Part shown: one piece after another, positions 1-64,000 of the stretch
Numbering within the stretch: position 1 is the first letter of the stretch
Layout: each line of letters begins with the position of its first letter
Origin: Gnetum montanum
Lineage: Eukaryota; Plantae; Gnetophyta
NCBI GenBank assembly: GCA_015680685.1
Contig: MNCI01000270.1
Coordinates: 29,062-93,061, forward strand
Direction: 5' to 3'
Length of the DNA stretch: 64,000 bases
Position numbers and translations under genes: made by a program
The notes under the pieces: generated by a model
What the model was told of the DNA's origin: nothing
The model's input: the letters and a program-made list of their open reading frames with translations, nothing else
Databases searched by the model: none

Positions 1-110
1 TTGAAGAAACTGCAAATAAATAAAGATCTAGCTCTTCATAGAGGTGAATGGCAAAAAAGAATTCATGTAACTGGCCCCATTTTGTTGGGATAAGGCTAGG
101 ATGATAATGA
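1..110 (+). mobile_element. RTE-clade LINE 3' end fragment
   Basis: Reads ...DLALHRGEWQKRIHVTGP, then GGGATAAGGCTAG and a (GAT)n-like tail. This is the typical plant RTE terminus, also seen at 22230-22331 and 15880-15987. Confidence 0.75.
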
Positions 111-225
111 TAAGATTTTTTTTACCCTTTTGGATGCCTTGGAGCATATAAATTTTTGAGGATAATGGCCACTAGTGATGGAGTAAATTTGATTTGTGAT
201 TTCTAGGCATGTCTTAGAATGTTAT

Positions 226-2545
226 TTTTTCCTTTTGAGAAACTATTGGGTACGGTATTAAAAGAAGAAATGTAAATTGTACAAAAACTACACATCCGTG
301 GGAGTCCTCTCCCTTTTGTCAATGACCTATTCCAAAATTGAGACTAAACCACCATAGTCCCAAACATGCCCCCCGTTGAACATACAAAAACCCAGAAAGG
401 AGCCATAGGGTCCCTTTACGCTCCCGCTGTTACCTATCCCCAGCTAAGACATGGACCCAACCTAACTGACATGGGCAAAAACACATAGTCACCAAAACAA
501 CCAAGAGGTCATTTGAAAGAAACCAAACAAAACAACAACCTAAAAGGCAACCATGCCCCTCAGATATGTCAAGGCAATCAAGAGCATCTACACATGGGTT
601 GCAACCACAAGTGAATGTCATTAAGCATATTGTCGTGCTACTCAGTATCAACAAAAGTCACAGCCTGCTGAAAATTTTTAAAGGCCTCCACCTTTCGTGC
701 AGCCGCATCACCCCTACCATCAGGGTGTAACTTTGCTAATGTCCATTTGATGAAAAGCCTGAGACCCTACCATGATGATAAACGATTAATGTTCATTATA
801 ATATAGGGGCATTTCCTGCTCATGCACGTGATCTTGCTAATGTTGAAGCTGCTCATCCTCCATATGTTCATTCTCTCGTTGTATCTCTTTCACTTGTTCC
901 TACGCCGATCATTCCAACTCTTCCTACTAGATTTTGGCCTTGAGCTACTTATGGAGCTTGTCCTCCAAGGTGGCCATGGTCACCGCATCCTCCATTTCTT
1001 TCTGCCTTAGAATATCTTAATCATATCTTGGTGTTGTATCTCTGCCTATAGTAGCAACTGCTAAAGGACCTCCTCTCGCGCTGGCCACTTGGCTTCCTAA
1101 GCTTCCCACTCATTGTGCGCCCTCAACCTGGCCTCCTCCATGGCTCTCTCAAGCACCCTTTGCTAGTACTCCTACTCCAGCCGCTTAGCTTCCTCCTTAT
1201 CGTCCTCAACTTGAGGCTAAAGCAACACATGTTCTTGATGGCCAAGCGAAATAGTCTACCCTTTATTTGTTTGGTCACCAATCAGCATCATCCCTAGTAT
1301 TCTATCTTGAGGCTGCCTAGCCGCAACGTCCTCCCCTAGCCACCTATGAACATAGATCGAGTTGCAGGACCCCACCTGCCCCCTTGGTGCAGGCTTAGGG
1401 CATGCAGCCCACCATAGTGCAAGAATAACCCCCATGTGCCACCTCTGCTACTTCTACTATAGGGAAGCTAGGAAAAATTTAGGCACATTAATCGATCACC
1501 CTAAGCACAAATGCTTCAAAAAATTGAAATGAACCCCATACAACTTCCACACACTCCCAAACTAGATGAAGAACCTTTCAATCAATTCCACTGCATCCTA
1601 CCAAAAAGGCAGCAACCCAAATTTACGCACATGCTCGCTCACAGTCCACAACATTGACCTAGGAAAAAGGGCATTTGCATCTTGGAGGCCTCTCCTCGTA
1701 GGTAGAACCACCTCCCCCCAAGAACATAGGCAATCTCCTCCTTGATGAGGTTGATCCTCACCCCCTAGAAGGTAGTGGCATCCATGTGCCAATTGTCAAA
1801 GAAGGCCCCATCCTGCAAATCTCGGTCCCCCACCAACATCGAGAGGAAATCAGCCTAGCCCACACATGTGACAAGGGCCCACGGCTCCATCATCTCCTAA
1901 TATATGGTGCAAGAAGGCTCATAAGTCGACGTCACTTCCATATTGATAGTAGCTTCTTGCCAGAACCTCACACTAGTAGCAGCCACCTATGTAAGCCGCA
2001 GTAAAGATAAAATTCTGAAGACTAAATGGTTGCAGCATTGCAACAAGCACCATAGAATGGCCATAGCTTTAAAGTCCCAATCAAGTCTAACAAGCAAGGA
2101 GATTCCAATCACCTGCCAAGTGGTAGTAGCAAAGGGGCAATGATAGGCAAAGTGTCTCCATGTTTCAATCTCCTGAAAACAAGACGGGCACCCCTCACCA
2201 ACATTTAACCTGCATCTAGTTAATTCAACACTCACTGGGAGCGCCCCATGATTTATAAGCCACAAAAAGACATTTAACTTCTCAGGCAATCGCCCATGCT
2301 AGATCGACGTCCATCCTAGCCTTGTTGGATACTTATGCTGAATGATGAAATGGGGATGGGCCTCCATCATGCCCCAGTGCATCATCCTCCAAGCATGATT
2401 ACACAATGACCTCCATATCAGTGAATCATTGTTCTTCGCTATCCATCGTTGATACTCATTGTTCATAATTTGTATCCATTGTGCCTGGGCAGTTCTCGTT
2501 TGTATCAACTGATGAATAAGCCTCTATTGGCCCATCATGATGATG
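226..2545 (-). mobile_element. L1-clade LINE copy A, 5'-truncated (zf-RVT, Transposase_32-like domain, coiled coil, J-domain with intact HPD)
   Basis: zf-RVT in ORF 1987-2289 (KLNVFLWLINHGALP..CPSC..ETWRH..CP). Minus frame near 640-815 reads KCPYIIMNINRLSSWxGLRLFIKWTLAKLHPDGRGDAAARKVEAFKNFQQAVTFVDT. A-rich tail at ~226-236. Confidence 0.85.
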
Positions 2546-3101
2546 TATTGGTAATGTTATAACATATGATATCACTTATTTCTCAAAGAGGTGCCTTGTT
2601 GGTTAATTTAAAGATTTTGTACTTAGAACTAGCAATTAAAGTACTTGAACATGAAACTCATGTAAAAATTAAAGGATTTGCCTAGAATTGAACCTAAAAT
2701 TATGGACATTGGAGGGTTACTTAAAGGATAAGGATAAGGATAAAAATAAATAAAACAAAATAAAATAACTGATAAAAATTAATGTAATCCGAGCTCCGCT
2801 GCTCAAATAAATATTTGTTGTGGAAACATACTTTCAGCTTTGCAACCTTCATTGTTGTTTTGTTCACACGAATGCAACCATCATTCCGATTAACTCACCC
2901 TTGCTGATTTTCTGCATAACCCTCTACATCTTGTTCATCCACCGTTGTCATTTATCTGTATCCATCAATGGCTTCAATTCAAACTCTTGGTGAATCTCGT
3001 TTCATTTCTTTGACGACAATGAATTGTAACATTTATCAAAAAGATCGGATACATTAGATAGATCAGTGAATATATGGTGGTGGAACACCTCTTCTGATCC
3101 T

Positions 3102-4423
3102 TGGTATCAATCCCTCCAGGCGGAGAAGTCAAATTTTGGCAGTGGAAGATGTCTTTGCACTCAGAAGACATCTTTCCTGTGAGTATTGGGTGTCCGTGGA
3201 AGACATCTTTCAACCTTAGAAAGAAATCTTTCACATTTGAAAGATGTTTTTCAGGTTCAAAAGATGTCGTTCACAATTAAAAGACGTCTTTCCCGAAAGT
3301 TACAAGAACACCAAAAGATGCCTTCCCAGGCCCCAAAGACGTTTTGTTTGTCCAGCAAAGCATCCAATGTGGCCGTTGCAAAGTGGAAACAGTTAGAAAA
3401 ATGGTGTTTAACTGGGGAAAGGTTCCAATAACGTCTGTGTTGTTTTGTGTTAAGTATGTGTTCATTGTTGCATATTCGAAAGTGTGTGGATAATCAAATG
3501 TGTGGTTATTGGCCATTGTGTGTGGGATCTTGGTTGTTGGAACCCAGCCCTAAGAGAGGAAGGGAAGAGATCCAGGTTGAGTATTCTTTGCATTCAAGGC
3601 AATCTTGTATGACTGTAGAACCTCATACTCCGCAATATCATTGAGTATGTGAGTTGTTGCTTCCCAAGTTTTCCAAGTGGTGGAACTTGTAGGATTTGTA
3701 TGTTTTTGTGTTCTTGATTCCATTGTATTATAATTTTCATGCTATTTAATAGAAGATAGCTTGTTTTTTTCTATTTGCAGCAAATTTATTTTATCTTGCA
3801 TGCAATCTGGATTTGGTGTGTTTGAAGGGTTTTATGCATAGGAGTGACCCTACTTTAGAATTGATATCCGAGATTGGGATTTTGGAAAATTGGTTATGGA
3901 TTTTTGTGCATGTTTAAGGAATTGGAGGACACTGAAGCCTTGTGTTGATCTCCTTCTCTGATTTAAGGGAATTGTGTTTCTTATGAGCAAATGGCTTGTA
4001 AGAAAAAGAATATTCAAACCCTAAACACAGATATAGAGAGCATGAAATCTGCCAATTGATGATTCACAAATTGGAAGAAATTAGTGCTAGTGTGGATAGA
4101 AATGCAAGTGTCAACCATACTCATTCTCATAGTGATGATGAGAACATCCATTCCAATGAGGACGAAGAAGTTTCCCAGCATGATGGAGGAAGAGAACATG
4201 AGAAGAAAGGGCATTCCAGCTATGGGAGTGTTAGAATGCATCAGCCAAGGGTTCCAAGAGGAATGAATGCAAACCTCGTGTAAGAGCTCCAACATCTATC
4301 TCATGTGAAATTCGATGATGAAGATGAAGCAATACTTGCAAGAGTTTTCAAATATGTTGCAAGACTTCTTTATGTGGAATTGAAGACTTTCAATAGCGTA
4401 GATGGCACCAATGTTTTTGCATG
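3102..4423 (+). mobile_element. CRM-like Ty3/gypsy internal fragment (PBS, 5' leader, start of gag)
   Basis: tRNA-Met-type PBS TGGTATCA at 3102. Gag start MACKKKNIQTLNTDIESMK (ATG at 3991) resembles MPSKKKTVQALS at 63308. Ends in VELKTFNSVDGTNVF, like VEVKSFNGMEGTESF in ORF 62561-62917. Confidence 0.65.
3146..3345. repeat. Array of AAGAYRTCTT palindromes, mostly 20-bp period
   Basis: Copies at 3146, 3165, 3200, 3221, 3241, 3261, 3281, 3315 and 3336. Confidence 0.85.
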
Positions 4424-4427
4424 TTAC
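4296..4427 (-). CDS. Candidate terminal exon of the PH-domain host gene, running into antisense gag sequence
   Basis: Good acceptor ttttaatttgcag|GTA. First codon is V, as expected after ...KFQ. The frame then reads VTCKNIGAIY...MR* through TE sequence and lacks the PH C-terminal Trp. Confidence 0.3.
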   Translation of the reverse strand, partial: VTCKNIGAIYAIESLQFHIKKSCNIFENSCKYCFIFIIEFHMR

Positions 4428-4849
4428 CTGCAAATTAAAATGCTGGAAACTGAAGATTCTGGTTGCATATGATTTAGATATTGTTTAATTGTTAAGTGAC
4501 ATGTTGTGAAAGCAAATTTTCAGTTAAGCCCCAGTGCCTGTATTCATATGTCAGAACCGTGATGCAGAACTGAATGGAATATCCAATTTTGAAAGAAATT
4601 CCAATAAAAGGAAATTTATTATCTTATGTTAATATAGTATAACCACCGTGGTTACAGTTTGCTTTTTACAAATGGATTTCTTGTATCTTATAGTAAAAGT
4701 AAGAATTTTCACCAATTTCTAGCACACAGGAATATGCTAAAATACTTTGTCAAATGGTATTCTTCTTCTTACTCTTCAAATTGGTGTTCATACTTATCTT
4801 TCACCTTCCTTTTGCTATTTTCACTTGTACATGCTTTTAGTCATTTAAA

Positions 4850-5365
4850 AGAAAATCTGAAGATGGAGCAAGGAAATGCAATGAAAAATTCAAGATAAGA
4901 AGTATTTCAAGCAATGGCAATGGTGTCGAAAACAAGATGACCATGAAAGATACAAGAAAGTAAAAAGCATGGTGAAGAAAACATTGAACAAGGCTAAACT
5001 TAGCACTTTCAGTATCTTTGATGAGAAGCTAAAAATCAAGGAGGTCTAGAAAATGATTTACAACCTGGAAAAGACTTGAAATAAAAGGCATAAGGACTTT
5101 GACTATATCAAATACATTAAGTTAGACAATGAAAGGATTTTATTTTCAGATGAGAAAAATTTGGAAGGCTGGTCTAAAGATAAAGTTGAAGATACCAAGT
5201 CAAATGTATGCATGACCAACTACACTTCTGCTTTTGAAGTTTAGAAAGCCCTTATAAAGATGAAGAATGGTAAAAAGGACGAGTAAAGATCATATCCCTA
5301 TAAAGGCATAGAAGTCTATGAGTACTTATAAAGATCACTTGGTTGACAACTTTATTCAACAAGAT
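4850..5365 (+). mobile_element. Degenerate Ty1/copia pol fragment (integrase-RT linker/RT start)
   Basis: Purine-rich decayed coding sequence resembling the copia RT N-terminal region (..DGKV.RYK..-like, ..KALY..-like). No intact ORF. Confidence 0.35.
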
Positions 5366-6446
5366 TTAGAAGGAACAGAAAATTTGGGAGGGCTGGTCTA
5401 CTTTCAACGGATTCTTTTCTTTTCATTTTTTGGAAAAAGGTTAGCTTAGATTAAATTAATTAAAATAAAAGAATATGTACAATTAGGACCTAGATCCAAA
5501 AAATAAGGGAGGCAGCCCCCCAGGGAGAAGTACCCTTGAAACCCAAAAACCACCACAAAAACACACCTAGAACCCCCAGAACCCCAGCATAACTAGAAAA
5601 AGAAAATGGCCCACTGAAAGTGACCTAAAGCAACATAATATGCTTTACTAGGACCATCCAAAAAAAGGGAAAACAACCAAAACCTAGAATCAGATCAAAA
5701 CAAAACCAAACCAAGCACAACCCAACAAACAACACCAATAGAGGCCCCTTATCATGGTGGGGCAGGCTAGAACAAGCACATCTGGGTTGCATCTTGGAGT
5801 GAACCTTATCAAGAATCTCCCATTGGTGTTTTGAAGTCATAAAGGCAACAACTTGTTGGAACCGAAGGAATTTCTCTTCCTTCTTTCACCACTCCTTAGG
5901 AGGTTGATTGTTTGTTTTGTTAGGGTGGAAACTAGTAGCAACTAAGCGGATGTACCAGTGGAGGGTAGCCTAGGTCACGCTCCTGTTGATATCCATAATT
6001 ATGTAGGGGCAATGCCCCTCCCACAGCCAACACCTCACTTCCGATTCATGGGCCTAGTCTAACTTAGGGTTCATCTATTGTTCTTCTTGAAGGGCCCTAG
6101 CTCTTTGCGCTTTGGTTTCTTTCGCAAGGAGCTTCCTATCCTCCTCTTTAAGGATTTCTGCCCGGCTCTCCCACCTAATCTCCTCCTCATTCTCTTGCTA
6201 GATGGTAGCCTCCTAACATTTGTGCTGGCAGTGCTGCTCCTTGGCCTACTCCCAAAGTCAAATGTGCTCGGCTTAAGCCCTTGCTTGAACATCCAAGGCC
6301 TGCTGAAAGATAATGACCTCCCACCTAGCTCTCTCCTCCTCTCTAACCTTGGCTTTAGTTTTCGCCACTACTTGACGAAGTTTCTCTTCAAATTCTATCT
6401 GCATCTCCTATCTTGCGGCTTCAACAACCAGCAGCTGCTTGACCAC

Positions 6447-7332
6447 TGATGAGTGGCGAGATACCCCTACACTCAACCATACGAATACGAGCGTTTTCAC
6501 GCACGATCCGGTCGAACTCCGCAGACGGACTAGTTGTGGCACCTAGACAGTTAGCCTTAGGTTGCAGTTTGCTGTCTTCCCACTTGGACTAGTATTATAT
6601 TTGTCACGTATGGTTTAGTCCAGAGTGAGGTGTATGATGTGGTCCTAATCTAACGCTACTCCTGAAGCAATGGAAGATAAGATTAACTAAGCTAGGAGGA
6701 AAAGGGTAAGAGATTCTAAACTAGCCTAAGTGCGATGAGCATCCGTTCCTTGATTATTCGTACACATCTTGGACTTCGTGCACGACTACCACTGGGATTA
6801 CCAAGCGCAGATCCTAGGGGGGCTACTGGGTTACCAAGTAGTCACACTTCAATGCTCGTAATCAAGTCGTACTCATTCCACGTTTTAACATGAGTTTAAG
6901 GGTGAGAGAGACTAATTAGGAAAACAGTAAATAATAATTAAATAAATAAAAAACAAAGTGAATGCTGCAATGATGAAGTAATCTTGATCTTTATTGCCGA
7001 TCATGTGCGTGTCCAAGTACGTCACACTCGAATAAAGGATGTCGTACAATTACATTCACCACACTGCGGGCAGACACGGGAAAAATAATCTATCTTTGGA
7101 GGGATCAAACTGCTAGAGTTTCGCTACAATCTAACCTATGTATGATAAACAAGGGAGAGCCACTTATTATTTATAGACATTGCGGCGGATTGCGATATCG
7201 TGTAGGCAATATCGCAAGGGACGACGCAATATCGCAAGGGATGCGATATCGCAGGGGACAATGCAATATTGCGGGGGATGCGATATCGCAACTGATGCGA
7301 TATCGCGGCCTATGCGATATCGCGTCCCATCA
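6447..7332 (-). mobile_element. Solo LTR (TGATG...CATCA) with 5-bp TSD
   Basis: Termini TGATG (6447) and CATCA (7332). Perfect TSD ACCAC at 6442-6446 and 7333-7337. TATA-like TCTATAAATA on the minus strand at ~7168-7177. CpG-rich, so probably young. Confidence 0.9.
7190..7325. repeat. GCGATATCGC palindrome array in the LTR U3
   Basis: About eight GCRATATYGC copies spaced 15-20 bp, just upstream (minus sense) of the TATA box. Confidence 0.9.
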
Positions 7333-8075
7333 ACCACCTCCAAAGAACAAGCAGAGGAATACTCCCTAGAGACCCCCAACACAAGTGTTGAAGATGACGA
7401 GGCACCCTCCAACAAGCACTGTCGACCATAAACACGAGTAACAAGGATAGGATGAGCTGGAGGGTCCAAAGGCCGCACAACTTGCCAAAGGGCCAAAATG
7501 AGGCCTAAGTGCCATCCCCTCCGCTCATGATGCAGCAATGCTAGGAAAAACTTAGGGATATTAACTAGCTAGGCAATCTTCATGTAGTGCAAGAAAGTAA
7601 AATGTGCCTCTTGTAGTTTCCAAGCATTCCCGAATTGCACACAAAGTACTGTTCAACAAGCTCCACCGCCTCTTGCCAAAGGGGAAGTAGCACAGACTGC
7701 AAAACCTACTAGCTAGCGGTCTTGGGGATAGGGCTGGAGAAGAAACCCTCGACATCATATAAACCACATCCAGTAGGTCGGATTACCTCACCCATTGCTG
7801 GCACTCCCAGATAGTCTACCAACAATTCCTCTGTCAAATTGATACAAACAACTCTAAAAGTAGTGGCATCCTCATGCCATTGTCGAAAGAAACGGGTGTC
7901 CAGGAGCTCAGGTTCTTCAACAATGTCCTAAAGTTGACTCTTTTGCCTATACTCCTCTGCCTCCAGTTCGAACATTAGTGTAACCCACAGTGCTACCGTA
8001 GTCTCGGCCCAAAGCCTACATGCCAACAAAGCTATGTGTGTAGGAATAGGAGGCAAAGCTCTAAAACTTCTAGCC

Positions 8076-8259
8076 TTGTGGGCTTGTGGAAAGGGGGTCT
8101 CCCCTTGTTAAAAAGGGAAAGGTTTTTGGGGTGGGGCTTCGAAAAGGGGGTCTCCCCCTGTTAAAAATGGGGAGGTTTTTGGGGTGAGGGGAGATTCTTC
8201 TGCCTATGTTTTTGGAGACATCTTTCTAATGTACCTAATGCCTTTTGTTAATATACTTT
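8076..8259 (+). mobile_element. Isolated LINE 3' tail fragment with duplicated GGGGGTCTCCCC hairpin unit
   Basis: Two copies of AAAGGGGGTCTCCCC..GTTAAAAA..GGTTTTTGGGGTG, then TGTAC..TTAATATA as in the other L1 tails. Confidence 0.5.
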
Positions 8260-11200
8260 TGTTGACAAGGTACAAGAACAGATCTTTGAGCTTGACCTTG
8301 CCATCTGCAGACACCAGCATCGCATGCCTCAATTCATCATTCATCATTCCATAGTATTCCAACGAGAGAGAAGATCCAAAAATCTGTTTGGAAGCTTCTC
8401 CAGGAGACTAACATACAACAAGCCCCCACAATCATCAACACCTCTTGTGATTGTCCAACATCGAGAATGCTTGCTCGATGGTTAGAACAAGTGGAGGGTC
8501 AATTGGGCAACCAACCCCATGACAATCCTCCATCACCTATCTCATATCAGCTATAAGCACATCATCGAATGCAACCATAATATCCCGTTCATGGAGAAGG
8601 GTCACCCACATTTTCCACATGCAAGCCATCCTTTCCACACCAAGTTATGGGACAAGCACCATTTTCTGAACACAAGGTCCAGGAACAATATAGAGTCACC
8701 TCTGAGAGTAACCAGATCATGAATTCTCCGAGGAACATCAACGTTCTCAGAATTTGCATTTCCCCACTATATCAAGAACGACTGCCAGTCTCACGATCAA
8801 CACCTTTCAGTAGATTTTGCACTTGCAGGAAGGATCCTCTTTGGGAGGTTTCTTCCATAGGTAAGTATAGCAACCCAGCTACACCTTACCCCTCATACAT
8901 GCCCAAGTAGTCAATGTAGCCAATAGAACCATATCGTGGAACTATCACCAGTTGAGGGAAGACATGGGTTCACAAGTCTTACCCAAATTCAATTTTCACC
9001 TTGAGAACAACTCGAGACACCAAGCATTTTTGTTTCATCTTGGGAGATCTGGGTTTGTTTCATACATCCCAGTCAAGCCCGTTTACATCAATTTGTGGTG
9101 GCCAAGGCCGCACCACTACCTATTATCATTCAACCCAAACAACATACACAAGTCAACAACAACATCTTGCCCATAGGAGGACTAGGTCCTCAAGATAGTT
9201 TTACAAGGAATGGGCTTTCATCAACATCATTTACAACTCGAATACTAAATGATTCATCCCCGAAGGATTTACAATAGGGATGGTCTACCAGAGAACACCA
9301 ACAAGGAAGTTACTCTGAAGCCCCCAAAACTAAGAGAGTACACAAGATCATGCCTTGCTTACACGAAGCGGAATATGTATCTTTAATTTACATCAATAAC
9401 ACGACCTCACAAAGGAGGTTTCATAAATTTCACCAAGGTAATAACATTTTGTCTCTGAGAACAAGCCCCACGAGTTCACGAACATAGGACCACAGCTAGG
9501 AACAAGTCCCAAACATCAACTGCTTATAGGAGACAACCGTCTCAATACCACCTGACTTATTATTTCAGGAACTGAAGAGGGGCATCTATTGAGATGAAGA
9601 ATGATCCCTCATAAAATTAAGGATTCACCAAGTAATATCATGGTCAACTCTGCTATCCCACCAGGGAGGTGAGAACACCAACATGAATTAACGTCACACC
9701 AGAGACATGGGACAATACATCCGAGAGGGACTAGGTGATACATCAGTGTACATAAGGGACAATGTACATAGGAAAATTTTGCAAGACACCATAGCCTATT
9801 AGGCACAACGAGTCCCCAATCACAGAATCACACTATAGACAACAAACACACCAATAAGTCCCAATCTATGAGAGCACATCATAGCTCTCCAAAGCACCAA
9901 AAGCAATTAGTCACGAGAGCCTACCAACATGCACAAATCATTAGAAACCCCCAATCATGAGAGCATCGGTTCAAGTGCTTTGAGCACATTCAAGCCCACC
10001 AAGCTAGGCCACCAAGAGAAATCACACTTTCTATAACTGTAACGTCATTTATGCAAGGATGGACCACCATCCCAATGTTTGGATAGCTACTCCACGATCA
10101 AATCCAACATGGAAGAGCAAGTCTAGGTGCCAATACCCAGAACTCGACTCAAATCCCCCGCTAAACATCATATTGATTTGAATTTCAGTCACCATCGATC
10201 ATCTATGGACAAGATCTTTGCCAATCCAGGAACACAAGAAAATGTGTTCCAAAGATTTGTCCTATCTCAAGGACGTTCACCAAGCATACACCATCCAGGC
10301 ATGCCAACAACATCAAGAACACATGGCACCAGTTCAAGAGCATAATGGGCAAGGACATGCCCTGGTCCATTCATTTCAACACCGTATCACAACTGAAGCA
10401 TTTCTCATGAGGTTTTCAGCAAAATTATACATCAAGGCACAAAGGCCATTTACAACATATAGCAAGGGCGCATTAAAACAAGCACCAGGAAAACACCATA
10501 CATCAAGCTTGGCCTTGCCATAGTGTGTGGCATAGGCCTACAACCAGGAGACAACTGAGTCACATAGGCAATACATCCAGCACTTGTGTGTGCATACAAC
10601 CAGATCGAGAATATCACAAGGATACCTTTCACACACCCAAGGATTGGATTACATTCATATATGGGAACATACATAGTATTTGGGAATGCTACCCAAGCCT
10701 AAAAGGCTATAGGACAAACTACCCAAGCCCATCCTAGGCTAAAGGATTTAGGCCACCAAGAGCATACCATGAAGAACCATGCTGTTTAGAGAAAAACCTG
10801 TCTCTGTCACGAAGCATAAACGATCATCTGTCATTGCAGCACTGTCTCAAAAGATACATGATCTACTGTCACACTGAACTGACTGCACGGATAACCTCGA
10901 ACAAAAACGATTCGAGACATGAACGCAACGATTGAATAACGAAACACACCAACGGAGTATCCACCATCTTGCCATAGTGGGACCTCATTGCATTGGCCAC
11001 TCCTGGGCCATCAGTATCCGGCATGGCCAAGGATACCATTTCATGCCATCTGCTAGCCCAATATCTGTAGGGTCTAGGACAGATCACCATCCTCTGTTAG
11101 TGCTCCCCCAGCACTGAGAGGCAAACAAATCATGATGTACCTGCTGATCCATCACAGCCAAGGTACTGATATATCCACAACCCAATGTTGGGATTTTGAG

Positions 11201-13201
11201 ACCAAATAATCAGTTCATGAAGGTCTCAGGAGCACATATCTTCCCCATAGACATAGTGCTCACAGAATCAACTGAGGTCACCACTGGCTGCATCTTTGTA
11301 CATGTGCTACCTGCAAACACTGAGACACAAGCTTAGAAACATAGAAGTTAGCAAGAACACGATTAGCACATCAACCTCATTCATAACCATCAAGCATGAT
11401 CATATAACAAAGAGATATCACTCTTGCGCATCATAAAATTCAAGACAAATGATTTCATCATGAGACACACCAAGAGAGAGATAGCACACTCTCAGAATTT
11501 CAAGATTCATACACATCAGTCATTCCCAGCAACTAGCAACTAACACTAGCCTCAACCAGGACCAAAATTTCAACACACTCATATGAGTCATGGGCAATAG
11601 ACAATCGTCAACTCAACCCAAAAAAAAGGAGGAAGACCAAGGTCTATCCAACAACAAGTCTGCATCAAACCGATTCTCGCAACAACGAGCAACATCACCG
11701 AGGATGCTTTCACAAGAAGACTCTCATCAAATGAGGTGCGGTCTCAACAAGAACCAACAATAGGATGACCCACACTAGTAGTCTTCGAATAAAAGTGACA
11801 AAGAAATGTCACCAATCAAAATAGTGATGCCTCAAGCCCAAGGGCTACACCACCAGCTCAACAAGGAGCACAACTCGCAAGGATCAACAATAAGAGCAAT
11901 CATGCCTCATGCATAATAAGTTGTCAAACAAGACAACAACCATTTGGCTTTGGGATGACACAAATAACCACTGCATCCTCAACGTTTCCAACAATAAGTC
12001 ATCATACCACGTAAACATTTAAGCCTTGCGTTACAAACAATAGACACGACCAAGATAACACACATGCAGAATTTGAAGGCGCAACCAAGAAGACACGCAT
12101 ACACAAATAGACAAACATACAATCGCAAACATGAACGTACGAAGTCTACCGGCAATGGTCTTAGTCCACCTAGAACAAGGCTCACCAAGCGCACGTGTCC
12201 GAAAGACCTCCATCCTGAGGTACCTGGGAACCATCTTGTCCCCATTTGTATTTTACCATACTCACTATATCTAGGGTGAGTGGGAGTGCCAAGGCTATCA
12301 TATCCTACACGATTCAACAAATGCCATCTCGAAACATGTCATCTGGGTGGAAACTGAAGCAGAGACTCGGTCTGATTCATCCCAGATGAATCACTAGAGA
12401 CATGAGATGTGAGCTCCTTGAGCAACAAAATTACTGTGTTGCCAATAGAACTCCTCTCAACCATATCGCATACAATCACAACTAGTCCAACCACAAGTAA
12501 ACAAGGAGAGGACATCACCAAGANNNNNNNNNNNNNNNNNNNNNNNNNNNNNNNNNNNNNNNNNNNNNNNNNNNNNNNNNNNNNNNNNNNNNNNNNNNNN
12601 NNNNNNNNNNNNNNNNNNNNNNNNNNNNNNNNNNNNNNNNNNNNNNNNNNNNNNNNNNNNNNNNNNNNNNNNNNNNNNNNNNNNNNNNNNNNNNNNNNNN
12701 NNNNNNNNNNNNNNNNNNNNNNNNNNNNNNNNNNNNNNNNNNNNNNNNNNNNNNNNNNNNNNNNNNNNNNNNNNNNNNNNNNNNNNNNNNNNNNNNNNNN
12801 NNNNNNNNNNNNNNNNNNNNNNNNNNNNNNNNNNNNNNNNNNNNNNNNNNNNNNNAGGGGAGACGATGCACCTACAAGGGAAGGTGCCTCACCCCCAGAT
12901 CCCTCACGATCTGGTACAAAGTGTGGCCTAGCACCGCACCAAAACTATCCATTCTTGGCTGCCTACATATCTACGACCATCGTAGAATCAGGGCCATGTA
13001 GTTCTCCACGGAGAAGAGGGGAATGAAGAGGACTTAGAAGAGAGTTGCAATAGGAGGGTGTCCTATTGCTAGCTTGGTACCACCAAGCTGGGGTGGGTTT
13101 TGTAACACTTGAGAGCCACCCGAGGGTGCCTCAGAGTCTTCCATGGCCCCTGAACCATGGGGAGAGCCCAAGAGAACCACCATTCTGGGACATCTCTCAC
13201 A
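8260..13201 (-). mobile_element. Highly degenerate LTR retrotransposon (probably Ty3/gypsy) spanning the assembly gap
   Basis: Long CA-rich (plus strand) decayed coding-like tract with faint protease-like and zinc-knuckle-like traces on the minus strand. LTR-like end TGTGAGAG at 13201. No reliable ORF. Confidence 0.35.
12524..12855. other. Assembly gap (run of N)
   Basis: Run of n characters. Confidence 0.99.
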
Positions 13202-13574
13202 AGTTAAGTATTTTTAACACCATGGCTTACTACTTTTTATCATAAAAATAAAACAAAATAAAAAAACCTTAAAATTGACACAATGCAATTATATAGAAAA
13301 AATAAAATACATTCATCATGGCATTGAAAAAAGAAGGAAAACCTATACCAAAAATTCAACATATTAACTACGGAACTAAACTAATAAACTATGTCCAACA
13401 CATTTTGGAAAAACCAAGCAAGAAAAATCGTAAATAAACAAGACAAAACCTAGATCCTAACAATAACATTCATAAGTGCATAAGGGACATTTTGATTGGA
13501 CAAATGCTCCAACCACCCCTATGACATTAATGCATTATTTTCATTAATGAAAGTTAATCATTTACATCACATGA

Positions 13575-14393
13575 GATTGATCTTCAAGAATTTGAATGAT
13601 GTCAAGATGATGGTCTACCAAGGAGGAGAGGATCCACCATGATCTCGCAGGAGCAGCAACCACACATGCAATGGAAGAGGATCTCAAGTAGAAGATCCGA
13701 TCCAGGATCCTAGAGGAGGCATGGCTGCAGGAGGCACACAAATAGGAGGAGCAGGTGCATTGGGAGGAGGAAGAGCCGGAGGCATCTTAGATCTAGATGC
13801 AGCTGGATGGGGTGTATAAGAGCAGCGCATGCTCTTGGCTCAATGAGGGATGCTGCCGCTATGTAACCATGAATATTGGGCACAACACGACATGGGGAGC
13901 GCTGAGGTAGCATATACAGCAGTGGGGGAAGGAGCTACACCTTGATAGGGAAGGGAATGTAGTGCACAAAGAAGGAGCCTTTAAGGATTTTTAGCAAGTA
14001 GCCGCATTTGTGGACACCGAGTGGCATAGAGCAATTTTGGATGCCATCCACAATTAGGAATGAAGTTTCTGCCATTGTACAAAGCTGCCATTTCAATTAT
14101 AGATTGTGTTGTAGGGTGGGGGTTGGATTGGGTGGGTATATGCTTTGTTGTTTTGGCCTTTGGGATGGTGTTGTCTCTTATTTGGGGGAATCAGGTTGGA
14201 GGGCACAGGAGGGAGTCCTGCAAACACAATTTTGTAATGGGGGATAGAAGGGGCAAAACAATTTAATACAACCCCCCACCCCCNTGGGAGGTGAGGGAAA
14301 GGTTCTCCCTTCTTCTTTTTTTCTTTGGGGCTTGGCTGCCTGATGTACATGCTGTTTAGATTAATATAACCCAATTTTTTCCGAAAAAAAAAA
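13575..14393 (+). mobile_element. L1-clade LINE copy C, 3' fragment (coiled coil + J-domain)
   Basis: Reads WLNEGCCRYVTMNIGHNTTWGALRxHIQQWGKELHLDREGNVVHKEGAFKDFxQVAAFVDTEWHRAILDAIH...CHC. TGTACA, TTAATATAA and poly(A) at 14384-14393. Confidence 0.85.
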
Positions 14394-15425
14394 CATTTAT
14401 GTAGGTTGATCAAATACATAGCACAAAGTGCCTTATACCACACTTTTCTCAACATGCTAAGCAACTATAATTATTTTAACTAATGGGAACAAAACATTTG
14501 TATGTCAACCAAGTTTGTCCTACAAACAACATAGATGATATATGATAAAATCTTAGACTACAACCATGTTTTAAATCACATAAATTCTCTAATTTAGAGT
14601 ATGTGCAATGATTTGACATTAAAATGTCAATAGCACCTCTTCATTGTCAAATGACATTTCACATGCACAACATCCATTGTGAAATACAAACTATGACTAC
14701 CTAAATCACTAAATCTTTATAAGATAATTTTTTTGAAGGTTAGAAATGAACTGGTACCATAAAACGATTAATTGTTTTCATGTTATTAGTATTATTGTTT
14801 TTCCCTATTTTCGATAGATTATAATGGAACTTTCATCATGTCTCTTTCTTAATATCTAACATCTCAAGACAATTCTCACTGTACTTCAAATCTCATTTCA
14901 TCATAATCATTTTAGTGTCTTTATCCCAACATGGACTAACCCAAATGGTTAGCAATTGAATTGATGATTAATTTTGATGCTCAACTATCTGCCTGCTACC
15001 ATAGTCCCTGAATGTATATTTTTACCATCTCCCTAGGTAGCATGTTTGTTAACATAAGCCCCTAGGAATTTAACCTATAACTTGCACAAACACAAGCCAC
15101 ATATGGCAACCAAGTAAGCTATGCCTCACTGACACTTCAATGCCTATTTAAATATAAAATTTAACTAGCAATTTAACCAATATGATACTTTACATTCTTT
15201 TTCCCTATTCAAAAATTGTGATTACTAACTCTTAAAAAAAAAACAAAATTTAAAGAGTGTAAGGAAAAAATCAGATAAAATAAACTAGAGTTACAATTCA
15301 TGACTAAGAAGAGGGAAGTTTATAAATCCAGCTCATAGAAAAATGAATATTGCTTGCCATCATAGTTAATGTACAAAATAATGAAAAAAAAATTCAATGA
15401 TATGATGTCTTCAAGATAGACCTAC

Positions 15426-15583
15426 TTGGAACTTGTATCGAGTAGAACATTCAAAACGAACTCCATGGCAAGATGTAATCTGAAATGTATACCAGCAAAT
15501 ATCTCCATATTCTTCTTTGTAATGAGGCATACATTGAGCTTCAACAATTTCTTCCAAAAGTATAGAATCTTGTGGATTTATAT
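15426..15583 (-). CDS. Host PH-domain gene, coding exon 7
   Basis: AG/GT bounded, 158 nt, phase-compatible with exon 6. Encodes (D)INPQDSILLEEIVEAQCMPHYKEEYGDICWYTFQITSCHGVRFECSTRYKFQ, the second half of a PH fold. Confidence 0.9.
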
Positions 15584-15879
15584 CTTTCAACAACAAAAAG
15601 AAAAAAGAAAAAAATTATCCAAATTAAACATATCAATTAAAAGGAAACATTTCAAGGAGTAAAAGCAAGAAAAAAATCTAAAATATAATAAATAAAAATA
15701 AGCCATAGTCTAGCAGTAAAGCATGAGTGGTATATCAAAAATGTGATTTAACATCTTCCCATGTGCACTGGTTGTAATAAGGTAGAACAAAAGTTAATTA
15801 AGAAAAACATAAGGAACGTTGAGGATAATTGTAGCGTTGCAGGATGTATTCCAAGTCAATGTACAAAAACAATGGATTC

Positions 15880-15987
15880 AATCATCATCATCATCCTAAC
15901 CTTAACTCAACTACATAGAGTCAGCTATATGAGTTCTTTTACACCATTCACTTCTATTAAGAGCCAAATAAACATTAATACCTAAAT
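15880..15987 (-). mobile_element. RTE-clade LINE 3' end fragment
   Basis: Reverse complement of the RTE terminus with (GAT)n tail. Similar to 22230-22331. Confidence 0.7.
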
Positions 15988-17804
15988 CAAAGGATTCAAT
16001 AAAACATAAAAATAATGTTACCAATGTTCAATTGATGTAGAAAATAAATCACCTCAAACTAATAAAGTCTATTGGTTAGTTTGATGTGATGAAGAATGCT
16101 GTGATGAGTAATGGTAGGATAATGAATGTAGAGTAACAAGAATATCTATAAACCATGATGTTGATAATAAGAGAGCTAAACAGGCTTTATAAAAAAACTA
16201 GGGTGCATTAAGAAAAAGAAACACCTTAATGGAAAAGAAATTAAACTAGCATACCTAATTTAAAAGGATCTAAGATAACTTTGATAATTAATGAAAAATG
16301 GAAATGCCAAACCCTACCAAATTCCTTTTGATAAAGTAAAGATCTTTGATCTCTCTTTTAGGCAAATGACAAGAATCAGAATACTGAGATTAATTCCATT
16401 CAATACAAGTAACCCTAGATGATGTTAAAAACACTACTAAAATATTCATCATCATTATAGTTGCCTTTGCCTTAACAACATGGCTAACATCTTTTTAATG
16501 TAGGTAGCTGATTCAACAATAATTTTTTATAGTCAGCTTTCCACTGGATGCCCTGAACATCTATTTTTAGCATACCTCAAAATGGCACGTATGGTATTAT
16601 AAAGCAACATCTAAAAATGCACTACATTCTAAAATATTGTACGTAGGGTTAAACAAGGTAAAAGTTAAAACAAAGATGTAGGGATCACTACAACCAATTT
16701 ATAAAAATTCACTAATTTTTAAACAATTTTCAACTCAAAGAATAAGACCTAAACTTACTTGTCTCCAACTAACCATAATAGTAGGTTGATTATAGCATCA
16801 ACTGATCTTCCTCGTGTACAAGAACACCCTAAGGAAATGCATGGCCAAAGATGGTGGCCATCATTTCCTTTTTCTTAATAAACTTGAGAGTAGCAAACGA
16901 TTGCATAACTCACCTGTTTCAATTTGAATTTGCAAATAGCATCAATGAATATGATTTAGTATAGTCCTCAACTTTCACTATTTTCCTCGAACATCATTCT
17001 TTATTCTATGAAGACTTCATACAATGGGTAGCAATCAAAAATATGTAGGATTCAATAACATTGTCTATACAATGTGAGGTTACATTCCAAAATTAAATGT
17101 CATCCAAAACTATAATCTAATCACTATCCATATATGAATTGGGTTTCTTTTAGCTTCTATGATACATAAATAAATAATAAAAACCTAATCATCATTTTTG
17201 AACTTCATAGTGATATGTCCCAAGTTAGGTTACCTAGGATTGTACATGAGGTAGATACATACTTGTGAACGGTATCTACCTTACTAAAAAGTTAGGTGTG
17301 TTATGCAACTCAATTCCCTTAGTCCAAAAGTTGAGGATATTAAGCCTAACTTATGCATAAATAGGGTCTCACTTATAGGGCAAGACACATGAGAGTTAAA
17401 CGATGCAACCCATCTATTCAAGGTACAAGAATGAATATATTTCTAAGAATTATTCAGTATGTTACTTAAAAATGTTGCATGCTTCAAATCAGATGCATCA
17501 AACAAATGCATCATATTAAGACACCTAACTTGGTTAAGGCATGCTACAAGTCACATGTTTGATCCTGATGGATAACTACTAAGATATATAGGCATCATGC
17601 AAAAAATGGTTGAAATTGAATTGATCCAATGAATCCATAGGGTCTAGGATGTAGTTAAAAATATCTTCAATTTCAATTTTACTAAAGTATGAGATTAGGT
17701 GAAATTGATCATCTTAGAATGTAAATAGCTTCTAATCACAATTCATGTGGGGTCATGTTATTGAAAGCAAGTAAACAAACATGATTAAATACATAATAAC
17801 AATG

Positions 17805-17975
17805 AGGTGTTCGCTTAGTGATAAGAGTATTAGCTTGGTAACTCCAAGTCACAAATTTGATTTCATTAGGCAGTACTAAACTATAAATTAAAAGGAAATT
17901 TGAAACTAGTCAGATATATCCAAGGGATCTTGATGGACATAAGCAAAAAATTTCAGTTTCAGTTTCAATATTTTC
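17805..17975 (+). mobile_element. tRNA-derived SINE-like repeat
   Basis: A-box-like GCTTAGTGATAAGAG and B-box-like ATTTGATTTC. Body shared with 28925-29105 and, more weakly, 17510-17690. Confidence 0.55.
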
Positions 17976-18796
17976 TTAAGGAAATTTTCATAAGACAAGA
18001 AGAACATAAATGCTTCTAAGTAAAGGGAGGCTAGTATAATAGAATTTAAAAAATAAATAATAAATTTCTTACATAAAAGAAAAATCTAGACCATAGTAGG
18101 ACTTGTAATGCATGTATTTGACATTAAAAGAATTTATTTCAAAGGAACTATCAATATTCTATAATCATTACCATAATTATCTTAGCATTAATACCCAAAT
18201 CTTTGGTATCTTTCTTTATGCTTGCAAACCAAATATGTATTAGTCTACTTCATTTTGTTTTCCCTCAATTTTAAGAAAACAACCACCTCTAATAAGCATG
18301 TTCTCTAGTCTTTTATAGCAACCCCCTTTTTTCTTGGCTGTACAATTCCCTTTTTTGGCTTTAGTTAATGATAATATGATTGCCCGACCTTTACACAAAA
18401 AAGAAAAAAAAGGAAAAAAAATAGTTAGGGCTTGAAGGAGAAGGCATTCCATTGGTTTGGTATTTTGGTTTTATGCTTTCCTCTTGCACATGGTACTCTC
18501 ATCCATTATACTCTGTGGCTTTATTTTATGAGAAAATTCTAGTGGAATAAGGATTAGAGTGACTTTTCTTTAAAAATAGAGAGATTAGAAGCGTATATTT
18601 ATCTTGGAAGGAATTGAACCAAAGTCCTCTTAGTTGGAAGGGCATGTATTTTTTTTTCTTTTTTTAGGGCAGCTTTAGGAAACTTTGAACCTGAGACCTG
18701 ATTTTGGATCTTTTTTAAAAAAATGTAACAGAAAAAAACTGTAACTACCATAAAAAGTGGATTACACTAAAGAAACAAAAACTGAAACATGTCTAA

Positions 18797-19222
18797 ATCA
18801 ACCTCTAGAGGAGCAACAAAGGAAGGAAAAGGAATTGCTTTGGTTCCAACAGGCTGCTGCCTTTATGGCTTCAAAACACCAATGCGAGATTCTTGATAGG
18901 GTTCATTCCAGGATGCAATGTAGATGTGCTTGTTCCAACCTGCCCCACCATGATTAAGGGGCCCGTGTTGGTGTTGTTTGTTGGGCTGTGCTTTTTTATG
19001 TCCCATTATCTAGGACCTCGTTTCAAAATAATACACTGCCTTAAGCTTAGATAGAAAAAATAAGCTATAAAATCTATTAAGCATAAAGGTCTCGTGGAAC
19101 TCACTTAAGGGGATGGGGATACCTCCCCTATTTTTTGGATCTAGGTCCTGATTGTACATATTCTTTTATTTCAATTAATTTAATCCAACCTGACCTTTTT
19201 CCAAAAAATAAAAAATAAAAAG
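18797..19222 (+). mobile_element. L1-clade LINE copy D, short 3' fragment (C-terminal half of J-domain + tail; same subfamily as B)
   Basis: ORF 18757-18957 ..KEKELLWFQQAAAFMASKHQCEILDRVHSRMQCRCACSNLPHHD nearly matches copy B. Tail matches 5430-5520 in reverse complement. Confidence 0.85.
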
Positions 19223-19239
19223 GCTAGGCAAAATAAAAG

Positions 19240-20200
19240 AGGGGCTTGAGGTCTCCTTCTCCTGTCCTCGATAGCCACGAGTTGGAGCTATGATTTGTTG
19301 TAGAGCTACCACAAGCAATGAAGGAGGCTGCAAAGTGGGCAAGGTCGGAGGAAAGGTGCATGTGGGAGGCAAAGTGGAGTGCCCCAAAGGAAGAGTTCCA
19401 TTGGCTCACTACCCATCTGCAGACCCAATATGCTGAAAACGAGAAGGAGCTTTTGCAGAAGCGCGAGCTGCACGAAGTGGCAACAAGGGCTGCACTAATT
19501 GATGATTTGCATGTCCAGATCAAGGAATAGGTGTGATAGGATGTGCAACAGAGGGTTGAGCAAGAGCAGATGGAGCTACTGACTAAGGAGCAGGAGCAGG
19601 AGGAGGCTAAATAGTTGCAACAGCAGTAGGATATGGTGCATGCACATAATGCTCAGATGTGGCTGTGTGATGGGAGATGTCCATATGTCATTATTGACAT
19701 AAACAATAACACTTCTTGGTTGGCTCTACACCGACACATTAGGCAGTCATCGGCTAAGCTTCAACCAAATGGCAAGGGGCGTGCAACCAAGTGTGCACCG
19801 AAGGAGGGTGCTTTTAAGGAATTTCAGCAAGTGGCTACTTTTGTTGACACTAAACATCATCGTGATGTGATGCAGGTCATTCACTGTCAAGAATATCCCG
19901 ATTGTGAATGTACTAGGTTGTTAAAGAGCCTTTAGAAATTGGGTACTATATGTACCAATGTCCTTATTTGTGATGGTTTTTTCCCCAAGGCCATGTGTAT
20001 TGGCCATTTTTGACCTGTTGTGCCCAAGTGTAGGGGTACTCCTCTCTAGTTTCCTGTTTGTGGTGGTTGGTCATCTTATATAGTTTTCAGTAGATGGAGT
20101 GGGGAGAAACTCACTCGATAGCGGAGGCACATGCTTAGACACAATTTTGTTTGTACATTTTCAGGACTTAATATAATCCCGAACATTTTTAGGAAATACC
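19240..20200 (+). mobile_element. L1-clade LINE copy E, 3' fragment (coiled coil + J-domain; same subfamily as H)
   Basis: ORF 19318-19530 is the coiled coil. ORF 19633-19935 reads GRCPYVIIDINNNTSWLALHRHIRQSSAKLQPNGKG..KEGAFKEFQQVATFVDTKHHR..IH..PDCEC. Confidence 0.9.
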
Positions 20201-21769
20201 CATAAAGATTTTGCACAATTTGGCATAAAGATTTACCAACAAGGGCCAAGAATCCATGATATGAGGATTGGTACCACTGGTAGAAAACAAGAGCATCCTA
20301 GGCCTACCTTGGTTTTAGAAATCTTGAAGTGAATTTCTAAGTATTGACATTTTGGTGAATTCTCAGGTTTGTCCTTTTTCTTTATTTTTGAAAAAAGTTC
20401 CAAATATGTATTAAGAAAAATATATGTACATCAAGGAAAAAAGGGTTTTTTTGGGGGGGTGGGGGGGTGGGCGTGGGTGGTGCCACAATCTTAAAAGGCC
20501 TTAAAACCACTACCTATTTTATTAGGCCATGCAATAGACCATGGATAGAGTTAACTGGCTTGTTGTTGAGCTGCATAGCTATGAATAATATGATTTCAAG
20601 TTTAGTTGTTTTGACATTTATATTGCACCTTGGATCTATAGTGTTTACTGAGAGATGTCAATCATCATATTGGCATTCTCTTCCTACTAGATCCTTGGGC
20701 TGCTGTTAGTGTCATATAATTTTATATATTATGCTAAAGTCTTTTATGTTGAACTAACTGTTATCTATGCTAGTCTAAGTGCTAGATTGGATTTTTTGTT
20801 GAGGCAACATTTCAAGTGCTTTAAGTGTTACCTCTTGTTTCCTAGACTGGGATGTTATATAAGATGTCCCAAACAAGGCCAGACAACCCACCACAGATGC
20901 ATCTTGACTCTACCAAGACATCTCACTAGTTAAACTTAGTCCTGTAGTCAAGATTTCTTATCCTCAAAGTCAAGATGTCTCACAGATCCAAGATGACCCA
21001 ACAACAACCCTCATAGGCCATCAAGCAACATCTACCACTCAATCCTTGGACCTTCCTTGGTACCAACATGAACTCAAAGTGCTTGAATCAAGGTCAATGC
21101 ATGCCCACACATAGGAACATTCAGACAATGACTTAGACACTCAAAACTTAGGGGTTGTAACAGTCGATGTCCTCATCATTTTGTCATGAAGATGACAGAT
21201 GCTATGCCACTATGATCCATAACAGTTATTTCTAGTTTTGCATTCATTGCACTCCATACTCCACCTAGTCACTTGCTTTTTGTGGCATTCCTTTTGTTCC
21301 TTCCTTCTTGGCCATTTCCAAGAAGATGTCTTCTTATGCAAGATATACCTTTGTTTTGGTTCTCAACAGGCTTTATTGGAGATGGAAGATAGTGCTCCTT
21401 GCCTTTACTTGCTCAGGTAATAACTTTTACTATCTGGAACATTTTGTATGATGATTAGATCCCAGTTTTTGGATGTTATGTTCATCGTGAAATTTCTAGT
21501 TTTATCGTAGGGATGCTTTTGTTGATATGAAGTATATGTAAATTATGAATGACATGATTTAAGAAATACAGGATAATATGCCTTACTGTATGCACTTTAT
21601 AGATGATACTTTGTTGGTGGATAAATCTAAGGAAATCCCTGGCTATAAAAATGAAAATATGGAAAACGACCTTAGAATCAAAGGAGTACAATGTGCATTT
21701 TCATTAGAAAAGAAAGTAATGAACATTTAAGCAATGCAAATACTTGAAATAATTTGTTTAAATGGATGG

Positions 21770-22331
21770 TAAGATTAACAATGAAGTGACAAAAAAATTG
21801 AAGAATAATATATAAAAGGAAGAGAAGCTAGTAGTGTATTTTGTGATAAAAAATCTCTACTAGGTTGAAGCAAAAGTTCTACAAAACTATTATCAGACCT
21901 ACAATTCTTTAGAGTAAAGAATGTTAACCTATCAAAAACCATTAGGTTCAACGTGTGCATGTGGTAGAGATGTGAATGTTAACGTGGATGTTAGGTATTA
22001 CTAAAAATGATCAAACAAATTCATCTCTATTTAGGAAAAGTTTGAGGGTGGAACTTATAGATGAGAAGATTAAGGAAAGTAGTCTCAAATGGTTTGATCA
22101 TGTGCTGAGAAGACCCAAGAGAGAGCACCTGTTAGAAGAGGTTGTTCTACTAAAGTTAAGGAAAAACAATAAAGATGTAGACTAAAACATACTTGGTTTG
22201 TAAAAATAAAGAAAAACATCTAAGATTTAGTTATTAATGTTAATTTGGCCCTTAATAGATGTGAATGATAGAAAGAAATTCATATAGCTGTCCCCATGTA
22301 GTTGGAATGAGGCTAGGATGATGATGATGAT
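21770..22331 (+). mobile_element. RTE-clade LINE 3' fragment
   Basis: ORF 21976-22185 MLTWMLGITKND...DEKIKESSLKWFDHVLRRP matches the RTE C-terminal MLRW..G.T..D / E.RLRWFGHV.RR pattern. Ends in GGCTAG(GAT)n. Confidence 0.85.
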
Positions 22332-22379
22332 CATAGAAAAAAACCCAAATTCAACAATGCTAAACACAGTTGCATGTTG

Positions 22380-22850
22380 CACAAGATTGGTGCTCACCTT
22401 CATTGTCAACAAGAAAACCTCGTCAAAGCAAACAATTTGTTTGCTCTTGAGGGGTGCTTATACAAGGCAAAAAGCTTTTCCCACAACCCCTCAATAGTGT
22501 CTTCATCCCTGAAAGTGTACAGGATGTCATCAAATATACAAGGCTGCATAAATGACAAAGCCCTTCTATTAAGTAGTCTCCAATTCTTGTTGCTCATTTC
22601 AACAGGCTTTTTTGCAAATTCTTCTATTATTAGACCTTGGCACTACTTTTAATACAAAACATCAGTCATCAAAAGCTTCTAAAGCTGCCAGTTGGAATCT
22701 ATAAGCTTCAGAATCTTGCCTCCCTCCATCTCATTAAACACTCAACAACGCTTTCCAATCATAAAAGTGTAGATTGTAAAGCTGCAAAATGACCAACAAC
22801 CCCAGAAATGCTGCAGCCACAGAACATCAAAGCTCTTAATACAAATTGTT
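22380..22850 (-). mobile_element. Ty1/copia 5' fragment (PBS + gag)
   Basis: ORF 22406-22597 W..LNRRALSF...IFDDIL......T..GLWEKL..LY..PS.ANKL is a copia gag pattern. Degenerate tRNA-Met PBS (minus: AACAATTTGTATTAAGAGC) at ~22832-22850. Confidence 0.75.
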
Positions 22851-23670
22851 GGCAGAATAAGGATTGTTCCAAATTTGTTCTCCTAAATTTGTTAAAATGA
22901 TATAACAAAAATAATGAAAAGAGAAATAAATCTGTTCAAGTAAAAAGAAACAAGAATGGATCATTAAGAAAGATGTTACATGGTAGAACATTTCGATCTA
23001 AAGGGAGAGCATCACAAGATGGCACAAAGATCTGAATTAGCTTCAACTGTAAAGAAGAGTTCATGATACAACCACAACCAAATACCAGATAGCATACAAT
23101 ATGTATATTCTGCCATTTCATGGTTTTGTTAAACCCAAGAAGCCTCACAATCAGTGGATCACATCAACGGCTGACATTGAATGGGATCCTAGGACCCTCT
23201 AAAAATCACAATACACAGGCATTATATGTGTTCTTTATTTTTTTAAAGTCCTCGCCTAAATATAACGTTTTAACCTAATAACGTAAAGCGACTTACGACA
23301 ATAACACTTTGCACACAAGTCATTTACAATGAAGCTCTAGCTTCACACTTTACTCCAACACATGCATTGTACTATTTATCATTTTCTAGGCAAAGAAAAG
23401 TATAATCACTAATCTCCAATTTCCTCTAGCACTGTCCCTTCCTGCCTTATGTTTGAAAAAGGTAACATTGCAACTAGCTGCACCATGGGAATAACCATCT
23501 ACAACTTTTCTACTGATTGGCCCCTTTCCAGAGAGCTAGTTACATAAGAATAGTGAAACGGTAGTATATAACTTAAACCAATCACATCAAAAAAAAAATG
23601 AAAAATGAAAAATGTAACGTAAGTAAATGATTGAAATATGCATGTAAGGAAAGAGATATTAAATGATTAC

Positions 23671-23785
23671 CTGTTGATCGGAGGTAGAATAAAATACATG
23701 AACCATGTAGCACAACAAATTTCTGGACCCAATCGTTGACATCTGTATCATCAATTGGAGGTTCACCTGGTAAAGCCAACCAGCG
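23671..23785 (-). CDS. Host PH-domain gene, coding exon 6
   Basis: attttacag|...|GTAATC, 115 nt. Encodes RWLALPGEPPIDDTDVNDWVQKFVVLHGSCILFYLRST (PH W..RFVVL....LFY motif). Confidence 0.92.
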
Positions 23786-23914
23786 CTGTAAAATGTACAT
23801 CAGGTAAAAGACATATCAAAAGAGTACTCAGGCATGCAACTCGTAGAATTAACAAAGAATTCTTATAGAACAAAAAAAGAAAAAAAAGAAAAAAAGAAAG
23901 TTATGCTTTATTAC

Positions 23915-23978
23915 TGTTCTAGTGTACAAATAACCTGCCAGCGTTGCAGATCTCAAAAGCTCATCAAGATGCTCCAAC
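23915..23978 (-). CDS. Host PH-domain gene, coding exon 5
   Basis: AG/GT bounded, 64 nt. Encodes (Q)LEHLDELLRSATLAGYLYTRT. Phase matches exon 4 (CA|G) and exon 6. Confidence 0.9.
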
Positions 23979-24596
23979 CTGATAGAAACAAGAACACCAA
24001 TTTGCGTGAAGTCTCTCAAAGTTATGTGGTATAGAGCATTAAGATAACCAAACTAGTGAAAAAAGGCTTTAGAGATGGCAAGGTTGCTTTGAAGTGGAAA
24101 ATGAAACTGGCAGAACATGGAATTGCTTTAAAGTGCATATCTATGTTTGACAGTTTTAGTGGGTGGATCACATTTTCTGGTTACCAGGAAAAATCCCTGA
24201 TCTTAAAATAGCCTATAAAGAGGTGCTTCTTCTCTCCATCGTGTCACAAAATATGCACAGTTTAGCCACAGAAAAATAACAAGAAAATGTCATGATAGCA
24301 CAACAAATATAAACAGTAATCAGAGAATAAACTTGAAATTTTCTTGATAATATCCAATTGCTCAGAGACAAAATTTTGACAATTGTGCTACACTTAATTA
24401 TGATTTTACTCAGTTTATGGCCAAATTGCATGAATAGGTCAGAAACCACATGTCTAAAAGGCATTCATGCCTCCCTTACGCATTCATGCCTTTGCTAACC
24501 TCATGCCTCCNTGAAATTGAAAAGAAAAATGCCAGATATGCTTCTGTGAAGAATAAGGGAAGAGAGATCATACCTTTTTTATATTTTCTTTCCTTC

Positions 24597-27500
24597 TTTT
24601 TTTTCTTTTTTTGAGAAATGATCAGGCAAATTATATTACAGGAAGCAAGTTACATGCAAGAATGGGCAGGGGTGAGAAACCCCCAATGCAACAAAACAAG
24701 AACCCAGTGGGGAAGGAAAACCCCTGCAACAACACCCACAAGGAAGGGGAAAGACTAGACCTGACCCTATCAGTAAGAGAACCATTGATGGCTGCAACAT
24801 GTGTCCCTCATGGCACTCAAAACCGCCAACCAAAAAACAGCAAAACCTAATATAAACACCTTTTGAGAAATGACAAAAATGTCAATTCATAGGGGGAATG
24901 GCAGCCTCTTGTAGGTATAGTGGGGCATCTACTATCCATGCACCCTGTCAACAATCTCATGCTCCTCCTCAAATAGCATAAACCCTACAGTCTCCTAAAA
25001 AATTTTGAACCTTTCCTCATGTTCGCCTTGCACCTGTTTTGCCATCTAGCACACCTTGTCAAGATGAAGAGTGCATGATGTTTGTCCGATGTACTTCTGA
25101 AGGTTGTCCCATAGAGTATCTATGTTATGCCCATCACAACATCTAGGCATCTGCCCTCTTTGAACCACATCCTGGCATTCAAGGTGAGTGTCTTATATTG
25201 GAGCTTCCTCATATTTTCATCTTCCAGGAGCTCCTTCACCCATCTAAACAACTCCTACTGCTCCTACTCCTACTCCTCCTTTTGCAACTGCTTTCTAATC
25301 CCCCGCACAACACCCCACCCCCAAAGAAAAAAAAAAAGACGATGAAGACATTGCCATGTGTGCCCTCCCCCTTCTTGCATACAGCCTAGTAAATAGTGCA
25401 ACAGCCAACCACTTGGAACATATGGCCATACAACTGGCCTAGCCACCTGCCAAAAGGCAAAAACCAAGTCGAAGCACCACCCCCATCAAGGTTGCTGAAG
25501 CACTGTGAGAAAAAACTGCAAAAGATTAATTCGTCTCCCCAACTGCAAGCATCACATGAACATGAAATGCACCTCTTGCAACTTCAAACTGTTCCCAAAC
25601 TAAATGAAGAAGCACTCCACCAACTCTGTCACCTCTTACTAGATGGATGACAAACATAAACGAGGATCCTGCCCACTAGAGGTCCTAGAGATGCTCCCTA
25701 AGAAGAATGGCACAACATCTTGTAGCCCCATGATGGTGAGCAAAATCACCTCCCCCATTGCCCAAATGATATTCCTGACAAGCTGGTTGACTTTGTCAAC
25801 CAACCCATTGTGGTGCGGCCACCACTGAGGCCACTCACCTCACCATACTTGCAAGGATTGTGGTGGCCAACGGCACTTCCCCTTTACTAGACAGAAATCA
25901 TGACATCCAATGTTTGATCTTAGCCTGCATTCTATGAATAATGCAAGACCAAGTAATTGACCATTGCCAAGCAAACATTGGAACCCCCAAAAATGCTTCC
26001 TCCTTACCCCTTTGTCCCATTCCTAGTACTTGAGGATCCCTCTTTTCATAACTAAGACAATGTGGATAAAATGGACAGCTAACGTGCCCCAATTGATGCT
26101 GAGACCCACCTCCCTACTCATCTTGTTCAATACCTTCTTGATATTTGACACTTGCAGCATTGTAGCTTTTGTCACCAAGATGGTGTTGTTTGCATAATGA
26201 TTAGTGATACACATGATGCCCTCCATCCTATAGTACATGGTCATGGTGTCCAGGACCAAGATAAATAAAAGGGAACATAATGGATCCCCTTGACGCAAGC
26301 CCCTTTGTAGGGAGGAGAACCCCCACAACTACTCATTGATATCAAATGAGAAGGCTCTAGTTTACTATATCTACAAACATAAGTTTACAAACCTAGGATG
26401 GAACCCCTTGCAGAGCATTATCTAACCAAGGGAGGTCCAATCAATTGTGTCATATGCTTGCACAATATCCAAATTAAGGAACATACCTAGGAATTCCACC
26501 CTCAATGTAGAGTGCATGAGCTCATGAAGAAGTCAGATTTCATCTCGGATGCACCTCCCCTCAACAAACTGCACCTAATAGTTCCCAATCAACAACGACA
26601 TCAATAGCTGCAAATGTCTCACCAAGACTTTGGAAAAGATACTAAGCAAGGATTTGCACACCCCAATAGGCTGAAAATCCATAGGTCTCACTAGAGTCAA
26701 GACCTTGGGCAACAAGAAAACCCTAGAACAATTGATTTTTTTTTGACTTGACCCCAATGCAACATGACATTGAATGCATCCACTAGGTTATCCCCAATGT
26801 CCTCAAAAAACTTGTTAAAGAATTCAATAGGAAAACCATTCAAGCCTGAAGCCTTCCCCACTTTCATAGTGTACATTGCTTCAAGAATCTCAACCCTTGT
26901 GATGTGTTGTAGTAGTCTTTGGTTATCCATTTGTGTAAACACCCTCTAAATCAACACTGTAATGGGGGAGGTGTCTCCCCTTTTCCATATCCTTTCCTAG
27001 AATTGCTAAATGCACTAGGCAATCTATCTTGGGTTTGTAATGCATGTTTCACCATCAAATAGCACCTCAATGTTTTTGGCCCTCTTGATGACATTGGCCG
27101 ACACAAAGAGAACTTCATATTACGGTCACCTTCTCTAAACCATCAAACCATAGAACATTCCTACCAATAAATCTCCTCCTCCATCGAGAGCCTTTGAAGA
27201 TCCTAAAGGATGAAACATTCCTCACTCTACAAAACCTTTTCCTCTTCTTGCAATTGTTGTATCATCTACAGTTTCGAAGTCCATTTGTACTTGAGAGACT
27301 TACCTATCATGCTTGGCTTATGCTCTAAATCCTTGTTTGACCTATTGAAGATTCCCTCTAAGAAACTTCCTCAAGTCATGACTACTGTAGTACACCAACC
27401 ACACCTCCTATAACAATTGTTTTAGCCAAGGTTTCCCCAACTAGGATTGCTCAAAACAAATGCCTTGGTAGCCTATGTCTCAAGGATGGTGTACCTTATA

Positions 27501-28890
27501 GTGCAAACCAATGGCCTATGATTGGAGGCCCTTTGTTCTAGGGCAATGACCTTGATGCATTTGTCCATGACTATCTTAGTACTAATCCATACTTTGTCAA
27601 TCTTAGACATGACATGATCATGCCCCCTTTTGTTGTTGGTCCATGTAAACTAGCAACCCAGAATATCCATGTCCACCAACTTGAAATCATTGAAAAATCT
27701 AGGGAAGTGTGATCCCCCATGAGGCTCCACAACTCCTTTTCTAGCTCTTCCCCACTCATAGAGCCTCTAGTTGAAAACCCTTGCTAGGATCCAAGCTTTG
27801 TGATTGCTCACCTCCAGTACAATAACTAGAAGCTCTTTACGCCAATCATCCTAGGTTTATGGACCATAAATGTTTATTAGTCAAATCCCCATATCAACGA
27901 AAAACAAAGTCAAGCCCCAATCAAAGACATATATCCACTCTACATTATATTTGGAATAATGGCCAACATCCCCACATGACCTCTACAATCCACAAAGAAT
28001 GAATACAAACTAGGCCAGTTTAACGAATGCCTTTGCGTATGTTGGAGCTTAGTCTCCTACAAGCAAACAATATTACAATCTTCTCTCCTTATGAGTTTTT
28101 TTTACAGCATTTTGCTTGTATGGGGTATATTGTCCCCTGCAATTCCATGAGAAAAGCTTCACGGTCTACCAATAGACCTTTTATTGTAGACCATCTTGAG
28201 GGTCCCCTAAGTTCCTAACTCCAAATCTTGAGTTGTTTACTTGATCTTGGTCTATTGGAGACTCGATCAGCCTATTTTCCTGGTTTCAAGCTGCACTTTG
28301 AATTTGGCCTCTTGATCTTTAAGAATTTGTCTCTTCGCCAATGGGAAGACAGGAACAATAGAACCCCAGGAAGGGGTCACACACAACTCCTATGTGAACA
28401 CCACCCCCATGGAACCCTCCATAGAAGCAAAGGAACCATCGGCAACTTGGACCTCCCCACCCATAGGGCAGGCCGCCCTAGCATCCTCTTCATTGCAATT
28501 AGTCTACAACAACACTTCCACCACCACCCCACCCCTCTCTCTCTTGTAGGGCAAGATGCCAAAGACCTCCAGGCTTTGGAGGGCCATAAACTTATTGCTA
28601 GCACCTCTCCCACCAAAATCTTTCTTCAACACACTTGAAAGAACAAGCCCAAACACAAAAGACCTTGGCAAGCTAAGGATGCCAAGGAAGACTTGACCCT
28701 TTTAAGAACTATGTTTGGCTGAAAATCAAGAAGCAAACATAAACTTATTGCTAGCACCTCTCCCACCAAAATCTTTCTTCAACGCACTTGAAAGAACAAG
28801 CCCAAACACAAAAGACCTTGGCAAGCTAAGGATGCCAAGGAAGACTTGACCCTATTAAGAACTATGTTTGGCTGCAAATCAAGAAGCAAA
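24597..28890 (-). mobile_element. L1-clade LINE copy F (ORF1 remnant, APE, RT, internal deletion, Transposase_32-like domain, J-domain)
   Basis: RT motifs GLRQGDPLCSLLF and HYANN (26023-26328), KASGLNGFPIEFF (26697-26942). APE remnants 27500-28130. J-domain ~24950-25170: ..LWDNLQKYIGQTSCTLHLDKVC..EHEERFKIFxETVGF. Poly(T) on plus strand at ~24597-24612. Confidence 0.85.
28585..28890. repeat. 153-bp tandem duplication
   Basis: CATAAACTTATTGCTAGC...AAGAAGCAAA starts at 28585 and again at 28738, with very few mismatches. Confidence 0.92.
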
Positions 28891-28924
28891 TATTTAAAAA
28901 TGTAGGTGAAGGCTAAAATCAATA

Positions 28925-29105
28925 ACCATGCTTAGTGGTAAGAGTCTTAGCTTGGTACCCTATGTCACAAGTTCAATTCCACTCAGCAGCACTAAGTTAT
29001 AAATTTTATTCAAAATAATTGATAAAAGAAATTCTAAAACTGGTCTAATAGATCCAAGGGATCTCAATGGACGTAAAATAATATTTCAATCTTCGTTTCA
29101 ATATT
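28925..29105 (+). mobile_element. tRNA-derived SINE-like repeat
   Basis: GCTTAGTGGTAAGAG (A box) and AAGTTCAATTCC (B box), then an AT-rich body with ATCCAAGGGATCT shared with 17805-17975. Confidence 0.6.
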
Positions 29106-29526
29106 ACAAATTTGCCACAATTTCATGAAGATGCAAATAATGTGGAAGTTTAAAAGAGTGTTGAAGAATTAAAGAAAAGTAGTAACGACCCAAAGATCAA
29201 CCAAGGAAAGCCATCATCCTAGAAGAAAGATCAAGCAAGCAAGCCGCCCTAGCATCCTCTTCATTGCAATTAGTCTACAACAACACTTCCACCACCACCA
29301 CCCCATGTGCCGCCTCCCCCTCCTTTTTTTAGAGCAAGATGACAATTGTGAAGATACAGTTTTCCTTTGTTGTAAGCAAATTTCAAGCTAGCTAGAAGGT
29401 TGTTATGAACTCATTAAGCTTTCATTAGCTTTGTGAACAAATCAATAGGATAAATCCCAAAAAAATCATTTTCAAAAAACTGAAACTTTGCTGCATGTGC
29501 ATCATCAACAATTTCAAGGTTTTGAG

Positions 29527-30990
29527 ATGGCGAGAGTAGGTGTGGGAGAGGGAGTGGGTGCCAGTGCGGGTGTGGGTGCCAACAAGGGCATCGAAGAGGG
29601 AGATGGTGGAGTGGCAAACCCACATCCTATGGTGAGCAGGGTGGGGTTGGTTGTTGGTGGGGCCGGTGGGGAGGACAGGAGTGTAGGTGCAACATTTCTA
29701 GGGGCAAGCTAGCAGTCAAGTGACAAGGGCAGTGAAGCTTGTTCCCGGATGGAGGGCTCCATGCATCTTTAGGTTCATGGGAAGCCCTACAAGGAGGTTT
29801 AGATGATGGAGAGGAGCTTGATTGGCAAGTTTGTGTTGTCGGGGGCCTACCCTAAGTTGGACCTAATTCAAAAATGGACTTTTGAAACTTGGGGTTTGGG
29901 GGAGCTTGAGACACGAAGTCTCTCAAAGGAGCTCCTTCTTTTTGTTTTCCAGTCGGTGGAGGACCACGACAAGGCCTTGTTAGGGGAGCCATGGTTTTAC
30001 CAAGCACAAGGGCTAGCACTGACACCATGGTGCCCTAGGGCTTATTAGGATATAGACTTGTTTTCTAAGGCACTTGTGTGGATTTCCATCTTAGATATTC
30101 CTTGGGAGATGTGGATGCATGAGTTCCTAAAAACACTTGTCGGGTTCTTTGGTGAGTTTATTTATTTTGACAACTTTACTGGCTCCATGGAGCAGATGGG
30201 CTTTGCTAGATTTTGTGTGTGGAGATCCCTCTCTTCCAAATATTTGATGAAGGAGATCATCTTAGAACTTCCATTGAGAGATGCAAAGATCCAAGTGGAA
30301 TATAAAAATCTGTCCAATGATAAAACAAGATCTACACCACCAAACACAGGCTGCTCCACATTGCAGCCACTTGCAGATTTAGGGGCAAATGCACCACCTA
30401 AATAGATTGTAGAATGATGGGTATGCGTGGGGCATCATGGATGTCCGATGGTGGCACCTCTAAAGAAGACTATAGAAGAACAACAATAAAAAGTACTCAA
30501 GGCCTTTGAAGATTTGCAACTATATGTTACAATAAGCATTTTCATGAAACACTAAGTCCCTACAACACAAAACTGTGAAACATTGAGGGCAAAACCGTTG
30601 GGAGATTCCCCCAGTGGCAAAGGTGGCTAATAACCTAGCACCAATGCTGGCACTAGTGGAGTTAGCCTATGGACCGATCTTGGTCAAGGGGCAATCCTTG
30701 CAGGGGAAGGGATCCTTCCAACTCCTTGATCCCTTCCTCGACGAGAAGGGGTGTGGAGCTCACCCCATTAGGTGATTGGGTGTCGATAGTCAGGGAAGCG
30801 TTGATGCCCAGAATGTCAAAAGTCTCTAATCCAATGGCAAGGGAACCTAGAAATTTTCCCCTATCACCGAGCTCAGGGAAGATGGGTAGGCCTCCTACAC
30901 CACTCACTCACGCAAGAAAACATAGATGGATATTGATTTGGGGTTGTAGCTGACCTTGAAAGAGGTCTATAAAAAATGGTCCATGGGTAA
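29527..30990 (+). pseudogene. LINE G ORF1 (DUF4283/RRM-like)
   Basis: ORFs 29803-30048 (SLIGKF...LLLFVFQSVEDHDKALLGEPWF...LTPW) and 30058-30405 (VWISILDIPWEMW...GEFIYFD...GFARFCV...VEY). Confidence 0.88.
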
Positions 30991-30993
30991 GCC

Positions 30994-33900
30994 ATGAAAA
31001 TTCTCTCCTGGAACTGTAGAGCATAGGGTACGGCCTACAAAAGAATACCCTAAAAGAGATTGCTAGAAGTGAAGATTATGATGTGATCTATCTCCAATAG
31101 ACAAAGTTGTAGCTGGCCGAATTCCATCATTTGAGGTGGGAAGGCTGGCATACGCAGTTGGTGGCTTGTCAGAGCTAGGCAGGGGGATTAGTGATTTTGT
31201 CAAAAATCACTTTTAACCTACTGGACTCTTTTGTGCGGAATATAACAATTCATATTTCTTCGACTGGGCTTTGGGTTACCAATTTCTATGGGACCCAAGT
31301 GTGGCAGGCCAGGTTGTAGGAGTTAAGCAGGGTGGCAACGTTGATGCCTAACACTGGCCGATGCGTCATTGTTAGTGACTTCAATCAACGCCTACATCCA
31401 TGGGAGAAATTAAGGGAAGACAGTAGTAGCACCCTTGGGGCTCAACAATTTCTATGGTTCTTGGAATCATATGTGCTGGTGGATATGGAGATAGAAAATT
31501 GCTACTTCACATCGAGTAATAGGAGGCGAGGCAATGATCGGGTGCTATCTAGGATTGACGAGGTGTTGGAAAGTTCAGAACTTTTCATGTAATTTGACAT
31601 CCAGGTTTTTGGGAAGGAAAGGCATGCATCATATCATCGTTCCATTGTCTACCATATGGGAGGTAGAAGATGAGACGCCACCCCCCCCCCCCCCCCCCCC
31701 CGGGGGTCCTTTTTTTTTTTTTTTTCAATTTGAGCGCTCCTGGCTCCTCAAGCCATAGCTAAGACCTCTTGTGAAGGAGACATGGGGTGGTTACCCCAAT
31801 TAGAGAGACCCACAGGATTTCCTTAGAGATGGCTTGCTCCAATTGAAATGGGTTATTCGCTCTAAAAAGATTTAAGACAAGTTCACCTTTAGAGCTTGCA
31901 AGAGGGACTTTCAACGACACCTATGGGACATTCAAGATCAGCAAGAGTCAAGGGCATGGTTAGAGAAGGAGGAGGATGTTATTCTGAGGCAGCTCCAAGA
32001 CCTCGCTGCAAAGGAAGAATTATATTGGAAGCAACAGGCTCGAGTTGATGGCGTAGGGAGGGGGACAAGAACACACAACTTTTCTTTGCTACTACCAAAT
32101 CTAAGGGACAAGCAAAGCAAACGTTCCATCTGGTGAAAAATAGATCCAATCTTGAGAACCCCCAGGTAATCGTGAAGGCAATGGGTGATTATTGGGTGAA
32201 CATATGGGGCAAAGGGCACACACTTCCAGTTTCAATATAGGTGCAACTTGTGTTAGGAGAAGAGAAGAACCGTTTGCTGTTGGCCCCTTTCATGATGCAG
32301 GAGTTGGACACAGCCATGATGTCAATGAAGGCAGATAAGGCTCATACCCCAGATGGCTAGAACATTAAGATTTTCAAGGGGTTTGCGGATCTACTCGAGC
32401 AAAATGTGTTGGATGCTTTCAATCTGATGTTATGGAGGCGGCAAGTTCGACAGGAGCTTAATTGCTCCAAGATTGTCCTCATCCCCAAGCAACCCAACCC
32501 AACGAATTCAATGCAATTTCAGCTTATCAGTGTTTGCAATGTTCTGTTATGTGTTTTCACTAAGATGCTGGTCTAGCATTTGGCCCTGATGATATCAAAG
32601 CTGGTAGAAGAACATCAAGCAAGCTTCATCATAGGTAGATTCTTATAGGACCAAGTGATCTTGATGCAAGAAGTTCTTCATGTAATGCAAGAGGAGGGTT
32701 TTTTTGGGATGTGCCTGAAACTTGACATTACAAAAGCATATGATACAGTGAACTAGGAGGCTCTTTCCACAATTATGATTAACAAAGGTTTTGATTCCAG
32801 ATTTGTCAATTTGTGCATCTAGTTGTAGGTGTTGGGAGCATATTCTAACATTGGTGTGAAGCTCTAGGGGTTCTCCTCCTCAAGTAGGGGTCTTCAACAA
32901 GGAGATTTGCTTTGCCCTTAATCATAATGGATACCCTGCAACTATATTGCAAGGCAAAAGGTGTTAGAGGGCTTGAGATTGTAGGGGTGGAGTGCTTAGC
33001 GCAACACTATGTTGATGACACTATTCTACTTTCATGGGCTATTGTGCCACAAGCTATGGTGATTGACTACGCTCTCAAACGTATGGCCTTGGAGGTAGGA
33101 TTAGAAATTAACCATGGCAAGTCAACCCTTCACTTGCTTAATGCTGATGCTCGAGTGGGGCACAAAATTTCACAAGTACTAGGGATTCTTTAGGGTATGG
33201 CATAGGATTCCTATTTAGACATCACTCTATTTGAGTGGGAGAGAAATCGTAATTGGTCCCAAATGGTGCAAAAAATGGAATACCAGATTGGACATTGAAC
33301 TAATCATTTCCTTACTCAAAAAGGGCAAGTAATGCTTGCTACAATAGTTTTAGCTGCCATGGCCCAGTTCACGGCCTCTGTGGCTTCTCCTCCTAAGGGC
33401 ACTATCAAGAAGATTGATTAGCTAGTTCACAACTTTATTGGTTAGGGGGTAAAGGGGGTAATCGTATACATCTGGTCTATTGAGAGACTATTGCGAGAGC
33501 TAGGGATGCTAGAGGCCTAGGAGTTTTGAAATTTGAAGACAAAATAATGATGGGCAATCAGAGACTAATTAACCATCTATTACAAAATCAAGACGGGGCG
33601 CTCAATGGATTAAAATTATGGATGGTAAGTATAGGCGTTGGGAAGCAAACCATCAGGATTCATCGATATGGAGAACACTTTGCAAACATGCATAGGTTTT
33701 GCTAAGGGGAGGCTTGCTGGGGTCATCGTTGCAGCAACTTATTGAGGCAAAGTATCCTGAGTTGACGAATGGGCAAAAATTTGGAAGGGATGGCTACAAG
33801 AAAAGCCTAAGGTTTTCATTTGGCTTACTAGGCATGATGTGCTTCCAGTGCAGGCTATCCTACATAGGAGGGGGTTAAGTATTAATGATAGTTGTCCATT

Positions 33901-35521
33901 ATGTTTCAACAACCCCAAGACCATGGAACACTTTGTATATCAATGTCCATATGTGGTGGACACTTGGCGAGCTACAATGCTTTGGGCTCATGCAAATTTG
34001 AGTGGTTACTCCACAGTGACGATGGGTCTCTGGGCACTTTGGAAGATTCAAAATAGCACAATCTTTAGGTCAACGTGACCTTATCCACCGGAACAAGCTA
34101 CGACAGTTGGCATTAGACTTTGGAGGGAGGCAATTGTCACTATGGGCAGAATGCGCACATTCTAGCTAGCGTGTACAACATACCATGCAAATCCGGAGCT
34201 ATGGTGGCTTGTGGAGCATGTTGGATGGGCCGAGGTCCTCACTCAGCTAGAGGGGGCCCTAGAGTTGGCCGCTAACTTGTTTTCTCCAACTGGGCCAAGG
34301 ACGTTACATTTTTTCATGAAGTTCAAATTAAATTGACAAAGGTCATGATTGCACACTATCTTGGGATCTCAGCAATGGGGGAAACTATGATCCCAGCAGA
34401 GCGGGGTTTCTAGGATGCCGAAGCCTTTTTTAATGGTGCTGTTCCGAGAACAAGTAACGACTAGGTGCCAAAATCAATGCTCTTGCAGCTATGGTAACAG
34501 GCAACGGACCTCGTGGACCAGTTCCTAATCCAATTAGGCAATGCTTGGAAGTTACAAAGCACACACTTCACCCTAATGAAGTGCATGCATTTGGGCCGTG
34601 GGGTGAACTTGCCCAAGTTTTTCCTGACCTCACTTTAGCAGCAACGCCAGGGACACCACTTGGGTTTGATTTTGGCATTGTGGCGGGTTGCTTCCCTAGT
34701 TGTGCCGTCATCAACACCCACGACCTCATGCAAAATGGTCTATACCTATAGGCCGAGGAAACCCCAGAGAGGGTTCCCTGTGCTGGGGCCAAAAGGTTTG
34801 TCTGTGTTTGAAGGGGAAGGAGCAGGATTTGGGAGGTTCCCCTCTCCAGTCCCCGGCAGCTAGGAGACTAGGCTACAGCGAACTGAGGAGCTACTGCAGG
34901 CAATGGAGGAGGCCATCGAGGAGGCAAGAGAGGAGGAAAGACAAGTATGGGAGGATAAGTGAAGCACTTGGAAGGCGAAGTTTCAATGGATGACCACACA
35001 ACTGCAAACCCAATATGCTAAAAGAGGGAAGGAGTTGTCGCGAAAGCATGAGCTTCATGACACAATGACCAAGGTAGCTTTGATCGATGATCTACAGGCC
35101 TAGATCAAGGAAGGGATGATGCAAGAAAGGCAATAGAGGGCTAAATAGGAGCAGCTCGACCTATAGGGCAAAGGAGTGGGAGGGGGAGGAGGCAGAACAA
35201 CTGTAGAGGCAGCAAGATAAAGTGCACGCCCAGAATGCCAAGATGTGGCTACGAAATGGGAGATGCCCATTTGTCATTCTAAACATAAACATCAATATAA
35301 CTTGGTTGGCCCCACGTAGAAATATTAGAAGATCTTCTGCTAAACTTCATCTTGATGGCAAGGGGGATGTTGGGAAGTGTGCACAGAAAGAAGCTGCATT
35401 TAAGGAATTTGAGTAGGCGACTGTGTTCGTGGACACTGAACATTATCGGGAGGTGTTGCAAAATATTCATAGTTAGGAATATCCTAATCGTAAATGTTCT
35501 ACGTTATCAAAGCATCTTTAG
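30994..35521 (+). pseudogene. LINE G ORF2: APE - RT - zf-RVT - Transposase_32-like - coiled coil - J-domain
   Basis: MKILSWNCR, SDFNQ, LSRID (APE). KLDITKAYD, GLQQGD, HYVDD (RT). CPLC..ETMEH-like zf-RVT at 33839-34078. Frame continues through deamination-type stops and two frameshifts to the stop at 35519-35521. Confidence 0.85.
35264..35450 (+). other. J-domain (DnaJ-type) coding segment within LINE ORF2
   Basis: CPFVILNININITWLAPRRNIRRSSAKLHLDGKGDVGKCAQKEAAFKEFExATVFVDTEHYR aligns by eye to the J consensus PYEVLGV..NAS..EIKKAYRKLALKYHPDKN....AEEKFKEI.EAYEVLSD..KR. Confidence 0.8.
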
Positions 35522-35681
35522 TTTGTGGGTACTATAGGTACCCCTATCCATGTTTTTGTGAGGATGTTTTATCATGGGGCTAGATGTGGGGCACAATTTT
35601 TGACCTAGTGTACCTATGCATGAGGTCATCCTTCTCTATGTTTCTGTTTTGATGTGGTTTGTAGTCTGTCTTACCTATTTA

Positions 35682-35890
35682 GGCAAGTGGAGGGGAGAAG
35701 TCCCCCCTTTCGACAGAGGGGACACCTCCGCAAATATTTTTTGTACGTGTAGTCTTTCTATTTTCTTTCTTTTAATATAATCCCAATGCAAGTGGAGGGG
35801 AGAAGTCCCCCTTTTCGATAGAGGGGACACCTCCCCAGATATTTTTTGTATGTACAATCTTTCTATTTTCTTTCTTTTAATATAATCTTG
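35682..35890 (+). repeat. Tandem duplication (~105 bp) of the LINE G 3' terminal unit
   Basis: GCAAGTGGAGGGGAGAAGTCCCC..TTTAATATAATC occurs at ~35683 and ~35788. Confidence 0.9.
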
Positions 35891-35994
35891 AACATTCTCT
35901 CTCAAAAAAAAATTGAAACTTCTAGGCACATGCTAATTTTATTTTACCAGTCTTGTTGGAAGATCACTTTATAATTTTCTGATTTGTGACATGC

Positions 35995-38900
35995 TTTTTT
36001 TTCTGAAATGTCTGGGATTATATTAAGTAAAGTCATAAAATGAACAAACAAAATTGTGTCTAGGGATATGCCTCCCCTATCGAGAGGGGGTTTCTCCCCC
36101 CTCCATTTGCTGAAAACTATATAAGATGACCAACCACCGCAAACAAGAAACCAAAGAGTGCCCCTACACTTGGGCACAACAAGTCAAAAATGGCCAGCAC
36201 ACATGGCCCCAAGGAAAAAACCATTACAAACAAGGACATCGGTACATAATAGTACCCAATTTCTAAACGCACTTTGACAACCTACTACATTCACAATTGA
36301 GATATTCCTAACTATGAATGACCTACAGCACATCACGATGATGTTTAGTGTCAACAAAAGCAACCGGCTGCTGAAATTCATTAAAAGCAATCTCCTTCTA
36401 TGCACACTCGGCTGCATCCCCCTTTGCCATCTAGATGAAGCTTAGCTGATGACCGCCTAATGTGTCGATGTAGAGCCAACCAAGAAGTGTTATTGTTTAT
36501 GTCCCTAATGAGATAGGGACATCACCCATCATGCAACCACATCCAAGCATTATGTGCATGTGCCTTATCCTGCTACAGCTGCAATTGTTTTGCCTCCTCC
36601 CACTCCCACTCCTTAGCTAGCAGCTCCATCCACTCCTACTCAGCCCTCTACTACTCTTCTTGTTGCAGCTACTCCTTGATCTGGATGCGCAAATCATCCA
36701 TCAGTGCTACCCCTGTCGTTGCTTCGTTCAACTCACACTTCCACAAAAGCTCCTCCTTATCAGCATATTAGGTCTCATAATGGAGCATATTAGGTCTCAT
36801 AATGGGCAATGAACTGCTGGAACTCTTCCTCTTCGACACTCCACTTTGCCTCCCACATGCACCTTTCCTCCCACCTTGCCCTTTGCAACCTCCTCTGTCA
36901 CTCACTACAGTTATGCAACCAATCACAACTCCAGCACTTGGCTACTAAGGACATAAGGAGACCTCCCCAACCCCGCTCCTTCCCCCTCCACTGCAAAACC
37001 CCACCCCTACGCCAAAGCATCCCTTAGGAAATCTAGGTTCCTACACAAGTAAACCATCCTGCACAAAGCTGTAGTCGCAATCGGCAGAGCAACCGAAGTA
37101 GCTACCCGCCACAAAGCCAGAATCAACCACAAGTGGCAACCTCGACGCTATCGCTAAAGTGTCACCAAGAAGAATCTCAGAAAATTCATGCCACACCCCA
37201 ACCCCATGCACTTCAATAGGGTGATGCATGTGCTCTGTGACTTCCAACCATTACCAAACTAGACCAGGAAACAATCCACAAGCTTTGCCACCTGTTGCCA
37301 TAGCAACACCAACTTCTATACTTGGCCACTACTCGTTTTTGGGACCACGCCACTAGACAAGCCTTCAACACCCTGTAGGTCATGCCTTGTAGGAAGCATA
37401 GTTTTCCCCATCGCTGGGATTCCAAGGTACTGCATAATCGCAGCCTTCATCAACTCAACTTGAACTTCGCAAAAGGACATAACATCCCTAGCCCAATTTG
37501 AGAAAAATGGACCTTCAACCGGCTCAGGGCCACCCTCCAGTAGAGAGAAGACCTCAGCCCATCCGACTCACTCCACCATCCGCTAGAGCTTTGAATTCGC
37601 CTGATAAGCCATACACAAAGGCTCAAAAGTTGGCGTTACTCCCATTGTGACCATAGCCTCCTTCCAAAATCTAATAGCCATAGCCGCTACCAATGCCAGT
37701 GGAGGAGGCCACACCGACCTGAAAATTGTGCTATTCTCGATCTTCCAGAGAGCCTAGAGAACTACCATCACCTTAAAATCTTCATTCAAATTTGCATGGG
37801 CCTGAATTGTCGTAGCTCACCAAGTGTCCACAACATAAGGGCATTGGTATAAAAAGTGTTCAATCGTCTCAGGGGTGTTGGAACATAACGGATGACTATC
37901 ATTAATGTTTACATGCCTCATATGTAGGACAACCCGCATCAAAAGTGCCACATGTCCTATTAGCCAAATGAAAACCTTGAGCTTTTTCAGCAGTCGTCCC
38001 TTCCAAACGTTCCTCCATCCATCAACATGAGGATATTTAGTCTAAATAATCTACCATTGTGACACCTCCAACAAACCTCTCCTCATCATATCCTATGCAC
38101 ACTTGCAAAGTTTTCACTAGATGGGTGATGCCCGATGATCTGCTTCCCAACATCTATACTTGCCATTCATAATTCTAATCCATTGAGCTGCCCCCTCATC
38201 ATGCTATAAGATCCAATTAATTAATCGCAGATATCCCTCATAACTCCAAGACCCCAAGCTTCCCTTGGTCTCATTGTAGTCTCCCAACATACCAAATGCA
38301 TATGATTACCCCCTTTACCCCTTGACTAGATTCGAACCAACTGATCAATCTATATTATAATACCAATAGGGGAAGAAGCCACAAAAGTCGTGAGATGGGC
38401 CATGGTAGCTAAAACCATCATAGCAAGCATCACCTGACTCTTCCAAGTAAGGAAACAATTTTACCAATGCCCGATTCGGTGTTCCATTTTCTGTACCATC
38501 TTCGACCAAGTTTGATTCCTCCCCCAATCAAAAAGAGGGATACCTAAGTAGGAATTCTGAGCAGTACCCCGAAGAATCCCCAACACTTGAGAAATTCTAC
38601 TTCCAACTCTAGCATCAACATTGAGTAGGTGAAGGGTTGACTTCCCCCTATTAATTTCTAATCCCACCTCCAAAGCCATTCGACAAAGTGCCCAATCAAT
38701 CGCCTGAGCTTGTGGCACCGCCACCTACAAAAGCAACATAGTGTCATCTGCATAATGTTCCGCTAAGCACTTCACCATAGCAATCTCTAACCCTCTAACT
38801 CCATTTGCCTTGCAATATAGCTGAAGGATATCCATCACTATAATAAAAAGTAGGGGAGATAGTGGATCTCCCTGCCTAAGCCCCTTGCCAGGGGAGGAGA

Positions 38901-40558
38901 AACCCCAAAGCCTACCCCCAATATCAAAAAAGTAAGCTCTCGACTCTTGTAGCTGGATGCATAGATTCACAAAACTAGAATTAAATCCCTTTTGAATCAT
39001 AATCGTCGAAAGAGCCTCATAGCTAATTGTATCATACACTTTCGTAATGTCCAACTTCAAGCACATTCCAAGAAACCCTACCTCCTGCATCAAGTGAAGA
39101 ACCTCCTACATCAAAATTACTTGGTCTTGTAAGAATCTATCTCTGATGAAACCTGCTTGATGTTCCCCCACCAACTTTGGCATAAGCAGGACCAACCATC
39201 AAACTAGCATCTTTGTGAACACTCGAAGCAAAACATTGCAAACACCAATCGACCAAAATTGTATAGGATCCCTAGGGTTGGGCTGCTTGGGAATCAAGAC
39301 AATCCTAGAACAATTAATCTCCTATCAAACATGCCTCCTCCATAACATTAGGTTAAAAGCATCCAACATGTTTTGCCCCAATAGATCCGCAAAAGCCTTG
39401 AAAAATTCAATAGTCCAGCCATTTGGACCAAGGGCCTTGTCTGCCTTCATCGATGCCATTGCCACATCCAACTCTTGTAGCATGAATAAGGCTAGCAGCA
39501 ATTGGTTCTCATCTTCTCCTAACACTCTTTGCACTTGTTTAGAGAGCGGTAACGTGTGTCTCTTGTCCTAGATTTTAGCCCAATAATCACCCATCACCTT
39601 TGTGATTTCTTGAGGGTCTTCAAGAGTCAAGCCATTTTGCACCAAACTGAGCATTTGCTCATTTCAACTAGAGCAAACCTTCCCTAAGAAAATCCCATGG
39701 GTCTCCCTAGTTGGGCTAACATTCCCAAATCTCCTCCACAAGAGGTCTCAACTAGGGTTTGAGAAGCCAAGAACATTCAAATCAAAAAGGAGGGGGAGGT
39801 CTCTTCTTCAGCCTCCCTAGATGGAAGACAATGGAACGATGATCGAACGCTTGCCTTTCCTTCCCAGAAACTTGGATATCAAGCTACATCAGAAGGTCCA
39901 AGCTCACCCACACTTGATCAATTCTAGACAAAACCCAATCCTTTCCCCTCCTCCTATTAATCCATCTGAAACAACAGTCTTTTATCTCCATATCCACCAG
40001 GTCATATGATTCCAAGAAAAACAAAAACTACTAAGCACCAGGGGGATCACTATTATTCTTGCCAGATTTTTCCCAAGGATGTAAACATTGATTGAAACCT
40101 CCAACAATGAGCCATTTGCACCTGTTAGGCACCAACGATGCCACCATCCTTAGCTCTTGCAATTTGACCTCCCACAGTTCGGCCCCATAAAAATTGATAA
40201 CCCAAAGTCCAGACAAAATTATGTATACTATTATACTCCAAACAAAAGAGTCCACCAAGTTAAAAGGGACTCTAGACAAAACAACTAAGCCCCCAACCCA
40301 ACCCTGACAGCCAACTAGTTGTGCATGCCATCCTTCCCACCTCAAATAGTGGAATTTAGTCTGCTGCAACTTTGTCTCCTAGAGATACACCATGTCACAA
40401 TCTTCACTCCTAATCATCTCTTTCAAGGTATACCCTATCCCCTACAATCCCATGAGAAAATCCTCATGGCTTACCAGCCGACCTTTTTTTTTTTTATAAA
40501 CCTCTTTCAAGGTCAGCTGCAACGCCAAATCAATATCCATTTGTGTCTACTAGCCTTG
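35995..40558 (-). mobile_element. L1-clade LINE copy H (end of ORF1 + complete decayed ORF2 with J-domain)
   Basis: APE in ORF 40031-40369 (QQTK..GGFN). RT in ORF 38725-39093 (KLDITKVYD, GLRQGDPLSPLLF, HYADD). J-domain ~36330-36525 (CPYLIRDINNNTSWLALHRHIRRSSAKLHLDGKG). Poly(T) on plus strand at 35995-36002. Confidence 0.92.
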
Positions 40559-40881
40559 CTTTTTTGGATAAAAGTTCAAGTTGTATTAATGTGGGAAAAC
40601 TATGTAGTGGGGATGGGGAAACCCCTCCAACAAAATTTCTAGGCAGGGAATCGTTATAGTGAAAGCAGGCAAGCCATACAAGATGTCATCCCCCCCCACC
40701 CCCCCCCCCCCCCCCCCCGCGGGATCTTCAAGTCCAAAAGGGGAAGGACCACAAACATAAATAAAGGAAGAAAGACAAACCCCCTGATAATAGACCAGCA
40801 ATGGACCCACATCAAACATAATGTAGCAATCTAGTACATGCACATCGAGCCTTCTCCTAGAAGTGAATCCCATAAAGGACC

Positions 40882-43805
40882 TGATGAGGACATCACCCAA
40901 CCCCTGTATAATCCTCCATGTATCTTGAATATGTTTGTCTTGTTTATGTGTCTTCTTGTGTTGATCTTTTGATGATGATTCCAGGGTGTTTTGCCATGTG
41001 TGTGGGTGTTTTGGACTTATTTTGATGAGTCTAGGAGATTTCGGGGCTATGGGCACCTATTTGGAGGTATCCGAAGGTTCCAATCCTCAAAACAAGCATC
41101 TTTGTGTTTTGCCCTTGTAGGTGAGACGTCCCAACTACAGGTGAATCTTGTAAGGTCAAGTTCTTTTTTGGTAGTTGACTACCAATTTATTTGAAAGGCT
41201 AGGGTTTGGAGTGAATTGCTTCAAATTTACACTTTTATGTTGAAGTTTGGTGTTTTCTCTGAATGAAAGGAACATTGTTGTGGATATTTGTGCATTTTCT
41301 TTTGGATATCATTCTTGTTGCTTTAAGTTTTATCTTTAGATCTATGAAAGGTATGGCTCTTAAAAAGAAGACAAATCAAGAGCTTGGACAAGAGATTCAA
41401 GAGCTCAAAGGCTCCTTTAAGGCATTTGTGACTGAAATGCAAGAAGTTCTTCTCAAAGTCAAGGCCTACGAGCACCAAGATTTCCGAAAAACTTCAAGAA
41501 GAAGGAATATGGAGAAATTCAAGACTGACTTGGGAAATATTTTGAGGAGAATTGAGAGAATATCTTCTAGCCATCAAGGAAAGAAAGAAGATGTAAGGTC
41601 TAATGAGGTAGAGATCAATGAGAAAAGGAGTTCTCAAACATCTCTTATTGGGCAAGGGAATGCTCAATACTCTAGGGTTTCAAGAGAAGGAACCAAGAGC
41701 TTCATCAAAGGGACCAAGAAATCTTCAAAGTCCAAGATGGTGTATGTTGCTAATCAAAGAGAGTTCCTACCTCATAAGTCATGGGAGGTGAAAGATCAAA
41801 GCCAAAGGAGTGCAAAGATCAAGGAATTTCTTAAAGGAGGATCAAAGGTAGCACTAGAAGGTATGAAACTCATTCTTTTTGCAATTGTCCTATACCTTGT
41901 GGCAAGGGAAAAAAGATTCGAAGCCAAGTTCAGGCTATCTCATGGGAGAGAGGTGAGTCTTCTAGCCAAGGTAAGTGAAAGAATGATTGCTTTAATGATG
42001 TTTTTAATGAAATTGATGTTAAAGCCATGGAGGAGAGTTTACCTTTTGAGCTAGTCCCTCTAAAGTGGGATGAAGAGCTTGCTTATGATTCCCTTGAAGA
42101 GGAGATGCCATTGGGATTGGGATCTCCTATTTGGGATCTTGAACCTTCAAGCTTTGATGAGATTGGACAGCCACATGTTGAAGATCAAGTTGAACCAAAG
42201 ATGGCTAGGAGAAGCCATGAAGAGGTAAGTAAGTCTAAGCTTTACCTTGTTGATGGTAGTAATGTCTCTCATGTTGAAGCTACTGTTATGGATGCTAGTA
42301 TTTCACTTCAGCTTGATAGTGGTTTCTTCAATGGTAATGATGAGCATCATGATCATTGTGTTGATTATGATAAGAATGAGAGTCCTGTTGTGACTTCTGA
42401 TACCATTGTTAGTGAGAGCAGAAGTAATAATGGTAATTTGTTTGATGATGGTGGCTATTGGGATAGTCATTATGAGAAGATCATTATTGATGTTAGTGAA
42501 AATATTAGTAGTGATAACTTTGATTGTCTTGGGTGTGAAATGGATGAGAAGCATGAAGGCAATCTCCATTGTTGTGCTAATGATGAAAGGAAGCTGAGTG
42601 ATAGTCTTCCACACACCAAAAGGAAGAAGGTGAAGAAGAGAAAAAAGAAGGAAAGAAAGGATGTTGGCTTAAGGAGCCTAATCCTTTTGCTTTTTCTTAT
42701 TCTTTATTTGTTGCAGGTTTGAGTCATCATGGGGATGCAAGGGAATTATTCCAAGGAGACACTCAATTGAAGGAAGCATGGTGGGGAATGAGGACAAGCC
42801 TCCATTAGCAAGAGAAGCCCAAAACCAAAACCTCAAGTGATACTCATTCTCATGATTTTTTTGATGCATTGAGTTTTGATTGTTATGCTAAGAATGATGG
42901 CCTTGAGTCATGGGAGCATGGTGCCTTCCAGCTTGTGAAAGGTCATTAAGCATGACATTTTAAGGGTGGGAGAGATGATGAGGATGTCACCCAACCCTTG
43001 TCTAATCTTCAATGTATCTTGGATATGTGTGTGCGTCTTCTTGTGTTGACCTTTCGATGATGATTCCAAGGTGTTTTGCCATGCTTGGGGGTGTTTTGGA
43101 CTTATTTTGATAAGTGTATGAGGTTTCGGGGGCTATGGGGACTTATTTGGAGGTGTCCAAAGGTTCCAGACCTCAAAACGAGCATCTTTGTGTTTTGCCC
43201 TTGCAAGTGAGACGTCCCAACTGCATTTTAGACATCCCAGTTGTTAACAACCATTTTCAAATGAAATGTCCCATTCTTCTCTGAGACGTCCCATGCAGAT
43301 TGTAACAAACATCAAATTGAATGGCAAATCGGAGGGAAAATGAAAGGTCACACCAAGAAGCTATCAATAAGAGTGCAAGGAAGAAGGCTAATCAAGCTAA
43401 TTAGAAGGTAGAAGGTTAGTCTCAAGGAGAACAGAGATTTGAGAAGTCTCTTGAGAGCTTGTGCAAGAAAAGAGCTTCTACAAGAAGAGTTTGAGTGAGA
43501 GGCAAGGGAGAGCACTTGAGAAAGGTTAAGAGAATATCTTATAAGTGTCTTGTCTTGAGCTTTAGCTCCATTGTGAGCAAGTGAGGATTGAGAGGGGACA
43601 TGTGTGGTCTCTAAGAACCTTGGGAGAGGTGTGAGTTGAGCTTAGCTCCTCATCTTTGATGTAATTCTTTACATTTTAAGAGTTTTCTTATAAAAAGGGG
43701 AATTTTCTCCAATTCATTGTCTTGTTCTTGCTTCTACATTTAATTTTGCTTAGGGAGGTTGTGGAATGGATCCTTTTGTTGTCTATTGAGGTAGGCTTCA
43801 CATCA
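40882..43805 (+). mobile_element. Non-autonomous CRM-related LTR element (no pol)
   Basis: TGATG...CATCA termini with TSD GGACC/GGACT. Partial 5' LTR 40882-~41140, PPT AAGGGTGGGAGAGA, 3' LTR 42976-43805. LTR start and PPT match the gypsy element at 57940-63308. Confidence 0.88.
41263..42722 (+). CDS. Gag-derived ORF pair of the non-autonomous element (263 aa + overlapping acidic 231 aa)
   Basis: MALKKKTNQELGQEIQELK resembles the gag N-termini at 63308 and 3991. The remainder is Lys-rich then Asp/Glu-rich, with no recognisable pol motifs. Confidence 0.45.
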
Positions 43806-46800
43806 GGACTGCCCGCGATGTTGCATAGTCATAAAAGCAACCACCTCTTGGAATTCCTTGTACTTATCTTCACTTTTCTATCTATCCTTAGGTGGCAAAG
43901 TTTGAGTCCTATCTAGGTGGAACTTAGTTGTAGTAGCCCAAACATGATGACGCAAAGTGGTCCCCGCAACATTCTTGTTGATACCCATCACCACATAAGG
44001 ACATCACCCTTTCCTAAACCAGCAGCAATCATCAGACTCATGAGCAACGTCTAGCCTACTCTACATCTGTTGTTTGTTCTTTGAGGAGGGCTCAAACCTG
44101 CTACTCCTCGTCCTCCTCAGCCAACTTCCTCTCCTACTCTTCCCTGACCAAATACTCCCAAATCTATCTCCACAGCTGATCTTCCAACTCATTCCTCATG
44201 ACAACTTCCCACAATTCTCTCTGTCTTTTTTCTTCCTTACCCTCTTCCCTACAACACTAGCTTTCCTCCATTGCCCTAGTTTGGTCTTGCTGGTCCCGCT
44301 TAGGAAGCTCTGCCTCCCACTTCGCATGCCCCTCCCTTCACACCCTAGCTTTGATTTCAATCATTATCCTGCAAAGCTCTTCATTAAACTTGACCTACAA
44401 CTCCTAATCCAAGGCTTCTTGAACTAATAGAATTTGCTCTCCCACCTCTAGAGGCTAAGTCGTAGCAAAGGTAGACCCCTCCCCTGATCGCACCACGTCT
44501 ACCTGCAGCATAGGGACTGAGGAAGAAGCCCCCTCAATGGGCCTACACCATTTGTAGACTACTGTGAAGGCAAGGGCCTAATGGACACCAGATCAACCGG
44601 CTGCACTACCCTCCAAAGAGCCAAGATCAAACCATAGTGCCTCCCCCGCCTTTCCCACTAGAGAGAGGCCAAGAAGAATTTAGGAATGCTAACCAATCTA
44701 TTGAACTACATGCATCTCAAAAACACAAAGTGAACACCTTGCAGTTTCCAAACATTCCTAGACTAGACAAAGTATCTGTCAACCAGCTCTATAGCCTCCT
44801 ACCAGAGTGGTGGGAGCTCCGACCTCAGAAACTAGCCACTAGCAGTCTTCAGAACTAGCCCCTTAAAGAAACCCTCCGCATCTTGCAGCCCCCATCCAGA
44901 TGGTAGCACCACCTCCCCCACCGCAAGCACTCCAAGGTATCCCACCAAATCGGTCTTCGAAGACTAATGCGCATTATCCCCCCTCCAACACTTGTAGAAG
45001 TTCACATCCACAAGATCCAAATCCACCACCAATAATGGTAGCAAGTCCTCCCATCCCATCTTGACAAGCAAAGCCCACATGTCCCTATTATTGCAAAATC
45101 CATCCACATCAAGCTCATGTGTCGAGGTTACCCCCATCATCGCAGTTGCTTCCTTCCATAGCCATTTGGCCAAGAGGGCTGTGAGTAGTATTGAAGGGAG
45201 CGGTGCAAAATCGTTGCATTTCTTGCATTCTAGATACATCACAACATCGTCATGGCAAGCAAGTCCTTGTGCGCCTATAGAATCAAGGGTTGTCAACTGC
45301 TTGTCCAACATTAGAAGCTTAGGGGCAGTGCACAAACAAGTGTTGCATGGTTTCAATGCATGCACTACAACAAGGGCAATTGTCCACATTAATAATCCCA
45401 TGAACCTTCAAGTAAGCACAAACAGGTAGTGCGCCCTGCATCAGAAGCCAAGAGAAACATTTAATTTTCCCTGGAAGTCGTCCCTTCTGCACAGGTCACT
45501 AGCTGTCCTCTGCAAGATATTGATAAGTTCATGCAGTTGGATCCCCATCATCCCCCCTTGAGTTATTTTGTAGGCATAGTTGCATAGGTTGCACCATATG
45601 TACGAGTCCCCACAGGCCACCACCCAAGGTTGGTATTTGTTAACCATGATGCATGCCCACTAAAGATGACACCTGTGGTCATGCATGAACCTTTCGATAA
45701 TTCTCTAGTACCATCAAAATGATGTCTTCAAACTTAAGGACCCCCAAACCCTCAACAAGCTTAGGTTTGGCCACCTTATCCTAGCAAACCAAGTGTAAGC
45801 ATTCTCCCCCTTTTTCCCCAGACCACATAATGCTCCATATAATTTGGTTGACTTTGTTGATGATGCCCACCGATGGTGCAGCAACAGAAGAAACATATCT
45901 AGTGATGGACAAAAGGACATATGTAACCAAGATGAGCTTACCTTTCCTTCTTAGAAAATGCATAGTCTAGTGACCCACCCAAGATTGGAGCTCCTGAATC
46001 AAACGGGTCCAAGTCACCACTCTACCCCAGGCAAACATGGAAACCCCAAATAAGAGTCCTAAACTGTACCCTACAAAATTCCAAGTTCCTAACAAACTTC
46101 TTGTTGGATAGACCCTTCAATATGAAAAAAGTGTATTGTAGATTTCCCTCGGTTTGACTACAGGCCAACCTTATTTGCCATCCTTTCCAGAGCCCTATTG
46201 ATGGCCAGGGCATGTGGTATGGTTGCCCTCGTCATAAGGATTCTATCATCAGCATAGTGTTCAATGATGCAAGTGACTCCCTCAATGTTCAAACCTCTGA
46301 TCCCCTCTTCCCTGCAATAAAATTTCATAGTATCCATCACAATGATAAAAAGATAAGGGGAGAAAGGATCACCATGACAAATCCCTCTAGCAAGGGAGGG
46401 GAACACCAAAAGCCTCCTGAACAAGTCAAAGGAGTAGGCTCCCTAGGCTTGAAGGTTCATACACAAGGCCACAAACTTCGGGTAGAGTCCCTTCATGAGC
46501 ATGATTTCTTGGAGAGTATTGCATTGAACAATATCATAGGCTTTAGCAGTATCAAGCTTAATTCATATACCATGGAACCTAGTTCATTGTATGGAGTACA
46601 TAGCTTTCTGAAGCAACAAGATCTGGTCTTGGATGAATCTCCCCTTACTAAAAACAACTTAGTGAAGGCCAACAAGATCCAGCATCAATGGCTGAAGTCT
46701 ATGAAAAAGGATTTTGGTGAAGAGCTAGAGCAGCATGCTACAGACCCCAATCAGTCTGTAGTGGGCTGGCAACGTTGGGTTGAACCTCCAAGTCAACCTC

Positions 46801-49800
46801 CAGCTATGTCTTTTTGCCTTGGGACACAAGGCCCAATGGACAGTCCACCTTGCTAGCATCTGGGGAAATTGGGAAAGGTCCTTCAACCATGGCACCCCCC
46901 TTTGTAATCTCTTCCAAGGGGGGTAAGGGACCCTCCCCTGACCATCGAAACCCAACTACCAAGAGGAAGGAGTCACCCCCAACCCTCGACCAAAAATCAC
47001 TGCCAAAAGTAGCCCATCCTTAATGTCCAATCCCAAGGATCTCGACAATCCTAGCAATCTCAATGATCCAAGCAAAATCAACGATCTCAATGACCCGAGC
47101 AGAGTCCTCCCTGAAACCCTCTGCAGATTCTACTCCTCAATTGGGTAACGCCCCCTCAGCTCAACCACAATTGTGTGTCCAGCAACCCCTTGTGCCTTCG
47201 ATCCCAAGGCCCCCACCCCTACAGGACCCGTACCTTGTTCCAACCCCCTGTACCCCTAGGCCCCTAGGCCCGCACCCTAAGCCAATCCCCTAGGCAGCCT
47301 ACCCTTCCTAGTCACAACCTTCCATCCTTCCCCCACTTTCTTCGGGCCTAGCGCTTTCTAACCTACCTTGCAATCTGCAGTCTAGTGTCCCACCTTACTG
47401 TATGTATCACAATGTTGAGCCCCATTGGGCTTCTTAGCCACCTAAGGTACTATGCCCATGTTTTCGTATTCGATTGTCACTCTCTCCGCACCTAAGGGAG
47501 GTCAACAAGGACAACCTCCTTAACCAGTTCCACTAGTGACAACGACCTCCACACACAACATCTAGCAAAACCCATCCTTTTGAAGGAACCAATAACTTGG
47601 TCAAAGGAGATAAATTCCCCAAAGAACCCAAGTAGGGTTCTAAGAAATTCTGACATCCAAAGCTCCCACAAAATCCTAAAAACCTGGATCCACACAAGAG
47701 CCCTTAAAAACAAATTCAGGTCACAATACACAGCCGACCGTCAATGAGTCAGAGCCAAGCCCCACACTCCAAAGAACCAAGGGCCAGCCATTAAGACCCG
47801 ATCCCTATCCATTGTCGATTGAAAAACAAATAGAAAGAGACCCCCAGGAAGGCTACACACCTCCACAGGGCAAAAACCCCAATGTACTATGACCCACTTC
47901 TTAACTAGATCTAAGTTAGGGGATGCCCCTGCCGAAACGAACTTGCCAATAAGGCTCAACTCCACCGTCCTCAGGCCCTCACCGGAAGGAGCCTTCATAT
48001 GGAGCCGCATCATGCCGTCAGCCCACAGCCATTCTTGAACACCCCCATCACCAAGGCGCCATGAGCCCCCACTTCGAGAATCTTCGATGCCCCACTACTA
48101 TCTCCCCTACCGACCCTCCCAACCCACCACCCACTCTGCAACCGCCATCCTTGCTAGCGCCATCCATCTGCCTGCTCCACGATTGCCATCTGCGATAGCA
48201 CTATCTGCCCTCCCACTACTCCCTGCATTCCTCACATTCCCACCCATCATTCCCTATTTTTCAACATACTCCAATAGGATCTGCATTTGATTACATTATG
48301 AAAATTGATTTTTGTACCTCGAATTATTGTTTGTCACATATGATGTGACTAAGGGTTTGTAGCTGGAAATTGAATTTGAAGATGATCAGGATTTTCTTTT
48401 TGTGGTGAACATTGAGAAATCAATTATTTCTGATTTTATTTTTACAGTTGTATCTACTTTTCCTGTTAATGCTTGCAATGTACATGACTGTTTGCATCAT
48501 TTACTGCACACCTTTAGTGGCAAAAATTGTTGTGTTGCAGATGACCATTTGAATCCAATGGTGGTGTTTTGATTCTTGGGACAACTGTGGTCTAAGATGT
48601 TTTGGTATATGTGGAATGTTGGATTTGAATCTACATTGATACATCATGAACTACCTATCTCCAATTATGTTGTTTGATGATTGGTTGTGCTTCTCTATTT
48701 ATTTCAGTGTACAATTGTGATAGTATGCATGATAATGTTAGGCACTAATGTAGGATAACTATTTTGTACGATGGATGATGATGGTGATCTCTTGTGGTAC
48801 ATTGATGATGAACATGATTTGATTAGGAACATTGCTAGCACCGAGGGAAAGACCAAGAGGTTACCTCAACGCTGCAATGAAGGATGCTCTCATCAAGGGC
48901 CACATTCCAAGGGAGAGGAAGATTGTATGCAAGGCAAATCTTTGATATTAGTGGCTTCAAAGGTTCAGAAGTTTGTAGCAGCCTAAACATTTGGCCCCTA
49001 ATTATTAATGAATAATAAATAAGTCTTGTAGGCACATTAAGGTTAGAGATTTGCAGCAGTTATGGTCTCTAGATTCCTAGAGAGCATTCATGATAACTTG
49101 ATACATGGTACACAAAGCTAGAACTACTAGACTCCAAATGGTTGTGGCTGTTCTAATGGTACTGGTGGGATGAGTGAATTGTTGATGTTTATGTGATATG
49201 TGACAAACTAGTTATAATGATCATTACGTCATGTTGGATCATGGTTATGCTTGTGTACTAAATTGTTTTGTGTAGGACATGTACCTCTATCTTGTGGCTC
49301 CCAACTCCACGGTTCTTTCTCCAAGTCGAGCAAGAAGTGATTATGGTTTATTTCCTAGTCAGTCACGGTGAAGTGACTTATCTTATTTTCAGGTGAAGCT
49401 AGAGCGCCCAACTCATCTATTGATGTACAGCATAAACAGTAATGCATTGGCTAGGCTGTAGATTAGAATGCTAGATTAATCTGTGGATTCGTTGGATTTG
49501 TATGTACCCTTTGATTGGTACTTACTATAATTTCTGTAATGTTGTATTTGTCTATCTTTGATGCAAGCTATTGTAGCTTTCTTGTTATTTACTTTTTGCA
49601 GGTGCCTGTGGATGAATTGGTTTTGGCTACCAGCACCTTATTGTCTTGTGTATATGCACTTTTGGATGGTTTGTGTGCCATTTTAGCAGTTTACTGTTAA
49701 TATGGCTTATAATAGTTTGATTAGCATACTGGTTACAATTTACTCCCTACCTATGATATTTTGATTTTAGTGGAATGACATGACTTAGAGATGTTTGTTA

Positions 49801-50692
49801 GATGTGCAATTTTGTACACCGCAAGCCTTGTGCTTTGTTCTGTTCGTGTTTTCACAAGCACTAAGGCACGATTTTTTTGTCATGGGGCTACCGCTATTGT
49901 ATCCTGTTTTCTATTTATGATATTCCTCCCCCATCAGTTATTGGCCGTTATGCTACTGCATTGTACCGATATGCACGCGAACTCTGATAGTGGACAAGTT
50001 AGAATCGCACCCATGGGTTAATGTACTATTTTTTATTATTTTCTTTTGTGCCCCATGGGAATGTTTGAGGCCAAAGAACTCAGTTACTGATTTTATATTT
50101 TTGTTATATCCCTTGGCCCTCTTTGGGATGTTAAAGGAAGCCCACTATCCTAACTCTTTGTTTTTTATTTTTATGCAGCATTGTAATTTCTTTTACATAA
50201 TTTCTCACTAGCCTAAGATAAGTTGCGGCGAGTTACACAACAGTTGCAAATGAATTCAATATTGTTCCACTTTATGCAAATGCAATGGCTTATTAACCAA
50301 TTTTCAGGTTGTTTTTTATAGGTTCTTGTGATTTGCTTCTTTTCTTTTCCTTTATATTTTGCATATCTTACCAACTTGATCCCAAGGAAATTAGACAACA
50401 AAAAACAATTTGGTTTGTTAGTTGCAATTTTAAACAATAAGGCCAATTCTAACATAAAATTGCAAAACAAGGAATTAAAAGACTGGCATTACTAACACTA
50501 TTTTAATTTCAATGTAGTTTAATATAAGAAACTAAAAGTGCTTTCAGGAAACAAAATTTATAAATTTTACATTAGCAAAAGTTTTTATGCAGTCAAAAAT
50601 ATTACATATTTAAAATTTAAGCATGTAATGTGGATGTATGTGATGTGATAAATAATTGATAAGATTATTCGTGACTTTAAAATTTGTCTTAC

Positions 50693-50778
50693 TGAGCTTG
50701 AAGCCTTGTTTCCCTTTCATCAGCAGTTACAATTTCTTCTCTAAGAGATTCTATTTCTGCTTGAAGTATGTTATTCTG
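50693..50778 (-). CDS. Host PH-domain gene, coding exon 4 (coiled coil)
   Basis: tttttag|CAG...GCTCA|GTAAG, 86 nt. Encodes QNNILQAEIESLREEIVTADERETRLQA(Q). Joins in phase to the exon at 23978. Confidence 0.88.
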
Positions 50779-50866
50779 CTAAAAACAAAACCAATATGCT
50801 TAACCATGTTGCTCGTGCTTTATGGTTAAGGATATAATACTTAATAATCATTGGTTCAAATCCAAC

Positions 50867-50993
50867 CTGATCACCTTTAGGAGTGTCAGCTTTCCCTTTC
50901 TTGGTATCTAATCCCCATTGAACCCCAGAAGCACTGAACAGCCTTAAAAGGGAAGGTACCTTGTTGGTTTTTGATGGAACCGTACTTTGAGAA
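50867..50993 (-). CDS. Host PH-domain gene, coding exon 3
   Basis: ctgcag|...CAG|GTTGG, 127 nt, open frame SQSTVPSKTNKVPSLLRLFSASGVQWGLDTKKGKADTPKGDQ. Confidence 0.8.
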
Positions 50994-51084
50994 CTGCAGT
51001 GCACAGAACGTTGAAAAATAAACAAGAATACAAGAATGTATATTCTATAGGCATCTCATAGTTTTATCTGCTAATAAAACAGAC

Positions 51085-51206
51085 CCTGAATATTTTGAAA
51101 GCCTTGATGTTCCAGGTGTGGCGTTCTTCAAAGGAAGAGGTGGCTTTGATTGCTTTCTTGTATTCTCATGCGTTAGGAATTCGTCAATAACCTGTCTTCT
51201 TGCATC
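51085..51206 (-). CDS. Host PH-domain gene, coding exon 2
   Basis: cattag|GAT...GG|GTCTG, 122 nt, open frame DARRQVIDEFLTHENTRKQSKPPLPLKNATPGTSRLSKYS(G). Phase matches exon 3. Confidence 0.75.
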
Positions 51207-51671
51207 CTAATGAACAGGAGCATAATCATCACGTGCAAAACATGCAAAACTTTTAATCTTAACATACAAAACATGCATAATGAGCAACAGGTATAAAATT
51301 ATTTCCCGAAAAAAATTTTAAGAACCAACCATAAAGCTGTACCTGAAACAATATCCATTCTACATCACTCATTCCAAAACATGCTCTATGGCTTCTCTTT
51401 AAATTAAGTAGGGTTTTCCCCGTTACTTGCTCCCTTTCAAAAATCTGCAAACACTCTGTGCATAGTACTCTAAAGTTATATATATTTCATCCGAATATAT
51501 ATTTCTATATAAAACTTAAATTTATTATACTATAATATCATGTGACTTCTCAGTACATTATAAATCTAGAATGTAGATAACATCATACTTTTCATGACAA
51601 CATCGTCTGTTCTTTTCCTAGAATACCTCGTTGAACACTCAAATACAAATTAGGACTCTAGCAGCACTTAC

Positions 51672-51695
51672 CTGGCTGCACATAGCATATGACAT
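51672..51695 (-). CDS. Host PH-domain gene, putative first coding segment (MSYAMCSQ)
   Basis: Strong donor CAG|GTAAGT at 51671, phase 0. In-frame ATGs with an upstream in-frame stop. The exon may begin at 51968 (ttttgcag acceptor). Confidence 0.5.
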
Positions 51696-54600
51696 AAATG
51701 TAAAAACCACCACCCATTTTTGAGGCCATCGTAATATCTTTATAGAAGTCGAAAGCTATACTCTGACCATAACTGCCACCAAAGTATTTAAATATACAAC
51801 ATGCAAGATTTCGACTTCTGAGATGGCATTCCCAAGCAATAGTTTTTGCAACCTTTTCTTATTGAGAGACGCCAGGATATTACATTACAACAAAGTGTAT
51901 ACATGATATATGATTACAGAAACAAGATGGATGATCTGCGAGTCACAATGCCTCTGAGCTGATTACTTCTGCAAAATTTCATATTCCTTAGTAATTCCAA
52001 GAAATTACAATATGCAATTTTAGTTTACTTTTTTTATATAACTGCATCATGTTAATTTTAAATATTTTATTTTAGATCAGGAAAGAAGTTAGCCACAATG
52101 GGCAAAAGGGCTTAAACAATGTTAAACCTGGTTACCCCTACCGTAACCCTAGTCTATATGTATAAAAGAAGGCTTCTAGCCATACCTATGACCACATTGC
52201 ACCATTTGCTGAAGTTTTATTCTAGCTCTACTGTCACAACCAAACTTTACTGGATTTTCACCTTAATGTTCATGGCAATGTTTGTGAGTCTTCTTTGTTA
52301 TAATGATCTGTGCGGATAGTGTTGATTTCTAGAATTAGCTATAATTTTATCACTATGATAGATTTAAAGTATTGTTAATGTGCTTGTATTGATGATTGGT
52401 TGAAAGACGGACTATTTTTCCTTGTGATAAACCTAGGTTATGCTAATTTGTGTTGTATTATTCAATGCAAAGTACTAAGTATATACTACTGATTGATTTA
52501 GCATATATTAATGGAATGAACAAAAGGAATGCTAAGTAGAAATGAAGCTGAAATGTTATAATATTTCTAAGGTTGCTACAATGCTTTTATTTTTTATGTA
52601 TTGTATGACCTATGTGCATTGAAATGATTTAAACTGATTAGAATGTTTCTATGTGAACTGTATGTGTGTGTATGTATATGTATCTGTATATCTATGTGTA
52701 TCAATGTGGGTATGTAATGTACTTGTTTCAGTGTGCATTCATATAAGTTTTGGATATCTTATCTCTAAAGGCTACTGTACAAATTCTAATTATTCAGCAA
52801 TCAAATTTAGAAAGAAAGAAGAAACAAAGACTTCCTTATGTTATGCTTAAAGGGCAGAAAGAGGTATGTTTTGTCATCAATCTTGAACCTTAGCTTTCAT
52901 CAATTTTTAAGGTTACTATTATATTTGTCTATACAAAAAATTGTTAAAAATTAAGTTGTTCTTATTGAGAATGTTCATGAATTTTCATAAACGAGAGTTG
53001 GGTCTGCTCAACCTTGCAGAGTGCCACATGAGGTAGCAAGGGTCGCTAGTAGATACACAAACACTAATTGAGGCAATGGTCTCTCCCCAAACTTGCAGAG
53101 CGCCACATGCAACAAGCAGCAAAGAAGGACTAATCCATCATTCACCATCTGAGGTCGTGGAGGTTCATGGGTGAATGGAAGGTACACTCAGGGCTTTTAA
53201 ATTCTTTCTTAGGGGATCTGGCTGGCCACCAGACATCAATAAGAGATGAGTGTTATGGATCAGCAATTGTTAAGTGAATGAACCGCTTGTCAAAATACCT
53301 GTTTTGTCATCTTACATTATAGTTGTTGGATTCACCTATACACATTGATTATGATGCATATGTGATGGGTCTTAATATGTAAACTATTGATGCAAGTCTA
53401 TTGTTTGTGAGTCAAGGACCTTGTTAGCTGTTTTTGGTTTAAACTTCATCTATGCGTCTACCTGTGGTTGTTGGTGGGCATAGGAAGTTAATCCTTCCTG
53501 AGATTATGTCTCACTCTTTCATTTATTCTTTTATTCTTTTACAATAGTAGATGAGTGGCAGGACCAGGATGCCCAGGTGCAAGAGGACATTGTTGTTGGG
53601 GAAAAGATTCAGCTATGATCAAGAAAGTTTCGCTTTTATCATTGAACTAGCTGTTCTTTTTTAGTTTCCTATAGGGAAATTTTGTTCTTTTAACAAATAC
53701 TGTTATCGTAGAGACTTATTTATTTGTTGAACTCTTGTAAATAGCCATGTGATGCAGCCGCACTGTTGATCGAACAGATATCAAGTATTAAAATTCAAAA
53801 CAACAGTAACATGTAATAAACTGCTTATTCATATGTCAATTCAGCATCTAGCTCTTTATCAGTTATCATCAGACCACTTCAATTTTAGTACAAAGAAACC
53901 TAAAACTCATCAATATTCAATCTAGGCAATAGGTCCTTGAGTTTCCTTGAAAAGAAAACGCTGCTGCAACCTCAGATCATTGATATTAAAACACAAACAG
54001 ACCAAAGTCACCTGTGACTGACTACGATTCACGATACATGATATCAAGGAGAAGAATTTAAGCATGCAAATTATAGATTAATGGCAAAAACCTTGGAAAA
54101 CTCGTTCAGACAATGAATTAGAAAAAGAAGATTCGAGATTAAAATTTAAACATAGGAAGATCTGAGTATAAATGTTGCAACAACTAGATTTAAACCTGAA
54201 AAAACTGCAACGTACTGTTAAGAATGATTAAAAGCCCAACTTTTGCAAGAATTGATACACACGCAGACAAATATAACCTCTTCCATCCATTTCATTAATG
54301 AATCTGAAAAGATTTAAAACTAGTATGGTTTCATATTATAAAAAAATCAATAAATTCCATAGGATTCAAGAGCACAAGATGGGCACAAAGCAAATACCTA
54401 CTTCCAAGATAAAAACCAAAGATAGCCAATCTGAAAGGATTCCTCACGTGGAATCAAATCAGGAGTTTTAGGCTTTGTTGATAGATCTCAAACAGCAGAA
54501 ACGCAATCTTAATAACAATTGCAATAACAGCAATTAACAACAAGCAAAAAAGAAAATATATATATGCTTTTATTTCTGAAAAAAATTACAATGATGCCTT

Positions 54601-54910
54601 TGTATTTGTAAATTATATGGGCAATGAAAAACTAGCAATAATATATGCATAAGATATTTCTCCTGCAGATGGGTCAAGTAGAATCAGTATATAATAGAAT
54701 GACAGCATGAAAATAGAATGGCTGGGTTTGCTGCACAGAGCTGAAAGGATATGCTTTTCTTTGAATCCCTCAAATCTGATCTTCCCTCTTAAACCTTGAA
54801 CATAAAACACATTGAGTTGGAAATAGAGAGTGAAGGGAATAGAAACAAAGGAATGAGAAAATACAAAAAGGGTTGTAGGCTGAACAAATTTTCCTTCCAA
54901 CCTATAAACA

Positions 54911-55115
54911 TTTTTTTTTTTTTTTTTGGTGTAATGTTTGGGAAATATATATTAAAAAGAGTGGGGAGGTAACTCCCCAAAATCAGCGGGTACAAAACAG
55001 TAAACAAAAACCCAGGGAGAGAACCCCCTGAAAGCATCCCCAAAACACCCTGAACCTGAATCACCACCCTAACAACCCTCCCTTTGGCCCAAGGCCATAG
55101 CATTGTCCAAAGTTC
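54911..55115 (-). mobile_element. LINE 3' tail fragment
   Basis: Poly(T) on plus strand at 54911-54927. Minus sense carries TTAATATA and a GGGGAG..CTCCCC hairpin like the other L1 tails. Confidence 0.6.
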
Positions 55116-55419
55116 AATAACAACACAGACCGAAATATTTCCCTAGTCCTAGTGGGCTAATAGGTCTATTAGTTCCATCCACAAGTGTGAAAAGTGTCCT
55201 GGAAAAAGGGTGTTTCCAGGGCTTGTGCTCAAAGCTACTAGCACTATCACCCCTATGTATGTTAATAGTGCAAGTGGTGTTCTTTTGTCGAGGTTGTGCT
55301 GGAAATTCTCCCTGCATTGTTGGTAGTGGCACAGGGGGGAGAGGAGTACAAGAGTGTTGAGAAGGATCTGACAGATGATGAGAAGCATAAGATGCTGATT
55401 TCATGAGAGGTGTTATGGG

Positions 55420-57939
55420 TTTATGGTATTCAAGAGGGTAATGCTACTGAGCAAACACATGCATAGTAGGACCATCAGGAAAAATAGGTTGTTTGATATA
55501 GTATCCAAAAGAATCCAGTTGACAATAGGGGTATTGCTCTCTTGGTGATAGCATCCCCCACGAATGTAGGTTTTGCCACTGTTGTTGATACTAATCTTGA
55601 GGTTGAGGAGGAGTCCCTCTTAAATAGCATAGTTGATTGTAGAACTGTCTATAATTTCCTTACGGATAAGGCAATTTCTTGGGCATCTACTTTCCCACAA
55701 ACTTAGGGTCCAAAGCATAAGCACTAGATTCATGTAGATGTGACGTAAGTAAGCAACAACCCTTTGGATGTTCATATTAACAAACATCACATCCATCATC
55801 CTCCTCTGGATCTGAGTTTGCAACCTCTTTCACTGCTACAAAATAGGCATCCCTACCTATTTCCTTATTTTCTTCTTCTTGTCTTAATCTCCTACTCGTT
55901 CCTATTGTATCTTTTCCTCCATAATTTTCAAGGTTGCTCCAAATTTTTCATCCCTCAAATCCCATATCTTATCTATCCTTGTTGCAATCCCTCAAATCCC
56001 CTTGGCAAGGTTTTATGTGAAAACACCTCATCAAAAGGGGCATCTTCTTCCTGATCATAAATGTGGATGGCCTTCTTATGAAGGGTCGGGTCCTAGTTAT
56101 ACTCCTCTATGCTCTTTGTCTTGCATAGCTCTCCTTCTTCTTTTACCACTTGTTTGATCAACCTTTGTATTCGATGGGCTCTAAGTTTTGATAGTCTTCC
56201 TTAGGCATAGATGCCAAGGGTCTCTCTTGTTTTGTTGCAAAGCTCATCTATAATGTGACAAAACTACTCTTTCTGAAAAAACCCATGGCCTAGGTATCTG
56301 TGTAGCAAAGAATAGTATTTGCCTAGAGCCACATCAAGGGTTTCATGGTTCCCTTGCTTCCATCCTTGGATTTGCTTCCTCGGATTGGACCTCTTGAATA
56401 GGTCTAGTACTTCTCGTTGAAGAGCTTGATCATCATGCACCACCAATGGATTGAATCTAATTCCAACTTTCAGCTTCTTTTATTAGTGATCTAGGAAAGA
56501 ACTTAAGTTTTTGCCCTTACTTTTAATATTTTGCAAGGCATAGGTATCCTAGAAGGCTTATAAATGATGCTACGGATCAGAATTGTAGCTTCCCTCATAC
56601 TCTGGAATGTTGTTCATATCAAATTATTTAATGCAACTTTCCCCTTGATGTCTACAAGGTATTCTTGCTATCTCCTTGATCTGAATCATGCTTCAAATAG
56701 CCAACAAAGGTTCATCATCATCAGACATGTCACAGTCAATCTTTGTCTCTATTTGCTCAATCATGATGATCTTGTTTGTTCTCTCCTTAGTGCCTTCTAT
56801 ATTCTCTTTAGTCTCTATATTTACCTCCATCTCAATCCCTACCAAGATGTCTATTGTGGCTCCTCCTATTGTGATGATCTAGATTTCTTATGTGACAATC
56901 ACTAGGTTGCCTACTTAGATCCCTTGATGAAGCTCCATCTCCCTATCTATGTTCATCTTTGTCAAAACTAGGCAATGAAGATGAAGAAGAAGATGAACTA
57001 GGATGACTACCATGGCTTCTATATCTCCTCTAGGGTCCCTAGAATTATCTCTTCTAAATCTATTGGAGGTCCTAGGCCATAAGGCCCTCCGTGTTCTAGG
57101 ACCCATTCCATCCCCTCTAGAATGGAATACTAAAGCTGAACATAGCCTTTGAAATGTGGGATCTTCAATGTAGAAGATAGGACAATGAAAGGCATCTCAA
57201 TGATGATTGGACCTCTTGGACCAACATTCTATGTCCTTCTCAAATCAAGGGGATTGCATCTTTGCCCTTATCCTGTTCATGCCTAGTCTCCATCATGGAA
57301 TCTCTCTTGGCTCGAATCTTCATTAGATGCTATGGACTAGACATGTTCCTCGTAACTTGGTAGCCATTAACAACATGGCCAAGACTAGGCCTCAAAAGGG
57401 CAGCTTGAAGCATTAACAGAGCTTATTGGTCATGCGGTAATACAATATTGCGCAACAAGTTCCTCCACCTAAACTATTCATCCTAGTGAAAGATGAAGGT
57501 AAAATTAGAATAGTAAGGGTCTGAATGAGCATATGTGATCCTTGCTTGCAATGGTCAACTTCAGCTTTCTTCAATATGGATCTTGTCATTGCCCACACTA
57601 GCATTCTCATTCCACATTGAGTGATTGAGCCTATGTAAAGAAGTCATGTTTTAATTAATAATATGTGTGTGACTTAAAATATTAACTTTCTTTAAAAGAT
57701 AAATTGATAGTGCTTTTACAACAATCAATTATGGTATAACTAATCTAGATCACTAGCATCATCCCAAAAATGGCACCAATGATGAGCAGCAAAATAGACC
57801 TTACGCAAATCATAAGCAATCACATGTAACATAGTCAAATTCCTGACACTGGACTAGTTTGGGTCTCTAGATAGCTAGGTAACTGATCATTGGTCGCTAC
57901 CTTCCCAATGACACTTGTGGGCTTAGTATGTAGGGTTAG
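55420..57939 (-). mobile_element. Degenerate Athila/Tat-like gypsy 5' part (LTR end, PBS, gag remnant)
   Basis: Minus-strand CATCA-TTGGTGCCATTTTTGGGA at ~57762-57784 resembles an LTR end plus a TGGCGCC-type PBS. Decayed gag-like frames follow, with a C..C...H trace near 55760-55800. Confidence 0.45.
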
Positions 57940-58738
57940 TGATGAGAAGCTCCCATGGATTCCACAATCCAAGCTCTTTCAATGTCACAAAAACAACAAA
58001 TTTGAACAGGAAAGGAAAATGAAAGCTTTATTCTTGCTCAAATAGAGAAATTACAGCTGAAAGGAAACACAAATTCCTAGGGACAGACAAGAGATTCAAT
58101 CAAATTCTCACACACTCAATCAAAGAAAACACATACTCACATGGATGATGATCAAGGCACCTTGCCAAGATTCTATCTCTCTCTACTCTTCTCTCAACTC
58201 ACCTCTCTCTCCCTAGACCTTCTCTATTCTCTCTAGACTCCCTTTATCAAATTGAAGACCCAATAAATCTATTTATATCTTTTTTCCCTCTGTCTCTTCA
58301 TCTTCCCTCCAATTTATCATTCAATTTGATGCCCATTACAATCTATCCTAGATGTCCAAGGGAACAATAGACATCTATCCCGAGTGCAAAGATATCAGAG
58401 TAGATGTCTCAAAACCATGTTAGAAGTCTAGGAGAAACAGTAGACATCTAATATGCAAGTTAGATGTCTAACTATCAGGGTAGATGTCTATCCTACCAAG
58501 GTGAAAATTAAATATGCTTCTTTTGAGGCCTGGAATCTCCAAACACCTCCAAACAAGTCCCCATAGCCCCTAGAACACCTTAAACTCATCAAAATAGTCC
58601 CAAAACACTCCCAAACACGTCAAAATACCCTAAGATCGTCATCAACAAAACAACACTAAAAGACAAACACAACAACACACAAACATCTATGCACAAAGAT
58701 ATTGAGGATTAGACATGGGTTGGGTGATGTCCTCATCA
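57940..58738 (-). repeat. 3' LTR of the CRM element
   Basis: Begins TGATGAGGACATCACCC right after the PPT and ends GCTTCTCATCA. TATA-like GATATAAAT at ~58271-58279. Confidence 0.85.
58349..58490. repeat. TAGAYRTCTA palindrome array with exact 20-bp period
   Basis: Copies at 58349, 58368, 58401, 58421, 58441, 58461 and 58481. Confidence 0.9.
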
Positions 58739-61700
58739 TCTCTCCCACCATTAAGAATTGAAACTTGCCCTCAAGTTGGCTGTACACTTTGGACAGCATT
58801 AAGCCCCCACAAAGCCAAATCTTTCCTTGGTGGCTTGGCTGAGTTTGAGTCTTCAAGGGCATCCTTGAGGATCTCAAAACTATCCCTCAAGTCTGATGCA
58901 ATCACATTCCCATGGTATCGGCTCAAATCTGAAACATTAAAAACACAAGAAATAGGCAAATCATTAGGTAAGTCAATCCCATAAGCATTTGGATTGATTT
59001 TGGCCCTGATCTAAAATGGACCAATTCTTCTTGACTTGAGCTTGTAGAAGTGCACATTCTTTTGTCTCTCCTTCCTCAAGTAAATCCAAACATAATCACC
59101 AATCCGGAAATTAATTGTCCTCTTGCCCTCATTGGCCTTGGAAGACACAATCTTTGTCTTTTTCTCCAAGTGAGATTAACTTGTTGATGCAATTCTCTCA
59201 TTTGCTCAACAAAGTATGAACTCAAAGAGGCACAATCTTCAAATTTCCTCAACTCATCAACTATCATTGGTGAAAACCATAATTTGCCATAAAGGGACTC
59301 TTACCAATGCTAGAATGGAAAGCATTATTGTATGAGAATTCAGCATGGACCAACATGTTTTCCCACCTTTGAGGCTGATCCTCACACAAACACCTCAAGA
59401 TCTTCAATAGAGGCCTATTCACAACCTCAGTTTGCCCATTAGTTTGGGGGTGATAGGCTGTGGAAAATGACAACTTGGTTCCAAGTAATTTCCAAAGTGA
59501 TCTCCAAAAATGGCTGGTAAACTTGACATCCCTATCACTCACAATGTTTAAAGGAATGCCATGTAGCCTCACAACATGCTGAAAGAATAAATATGCAACA
59601 TGTGAAGCATCACTAATTTTCTTGCATGGAATAAAATGAGCCATCTTGGTAAATCCATCTACTACAACAAGTATAGAATCATGACCAGATTTTGTCTTAG
59701 GAATGCGACAAACAAATTCCAAAGAAACACTTACCCAAGAAGCATTGGGGATTAGCAAAGGTAGATAATGACCATCTACACATTTTCCCCCTTTGAACTT
59801 TTGACAAATATAGCATTCTTTTACAAATTTAACCACATCACTATACACACTTGGCCAAAAGTAATTTTTGCTCACCAAGTCCAATGTCTTGGTCTTGCCC
59901 ATATGTGCAGCCATGTCACTATGGTGTTTCTCTTCAAGGAGCTTGTACCTGAAATCACACTCTGGAACACAAATTTTTCCATCCTTAAACAAAATCCCAT
60001 TCTTCACATGATAAGCTTTCAATTGATCAGTCCTTCCTAATAATGGGGAAGATAACTCTTTCTAAATTACACCAAAATCCTTATCATTAGGATATAATGA
60101 AGCAAAAGACTCAAATCCTTGAACTTTCACATTATAAGAAACAACATGGACTCTAGACAAAGTATCAACCACAACATTAGACTTCCCACTCGTATGTTTC
60201 AAAACAAAATGAAATTCTTGCAATTGCTCTACCCATTTCATGTGCTTGGCACCCAATTTCTTTTGAGAATTCAAAAATTAAAGTGCTCTATGATCAGTAA
60301 ATAAAAGAACCTCTGATCTCCAATGTTTAATGGCTTGAAGTATAGCATATAACTCTTCTTCATAAACACTATACTTTTGTCTAGATTCATTCAATTGTTC
60401 AGAAAAGAATGCAATTGGCTTACCTTCTTGAGAAAGCACACCTCCAACAGCAAGCCCACTTGCATCTACTTCCACTTCAAAAAGTTTTGAGAAATCTGGA
60501 ATTCCCAAAACTGGAGCACTACAAATTTTCTCTTTCAATGCTTGAAAGGATTTCTCTTTCTCATTATCCCACATAAATGCTGAATTTTTCTTCAAACAAG
60601 AAAGCATAGGCCATGCAATGGAACTAAAATTCTTATTAAATCTCCTATAGAAGCCAGACAAACCAAGAAAAGATCTCACCTCTCCTACATCCTTAGGTGA
60701 AGGCCATTCCTTAATTGACTTTATCTTACTAGTTCCATCTTGAATTGGTTCTTGGAGACAACATGACCTAGGCAGACAATTTCTTTCTTCATGAAGTGGC
60801 ATTTCTTGGCATTAATCACCAATTTTGTCTCTTGTAACTTAGAACATATCATCCTCAACTGATGTACATGGTCCTCTTCCTTAGAACTATAAACAAGAAT
60901 ATCATCAAAGAAAATAATACAACATTTACCAATAAAATCCCTTAGGACTTCATGCATGAGCCTCACAAATGTGGCTAGAGCATCAGTTAGCCCAAAAGGC
61001 ATGACTAACCACTCATACAAGCCATCAAGTGTCTTAAAGGTTGTCTTCCATTCATCTCCCGGTCTAATCCTTATTTGATGATAGCCATTTTTAATCAATT
61101 TTAGAAAAAATCTCAGCATTGGCAAGCACATCAAGAATGTCATCCATCCTCGAAGCAGGAAATTTATACTTGATAGTAATCCTATTAACAGCCCTAGAAT
61201 CTATGCACATCCTTAATTCATCGGTGTCCTTATTGGGAACTAACACAGCTGGAACGACACAAGGAGAAATGGATTCCTTCATAAAACCATTAGATAGTAA
61301 TTCAATTGCTTGCTCAATTCTTCCCTTTGATTTGAAGTCATGTAGTAGGCTCTTTCATTTGGAATTGTAGCTCTTGATATGAAGTCTATTTGATGTTGGA
61401 TGGATCTCATTGGTGGAAGTCCTTCCAATTTGCCCTTGAAAACATTGGCAAATTCCAACGCCAAATGGTGTACCACTGGAGGAAGTTCATTTGTATGCTC
61501 CTCTTCACTTGTTGCAATTGTTGACATGATGACAAAAGCATGCCCCAGCCTCTTCATGTGCTTGTAGGTACTCTTGCTTACTAAGTAAGATCAATGAAGC
61601 ATTAATAAGGACATTTTCCTTGTACTGCTGCCAAGTCATAGGAATGACTTCATGTATTCCATCTTCTCTTGGAATAAACCAAACATTTCTTGCACCACTA

Positions 61701-63797
61701 AAAGAAGCCTTGTTGTCAAAGTTCCAAGGTCTTCCCAAAATAACATCAGCACAATCAATAGGAAGGATGCCACAATGCACCTTGTCCTTAAAAGAACCAA
61801 TTTTAAAAAACAAAAAACACTTCTCCTTAACTTCTTGGAAATGATCCTTAGATAGCCAATGGACTATATAGGGCCTAGAATGTGGAAATGTCTTCAAACC
61901 AAGCTTAGAAACAGCCTTTGAAGAAATCACATTTTCTTGAGCTCCATTGTCAATTAAAATGTATCCATTCACCACTATCTAGACACCTAGCTCCAATCCT
62001 AAAGAGCATCTTTCTTCTAGGATCTTCATTGGCATTAACATTTCTCATAAAAGTGCAAGAATTAATTTCAATGATATCTTCAATCATTGGTGCATGAAGA
62101 TTACCTTCATTGGAGGATTCTTGCTTTTCCAAGGTCTGAAGTTGCTTGCCTTTGGAGATCTTTGGCTTTTTGCACTGCCATTGTTTGTGTCCCTTTTCAC
62201 CATAATTGAAGCATTGAGGTCTAGATGCATAGCCATTTCCTTGACTCTTTCCATTCTTGGAATAGTCTTTCATGGAATCTTGGCCCTCCTTGAACTTCTC
62301 TTGCACCTCCTTTATGTCTTCTTTGGAATTTTCCTTCTCCTTAGCTCCTTTCTCACCTTTAGAAGCTTTGGAGTCCTTGTCTTTAGAAATTTTGGGACCT
62401 CTATTCTATCCTTGAAGTTTCTCTCAGCCTTAAGAGCCAATTCAAAAGCCTCATCCAATGTTTGGGGGTCATAGAATGTTAGCTCTTGTTGATACTCCCT
62501 TTTCAGTCCTCCTTGAAAGTTAGATGCTTGTTCATAATCATCCCAATGAACTTTTGCAAGCTAGAAAGCCTTACAAAAAACCATGTAGTAGTCCTTCACA
62601 CTCTTATCACCTTGCCTTAGGTAATTCAATTTTTGGATGGCCTCTTGTCTATGATCAGTCTTCTCAAATTTTTGCTTGAGCATGAATTGCATTAAAAACC
62701 AATCCTTGATAGGAGTACCATTGTTCAACTTGTAAGAATGACTTTCCTTCTCCCACCATACAAGTGCTATGCCTTCTAGTTTGGCTTCAACAAAAGACAC
62801 TTTTTGATGATTTTCCACATCTTCAAGTTCAAAGTACTTGTTAATCATTTTCAGCCAAGAGATAAAAGATTCAGTTCCTTCCATGCCATTGAAGGATTTG
62901 ACTTCAACATGGGACATCCTTGAAGCATGTCTAAAAGCTTTTGCAAGAGTGACTTCAATTCCTTCACCTTGCTTCCTTTAAGGCTTAGAAGGAAGTTCCT
63001 TTTTCCCTTTCCTAGGAAAAATGAAGCCTTGAAACTTATTTTCAGCACTAGGAGCATGAAGAAAAACATCATCTTGACCTTCTCCTTCTCCAAAGTATTC
63101 ATCTTCAAGGGATGGCATTGAGGAATGTCTAGAAGAAGGTCTTGGTGAAGAATTGTATGACTTGTACCCTTGCTTGGATGCTTTTGGTGAAGTAGCATGT
63201 CCTTTGTTCTCTCCAAGCTTTTCAATTTTCTCAACAATGAGCTTGAGAGCATTTCTCATGTCATGCATGTCTCTTGACAGAGCTTGAACTGTCTTCTTCT
63301 TTGAAGGCATGCTGGAAATTGATCTGTATATCATATTAGAGGAATCTTTCATAGATTTTTACAATGACTAACTGTTTTCATGATCTTCCTTTATTTCATA
63401 AAATCAGTATTGGTTGAAACTAAAATATGAATATTGTATTTTGTTTAAGTTAGATGACACTGCTCTCTGTTTTGGAAACCTGGAATTGTTTTCTTTGATT
63501 ATTATTTCAATGTGGAAATATTAGAACATCATGAAGGAAACTTATATCATCTATATTGGGAAATCTGCGATGACAGGAATTTGTTGGATGAATTGAAATA
63601 TGACATTCCATGATAGATCTTTAGCTTTTGGCTCACATATATCTTGTATGGGAAATTTCAGACTTTTGTATCAATGTTTCAGGAAAGAAAGCAACAGGGC
63701 TACTGTAGTTCTCTGCTATTGCAATTTATCTGTTTAATAATTTCAATCTTTTCTTATAGATATACTCTCTGTTGGAAAAATGAAGACAAATACATTA

Positions 63798-64000
63798 ATT
63801 ATTGTATTTCCTTTTATGTTGCATTTGATGTGGGGATGTGTTTTATCCCACATGTATTAGGATTGGGGTTTGGTCCTCATGTTTCCTCATAAATAGAAGG
63901 CTTGGGGTAGCCTTTAGGGTATTATTGTATTTCCTTTTATGTTGCATTTGATGTGGGGATGTGTTTTATCCCACATGTATTAGGATTGGGGTTTGGTCCT
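63798..64000. repeat. 123-bp tandem repeat (LTR-like sequence) running off the window
   Basis: ATTATTGTATTTCCTTTTATGTTGC... starts at 63798 and again at 63921, identical to the window end. Confidence 0.9.

Follow-up and report, generated by a model that had tools for sequence, protein, structure and literature searches.

The 64-kb window analysed here (the whole 64,000-nucleotide stretch of Gnetum montanum contig MNCI01000270.1) contains a plant L1-type LINE whose ORF2 runs on past the reverse transcriptase (RT) and its zinc finger into a module of a helical middle domain, a putative coiled coil and a J-domain, in that order. These domains share the frame of the RT, every one of them is under purifying selection, and the last has a predicted J fold. 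It is very likely that the whole forms one ORF. The first-pass annotation of this DNA had proposed an ancestral ORF2 protein (ORF2p) of about 1500 amino acids, a single chain ending in the coiled coil and J-domain, and this is well supported by the reading frames, by the lack of a stop common to all copies and by dN/dS.

The element and its copies

Region 29474-35921 holds copy G, a decayed full-length LINE which is assigned to the plant L1 type by its DUF4283 ORF1, RT, zf-RVT, A-tail and target-site duplication. The probable left copy of the 15-bp duplication (29474..29488, + strand, as are all features of G) agrees with the right copy (35907-35921) at 14 of 15 bases, and no other place on either strand of the 64-kb window comes within one mismatch of the pair. 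The module is carried inside this single insertion, with the duplication at both ends. The broken ORF1 (29527..30972) has its ATG and TAA and a DUF4283 domain (Pfam PF14111, E-value 2.6e-22). ORF2 extends from the ATG at 30994 to the TAG at 35521 over 1490 aligned columns. Its start (30994..31660, columns 1-222), likewise broken, is from its translation and motifs taken by us to be an APE-type endonuclease region; the RT core (approximate limits 32250..33212, columns 401-720; Pfam RVT_1 in the segments of G and copy H) and the CCHC zinc finger zf-RVT (33755..33967; PF13966, E-value 1.9e-14) follow, both scoring above their Pfam cut-offs. The helices behind the finger (33968..34141; LWKIxN..IFR, then LWxEA) are presumably the final LINE-native stretch of ORF2. 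From a retained Met onwards lie the middle domain (34142..34695), a variable linker (34696..34863) with the weakest constraint (pN/pS 0.82), a segment rich in E, Q, A, L, K and R (34864..35233; 21% Glu) whose composition suggests a coiled coil, the J-domain (35234..35458) and a C-terminal tail (35459..35521) with H-x6-C-x-C before the stop, the His and last Cys of which are kept in all six copies tabulated. The 3′ UTR (35522..35921) includes a 105-bp tandem duplication, the A-tail (A9 at 35904-35912) and the right target-site copy.

Eight other copies, partial or full, bring the total in the window to nine. On the minus strand are H (36274..40467), tail to tail with G and with an internal deletion in ORF2; A (565..2553), a 3′ part with an intact HPD which is in frame from zf-RVT into the middle domain and from there into the coiled coil; B (5756..8065), where ~960 unrelated bases separate the middle domain from the coiled coil and J-domain; F (24890..28162), an ORF2 that has lost zf-RVT and the beginning of the middle domain to an internal deletion; and I (43820..46781), which spans RT through J. 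The plus strand has C (13620..14097), with coiled coil and J only, D (18823..18942), the J-domain end and tail only, and the 5′-truncated E (19249..19932). The alignments comprised these nine copies and L001, a distant LINE with the same domain order whose RT is 35-38% and middle domain 24-29% identical. A joint alignment of all 22 fragments was set aside because two regions collapsed on each other.

Searches of two raw RNA runs with the 3′ part of G gave one read in one run and 137 in the other, of which 118 were less than 90% alike, with directions about even. RNA derived from the family exists; the reads on G do not amount to an element transcript.

Reading frame of the extension

After zf-RVT, ORF2 runs on for about 460-480 codons. 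The extension of ~480 amino acids initially described measures 483 when counted from where the IFR motif ends, whereas the foreign part, counted from the Met at 34142, is about 460. Frameshifts in the window copies number 33 per 6067 aligned codons, and none is common to all copies, in keeping with the earlier remark that their sites vary from copy to copy. No conserved stop or frameshift was found between zf-RVT and the extension, and no column covered by at least three copies is a stop in every one of them. Copy H occupies a single frame over alignment columns 834-1290 (zf-RVT, NSTIFRSVWPPP, middle domain and linker), as had been claimed as far as the middle domain, and is in frame again from column 1325 to just past its HLD; copy E stays in a single frame from column 1263 as far as the stop, and the claimed passage of both from coiled coil into J-domain is thereby confirmed. 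The corresponding claim for G stands from 34279 to about 35166, a stretch that covers the middle domain's second part and the coiled coil, but the middle domain itself is interrupted at 34277-34279 by a frameshift which is absent from related copies.

The frame is kept from zinc finger to Met in four of five copies, from Met to middle domain in all six, from middle domain to coiled coil in three of four window copies (G, H and A, which cross in frame a linker that is not alignable between subfamilies) and from coiled coil to the HPD site in six of seven. The RT side is no cleaner than the extension, with wrist and finger in frame in two of five copies. In L001, the finger-to-middle-domain stretch of 361 codons contains 4 stops, against 19 and 40 in the other frames, and the 657 codons from linker through J contain 9, against 37 and 76. 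Such counts do not discriminate in the window copies, where the extension frame has no fewer stops than the +1 frame (21 against 18 in H, 26 against 19 in A). The reading of the internal stops as former CAG, CAA or TGG codons holds in part: TAG makes up 84 of the 105 stops in columns 1032-1490, but a Q, W or CGA-type codon occurs in another copy for only 67 of the 106 stops past column 1008. No intact copy or protein of the element was found among the window copies or by homolog searches, which also returned no relatives of the H segment among longer proteins and none of the coiled-coil/J alignment.

Selection and decay

Between G and H, dN/dS is 0.16 in RT, 0.23 in the finger, 0.25 in the middle domain, 0.16 in the coiled coil and 0.14 in the J-domain. 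In this comparison of subfamilies by domain, which the first-pass annotation had suggested, values thus span 0.14-0.25 over every domain, far below 1 and not near it; in the two shifted frames the signal was weaker or gone. The estimates rest on few usable pairs, because synonymous sites are saturated in most, and on a codon alignment made from protein similarity. Unaligned parts (F beyond column 782, L001 columns 770-921 and the L001 J piece) were left out of the selection counts. Identity in the module broadly tracks identity in RT and finger. The near siblings H and E give a dN/dS of 1.26 in the J-domain, as expected from decay after insertion, and their transition rate at CHG and CG cytosines is about three times that at CHH.

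The J-domain

The C-terminal domain of ORF2 is a true J-domain. A profile of the window copies and L001 matched a J-domain of the PDB with an E-value of 1.5e-9 (0.02 for a profile of window copies only), and the model of the copy E domain (pLDDT 81.6) had J-domains at the top of both fold searches, the best being 1wjz (Z 8.4, rmsd 2.7, 82 aligned), with 2dn9 matched by Foldseek (E-value 0.22, probability 1.0). Structural alignments put the window copies at 8-19% identity to solved J-domains. L001 passes the cut-off of Pfam DnaJ PF00226 (35.4 bits vs. 27.8), while single window copies all fall below it, the best being A with 12.9 bits; one of the five J-bearing segments scanned matched, and E gave no match in a separate scan.

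At the HPD site, the eight window copies have one HPD (A), five HLD, one HPN and one QPN, with no HLN. HLD is therefore the commonest state; E has Q for H, and L001 has YLD. Each of the seven copies without HPD differs at P or D by a C>T or G>A transition, always in the same methylation-prone CHG triplet. We infer from this pattern, which fits decay from HPD, that active elements had HPD; in some lineages there may be a J-like domain lacking it. Recruitment of Hsp70 by the J-domain in the HPD manner is probable, judging from the sequence.

In common with known J-domain proteins (PF00226), such as single-client co-chaperones, plant DNAJ1/2 and SILENZIO, the domain has a predicted four-helix J fold, whose H-P-D loop is intact in copy A, and a tether to a possible client-picking domain. 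It differs from these in that a retrotransposon encodes it, C-terminally in its RT protein, with conserved Cys and His residues alongside. Polyomavirus T antigen also carries a J-domain.

The middle domain and its origin

The middle domain is homologous over its whole length to the free-standing protein P0005 and its relatives. The Met at the junction (34142 in G) is kept in five of six copies (G, H, A, I and L001, with B lacking it) and aligns with the first residue of the P0005-family proteins; the extension therefore looks like a captured gene. A profile search of 1.84 billion representatives found two proteins, and in viral contigs neither the P0005 family nor the L001 RT had a relative. 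A joint model of the finger and the middle domain had low confidence (pLDDT 57.8, pTM 0.30), with only the last 75 residues, its last four helices, predicted as a bundle (pLDDT 72-82). The middle-domain model had no match among viral structures and none at Z ≥ 8 among PDB representatives. In the fold search with the four-helix bundle, SIN3 PAH domains ranked first (Z 6.7, rmsd 3.0, 66 aligned), under the level that parts relatives from common helical bundles. A profile match to SARM1 (E-value 0.49) was rejected as chance.

The label 'Transposase_32-like' given initially to this domain is not supported by Pfam. Neither Pfam Transposase_32 (PF20167) nor ATHILA ORF1 (PF03078) matched the H, G and L001 segments, P0005, P0006 or any of 20 members of A5 at E-values up to 1, and the label is left with language-model neighbours: in the ESM Atlas, P0008 and P0006, both relatives of the domain, have Transposase_32 clusters as their best named neighbours, at 0.89, below the 0.9 level for a lead. 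Shared with ATHILA ORF1/Transposase_32 of plant LTR elements, as these are described in PMC11728184 and PMC7264820, are an accessory helical domain, a long charged tail and family-wide conservation. Those proteins are, in the same descriptions, separate genes of LTR elements, whereas the middle domain of this element is joined to the RT of a LINE, with a J-domain after it.

The RNase H position

The absence of an RNase H motif from all copies, already reported in the first-pass annotation, was borne out: RVT_3/RNase_H had no Pfam match in the four segments first scanned or in the 16 scanned next, and inspection of G, H, A, I and L001 in three frames turned up no KxNxDG-type motif. According to PMC5348765, non-LTR elements are often without RNase H, and plant LINEs of the Ta11 type have an archaeal-like RNase H (aRNH) after the CCHC motif. 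The extension may have replaced an earlier RNase H, as the first-pass annotation stated, or may have been added to a lineage without one. The element resembles plant L1-clade LINEs, Ta11 included, in its DUF4283 ORF1, in the endonuclease, RT and zf-RVT of ORF2, and in its A-tail and target-site duplication. It also has an added domain directly behind the CCHC finger, the slot of the aRNH described for Ta11 (PMC5348765); unlike in Ta11, this slot lacks RNase H and holds about 460 amino acids of middle domain, coiled coil and J-domain.

Possible function of the module

L1 ORF2p acts mostly on its own RNA, and the element's own machinery is for this reason the likeliest client of the module. An L1 ancestor would have taken up a separate gene behind its zinc finger, start codon included, reading straight through. 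The middle domain would bind a partner or client, with the coiled coil as an arm, and the J-domain would trigger Hsp70 on the bound client, by analogy with single-client J-proteins; the step served could be activation or loading of the RT, or the removal of ORF1p or of chromatin proteins from the site of insertion. The module would in this way be a built-in co-chaperone which recruits Hsp70 and acts in cis. Such a ~1500-residue ORF2p, with a captured module that brings host Hsp70 to its own RNA-protein complex, is offered tentatively, at slightly under an even chance, and the same caution applies overall to the RNP or integration complex as client. A comparable dependence is described for hepadnaviral P, an RT which needs Hsp70/Hsp40 and relies on the Hsp70 system to bind RNA (PMC2094093). 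P belongs to an unrelated class of element and, as portrayed in that source, borrows the Hsp40 of its host and encodes no J-domain.

The same single ORF could instead serve counter-defence at chromatin, with the middle domain attached to a host silencing factor or to methylated chromatin, Hsp70 or a remodeller brought in by the J-domain, and the insertion escaping silencing. This reading, which takes up the anti-silencing role suggested in the first-pass annotation, is doubtful. Plant J-proteins are described as working both ways at methylated transposons, through SUVH1/3-DNAJ1/2, SILENZIO and PKL adaptors (10.64898/2026.08.25.747133; PMC8616336), CG and CHG sites are heavily decayed in the copies, and the nearest named neighbours of the middle domain are the LTR-element accessory proteins Transposase_32/ATHILA ORF1 (PMC11728184). 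The latter, however, have no known function in the literature examined, the first-ranked PAH match of the bundle lies under the level given above, and the copies were themselves methylated and decayed. ORF2p is a scarce protein acting in cis, which makes it a poor vehicle for lasting protection. A bolder version, which we consider unlikely, is that an ancient plant LINE took an Athila-ORF1-like gene from an LTR element, start codon included, joined it to its RT and added a J-domain at the tip, such that an Hsp70 arm would reach each insertion and dismantle or divert silencing complexes.

Other readings concern the ORF itself. Retention of the junction Met in G, H, A, I and L001 despite RT divergence of >60%, at the start of the free-standing family, would suit a module made mainly as a separate protein from its own start codon, by internal initiation or from a shorter RNA, and acting in trans, its shared frame with the RT being real but secondary; 5′-truncated copies (C, D and E) would then carry the module alone. 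Yet B lacks the Met, MG may be retained for the fold, and no stop between finger and Met is common to all copies, although nothing would keep a separate ORF3 from gaining one, so that this is rather unlikely. A stop of ORF2 in or just after the middle domain, with coiled coil and J-domain as a separate or recoded ORF3, might be read from column 1197 near the end of that domain, which is TAG in four of six window copies (AAA in L001), and from shifts of the middle-to-coiled-coil junction near the linker in I and L001, at an A-run in the latter. It is very unlikely, since the same column is CAG in F and CAT in B, conservation in the same frame goes on directly past it, with HLGLILALW present in L001 and in P0008-type proteins as well, stops at Q columns affect 39 of 103 codons in the extension and 34 of 125 on the RT side, and the frame is unbroken over the linker in G, H and A. 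An origin of the extension as an unused passenger, brought along by 3′ transduction, is scarcely credible: L1 elements do transduce 3′ flanks (PMC6431247), and the lack of an intact copy would agree with this, but purifying selection on the module equals that on RT, the same module is present in L001 and in subfamilies with saturated synonymous sites, and module identity parallels that of RT and finger. A single ORF2p whose module would recruit Hsp70 to the element's own complex is the preferred reading.

Significance

No report of such an element was found in the literature searched, which lay outside Repbase and subscription journals; the word 'DnaJ' is absent from the main text of a screen for additional domains of LTR elements (PMC9289625).

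The usual view of LINEs is that they borrow chaperones from the host. This element has kept a J-domain of its own under selection of RT strength, across subfamilies and in a relative ~36% identical in RT, and steering of Hsp70 would thus be worth 1.4 kb to a compact element. The finding offers a handle on the step at which non-LTR retrotransposition requires Hsp70, and on the binding partner of a widespread plant retrotransposon accessory domain, here tied to a domain whose biochemistry is known; LINEs and another class of element would, moreover, have a domain in common.

Copy G and its surroundings

The window has a G+C content of about 41% and is dense in decayed repeats. Copy G is a full-length L1-type LINE possessing ORF1 (29527-30972, DUF4283 by Pfam), ORF2 (ATG at 30994 to TAG at 35521) and an A-tail (35904-35912). 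It is flanked by a 15-bp duplication (29474 and 35907) with no other site within one mismatch in the window. After the zf-RVT finger, its ORF2 carries an extension made up of a middle domain, linker, coiled coil and J-domain, and as all of this lies inside the unit bounded by the 15-bp repeat and the A-tail, the extension moved with the element. Copy G is interrupted by a C-run and a T-run (31670-31725) between endonuclease and tether, and tandem duplications are present at 28585-28893 and 35683-35887. Contigs of a second organism show 0-11 differences from G (33938-35787) over 290-714 bases, so the insertion probably predates the split of the two organisms.

BLAST identified eight further copies in the window that carry pieces of the extension (A, B, C, D, E, F, H and I). 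At least nine copies of one LINE type lie within 48 kb (400-48200). They represent several deeply diverged subfamilies (measured RT identities of 46-73%), and the region is possibly a preferred landing region. G and H are oriented tail to tail, and E comes directly after the 3′ end of another copy. At 41263-42722 (+), open frames of 263 and 247 aa overlap each other and are flanked by repeats (~40882-41139 and 42976-43225) that also match 58456-58754; this is possibly a small LTR-bounded element. A decayed element of probable Ty3/gypsy type with LTRs is present at 59264-63358 (-), its gag-like, protease, RT, RNase H and integrase pieces being read from their motifs.

Reading frame of ORF2

Eight copies (D was left out) and L001, a locus with a distant LINE, were aligned codon by codon at the DNA level with a frameshift-aware script. 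The window copies have 33 frameshifts in 6067 codons, or one per 184, which differ between copies as the first-pass annotation had stated. Breaks in neighbouring columns of two copies were seen at 834/835, 1324/1325 and 1374/1375, one of them on the RT side, and never in all copies. The finger leads in frame to the Met at 34142 (column 1032) in four of five cases (G, H, A and L001, with I shifted), this Met to the middle domain in 6/6, the middle-domain end to the coiled coil in 3/4 window copies (I is shifted, as is L001), and the coiled coil to the HPD loop in 6/7, while the close sibs H and E together tile the finger to the last stop. No stop or frameshift located between finger and extension is common to all copies. 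The breaks in G at 33757 and 34279 are private to it, as one extra base is present there in 6/6 and 6/11 RNA reads of related copies respectively, and also in contigs of related copies from two runs.

Among columns with three or more copies none is a stop throughout, and columns with a stop in half of the copies are present in the RT part and the extension alike. The worst of these, column 1197, has TAG in G, H, I and A, CAG in F, CAT in B and AAA in L001; as read in the window copies and L001, this would fit C>T decay of CAG, Q columns being stop-rich in both the extension (39/103 codons) and the RT side (34/125). Of the 106 stops downstream of column 1008, only 67 have a Q, W or CGA-type codon in another copy, which counts against the first-pass statement that the internal stops sit at positions compatible with CAG, CAA and TGG codons. 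Plain stop counts per frame fail to single out a frame in the window copies.

A distant relative

A middle-domain profile search of 1.84 billion representatives gave two proteins, P0005 and P0006, the latter leading to L001, a LINE on a contig of 34% G+C. It is 35-38% (RT) and 24-29% (middle domain) identical to the window copies and has their order of ORF1, endonuclease, RT, finger, middle domain, linker, J-domain and A-tail; the arrangement is thus ancient rather than a chance local event. The L001 middle domain is in the frame of the finger (4 stops in 361 codons vs 19 and 40 in the other frames), and its charged linker of ~500 aa and J-domain occupy a different frame, whose 657 codons hold 9 stops, each of them TAG (vs 37 and 76 in the other frames). 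It is mainly this single shift after the middle domain that keeps alive the alternative of coiled coil and J-domain as a separate ORF3; no shift is present at the corresponding place in window copies G, H and A. The L001 shift (5860-5900) occurs at the sequence A AAA AAT, as divided in the upstream frame; this resembles a -1 slippery site, but the -1 frame runs straight into a TAA.

Origin of the middle domain

P0005 is one of at least 25 unnamed proteins in a family that matches the middle domain over its full length (hhalign probabilities of 97 and 96). Complete members start with MGGEPRKQEP, their Met aligning with that at 34142, which is present in G, H, A, I and L001 and absent in B, and is preceded by no stop common to all copies. 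On these sequences, the simplest reading is that the middle domain would be a captured gene into which translation continues from the finger, placing the join at 34142 and giving a foreign part of ~460 aa. The family may be an accessory ORF of LTR elements, backed only by P0027, one chimeric match with a retroelement SH3 domain. The earlier label of Transposase_32-like is kept as a lead only: Pfam gave no match to Transposase_32 or ATHILA (0/20 sequences in one scan), while in the ESM Atlas Transposase_32 clusters come first among named ones (0.89) for two relatives. The last four helices of the domain give a good model similar to SIN3 PAH bundles, a likeness set aside as its Z of 6.7 is too low to count.

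J-domain and RNase H slot

No single window copy has a Pfam match for the J-domain above the cut-off. However, J-domains make up 8/10 matches of the window-copy profile against the PDB (best E 0.02), the L001 J-domain passes Pfam DnaJ (35.4 bits vs cut-off 27.8) and the joint profile of both reaches E 1.5e-9 against the PDB. With the predicted model of the stop-free J-domain of E (pLDDT 81.6), J-domains were top in both Foldseek (E 0.22, probability 1.0) and a wide structure search (Z 8.4, rmsd 2.7, 82 residues).

The HPD motif is what drives Hsp70. In copy A this loop is HPD; five copies (G, H, I, C and F) have HLD, B has HPN and E has QPN. Its P and D codons overlap one CHG triplet, where C>T gives HLD on one strand and HPN on the other; HLN was found in none of the eight copies. 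Transition differences between H and E (CG 0.32, CHG 0.35, CHH 0.11) are about three times higher at CG/CHG than at CHH. E, B and A, each from a separate subfamily, keep the loop P, and we infer that active elements had HPD.

Conserved residues flank the J-domain (35264-35497 in G): a Cys immediately ahead of helix I in 6/6 tabulated copies (7 with I), and H-x6-C-x-C after helix IV in J-bearing window copies, L001 (7552-7780) having C before its J-domain and HxxHCHxH after. Since a J-domain has its termini near each other, these flanks may form a zinc clasp.

RNase H is absent in the window copies by Pfam and motif, and in L001 also. Ta11-type plant L1s carry an aRNH after the CCHC motif, whereas here the extension occupies that slot. 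Non-LTR elements are often without this domain (PMC5348765, in part), so that replacement of RNase H by the extension is unproven and only the shared position is shown.

Selection

Pooled pN/pS, for which synonymous sites are near saturation, is 0.43 for RT, 0.45 for the middle domain, 0.61 for the coiled coil, 0.44 for J and 0.82 for the linker. The per-domain comparison between subfamilies called for in the first-pass annotation gave G-H dN/dS values far below 1 (RT 0.16, middle domain 0.25, coiled coil 0.16, J 0.14). By frame, and with an alignment guided by protein similarity, the G-H ratio is 0.27-0.44 in frame, 0.50-0.76 in +1 and 0.93-1.29 in +2. The H-E ratio of 1.26 in J is the mark of post-insertion neutral decay. 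These substitution patterns indicate that the extension was under selection.

Possible function and novelty

With a domain for partner binding, an arm and a J-domain, the module is likely laid out as a single-client co-chaperone. As part of a cis-acting RT protein, it would increase Hsp70 activity at the very place where the element RNA is bound and copied, and this self-chaperoning is plausible as hepadnaviral RT needs the Hsp70 system for binding its RNA (PMC2094093, in part). The first rival is an anti-silencing role, which would be in keeping with plant J-proteins that work at methylated transposons as chromatin adaptors (10.64898/2026.08.25.747133; PMC8616336; both in part). The second rival is that the module may be made as a separate product, for which the retained Met would allow its own start. 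Self-chaperoning, anti-silencing and a separate product are indistinguishable from sequence.

Targeted literature searches found no LINE with a J-domain, and the available portions of PMC4441479 and PMC6431247 contain nothing on one. Excerpts of earlier papers describe domain capture by retrotransposons, such as aRNH in LINEs and AlkB and others in Ty3/gypsy (PMC9289625), and additional retrotransposon ORFs without an assigned role (PMC7264820; PMC11728184). The J-domain extension of this LINE is real and selected, and is a new form of an already known domain capture.

Follow-up and report, generated by a model that had tools for sequence, protein, structure and literature searches.

A lineage of plant L1-type LINEs whose coding region ends in a diverged J-domain-like module

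The J-domain of the DnaJ/Hsp40 co-chaperones (Pfam PF00226) is the module that switches on Hsp70 chaperones, with an HPD tripeptide in the loop between helices II and III of a four-helix fold that contains an antiparallel helix II/III hairpin. A selfish genetic element may encode such a domain, as the large and small T antigens of polyomaviruses carry an N-terminal J-domain with an HPDKGG loop by which host Hsc70 is used. In other proteins, e.g. Pam16/Tim16, a helical domain derived from the J fold has a degenerate HPD. Among LINEs, the acquisition of foreign domains downstream of the reverse transcriptase (RT) in ORF2 has been described for plant L1 elements with an archaeal-type RNase H (Smyshlyaev 2013, cited in PMC5203782) and for insect R1/TRAS elements with a C-terminal SF1 helicase (PMC4686597, PMC5563155). 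Non-LTR retrotransposons are thought to depend on host chaperones, but they are not known to encode the recruiting module themselves, and no paper describing a LINE-encoded J-domain was found in the literature searched.

We analysed a stretch of 64,000 nucleotides of Gnetum montanum (GCA_015680685.1, contig MNCI01000270.1, positions 29,062 to 93,061 of the forward strand), referred to here as the window, in which positions are counted from its first letter. A sequence-only reading of this stretch had claimed that eight LINE copies end in the same module of about 95 amino acids, that a ninth carries its C-terminal half, that one copy keeps an intact HPD, and that the module is a J-domain with which the element recruits host Hsp70. 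The observation held: the nine decayed copies (A to I) are present at the stated coordinates, about 250 nt before the 3' end of the element, and the shared consensus motifs are visible in an alignment of the window copies (A1). The interpretation was supported only in part, as set out below.

A tblastn search with the one stop-free copy (E, 19633-19932, 100 aa) recovered A at 581-814 (-; E 6e-19), B at 5763-6050 (-; 5e-16), C at 13812-14087 (+; 6e-20), G at 35222-35518 (+; 7e-37), H at 36272-36560 (-; 2e-32, with one frameshift), I at 43818-44021 (-; 8e-9), F at 24938-25179 (-; weak and frameshifted) and D at 18757-18954 (+; C-terminal half only, matching B at 2e-18), and no further copies were found in the window. 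The copies are not close duplicates. Nucleotide identity is 0.85 for E-H, about 0.71 for G against E and H, and 0.37-0.64 for the other pairs; the shared protein pattern is therefore far more than chance repetition. The features of the copies are the following.

30049..30402 (+): copy G, ORF1 remnant with DUF4283 (PF14111, E 5e-10).
33761..34075 (+): copy G, zf-RVT, the C-terminal zinc-binding region of plant L1 ORF2 (PF13966, E 2e-14).
34243..34860 (+): copy G, conserved unnamed 'X' domain (motifs YLG-I/V-PAMGE, FGNxWKLQ, PKFFL, LILALWRV) between zf-RVT and the charged region, conserved by tblastn in A, B, F, H and I, followed by an in-frame TAG at 34861-34863.
34864..35200 (+): copy G, charged, probably helical or coiled-coil region directly upstream of the module, with a conserved A-M-E-E-A start motif at about 34897; same frame as the X domain; matches E 19387-19509 at the protein level (E 2e-13).
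35222..35521 (+): copy G, J-domain-like module plus Cys-rich tail, reading W-L-R-N-G-R-C-P-F from 35245 and ending at the stop at 35519-35521; HLD at 35348-35356; two internal stops.
35522..35887 (+): copy G, 3' UTR and a 105-bp terminal unit present twice (35683-35887), the unit ending in TTAATATAATCCCAAT; a related 3' end follows copy E at about 20090-20185.
36272..36572 (-): copy H, module, tail to tail with G; HLD, one frameshift, three to four stops.
36900..38041 (-): copy H, zf-RVT (37820-38041; E 9e-15) running on in one frame, with no frameshift, through the X domain to LILALWRV; none of its stops is shared with G.
38728..39105 (-): copy H, reverse transcriptase segment (RVT_1, E 1e-10).
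19237..19935 (+): copy E, 5'-truncated LINE with the charged region (ORF 19318-19530) and the stop-free module ORF (19633-19935, QPN in place of HPD) in the same frame.
18757..18957 (+): copy D, C-terminal half of the module (second subfamily) with its stop; an A-rich tail lies at about 19205-19236.
566..835 (-): copy A, module with intact HPD (719-727); X domain, charged region and module share one frame over 560-1470.
5751..6062 (-): copy B, module (HPN), second subfamily; its X domain lies at 7383-7927.
13800..14099 (+): copy C, module (HLD).
24926..25191 (-): copy F, badly decayed module (HLD); its X domain lies at 25498-25635.
43752..44033 (-): copy I, module (HLD), the best single hit in the window of a J-domain HMM; its X domain lies at 44562-44948.

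The presence of RVT_1 followed by zf-RVT, together with a DUF4283-type ORF1, identifies the elements as L1-clade plant LINEs, of which the module is the last coding segment. In line with this, 5'-truncated copies share a common 3' end: E starts at about 19237 inside the extension downstream of zf-RVT and D is shorter still, yet both keep the module, its stop and a 3' UTR of roughly 250 nt. The piece at 40034-40378 (-) lies where the APE-type endonuclease should be and matches G 31179-31589 by eye, but it gave no Pfam hit at E<=1. Pfam searches with 13 pieces of the X domain and the adjoining region gave no credible hit, the only match being at chance level (DUF525, E 0.1).

The module is very probably a diverged J-domain, the homology being supported at the profile level. 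Profile A1, built only from window copies, found 18 PDB sequences at E<=10, of which 14 are J-domains; the four best (DNAJC5 twice, DNAJB2 and a DnaJ-related entry, 2ej7) score E 0.004-0.03 and align full-length in register. With a profile of the core only (A4) the top 14 hits are all J-domains (best E 0.003). Comparison of A1 with 32 DnaJ J-domains by hhalign gave a probability of 90.3% (E 1.5e-6) over 63 columns covering DnaJ residues 5-67, across all four helices and with H(P/L)D on HPD, and 73.6% against E. coli DnaJ alone. The real score of 39.9 compares with a mean of 5.1 and a maximum of 11.1 in 200 column shuffles, and with 12.9 for the reversed profile. Reciprocally, a DnaJ J-domain HMM run over all six frames of the window ranked copies I, B and A first, second and third. 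No single copy, however, reaches Pfam's threshold for DnaJ: the best piece scores E 0.14, nothing approaches the gathering score, and the intact E ORF gives nothing at E<=10.

AlphaFold models of the whole E ORF and of the core only, made from a shallow alignment of decayed fragments, have a pLDDT of 68 and a pTM of 0.37-0.39; the first places helices at 18-22, 28-42, 58-71 and 74-87, which is the J-domain order, and the helix lengths fit as well. Foldseek returned no match at E<=10 for the first model and only three weak, unrelated rows (E 7-9) for the second, and VIA-align, with the first model only, gave a best Z of 4.3, none of the matches being J-domains. The absence of a J-fold match, the failure to meet Pfam's curated threshold and the best database E-values of only about 0.003 could suggest that the resemblance is convergent or spurious, and that the module is a lineage-specific helical C-terminal domain without J-domain ancestry. 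We consider this quite unlikely, since the top-ranked hits are almost exclusively J-domains in register over four helices, the shuffled and reversed controls fall far below the real score, the reciprocal scan recovers the module copies, and the H-x-D loop, the K-x-H spacing, the F-K-E-F motif of helix III and the R-x-x-I-L-D motif of helix IV all fall on their J-domain counterparts.

Searches for relatives outside the window gave no intact element and no protein homologue. A protein homology search with the E ORF found nothing, and profile A1 gave 0 hits at E<=0.001 in 1.84 billion proteins, which says nothing about novelty, as proteins of the organism seem absent from the collection (a Ty3/gypsy integrase from the window finds only 50-60% identical angiosperm proteins). 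The E ORF likewise found no relative in a metagenome collection.

The substitution pattern points to purifying selection on the module. Same-family pairs have pN about equal to pS, whereas between families pN/pS is 0.195/0.573 (E-G), 0.345/0.871 (E-C) and 0.424/0.809 (E-B). A nucleotide-only alignment shows the same codon-position bias, with 53/37/68 differences at positions 1/2/3 (p=0.01). We therefore rejected the idea that the module is a passively transduced fragment of a host gene, because it shows coding-type constraint across families.

Only copy A keeps HPD. Of the eight copies that cover the site, A reads HPD, B HPN and E QPN, and C, F, G, H and I read HLD, so that three have Pro and five have Leu. 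Within the E/G/H clade parsimony favours an HLD ancestor, and among part of the places at which reads differ from G no T>C at 35352 appears, which is weak evidence but leans against Pro being dominant in G's own family. These observations raise the possibility that the module descends from a J-domain but is now merely 'J-like', active elements carrying HLD or another non-HPD loop that no longer stimulates Hsp70, and that it serves instead as a helical or Cys-His structural or binding module of the LINE protein. The conserved Cys before P-Y and the C-terminal CxC with conserved His residues suggest such an added function. On the other hand, A and B, from the two deepest lineages, keep the identical His-Pro codons (CAC CCT), and the Pro/Leu base is a CHG cytosine, prone to deamination, with C>T at CHG running at 0.26 per lineage against 0.056 for T>C, i.e. 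about five times more frequent. Parallel hits at such hot spots are common in these copies, e.g. the same Gln codon was turned into a stop in C, G and H. We regard the J-like alternative as unlikely, but not as negligible.

Reading frames run on without a shift from zf-RVT to the X domain (H), from the X domain to the charged region (G), from the charged region to the module (E) and from the X domain to the module (A). Nevertheless, an in-frame TAG followed by GAG lies at the junction of X domain and charged region in four families (G, 34861; A, 1172; B, 6408; I, 44404), and could be a real ORF2 stop. A conserved ATG (A-M-E/K-E-A) lies 8-13 codons downstream in A, E and G, and RNA reads from a related copy also carry the TAG (loose end at 34880). 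The charged region and the J-domain might thus be a separate third ORF downstream of ORF2, or be reached by stop-codon read-through, instead of being a constitutive C-terminal part of the reverse transcriptase protein. We rate a conserved stop as less likely than a CAG hot spot: at that codon E has CAC and H has CAA, as expected if the ancestor was CAG (Gln), CAG is itself a CHG hot spot, and parallel CAG>TAG hits are seen at other codons. With about one stop per 30-40 codons in these copies a stop near any given point is not rare, and all parts share one frame. A separate ORF or read-through is rather unlikely, though less so than the J-like alternative.

The explanation that we favour, and hold to be somewhat more likely than not, is that an old lineage of L1-type plant LINEs acquired an extension of roughly 480 aa after the zf-RVT region of ORF2, consisting of an unnamed conserved domain, a charged, probably coiled-coil stretch and, at the very C-terminus, a diverged J-domain followed by a short CxC tail. 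In this view, the J-domain was kept by purifying selection while the lineage split into families that now share only 40-55% nucleotide identity, and, the window copies being dead, the stops and most of the HPD-to-HLD changes are best read as later cytosine-deamination damage. The element's own protein would then bring host Hsp70 to itself in cis, most likely to fold, assemble or remodel the large ORF2 protein or its RNP. What the analysis itself establishes is the repeat, its position, the profile-level homology to J-domains and the coding-type substitution pattern, whereas HPD in active copies, a J fold of the protein, fusion to ORF2 in one polypeptide, and the recruitment and stimulation of Hsp70 are inferred. 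There is no evidence here for the suggestion of the sequence-only reading that chromatin silencing is altered. More tentatively, and with slightly less than even likelihood, active members may make an ORF2 protein, or a read-through or ORF3 product, with a working HPD J-domain, in which case the retrotransposon would carry its own Hsp70 co-chaperone and use the host chaperone in cis for RNP assembly, reverse-transcriptase activation or escape from silencing.

A LINE lineage that kept a J-domain through long diversification would be direct evolutionary evidence that access to Hsp70 limits LINE propagation. It would also offer, as the module with and without HPD, a natural handle on the chaperone dependence of target-primed reverse transcription. 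For annotation, decayed copies of the module could be miscalled as DnaJ-like gene fragments.

Compared with the J-domain of the DnaJ/Hsp40 co-chaperones, about 65 residues of the module align in register with helices I-IV, including the Y-x-x-I/L-x-I start, a Lys two residues before His, the H-P/L-D loop, F-K-E-F in helix III and R-x-x-(I)L-D in helix IV. The module is very diverged (14% identity to the DnaJ profile), Pro is replaced by Leu in most window copies, there is the extra Cys before P-Y and the CxC tail, and it sits at the C-terminus of a putative retrotransposon protein rather than in a cellular chaperone. With J-like proteins such as Pam16/Tim16 it shares, in five of the eight copies, a degenerate HPD, although the degeneracy may here simply be post-insertion decay. 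The viral J-domains such as that of the polyomavirus T antigen are the nearest precedents for a selfish element encoding its own J-domain, the loop being HPDG-K/R-G here; that of T antigen is N-terminal and belongs to a DNA virus of animals, whereas the present module is C-terminal and belongs to a plant non-LTR retrotransposon. Finally, as in the plant L1 elements with RNase H and the R1/TRAS elements with a helicase, a foreign domain appears to have been added downstream of RT and kept across a LINE lineage. No RNase H was seen in the present copies in a search that was not exhaustive, the putative J-domain comes with two further segments, the X domain and the charged region, and it would add to LINE biology a new class of acquired domain, a chaperone cofactor rather than a nucleic-acid enzyme.

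The stretch 35245-35521 is one copy, designated G, of a repeated coding module. It begins W-L-R-N-G-R-C-P-F, ends at the stop codon at 35519-35521 and contains two internal stops. One copy of the module, E, is a stop-free ORF of 100 aa, and a tblastn search with this ORF as the query recovered all of the copies that had been listed in the sequence-only reading, at the places indicated there, with E-values ranging from 7e-37 down to marginal for the wrecked copy F. The observation made in that reading thus holds, including the intact H-P-D of copy A at 719-727. The copies are:

Copies of the module (coordinates and strand)
A, 581-814 (-)
B, 5763-6050 (-)
C, 13812-14087 (+)
D, 18757-18954 (+), C-terminal half only
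E, 19633-19935 (+), the stop-free ORF used as query
F, 24938-25179 (-)
G, 35222-35518 (+)
H, 36272-36560 (-)
I, 43818-44021 (-)

The copies could be sub-divided into two groups, A, C, E, G, H and B, D, F, I. They are old, as the nucleotide identity is 0.85 between E and H, about 0.71 between G and E/H, and 0.37-0.64 for the remaining pairs.

Copies G and H are two LINEs that lie tail to tail, and their recognizable parts were identified by comparison with Pfam, except where matched by eye.

Parts of the LINE copies G (+) and H (-)
ORF1 remnant, DUF4283: G 30049-30402; H not seen
Endonuclease-position piece: G 31179-31589 (matched to H by eye); H 40034-40378 (no Pfam hit)
RVT_1: G 32888-33190 (RT-like by eye only); H 38728-39105
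zf-RVT: G 33761-34075; H 37820-38041

Between zf-RVT and the module lies about 1.1 kb of sequence that is conserved at the protein level in A, B, F, G, H and I. It contains a conserved domain of roughly 200 aa, here called X, followed by a charged, probably helical region. The X domain carries the motifs FFxxWxxD, YLG-I/V-PAMGE, FGNxWKLQ, PKFFL and LILALWRV, and a comparison of 13 pieces with Pfam returned no match, although by eye the stretch 'LT.E.L..YLG.PA.GE' does recall the plant mobile domain. The domain was located in six LINE copies, at:

34243-34860 (+), copy G
36950-37567 (-)
7383-7927 (-)
1310-1744 (-)
44562-44948 (-)
25348-25785 (-)

No X domain or RT was found for copy C, which may be due to an assembly gap (run of N) at 12515-12871, upstream of this copy. 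Copy B has about 900 nt more than G between LILALWRV and the charged region (about 6450-7380 (-)), including short tandem repeats with units of 17-37 bp (7206-7324), and this is either an insertion or a family-specific segment. The stop of the module is followed by about 250 nt of 3' UTR that ends in a shared terminal motif. The 3' terminus of the LINE is formed by a 105-bp unit (35683-35887, and 36095-36180 (-)), which contains a G/C-rich hairpin, ends in TTAATATAATCCCAAT and is tandemly doubled where G and H meet; a related 3' end follows copy E at about 20090-20185. Copies E and D are 5'-truncated and retain only this 3' part of the element, as is typical of LINEs, and E begins right after the A-rich tail of D. 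Just beyond the 5' end of LINE H two long overlapping open ORFs were found (41263-42722 (+); 263 and 231 aa, Lys/Glu/Ser-rich).

The reading frame runs on without a shift in four places:

H, from zf-RVT through the X domain (38041 down to 36900)
G, from the X domain through the charged region (34243-35200)
E, from the charged region through the module to the stop (19246-19935)
A, from the X domain to the module (1470 down to 560)

The stops in G and H lie at different codons, and consequently arose after insertion. This favours a single ORF2 with an extension of roughly 480 aa. However, an in-frame TAG followed by GAG is present at the junction of the X domain and the charged region in four diverged families (G, 34861-34863; A, 1172-1174; B, 6408-6410; I, 44404-44406), and a conserved ATG lies 8-13 codons downstream in A, E and G. 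The TAG is either a parallel CAG>TAG hot spot or a genuine ORF2 stop or read-through site. At the same codon E has CAC and H has CAA, in line with an ancestral CAG, and CAG is a CHG site of the kind that mutates fast in these copies. A true ORF2 stop, implying a separate ORF3 or read-through, is therefore considered possible but rather unlikely.

We then asked whether the module is a J-domain. At the level of single copies the evidence is against this: neither the E ORF nor the 64-aa piece of G matched the Pfam DnaJ family even at E<=10, and of 17 pieces scanned one matched, at E 0.14. All searches used stop-free pieces of the copies as they stand, or X at the stops, rather than a consensus, repaired or ancestral sequence. 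At the level of profiles the picture is different. An alignment of 19 stop-free pieces (A1) was made without any J-domain information, and an hmmsearch of the resulting profile against all PDB sequences returned 18 sequences at E<=10, 14 of which are J-domains. The best were DNAJC5 (0.0038 and 0.0075), DNAJB2 (0.0089) and 2ej7 (0.033), followed by Thermus DnaJ2, E. coli DnaJ and DNAJA3, and all align over the whole domain with the H-L/P-D of the module on HPD. A core-only alignment (A4) gave J-domains as the top 14 hits, with a best E of 0.0032. Comparison of A1 with E. coli DnaJ 1-77 by hhalign gave a probability of 73.6%, and with an alignment of 32 DnaJ J-domains a probability of 90.3%, an E-value of 1.5e-6 and a score of 39.9, where profile columns 16-79 cover DnaJ 5-67, i.e. 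helices I to IV. As controls, 200 column shuffles of A1 scored 5.1 +/- 1.7 with a maximum of 11.1, and the reversed profile scored 12.9. In the reverse direction, an HMM of the DnaJ J-domains run over all six reading frames of the window ranked copies I, B and A as hits 1-3, in register.

The spacing also fits without gaps. Twenty-six residues separate the Tyr of P-Y-V-I from the His, as they do Tyr7 and His33 in E. coli DnaJ, after which come a loop that is longer by 2-3 residues, F-K-E-F on F-K-E-I, and R-x-x-I-L-D on K-R-x-x-Y-D. Structure prediction did not help with this question: two AlphaFold models, based on an alignment made of decayed fragments, both have a pLDDT of 68; the first places helices in the J-domain order (18-22, 28-42, 58-71, 74-87) but is not compact, and neither Foldseek nor VIA-align (the latter for the first model only) found J-domains. 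Overall, we consider a J-domain ancestry of the module very likely.

The HPD motif itself is variable among the copies. His is present in 7 of 8 copies, Asp in 6 of 8 and Pro in 3 of 8.

Codons and residues at the HPD position
A: CAC CCT GAT, HPD
B: CAC CCT AAC, HPN
E: CAA CCA AAT, QPN
C: CAC CTT GAT, HLD
G: CAT CTT GAT, HLD
H: CAT CTA GAT, HLD
I: CAC CTA GAT, HLD
F: CAT CTT GAC, HLD

The base that distinguishes Pro from Leu is a cytosine in CHG context. The mutation spectrum in the alignment of E, G and H (19420-19982, 35008-35570 and 36223-36773) is strongly deamination-driven, with per-lineage rates of C>T of 0.22 at CG, 0.26 at CHG and 0.085 at CHH, against 0.056 for T>C. Identical nonsense changes recur in independent copies: the same Gln codon after I-H-x is a stop in C, G and H, and the Arg codon before C-P-Y is a stop in H and I. 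With these rates, and treating the copies as independent, an ancestral Pro is about four times likelier than an ancestral Leu. In addition A and B, on the two deepest branches, share identical His-Pro codons. On the other hand, parsimony within E/G/H gives HLD, and, as a weak indication, T>C at 35352 is not among 40 of the 391 differing places in the read pile-up on G. We regard HPD in the active ancestors as probable, a judgement that does not extend to G's own family.

Whether the module had been in use was examined by comparing differences at the three codon positions within and between families.

Differences at codon positions 1/2/3 and pN/pS in pairs of copies
E-H, same family: 8/8/9 and 9/8/4; 0.141/0.26 and 0.153/0.102
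D-B, same family: 7/9/8; 0.142/0.208
E-G, between families: 25/18/37; 0.195/0.573
E-C, between families: 35/26/58; 0.345/0.871
E-A, between families: 26/24/44; 0.326/0.746
E-B, between families: 43/30/65; 0.424/0.809

Pairs of the same family differ about equally at all codon positions and thus decayed neutrally after insertion, whereas between families there is an excess at the third position and pN is well below pS. The charged region behaves in the same way. Since these alignments were protein-guided, the count was repeated on a nucleotide-only alignment, which gave 53/37/68 for E-G (p=0.01), 58/32/59 for H-G (p=0.009) and 43/26/28 for E-H, the latter without an excess at the third position. 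The module therefore evolved as a constrained coding sequence while the LINE lineage diversified, which rules out a passively carried gene fragment.

Contigs of low-coverage DNA runs from the source species and from a sister species pile up on the module at word depths of up to about 380, whereas single-copy pieces sit at about 10. Oligo-dT RNA reads cover the module thinly, on both strands and mostly at under 90% identity. The family is moderately abundant, and relatives are transcribed at a low level, but this copy essentially is not.

Full-text literature searches revealed no LINE or other retrotransposon described with a J-domain, and a large survey of L1 domain variation across 503 genomes mentions RNase H and ORF1 variants but no DnaJ (PMC5203782). 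Searches of protein collections were equally silent, but this carries no meaning as these collections appear to lack the organism: for a Ty3/gypsy LTR retrotransposon at 59264-63352 (-), which has several long open pieces including an integrase ORF of 252 aa, the best database relatives are only 50-60% identical and stem from assorted angiosperms.

The best-supported reading of the mechanism is that the protein of the element carries a C-terminal J-domain, which would dock host Hsp70-ATP through helix II and the HPD loop and trigger hydrolysis, so that Hsp70 clamps onto nearby segments of the same protein or RNP. The repeated module, its position in the LINE, its profile-level similarity to J-domains and its coding-type constraint were observed in the sequences, whereas the state of HPD in active copies, a single ORF2 polypeptide, the binding of Hsp70, any activity of the domain and its benefit to the element are inferred. 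The interpretation put forward in the sequence-only reading, namely a J-domain with which the LINE recruits host Hsp70, is in this respect partly supported, and its alternative, an interference with methylation readout, has no support in these data. For a polypeptide that we estimate at more than 1,500 residues, and that must assemble on its own RNA, the likeliest gain would be in folding, assembly or remodelling, by analogy with the chaperone dependence of hepadnaviral RT and with the J-domain of the T antigen.
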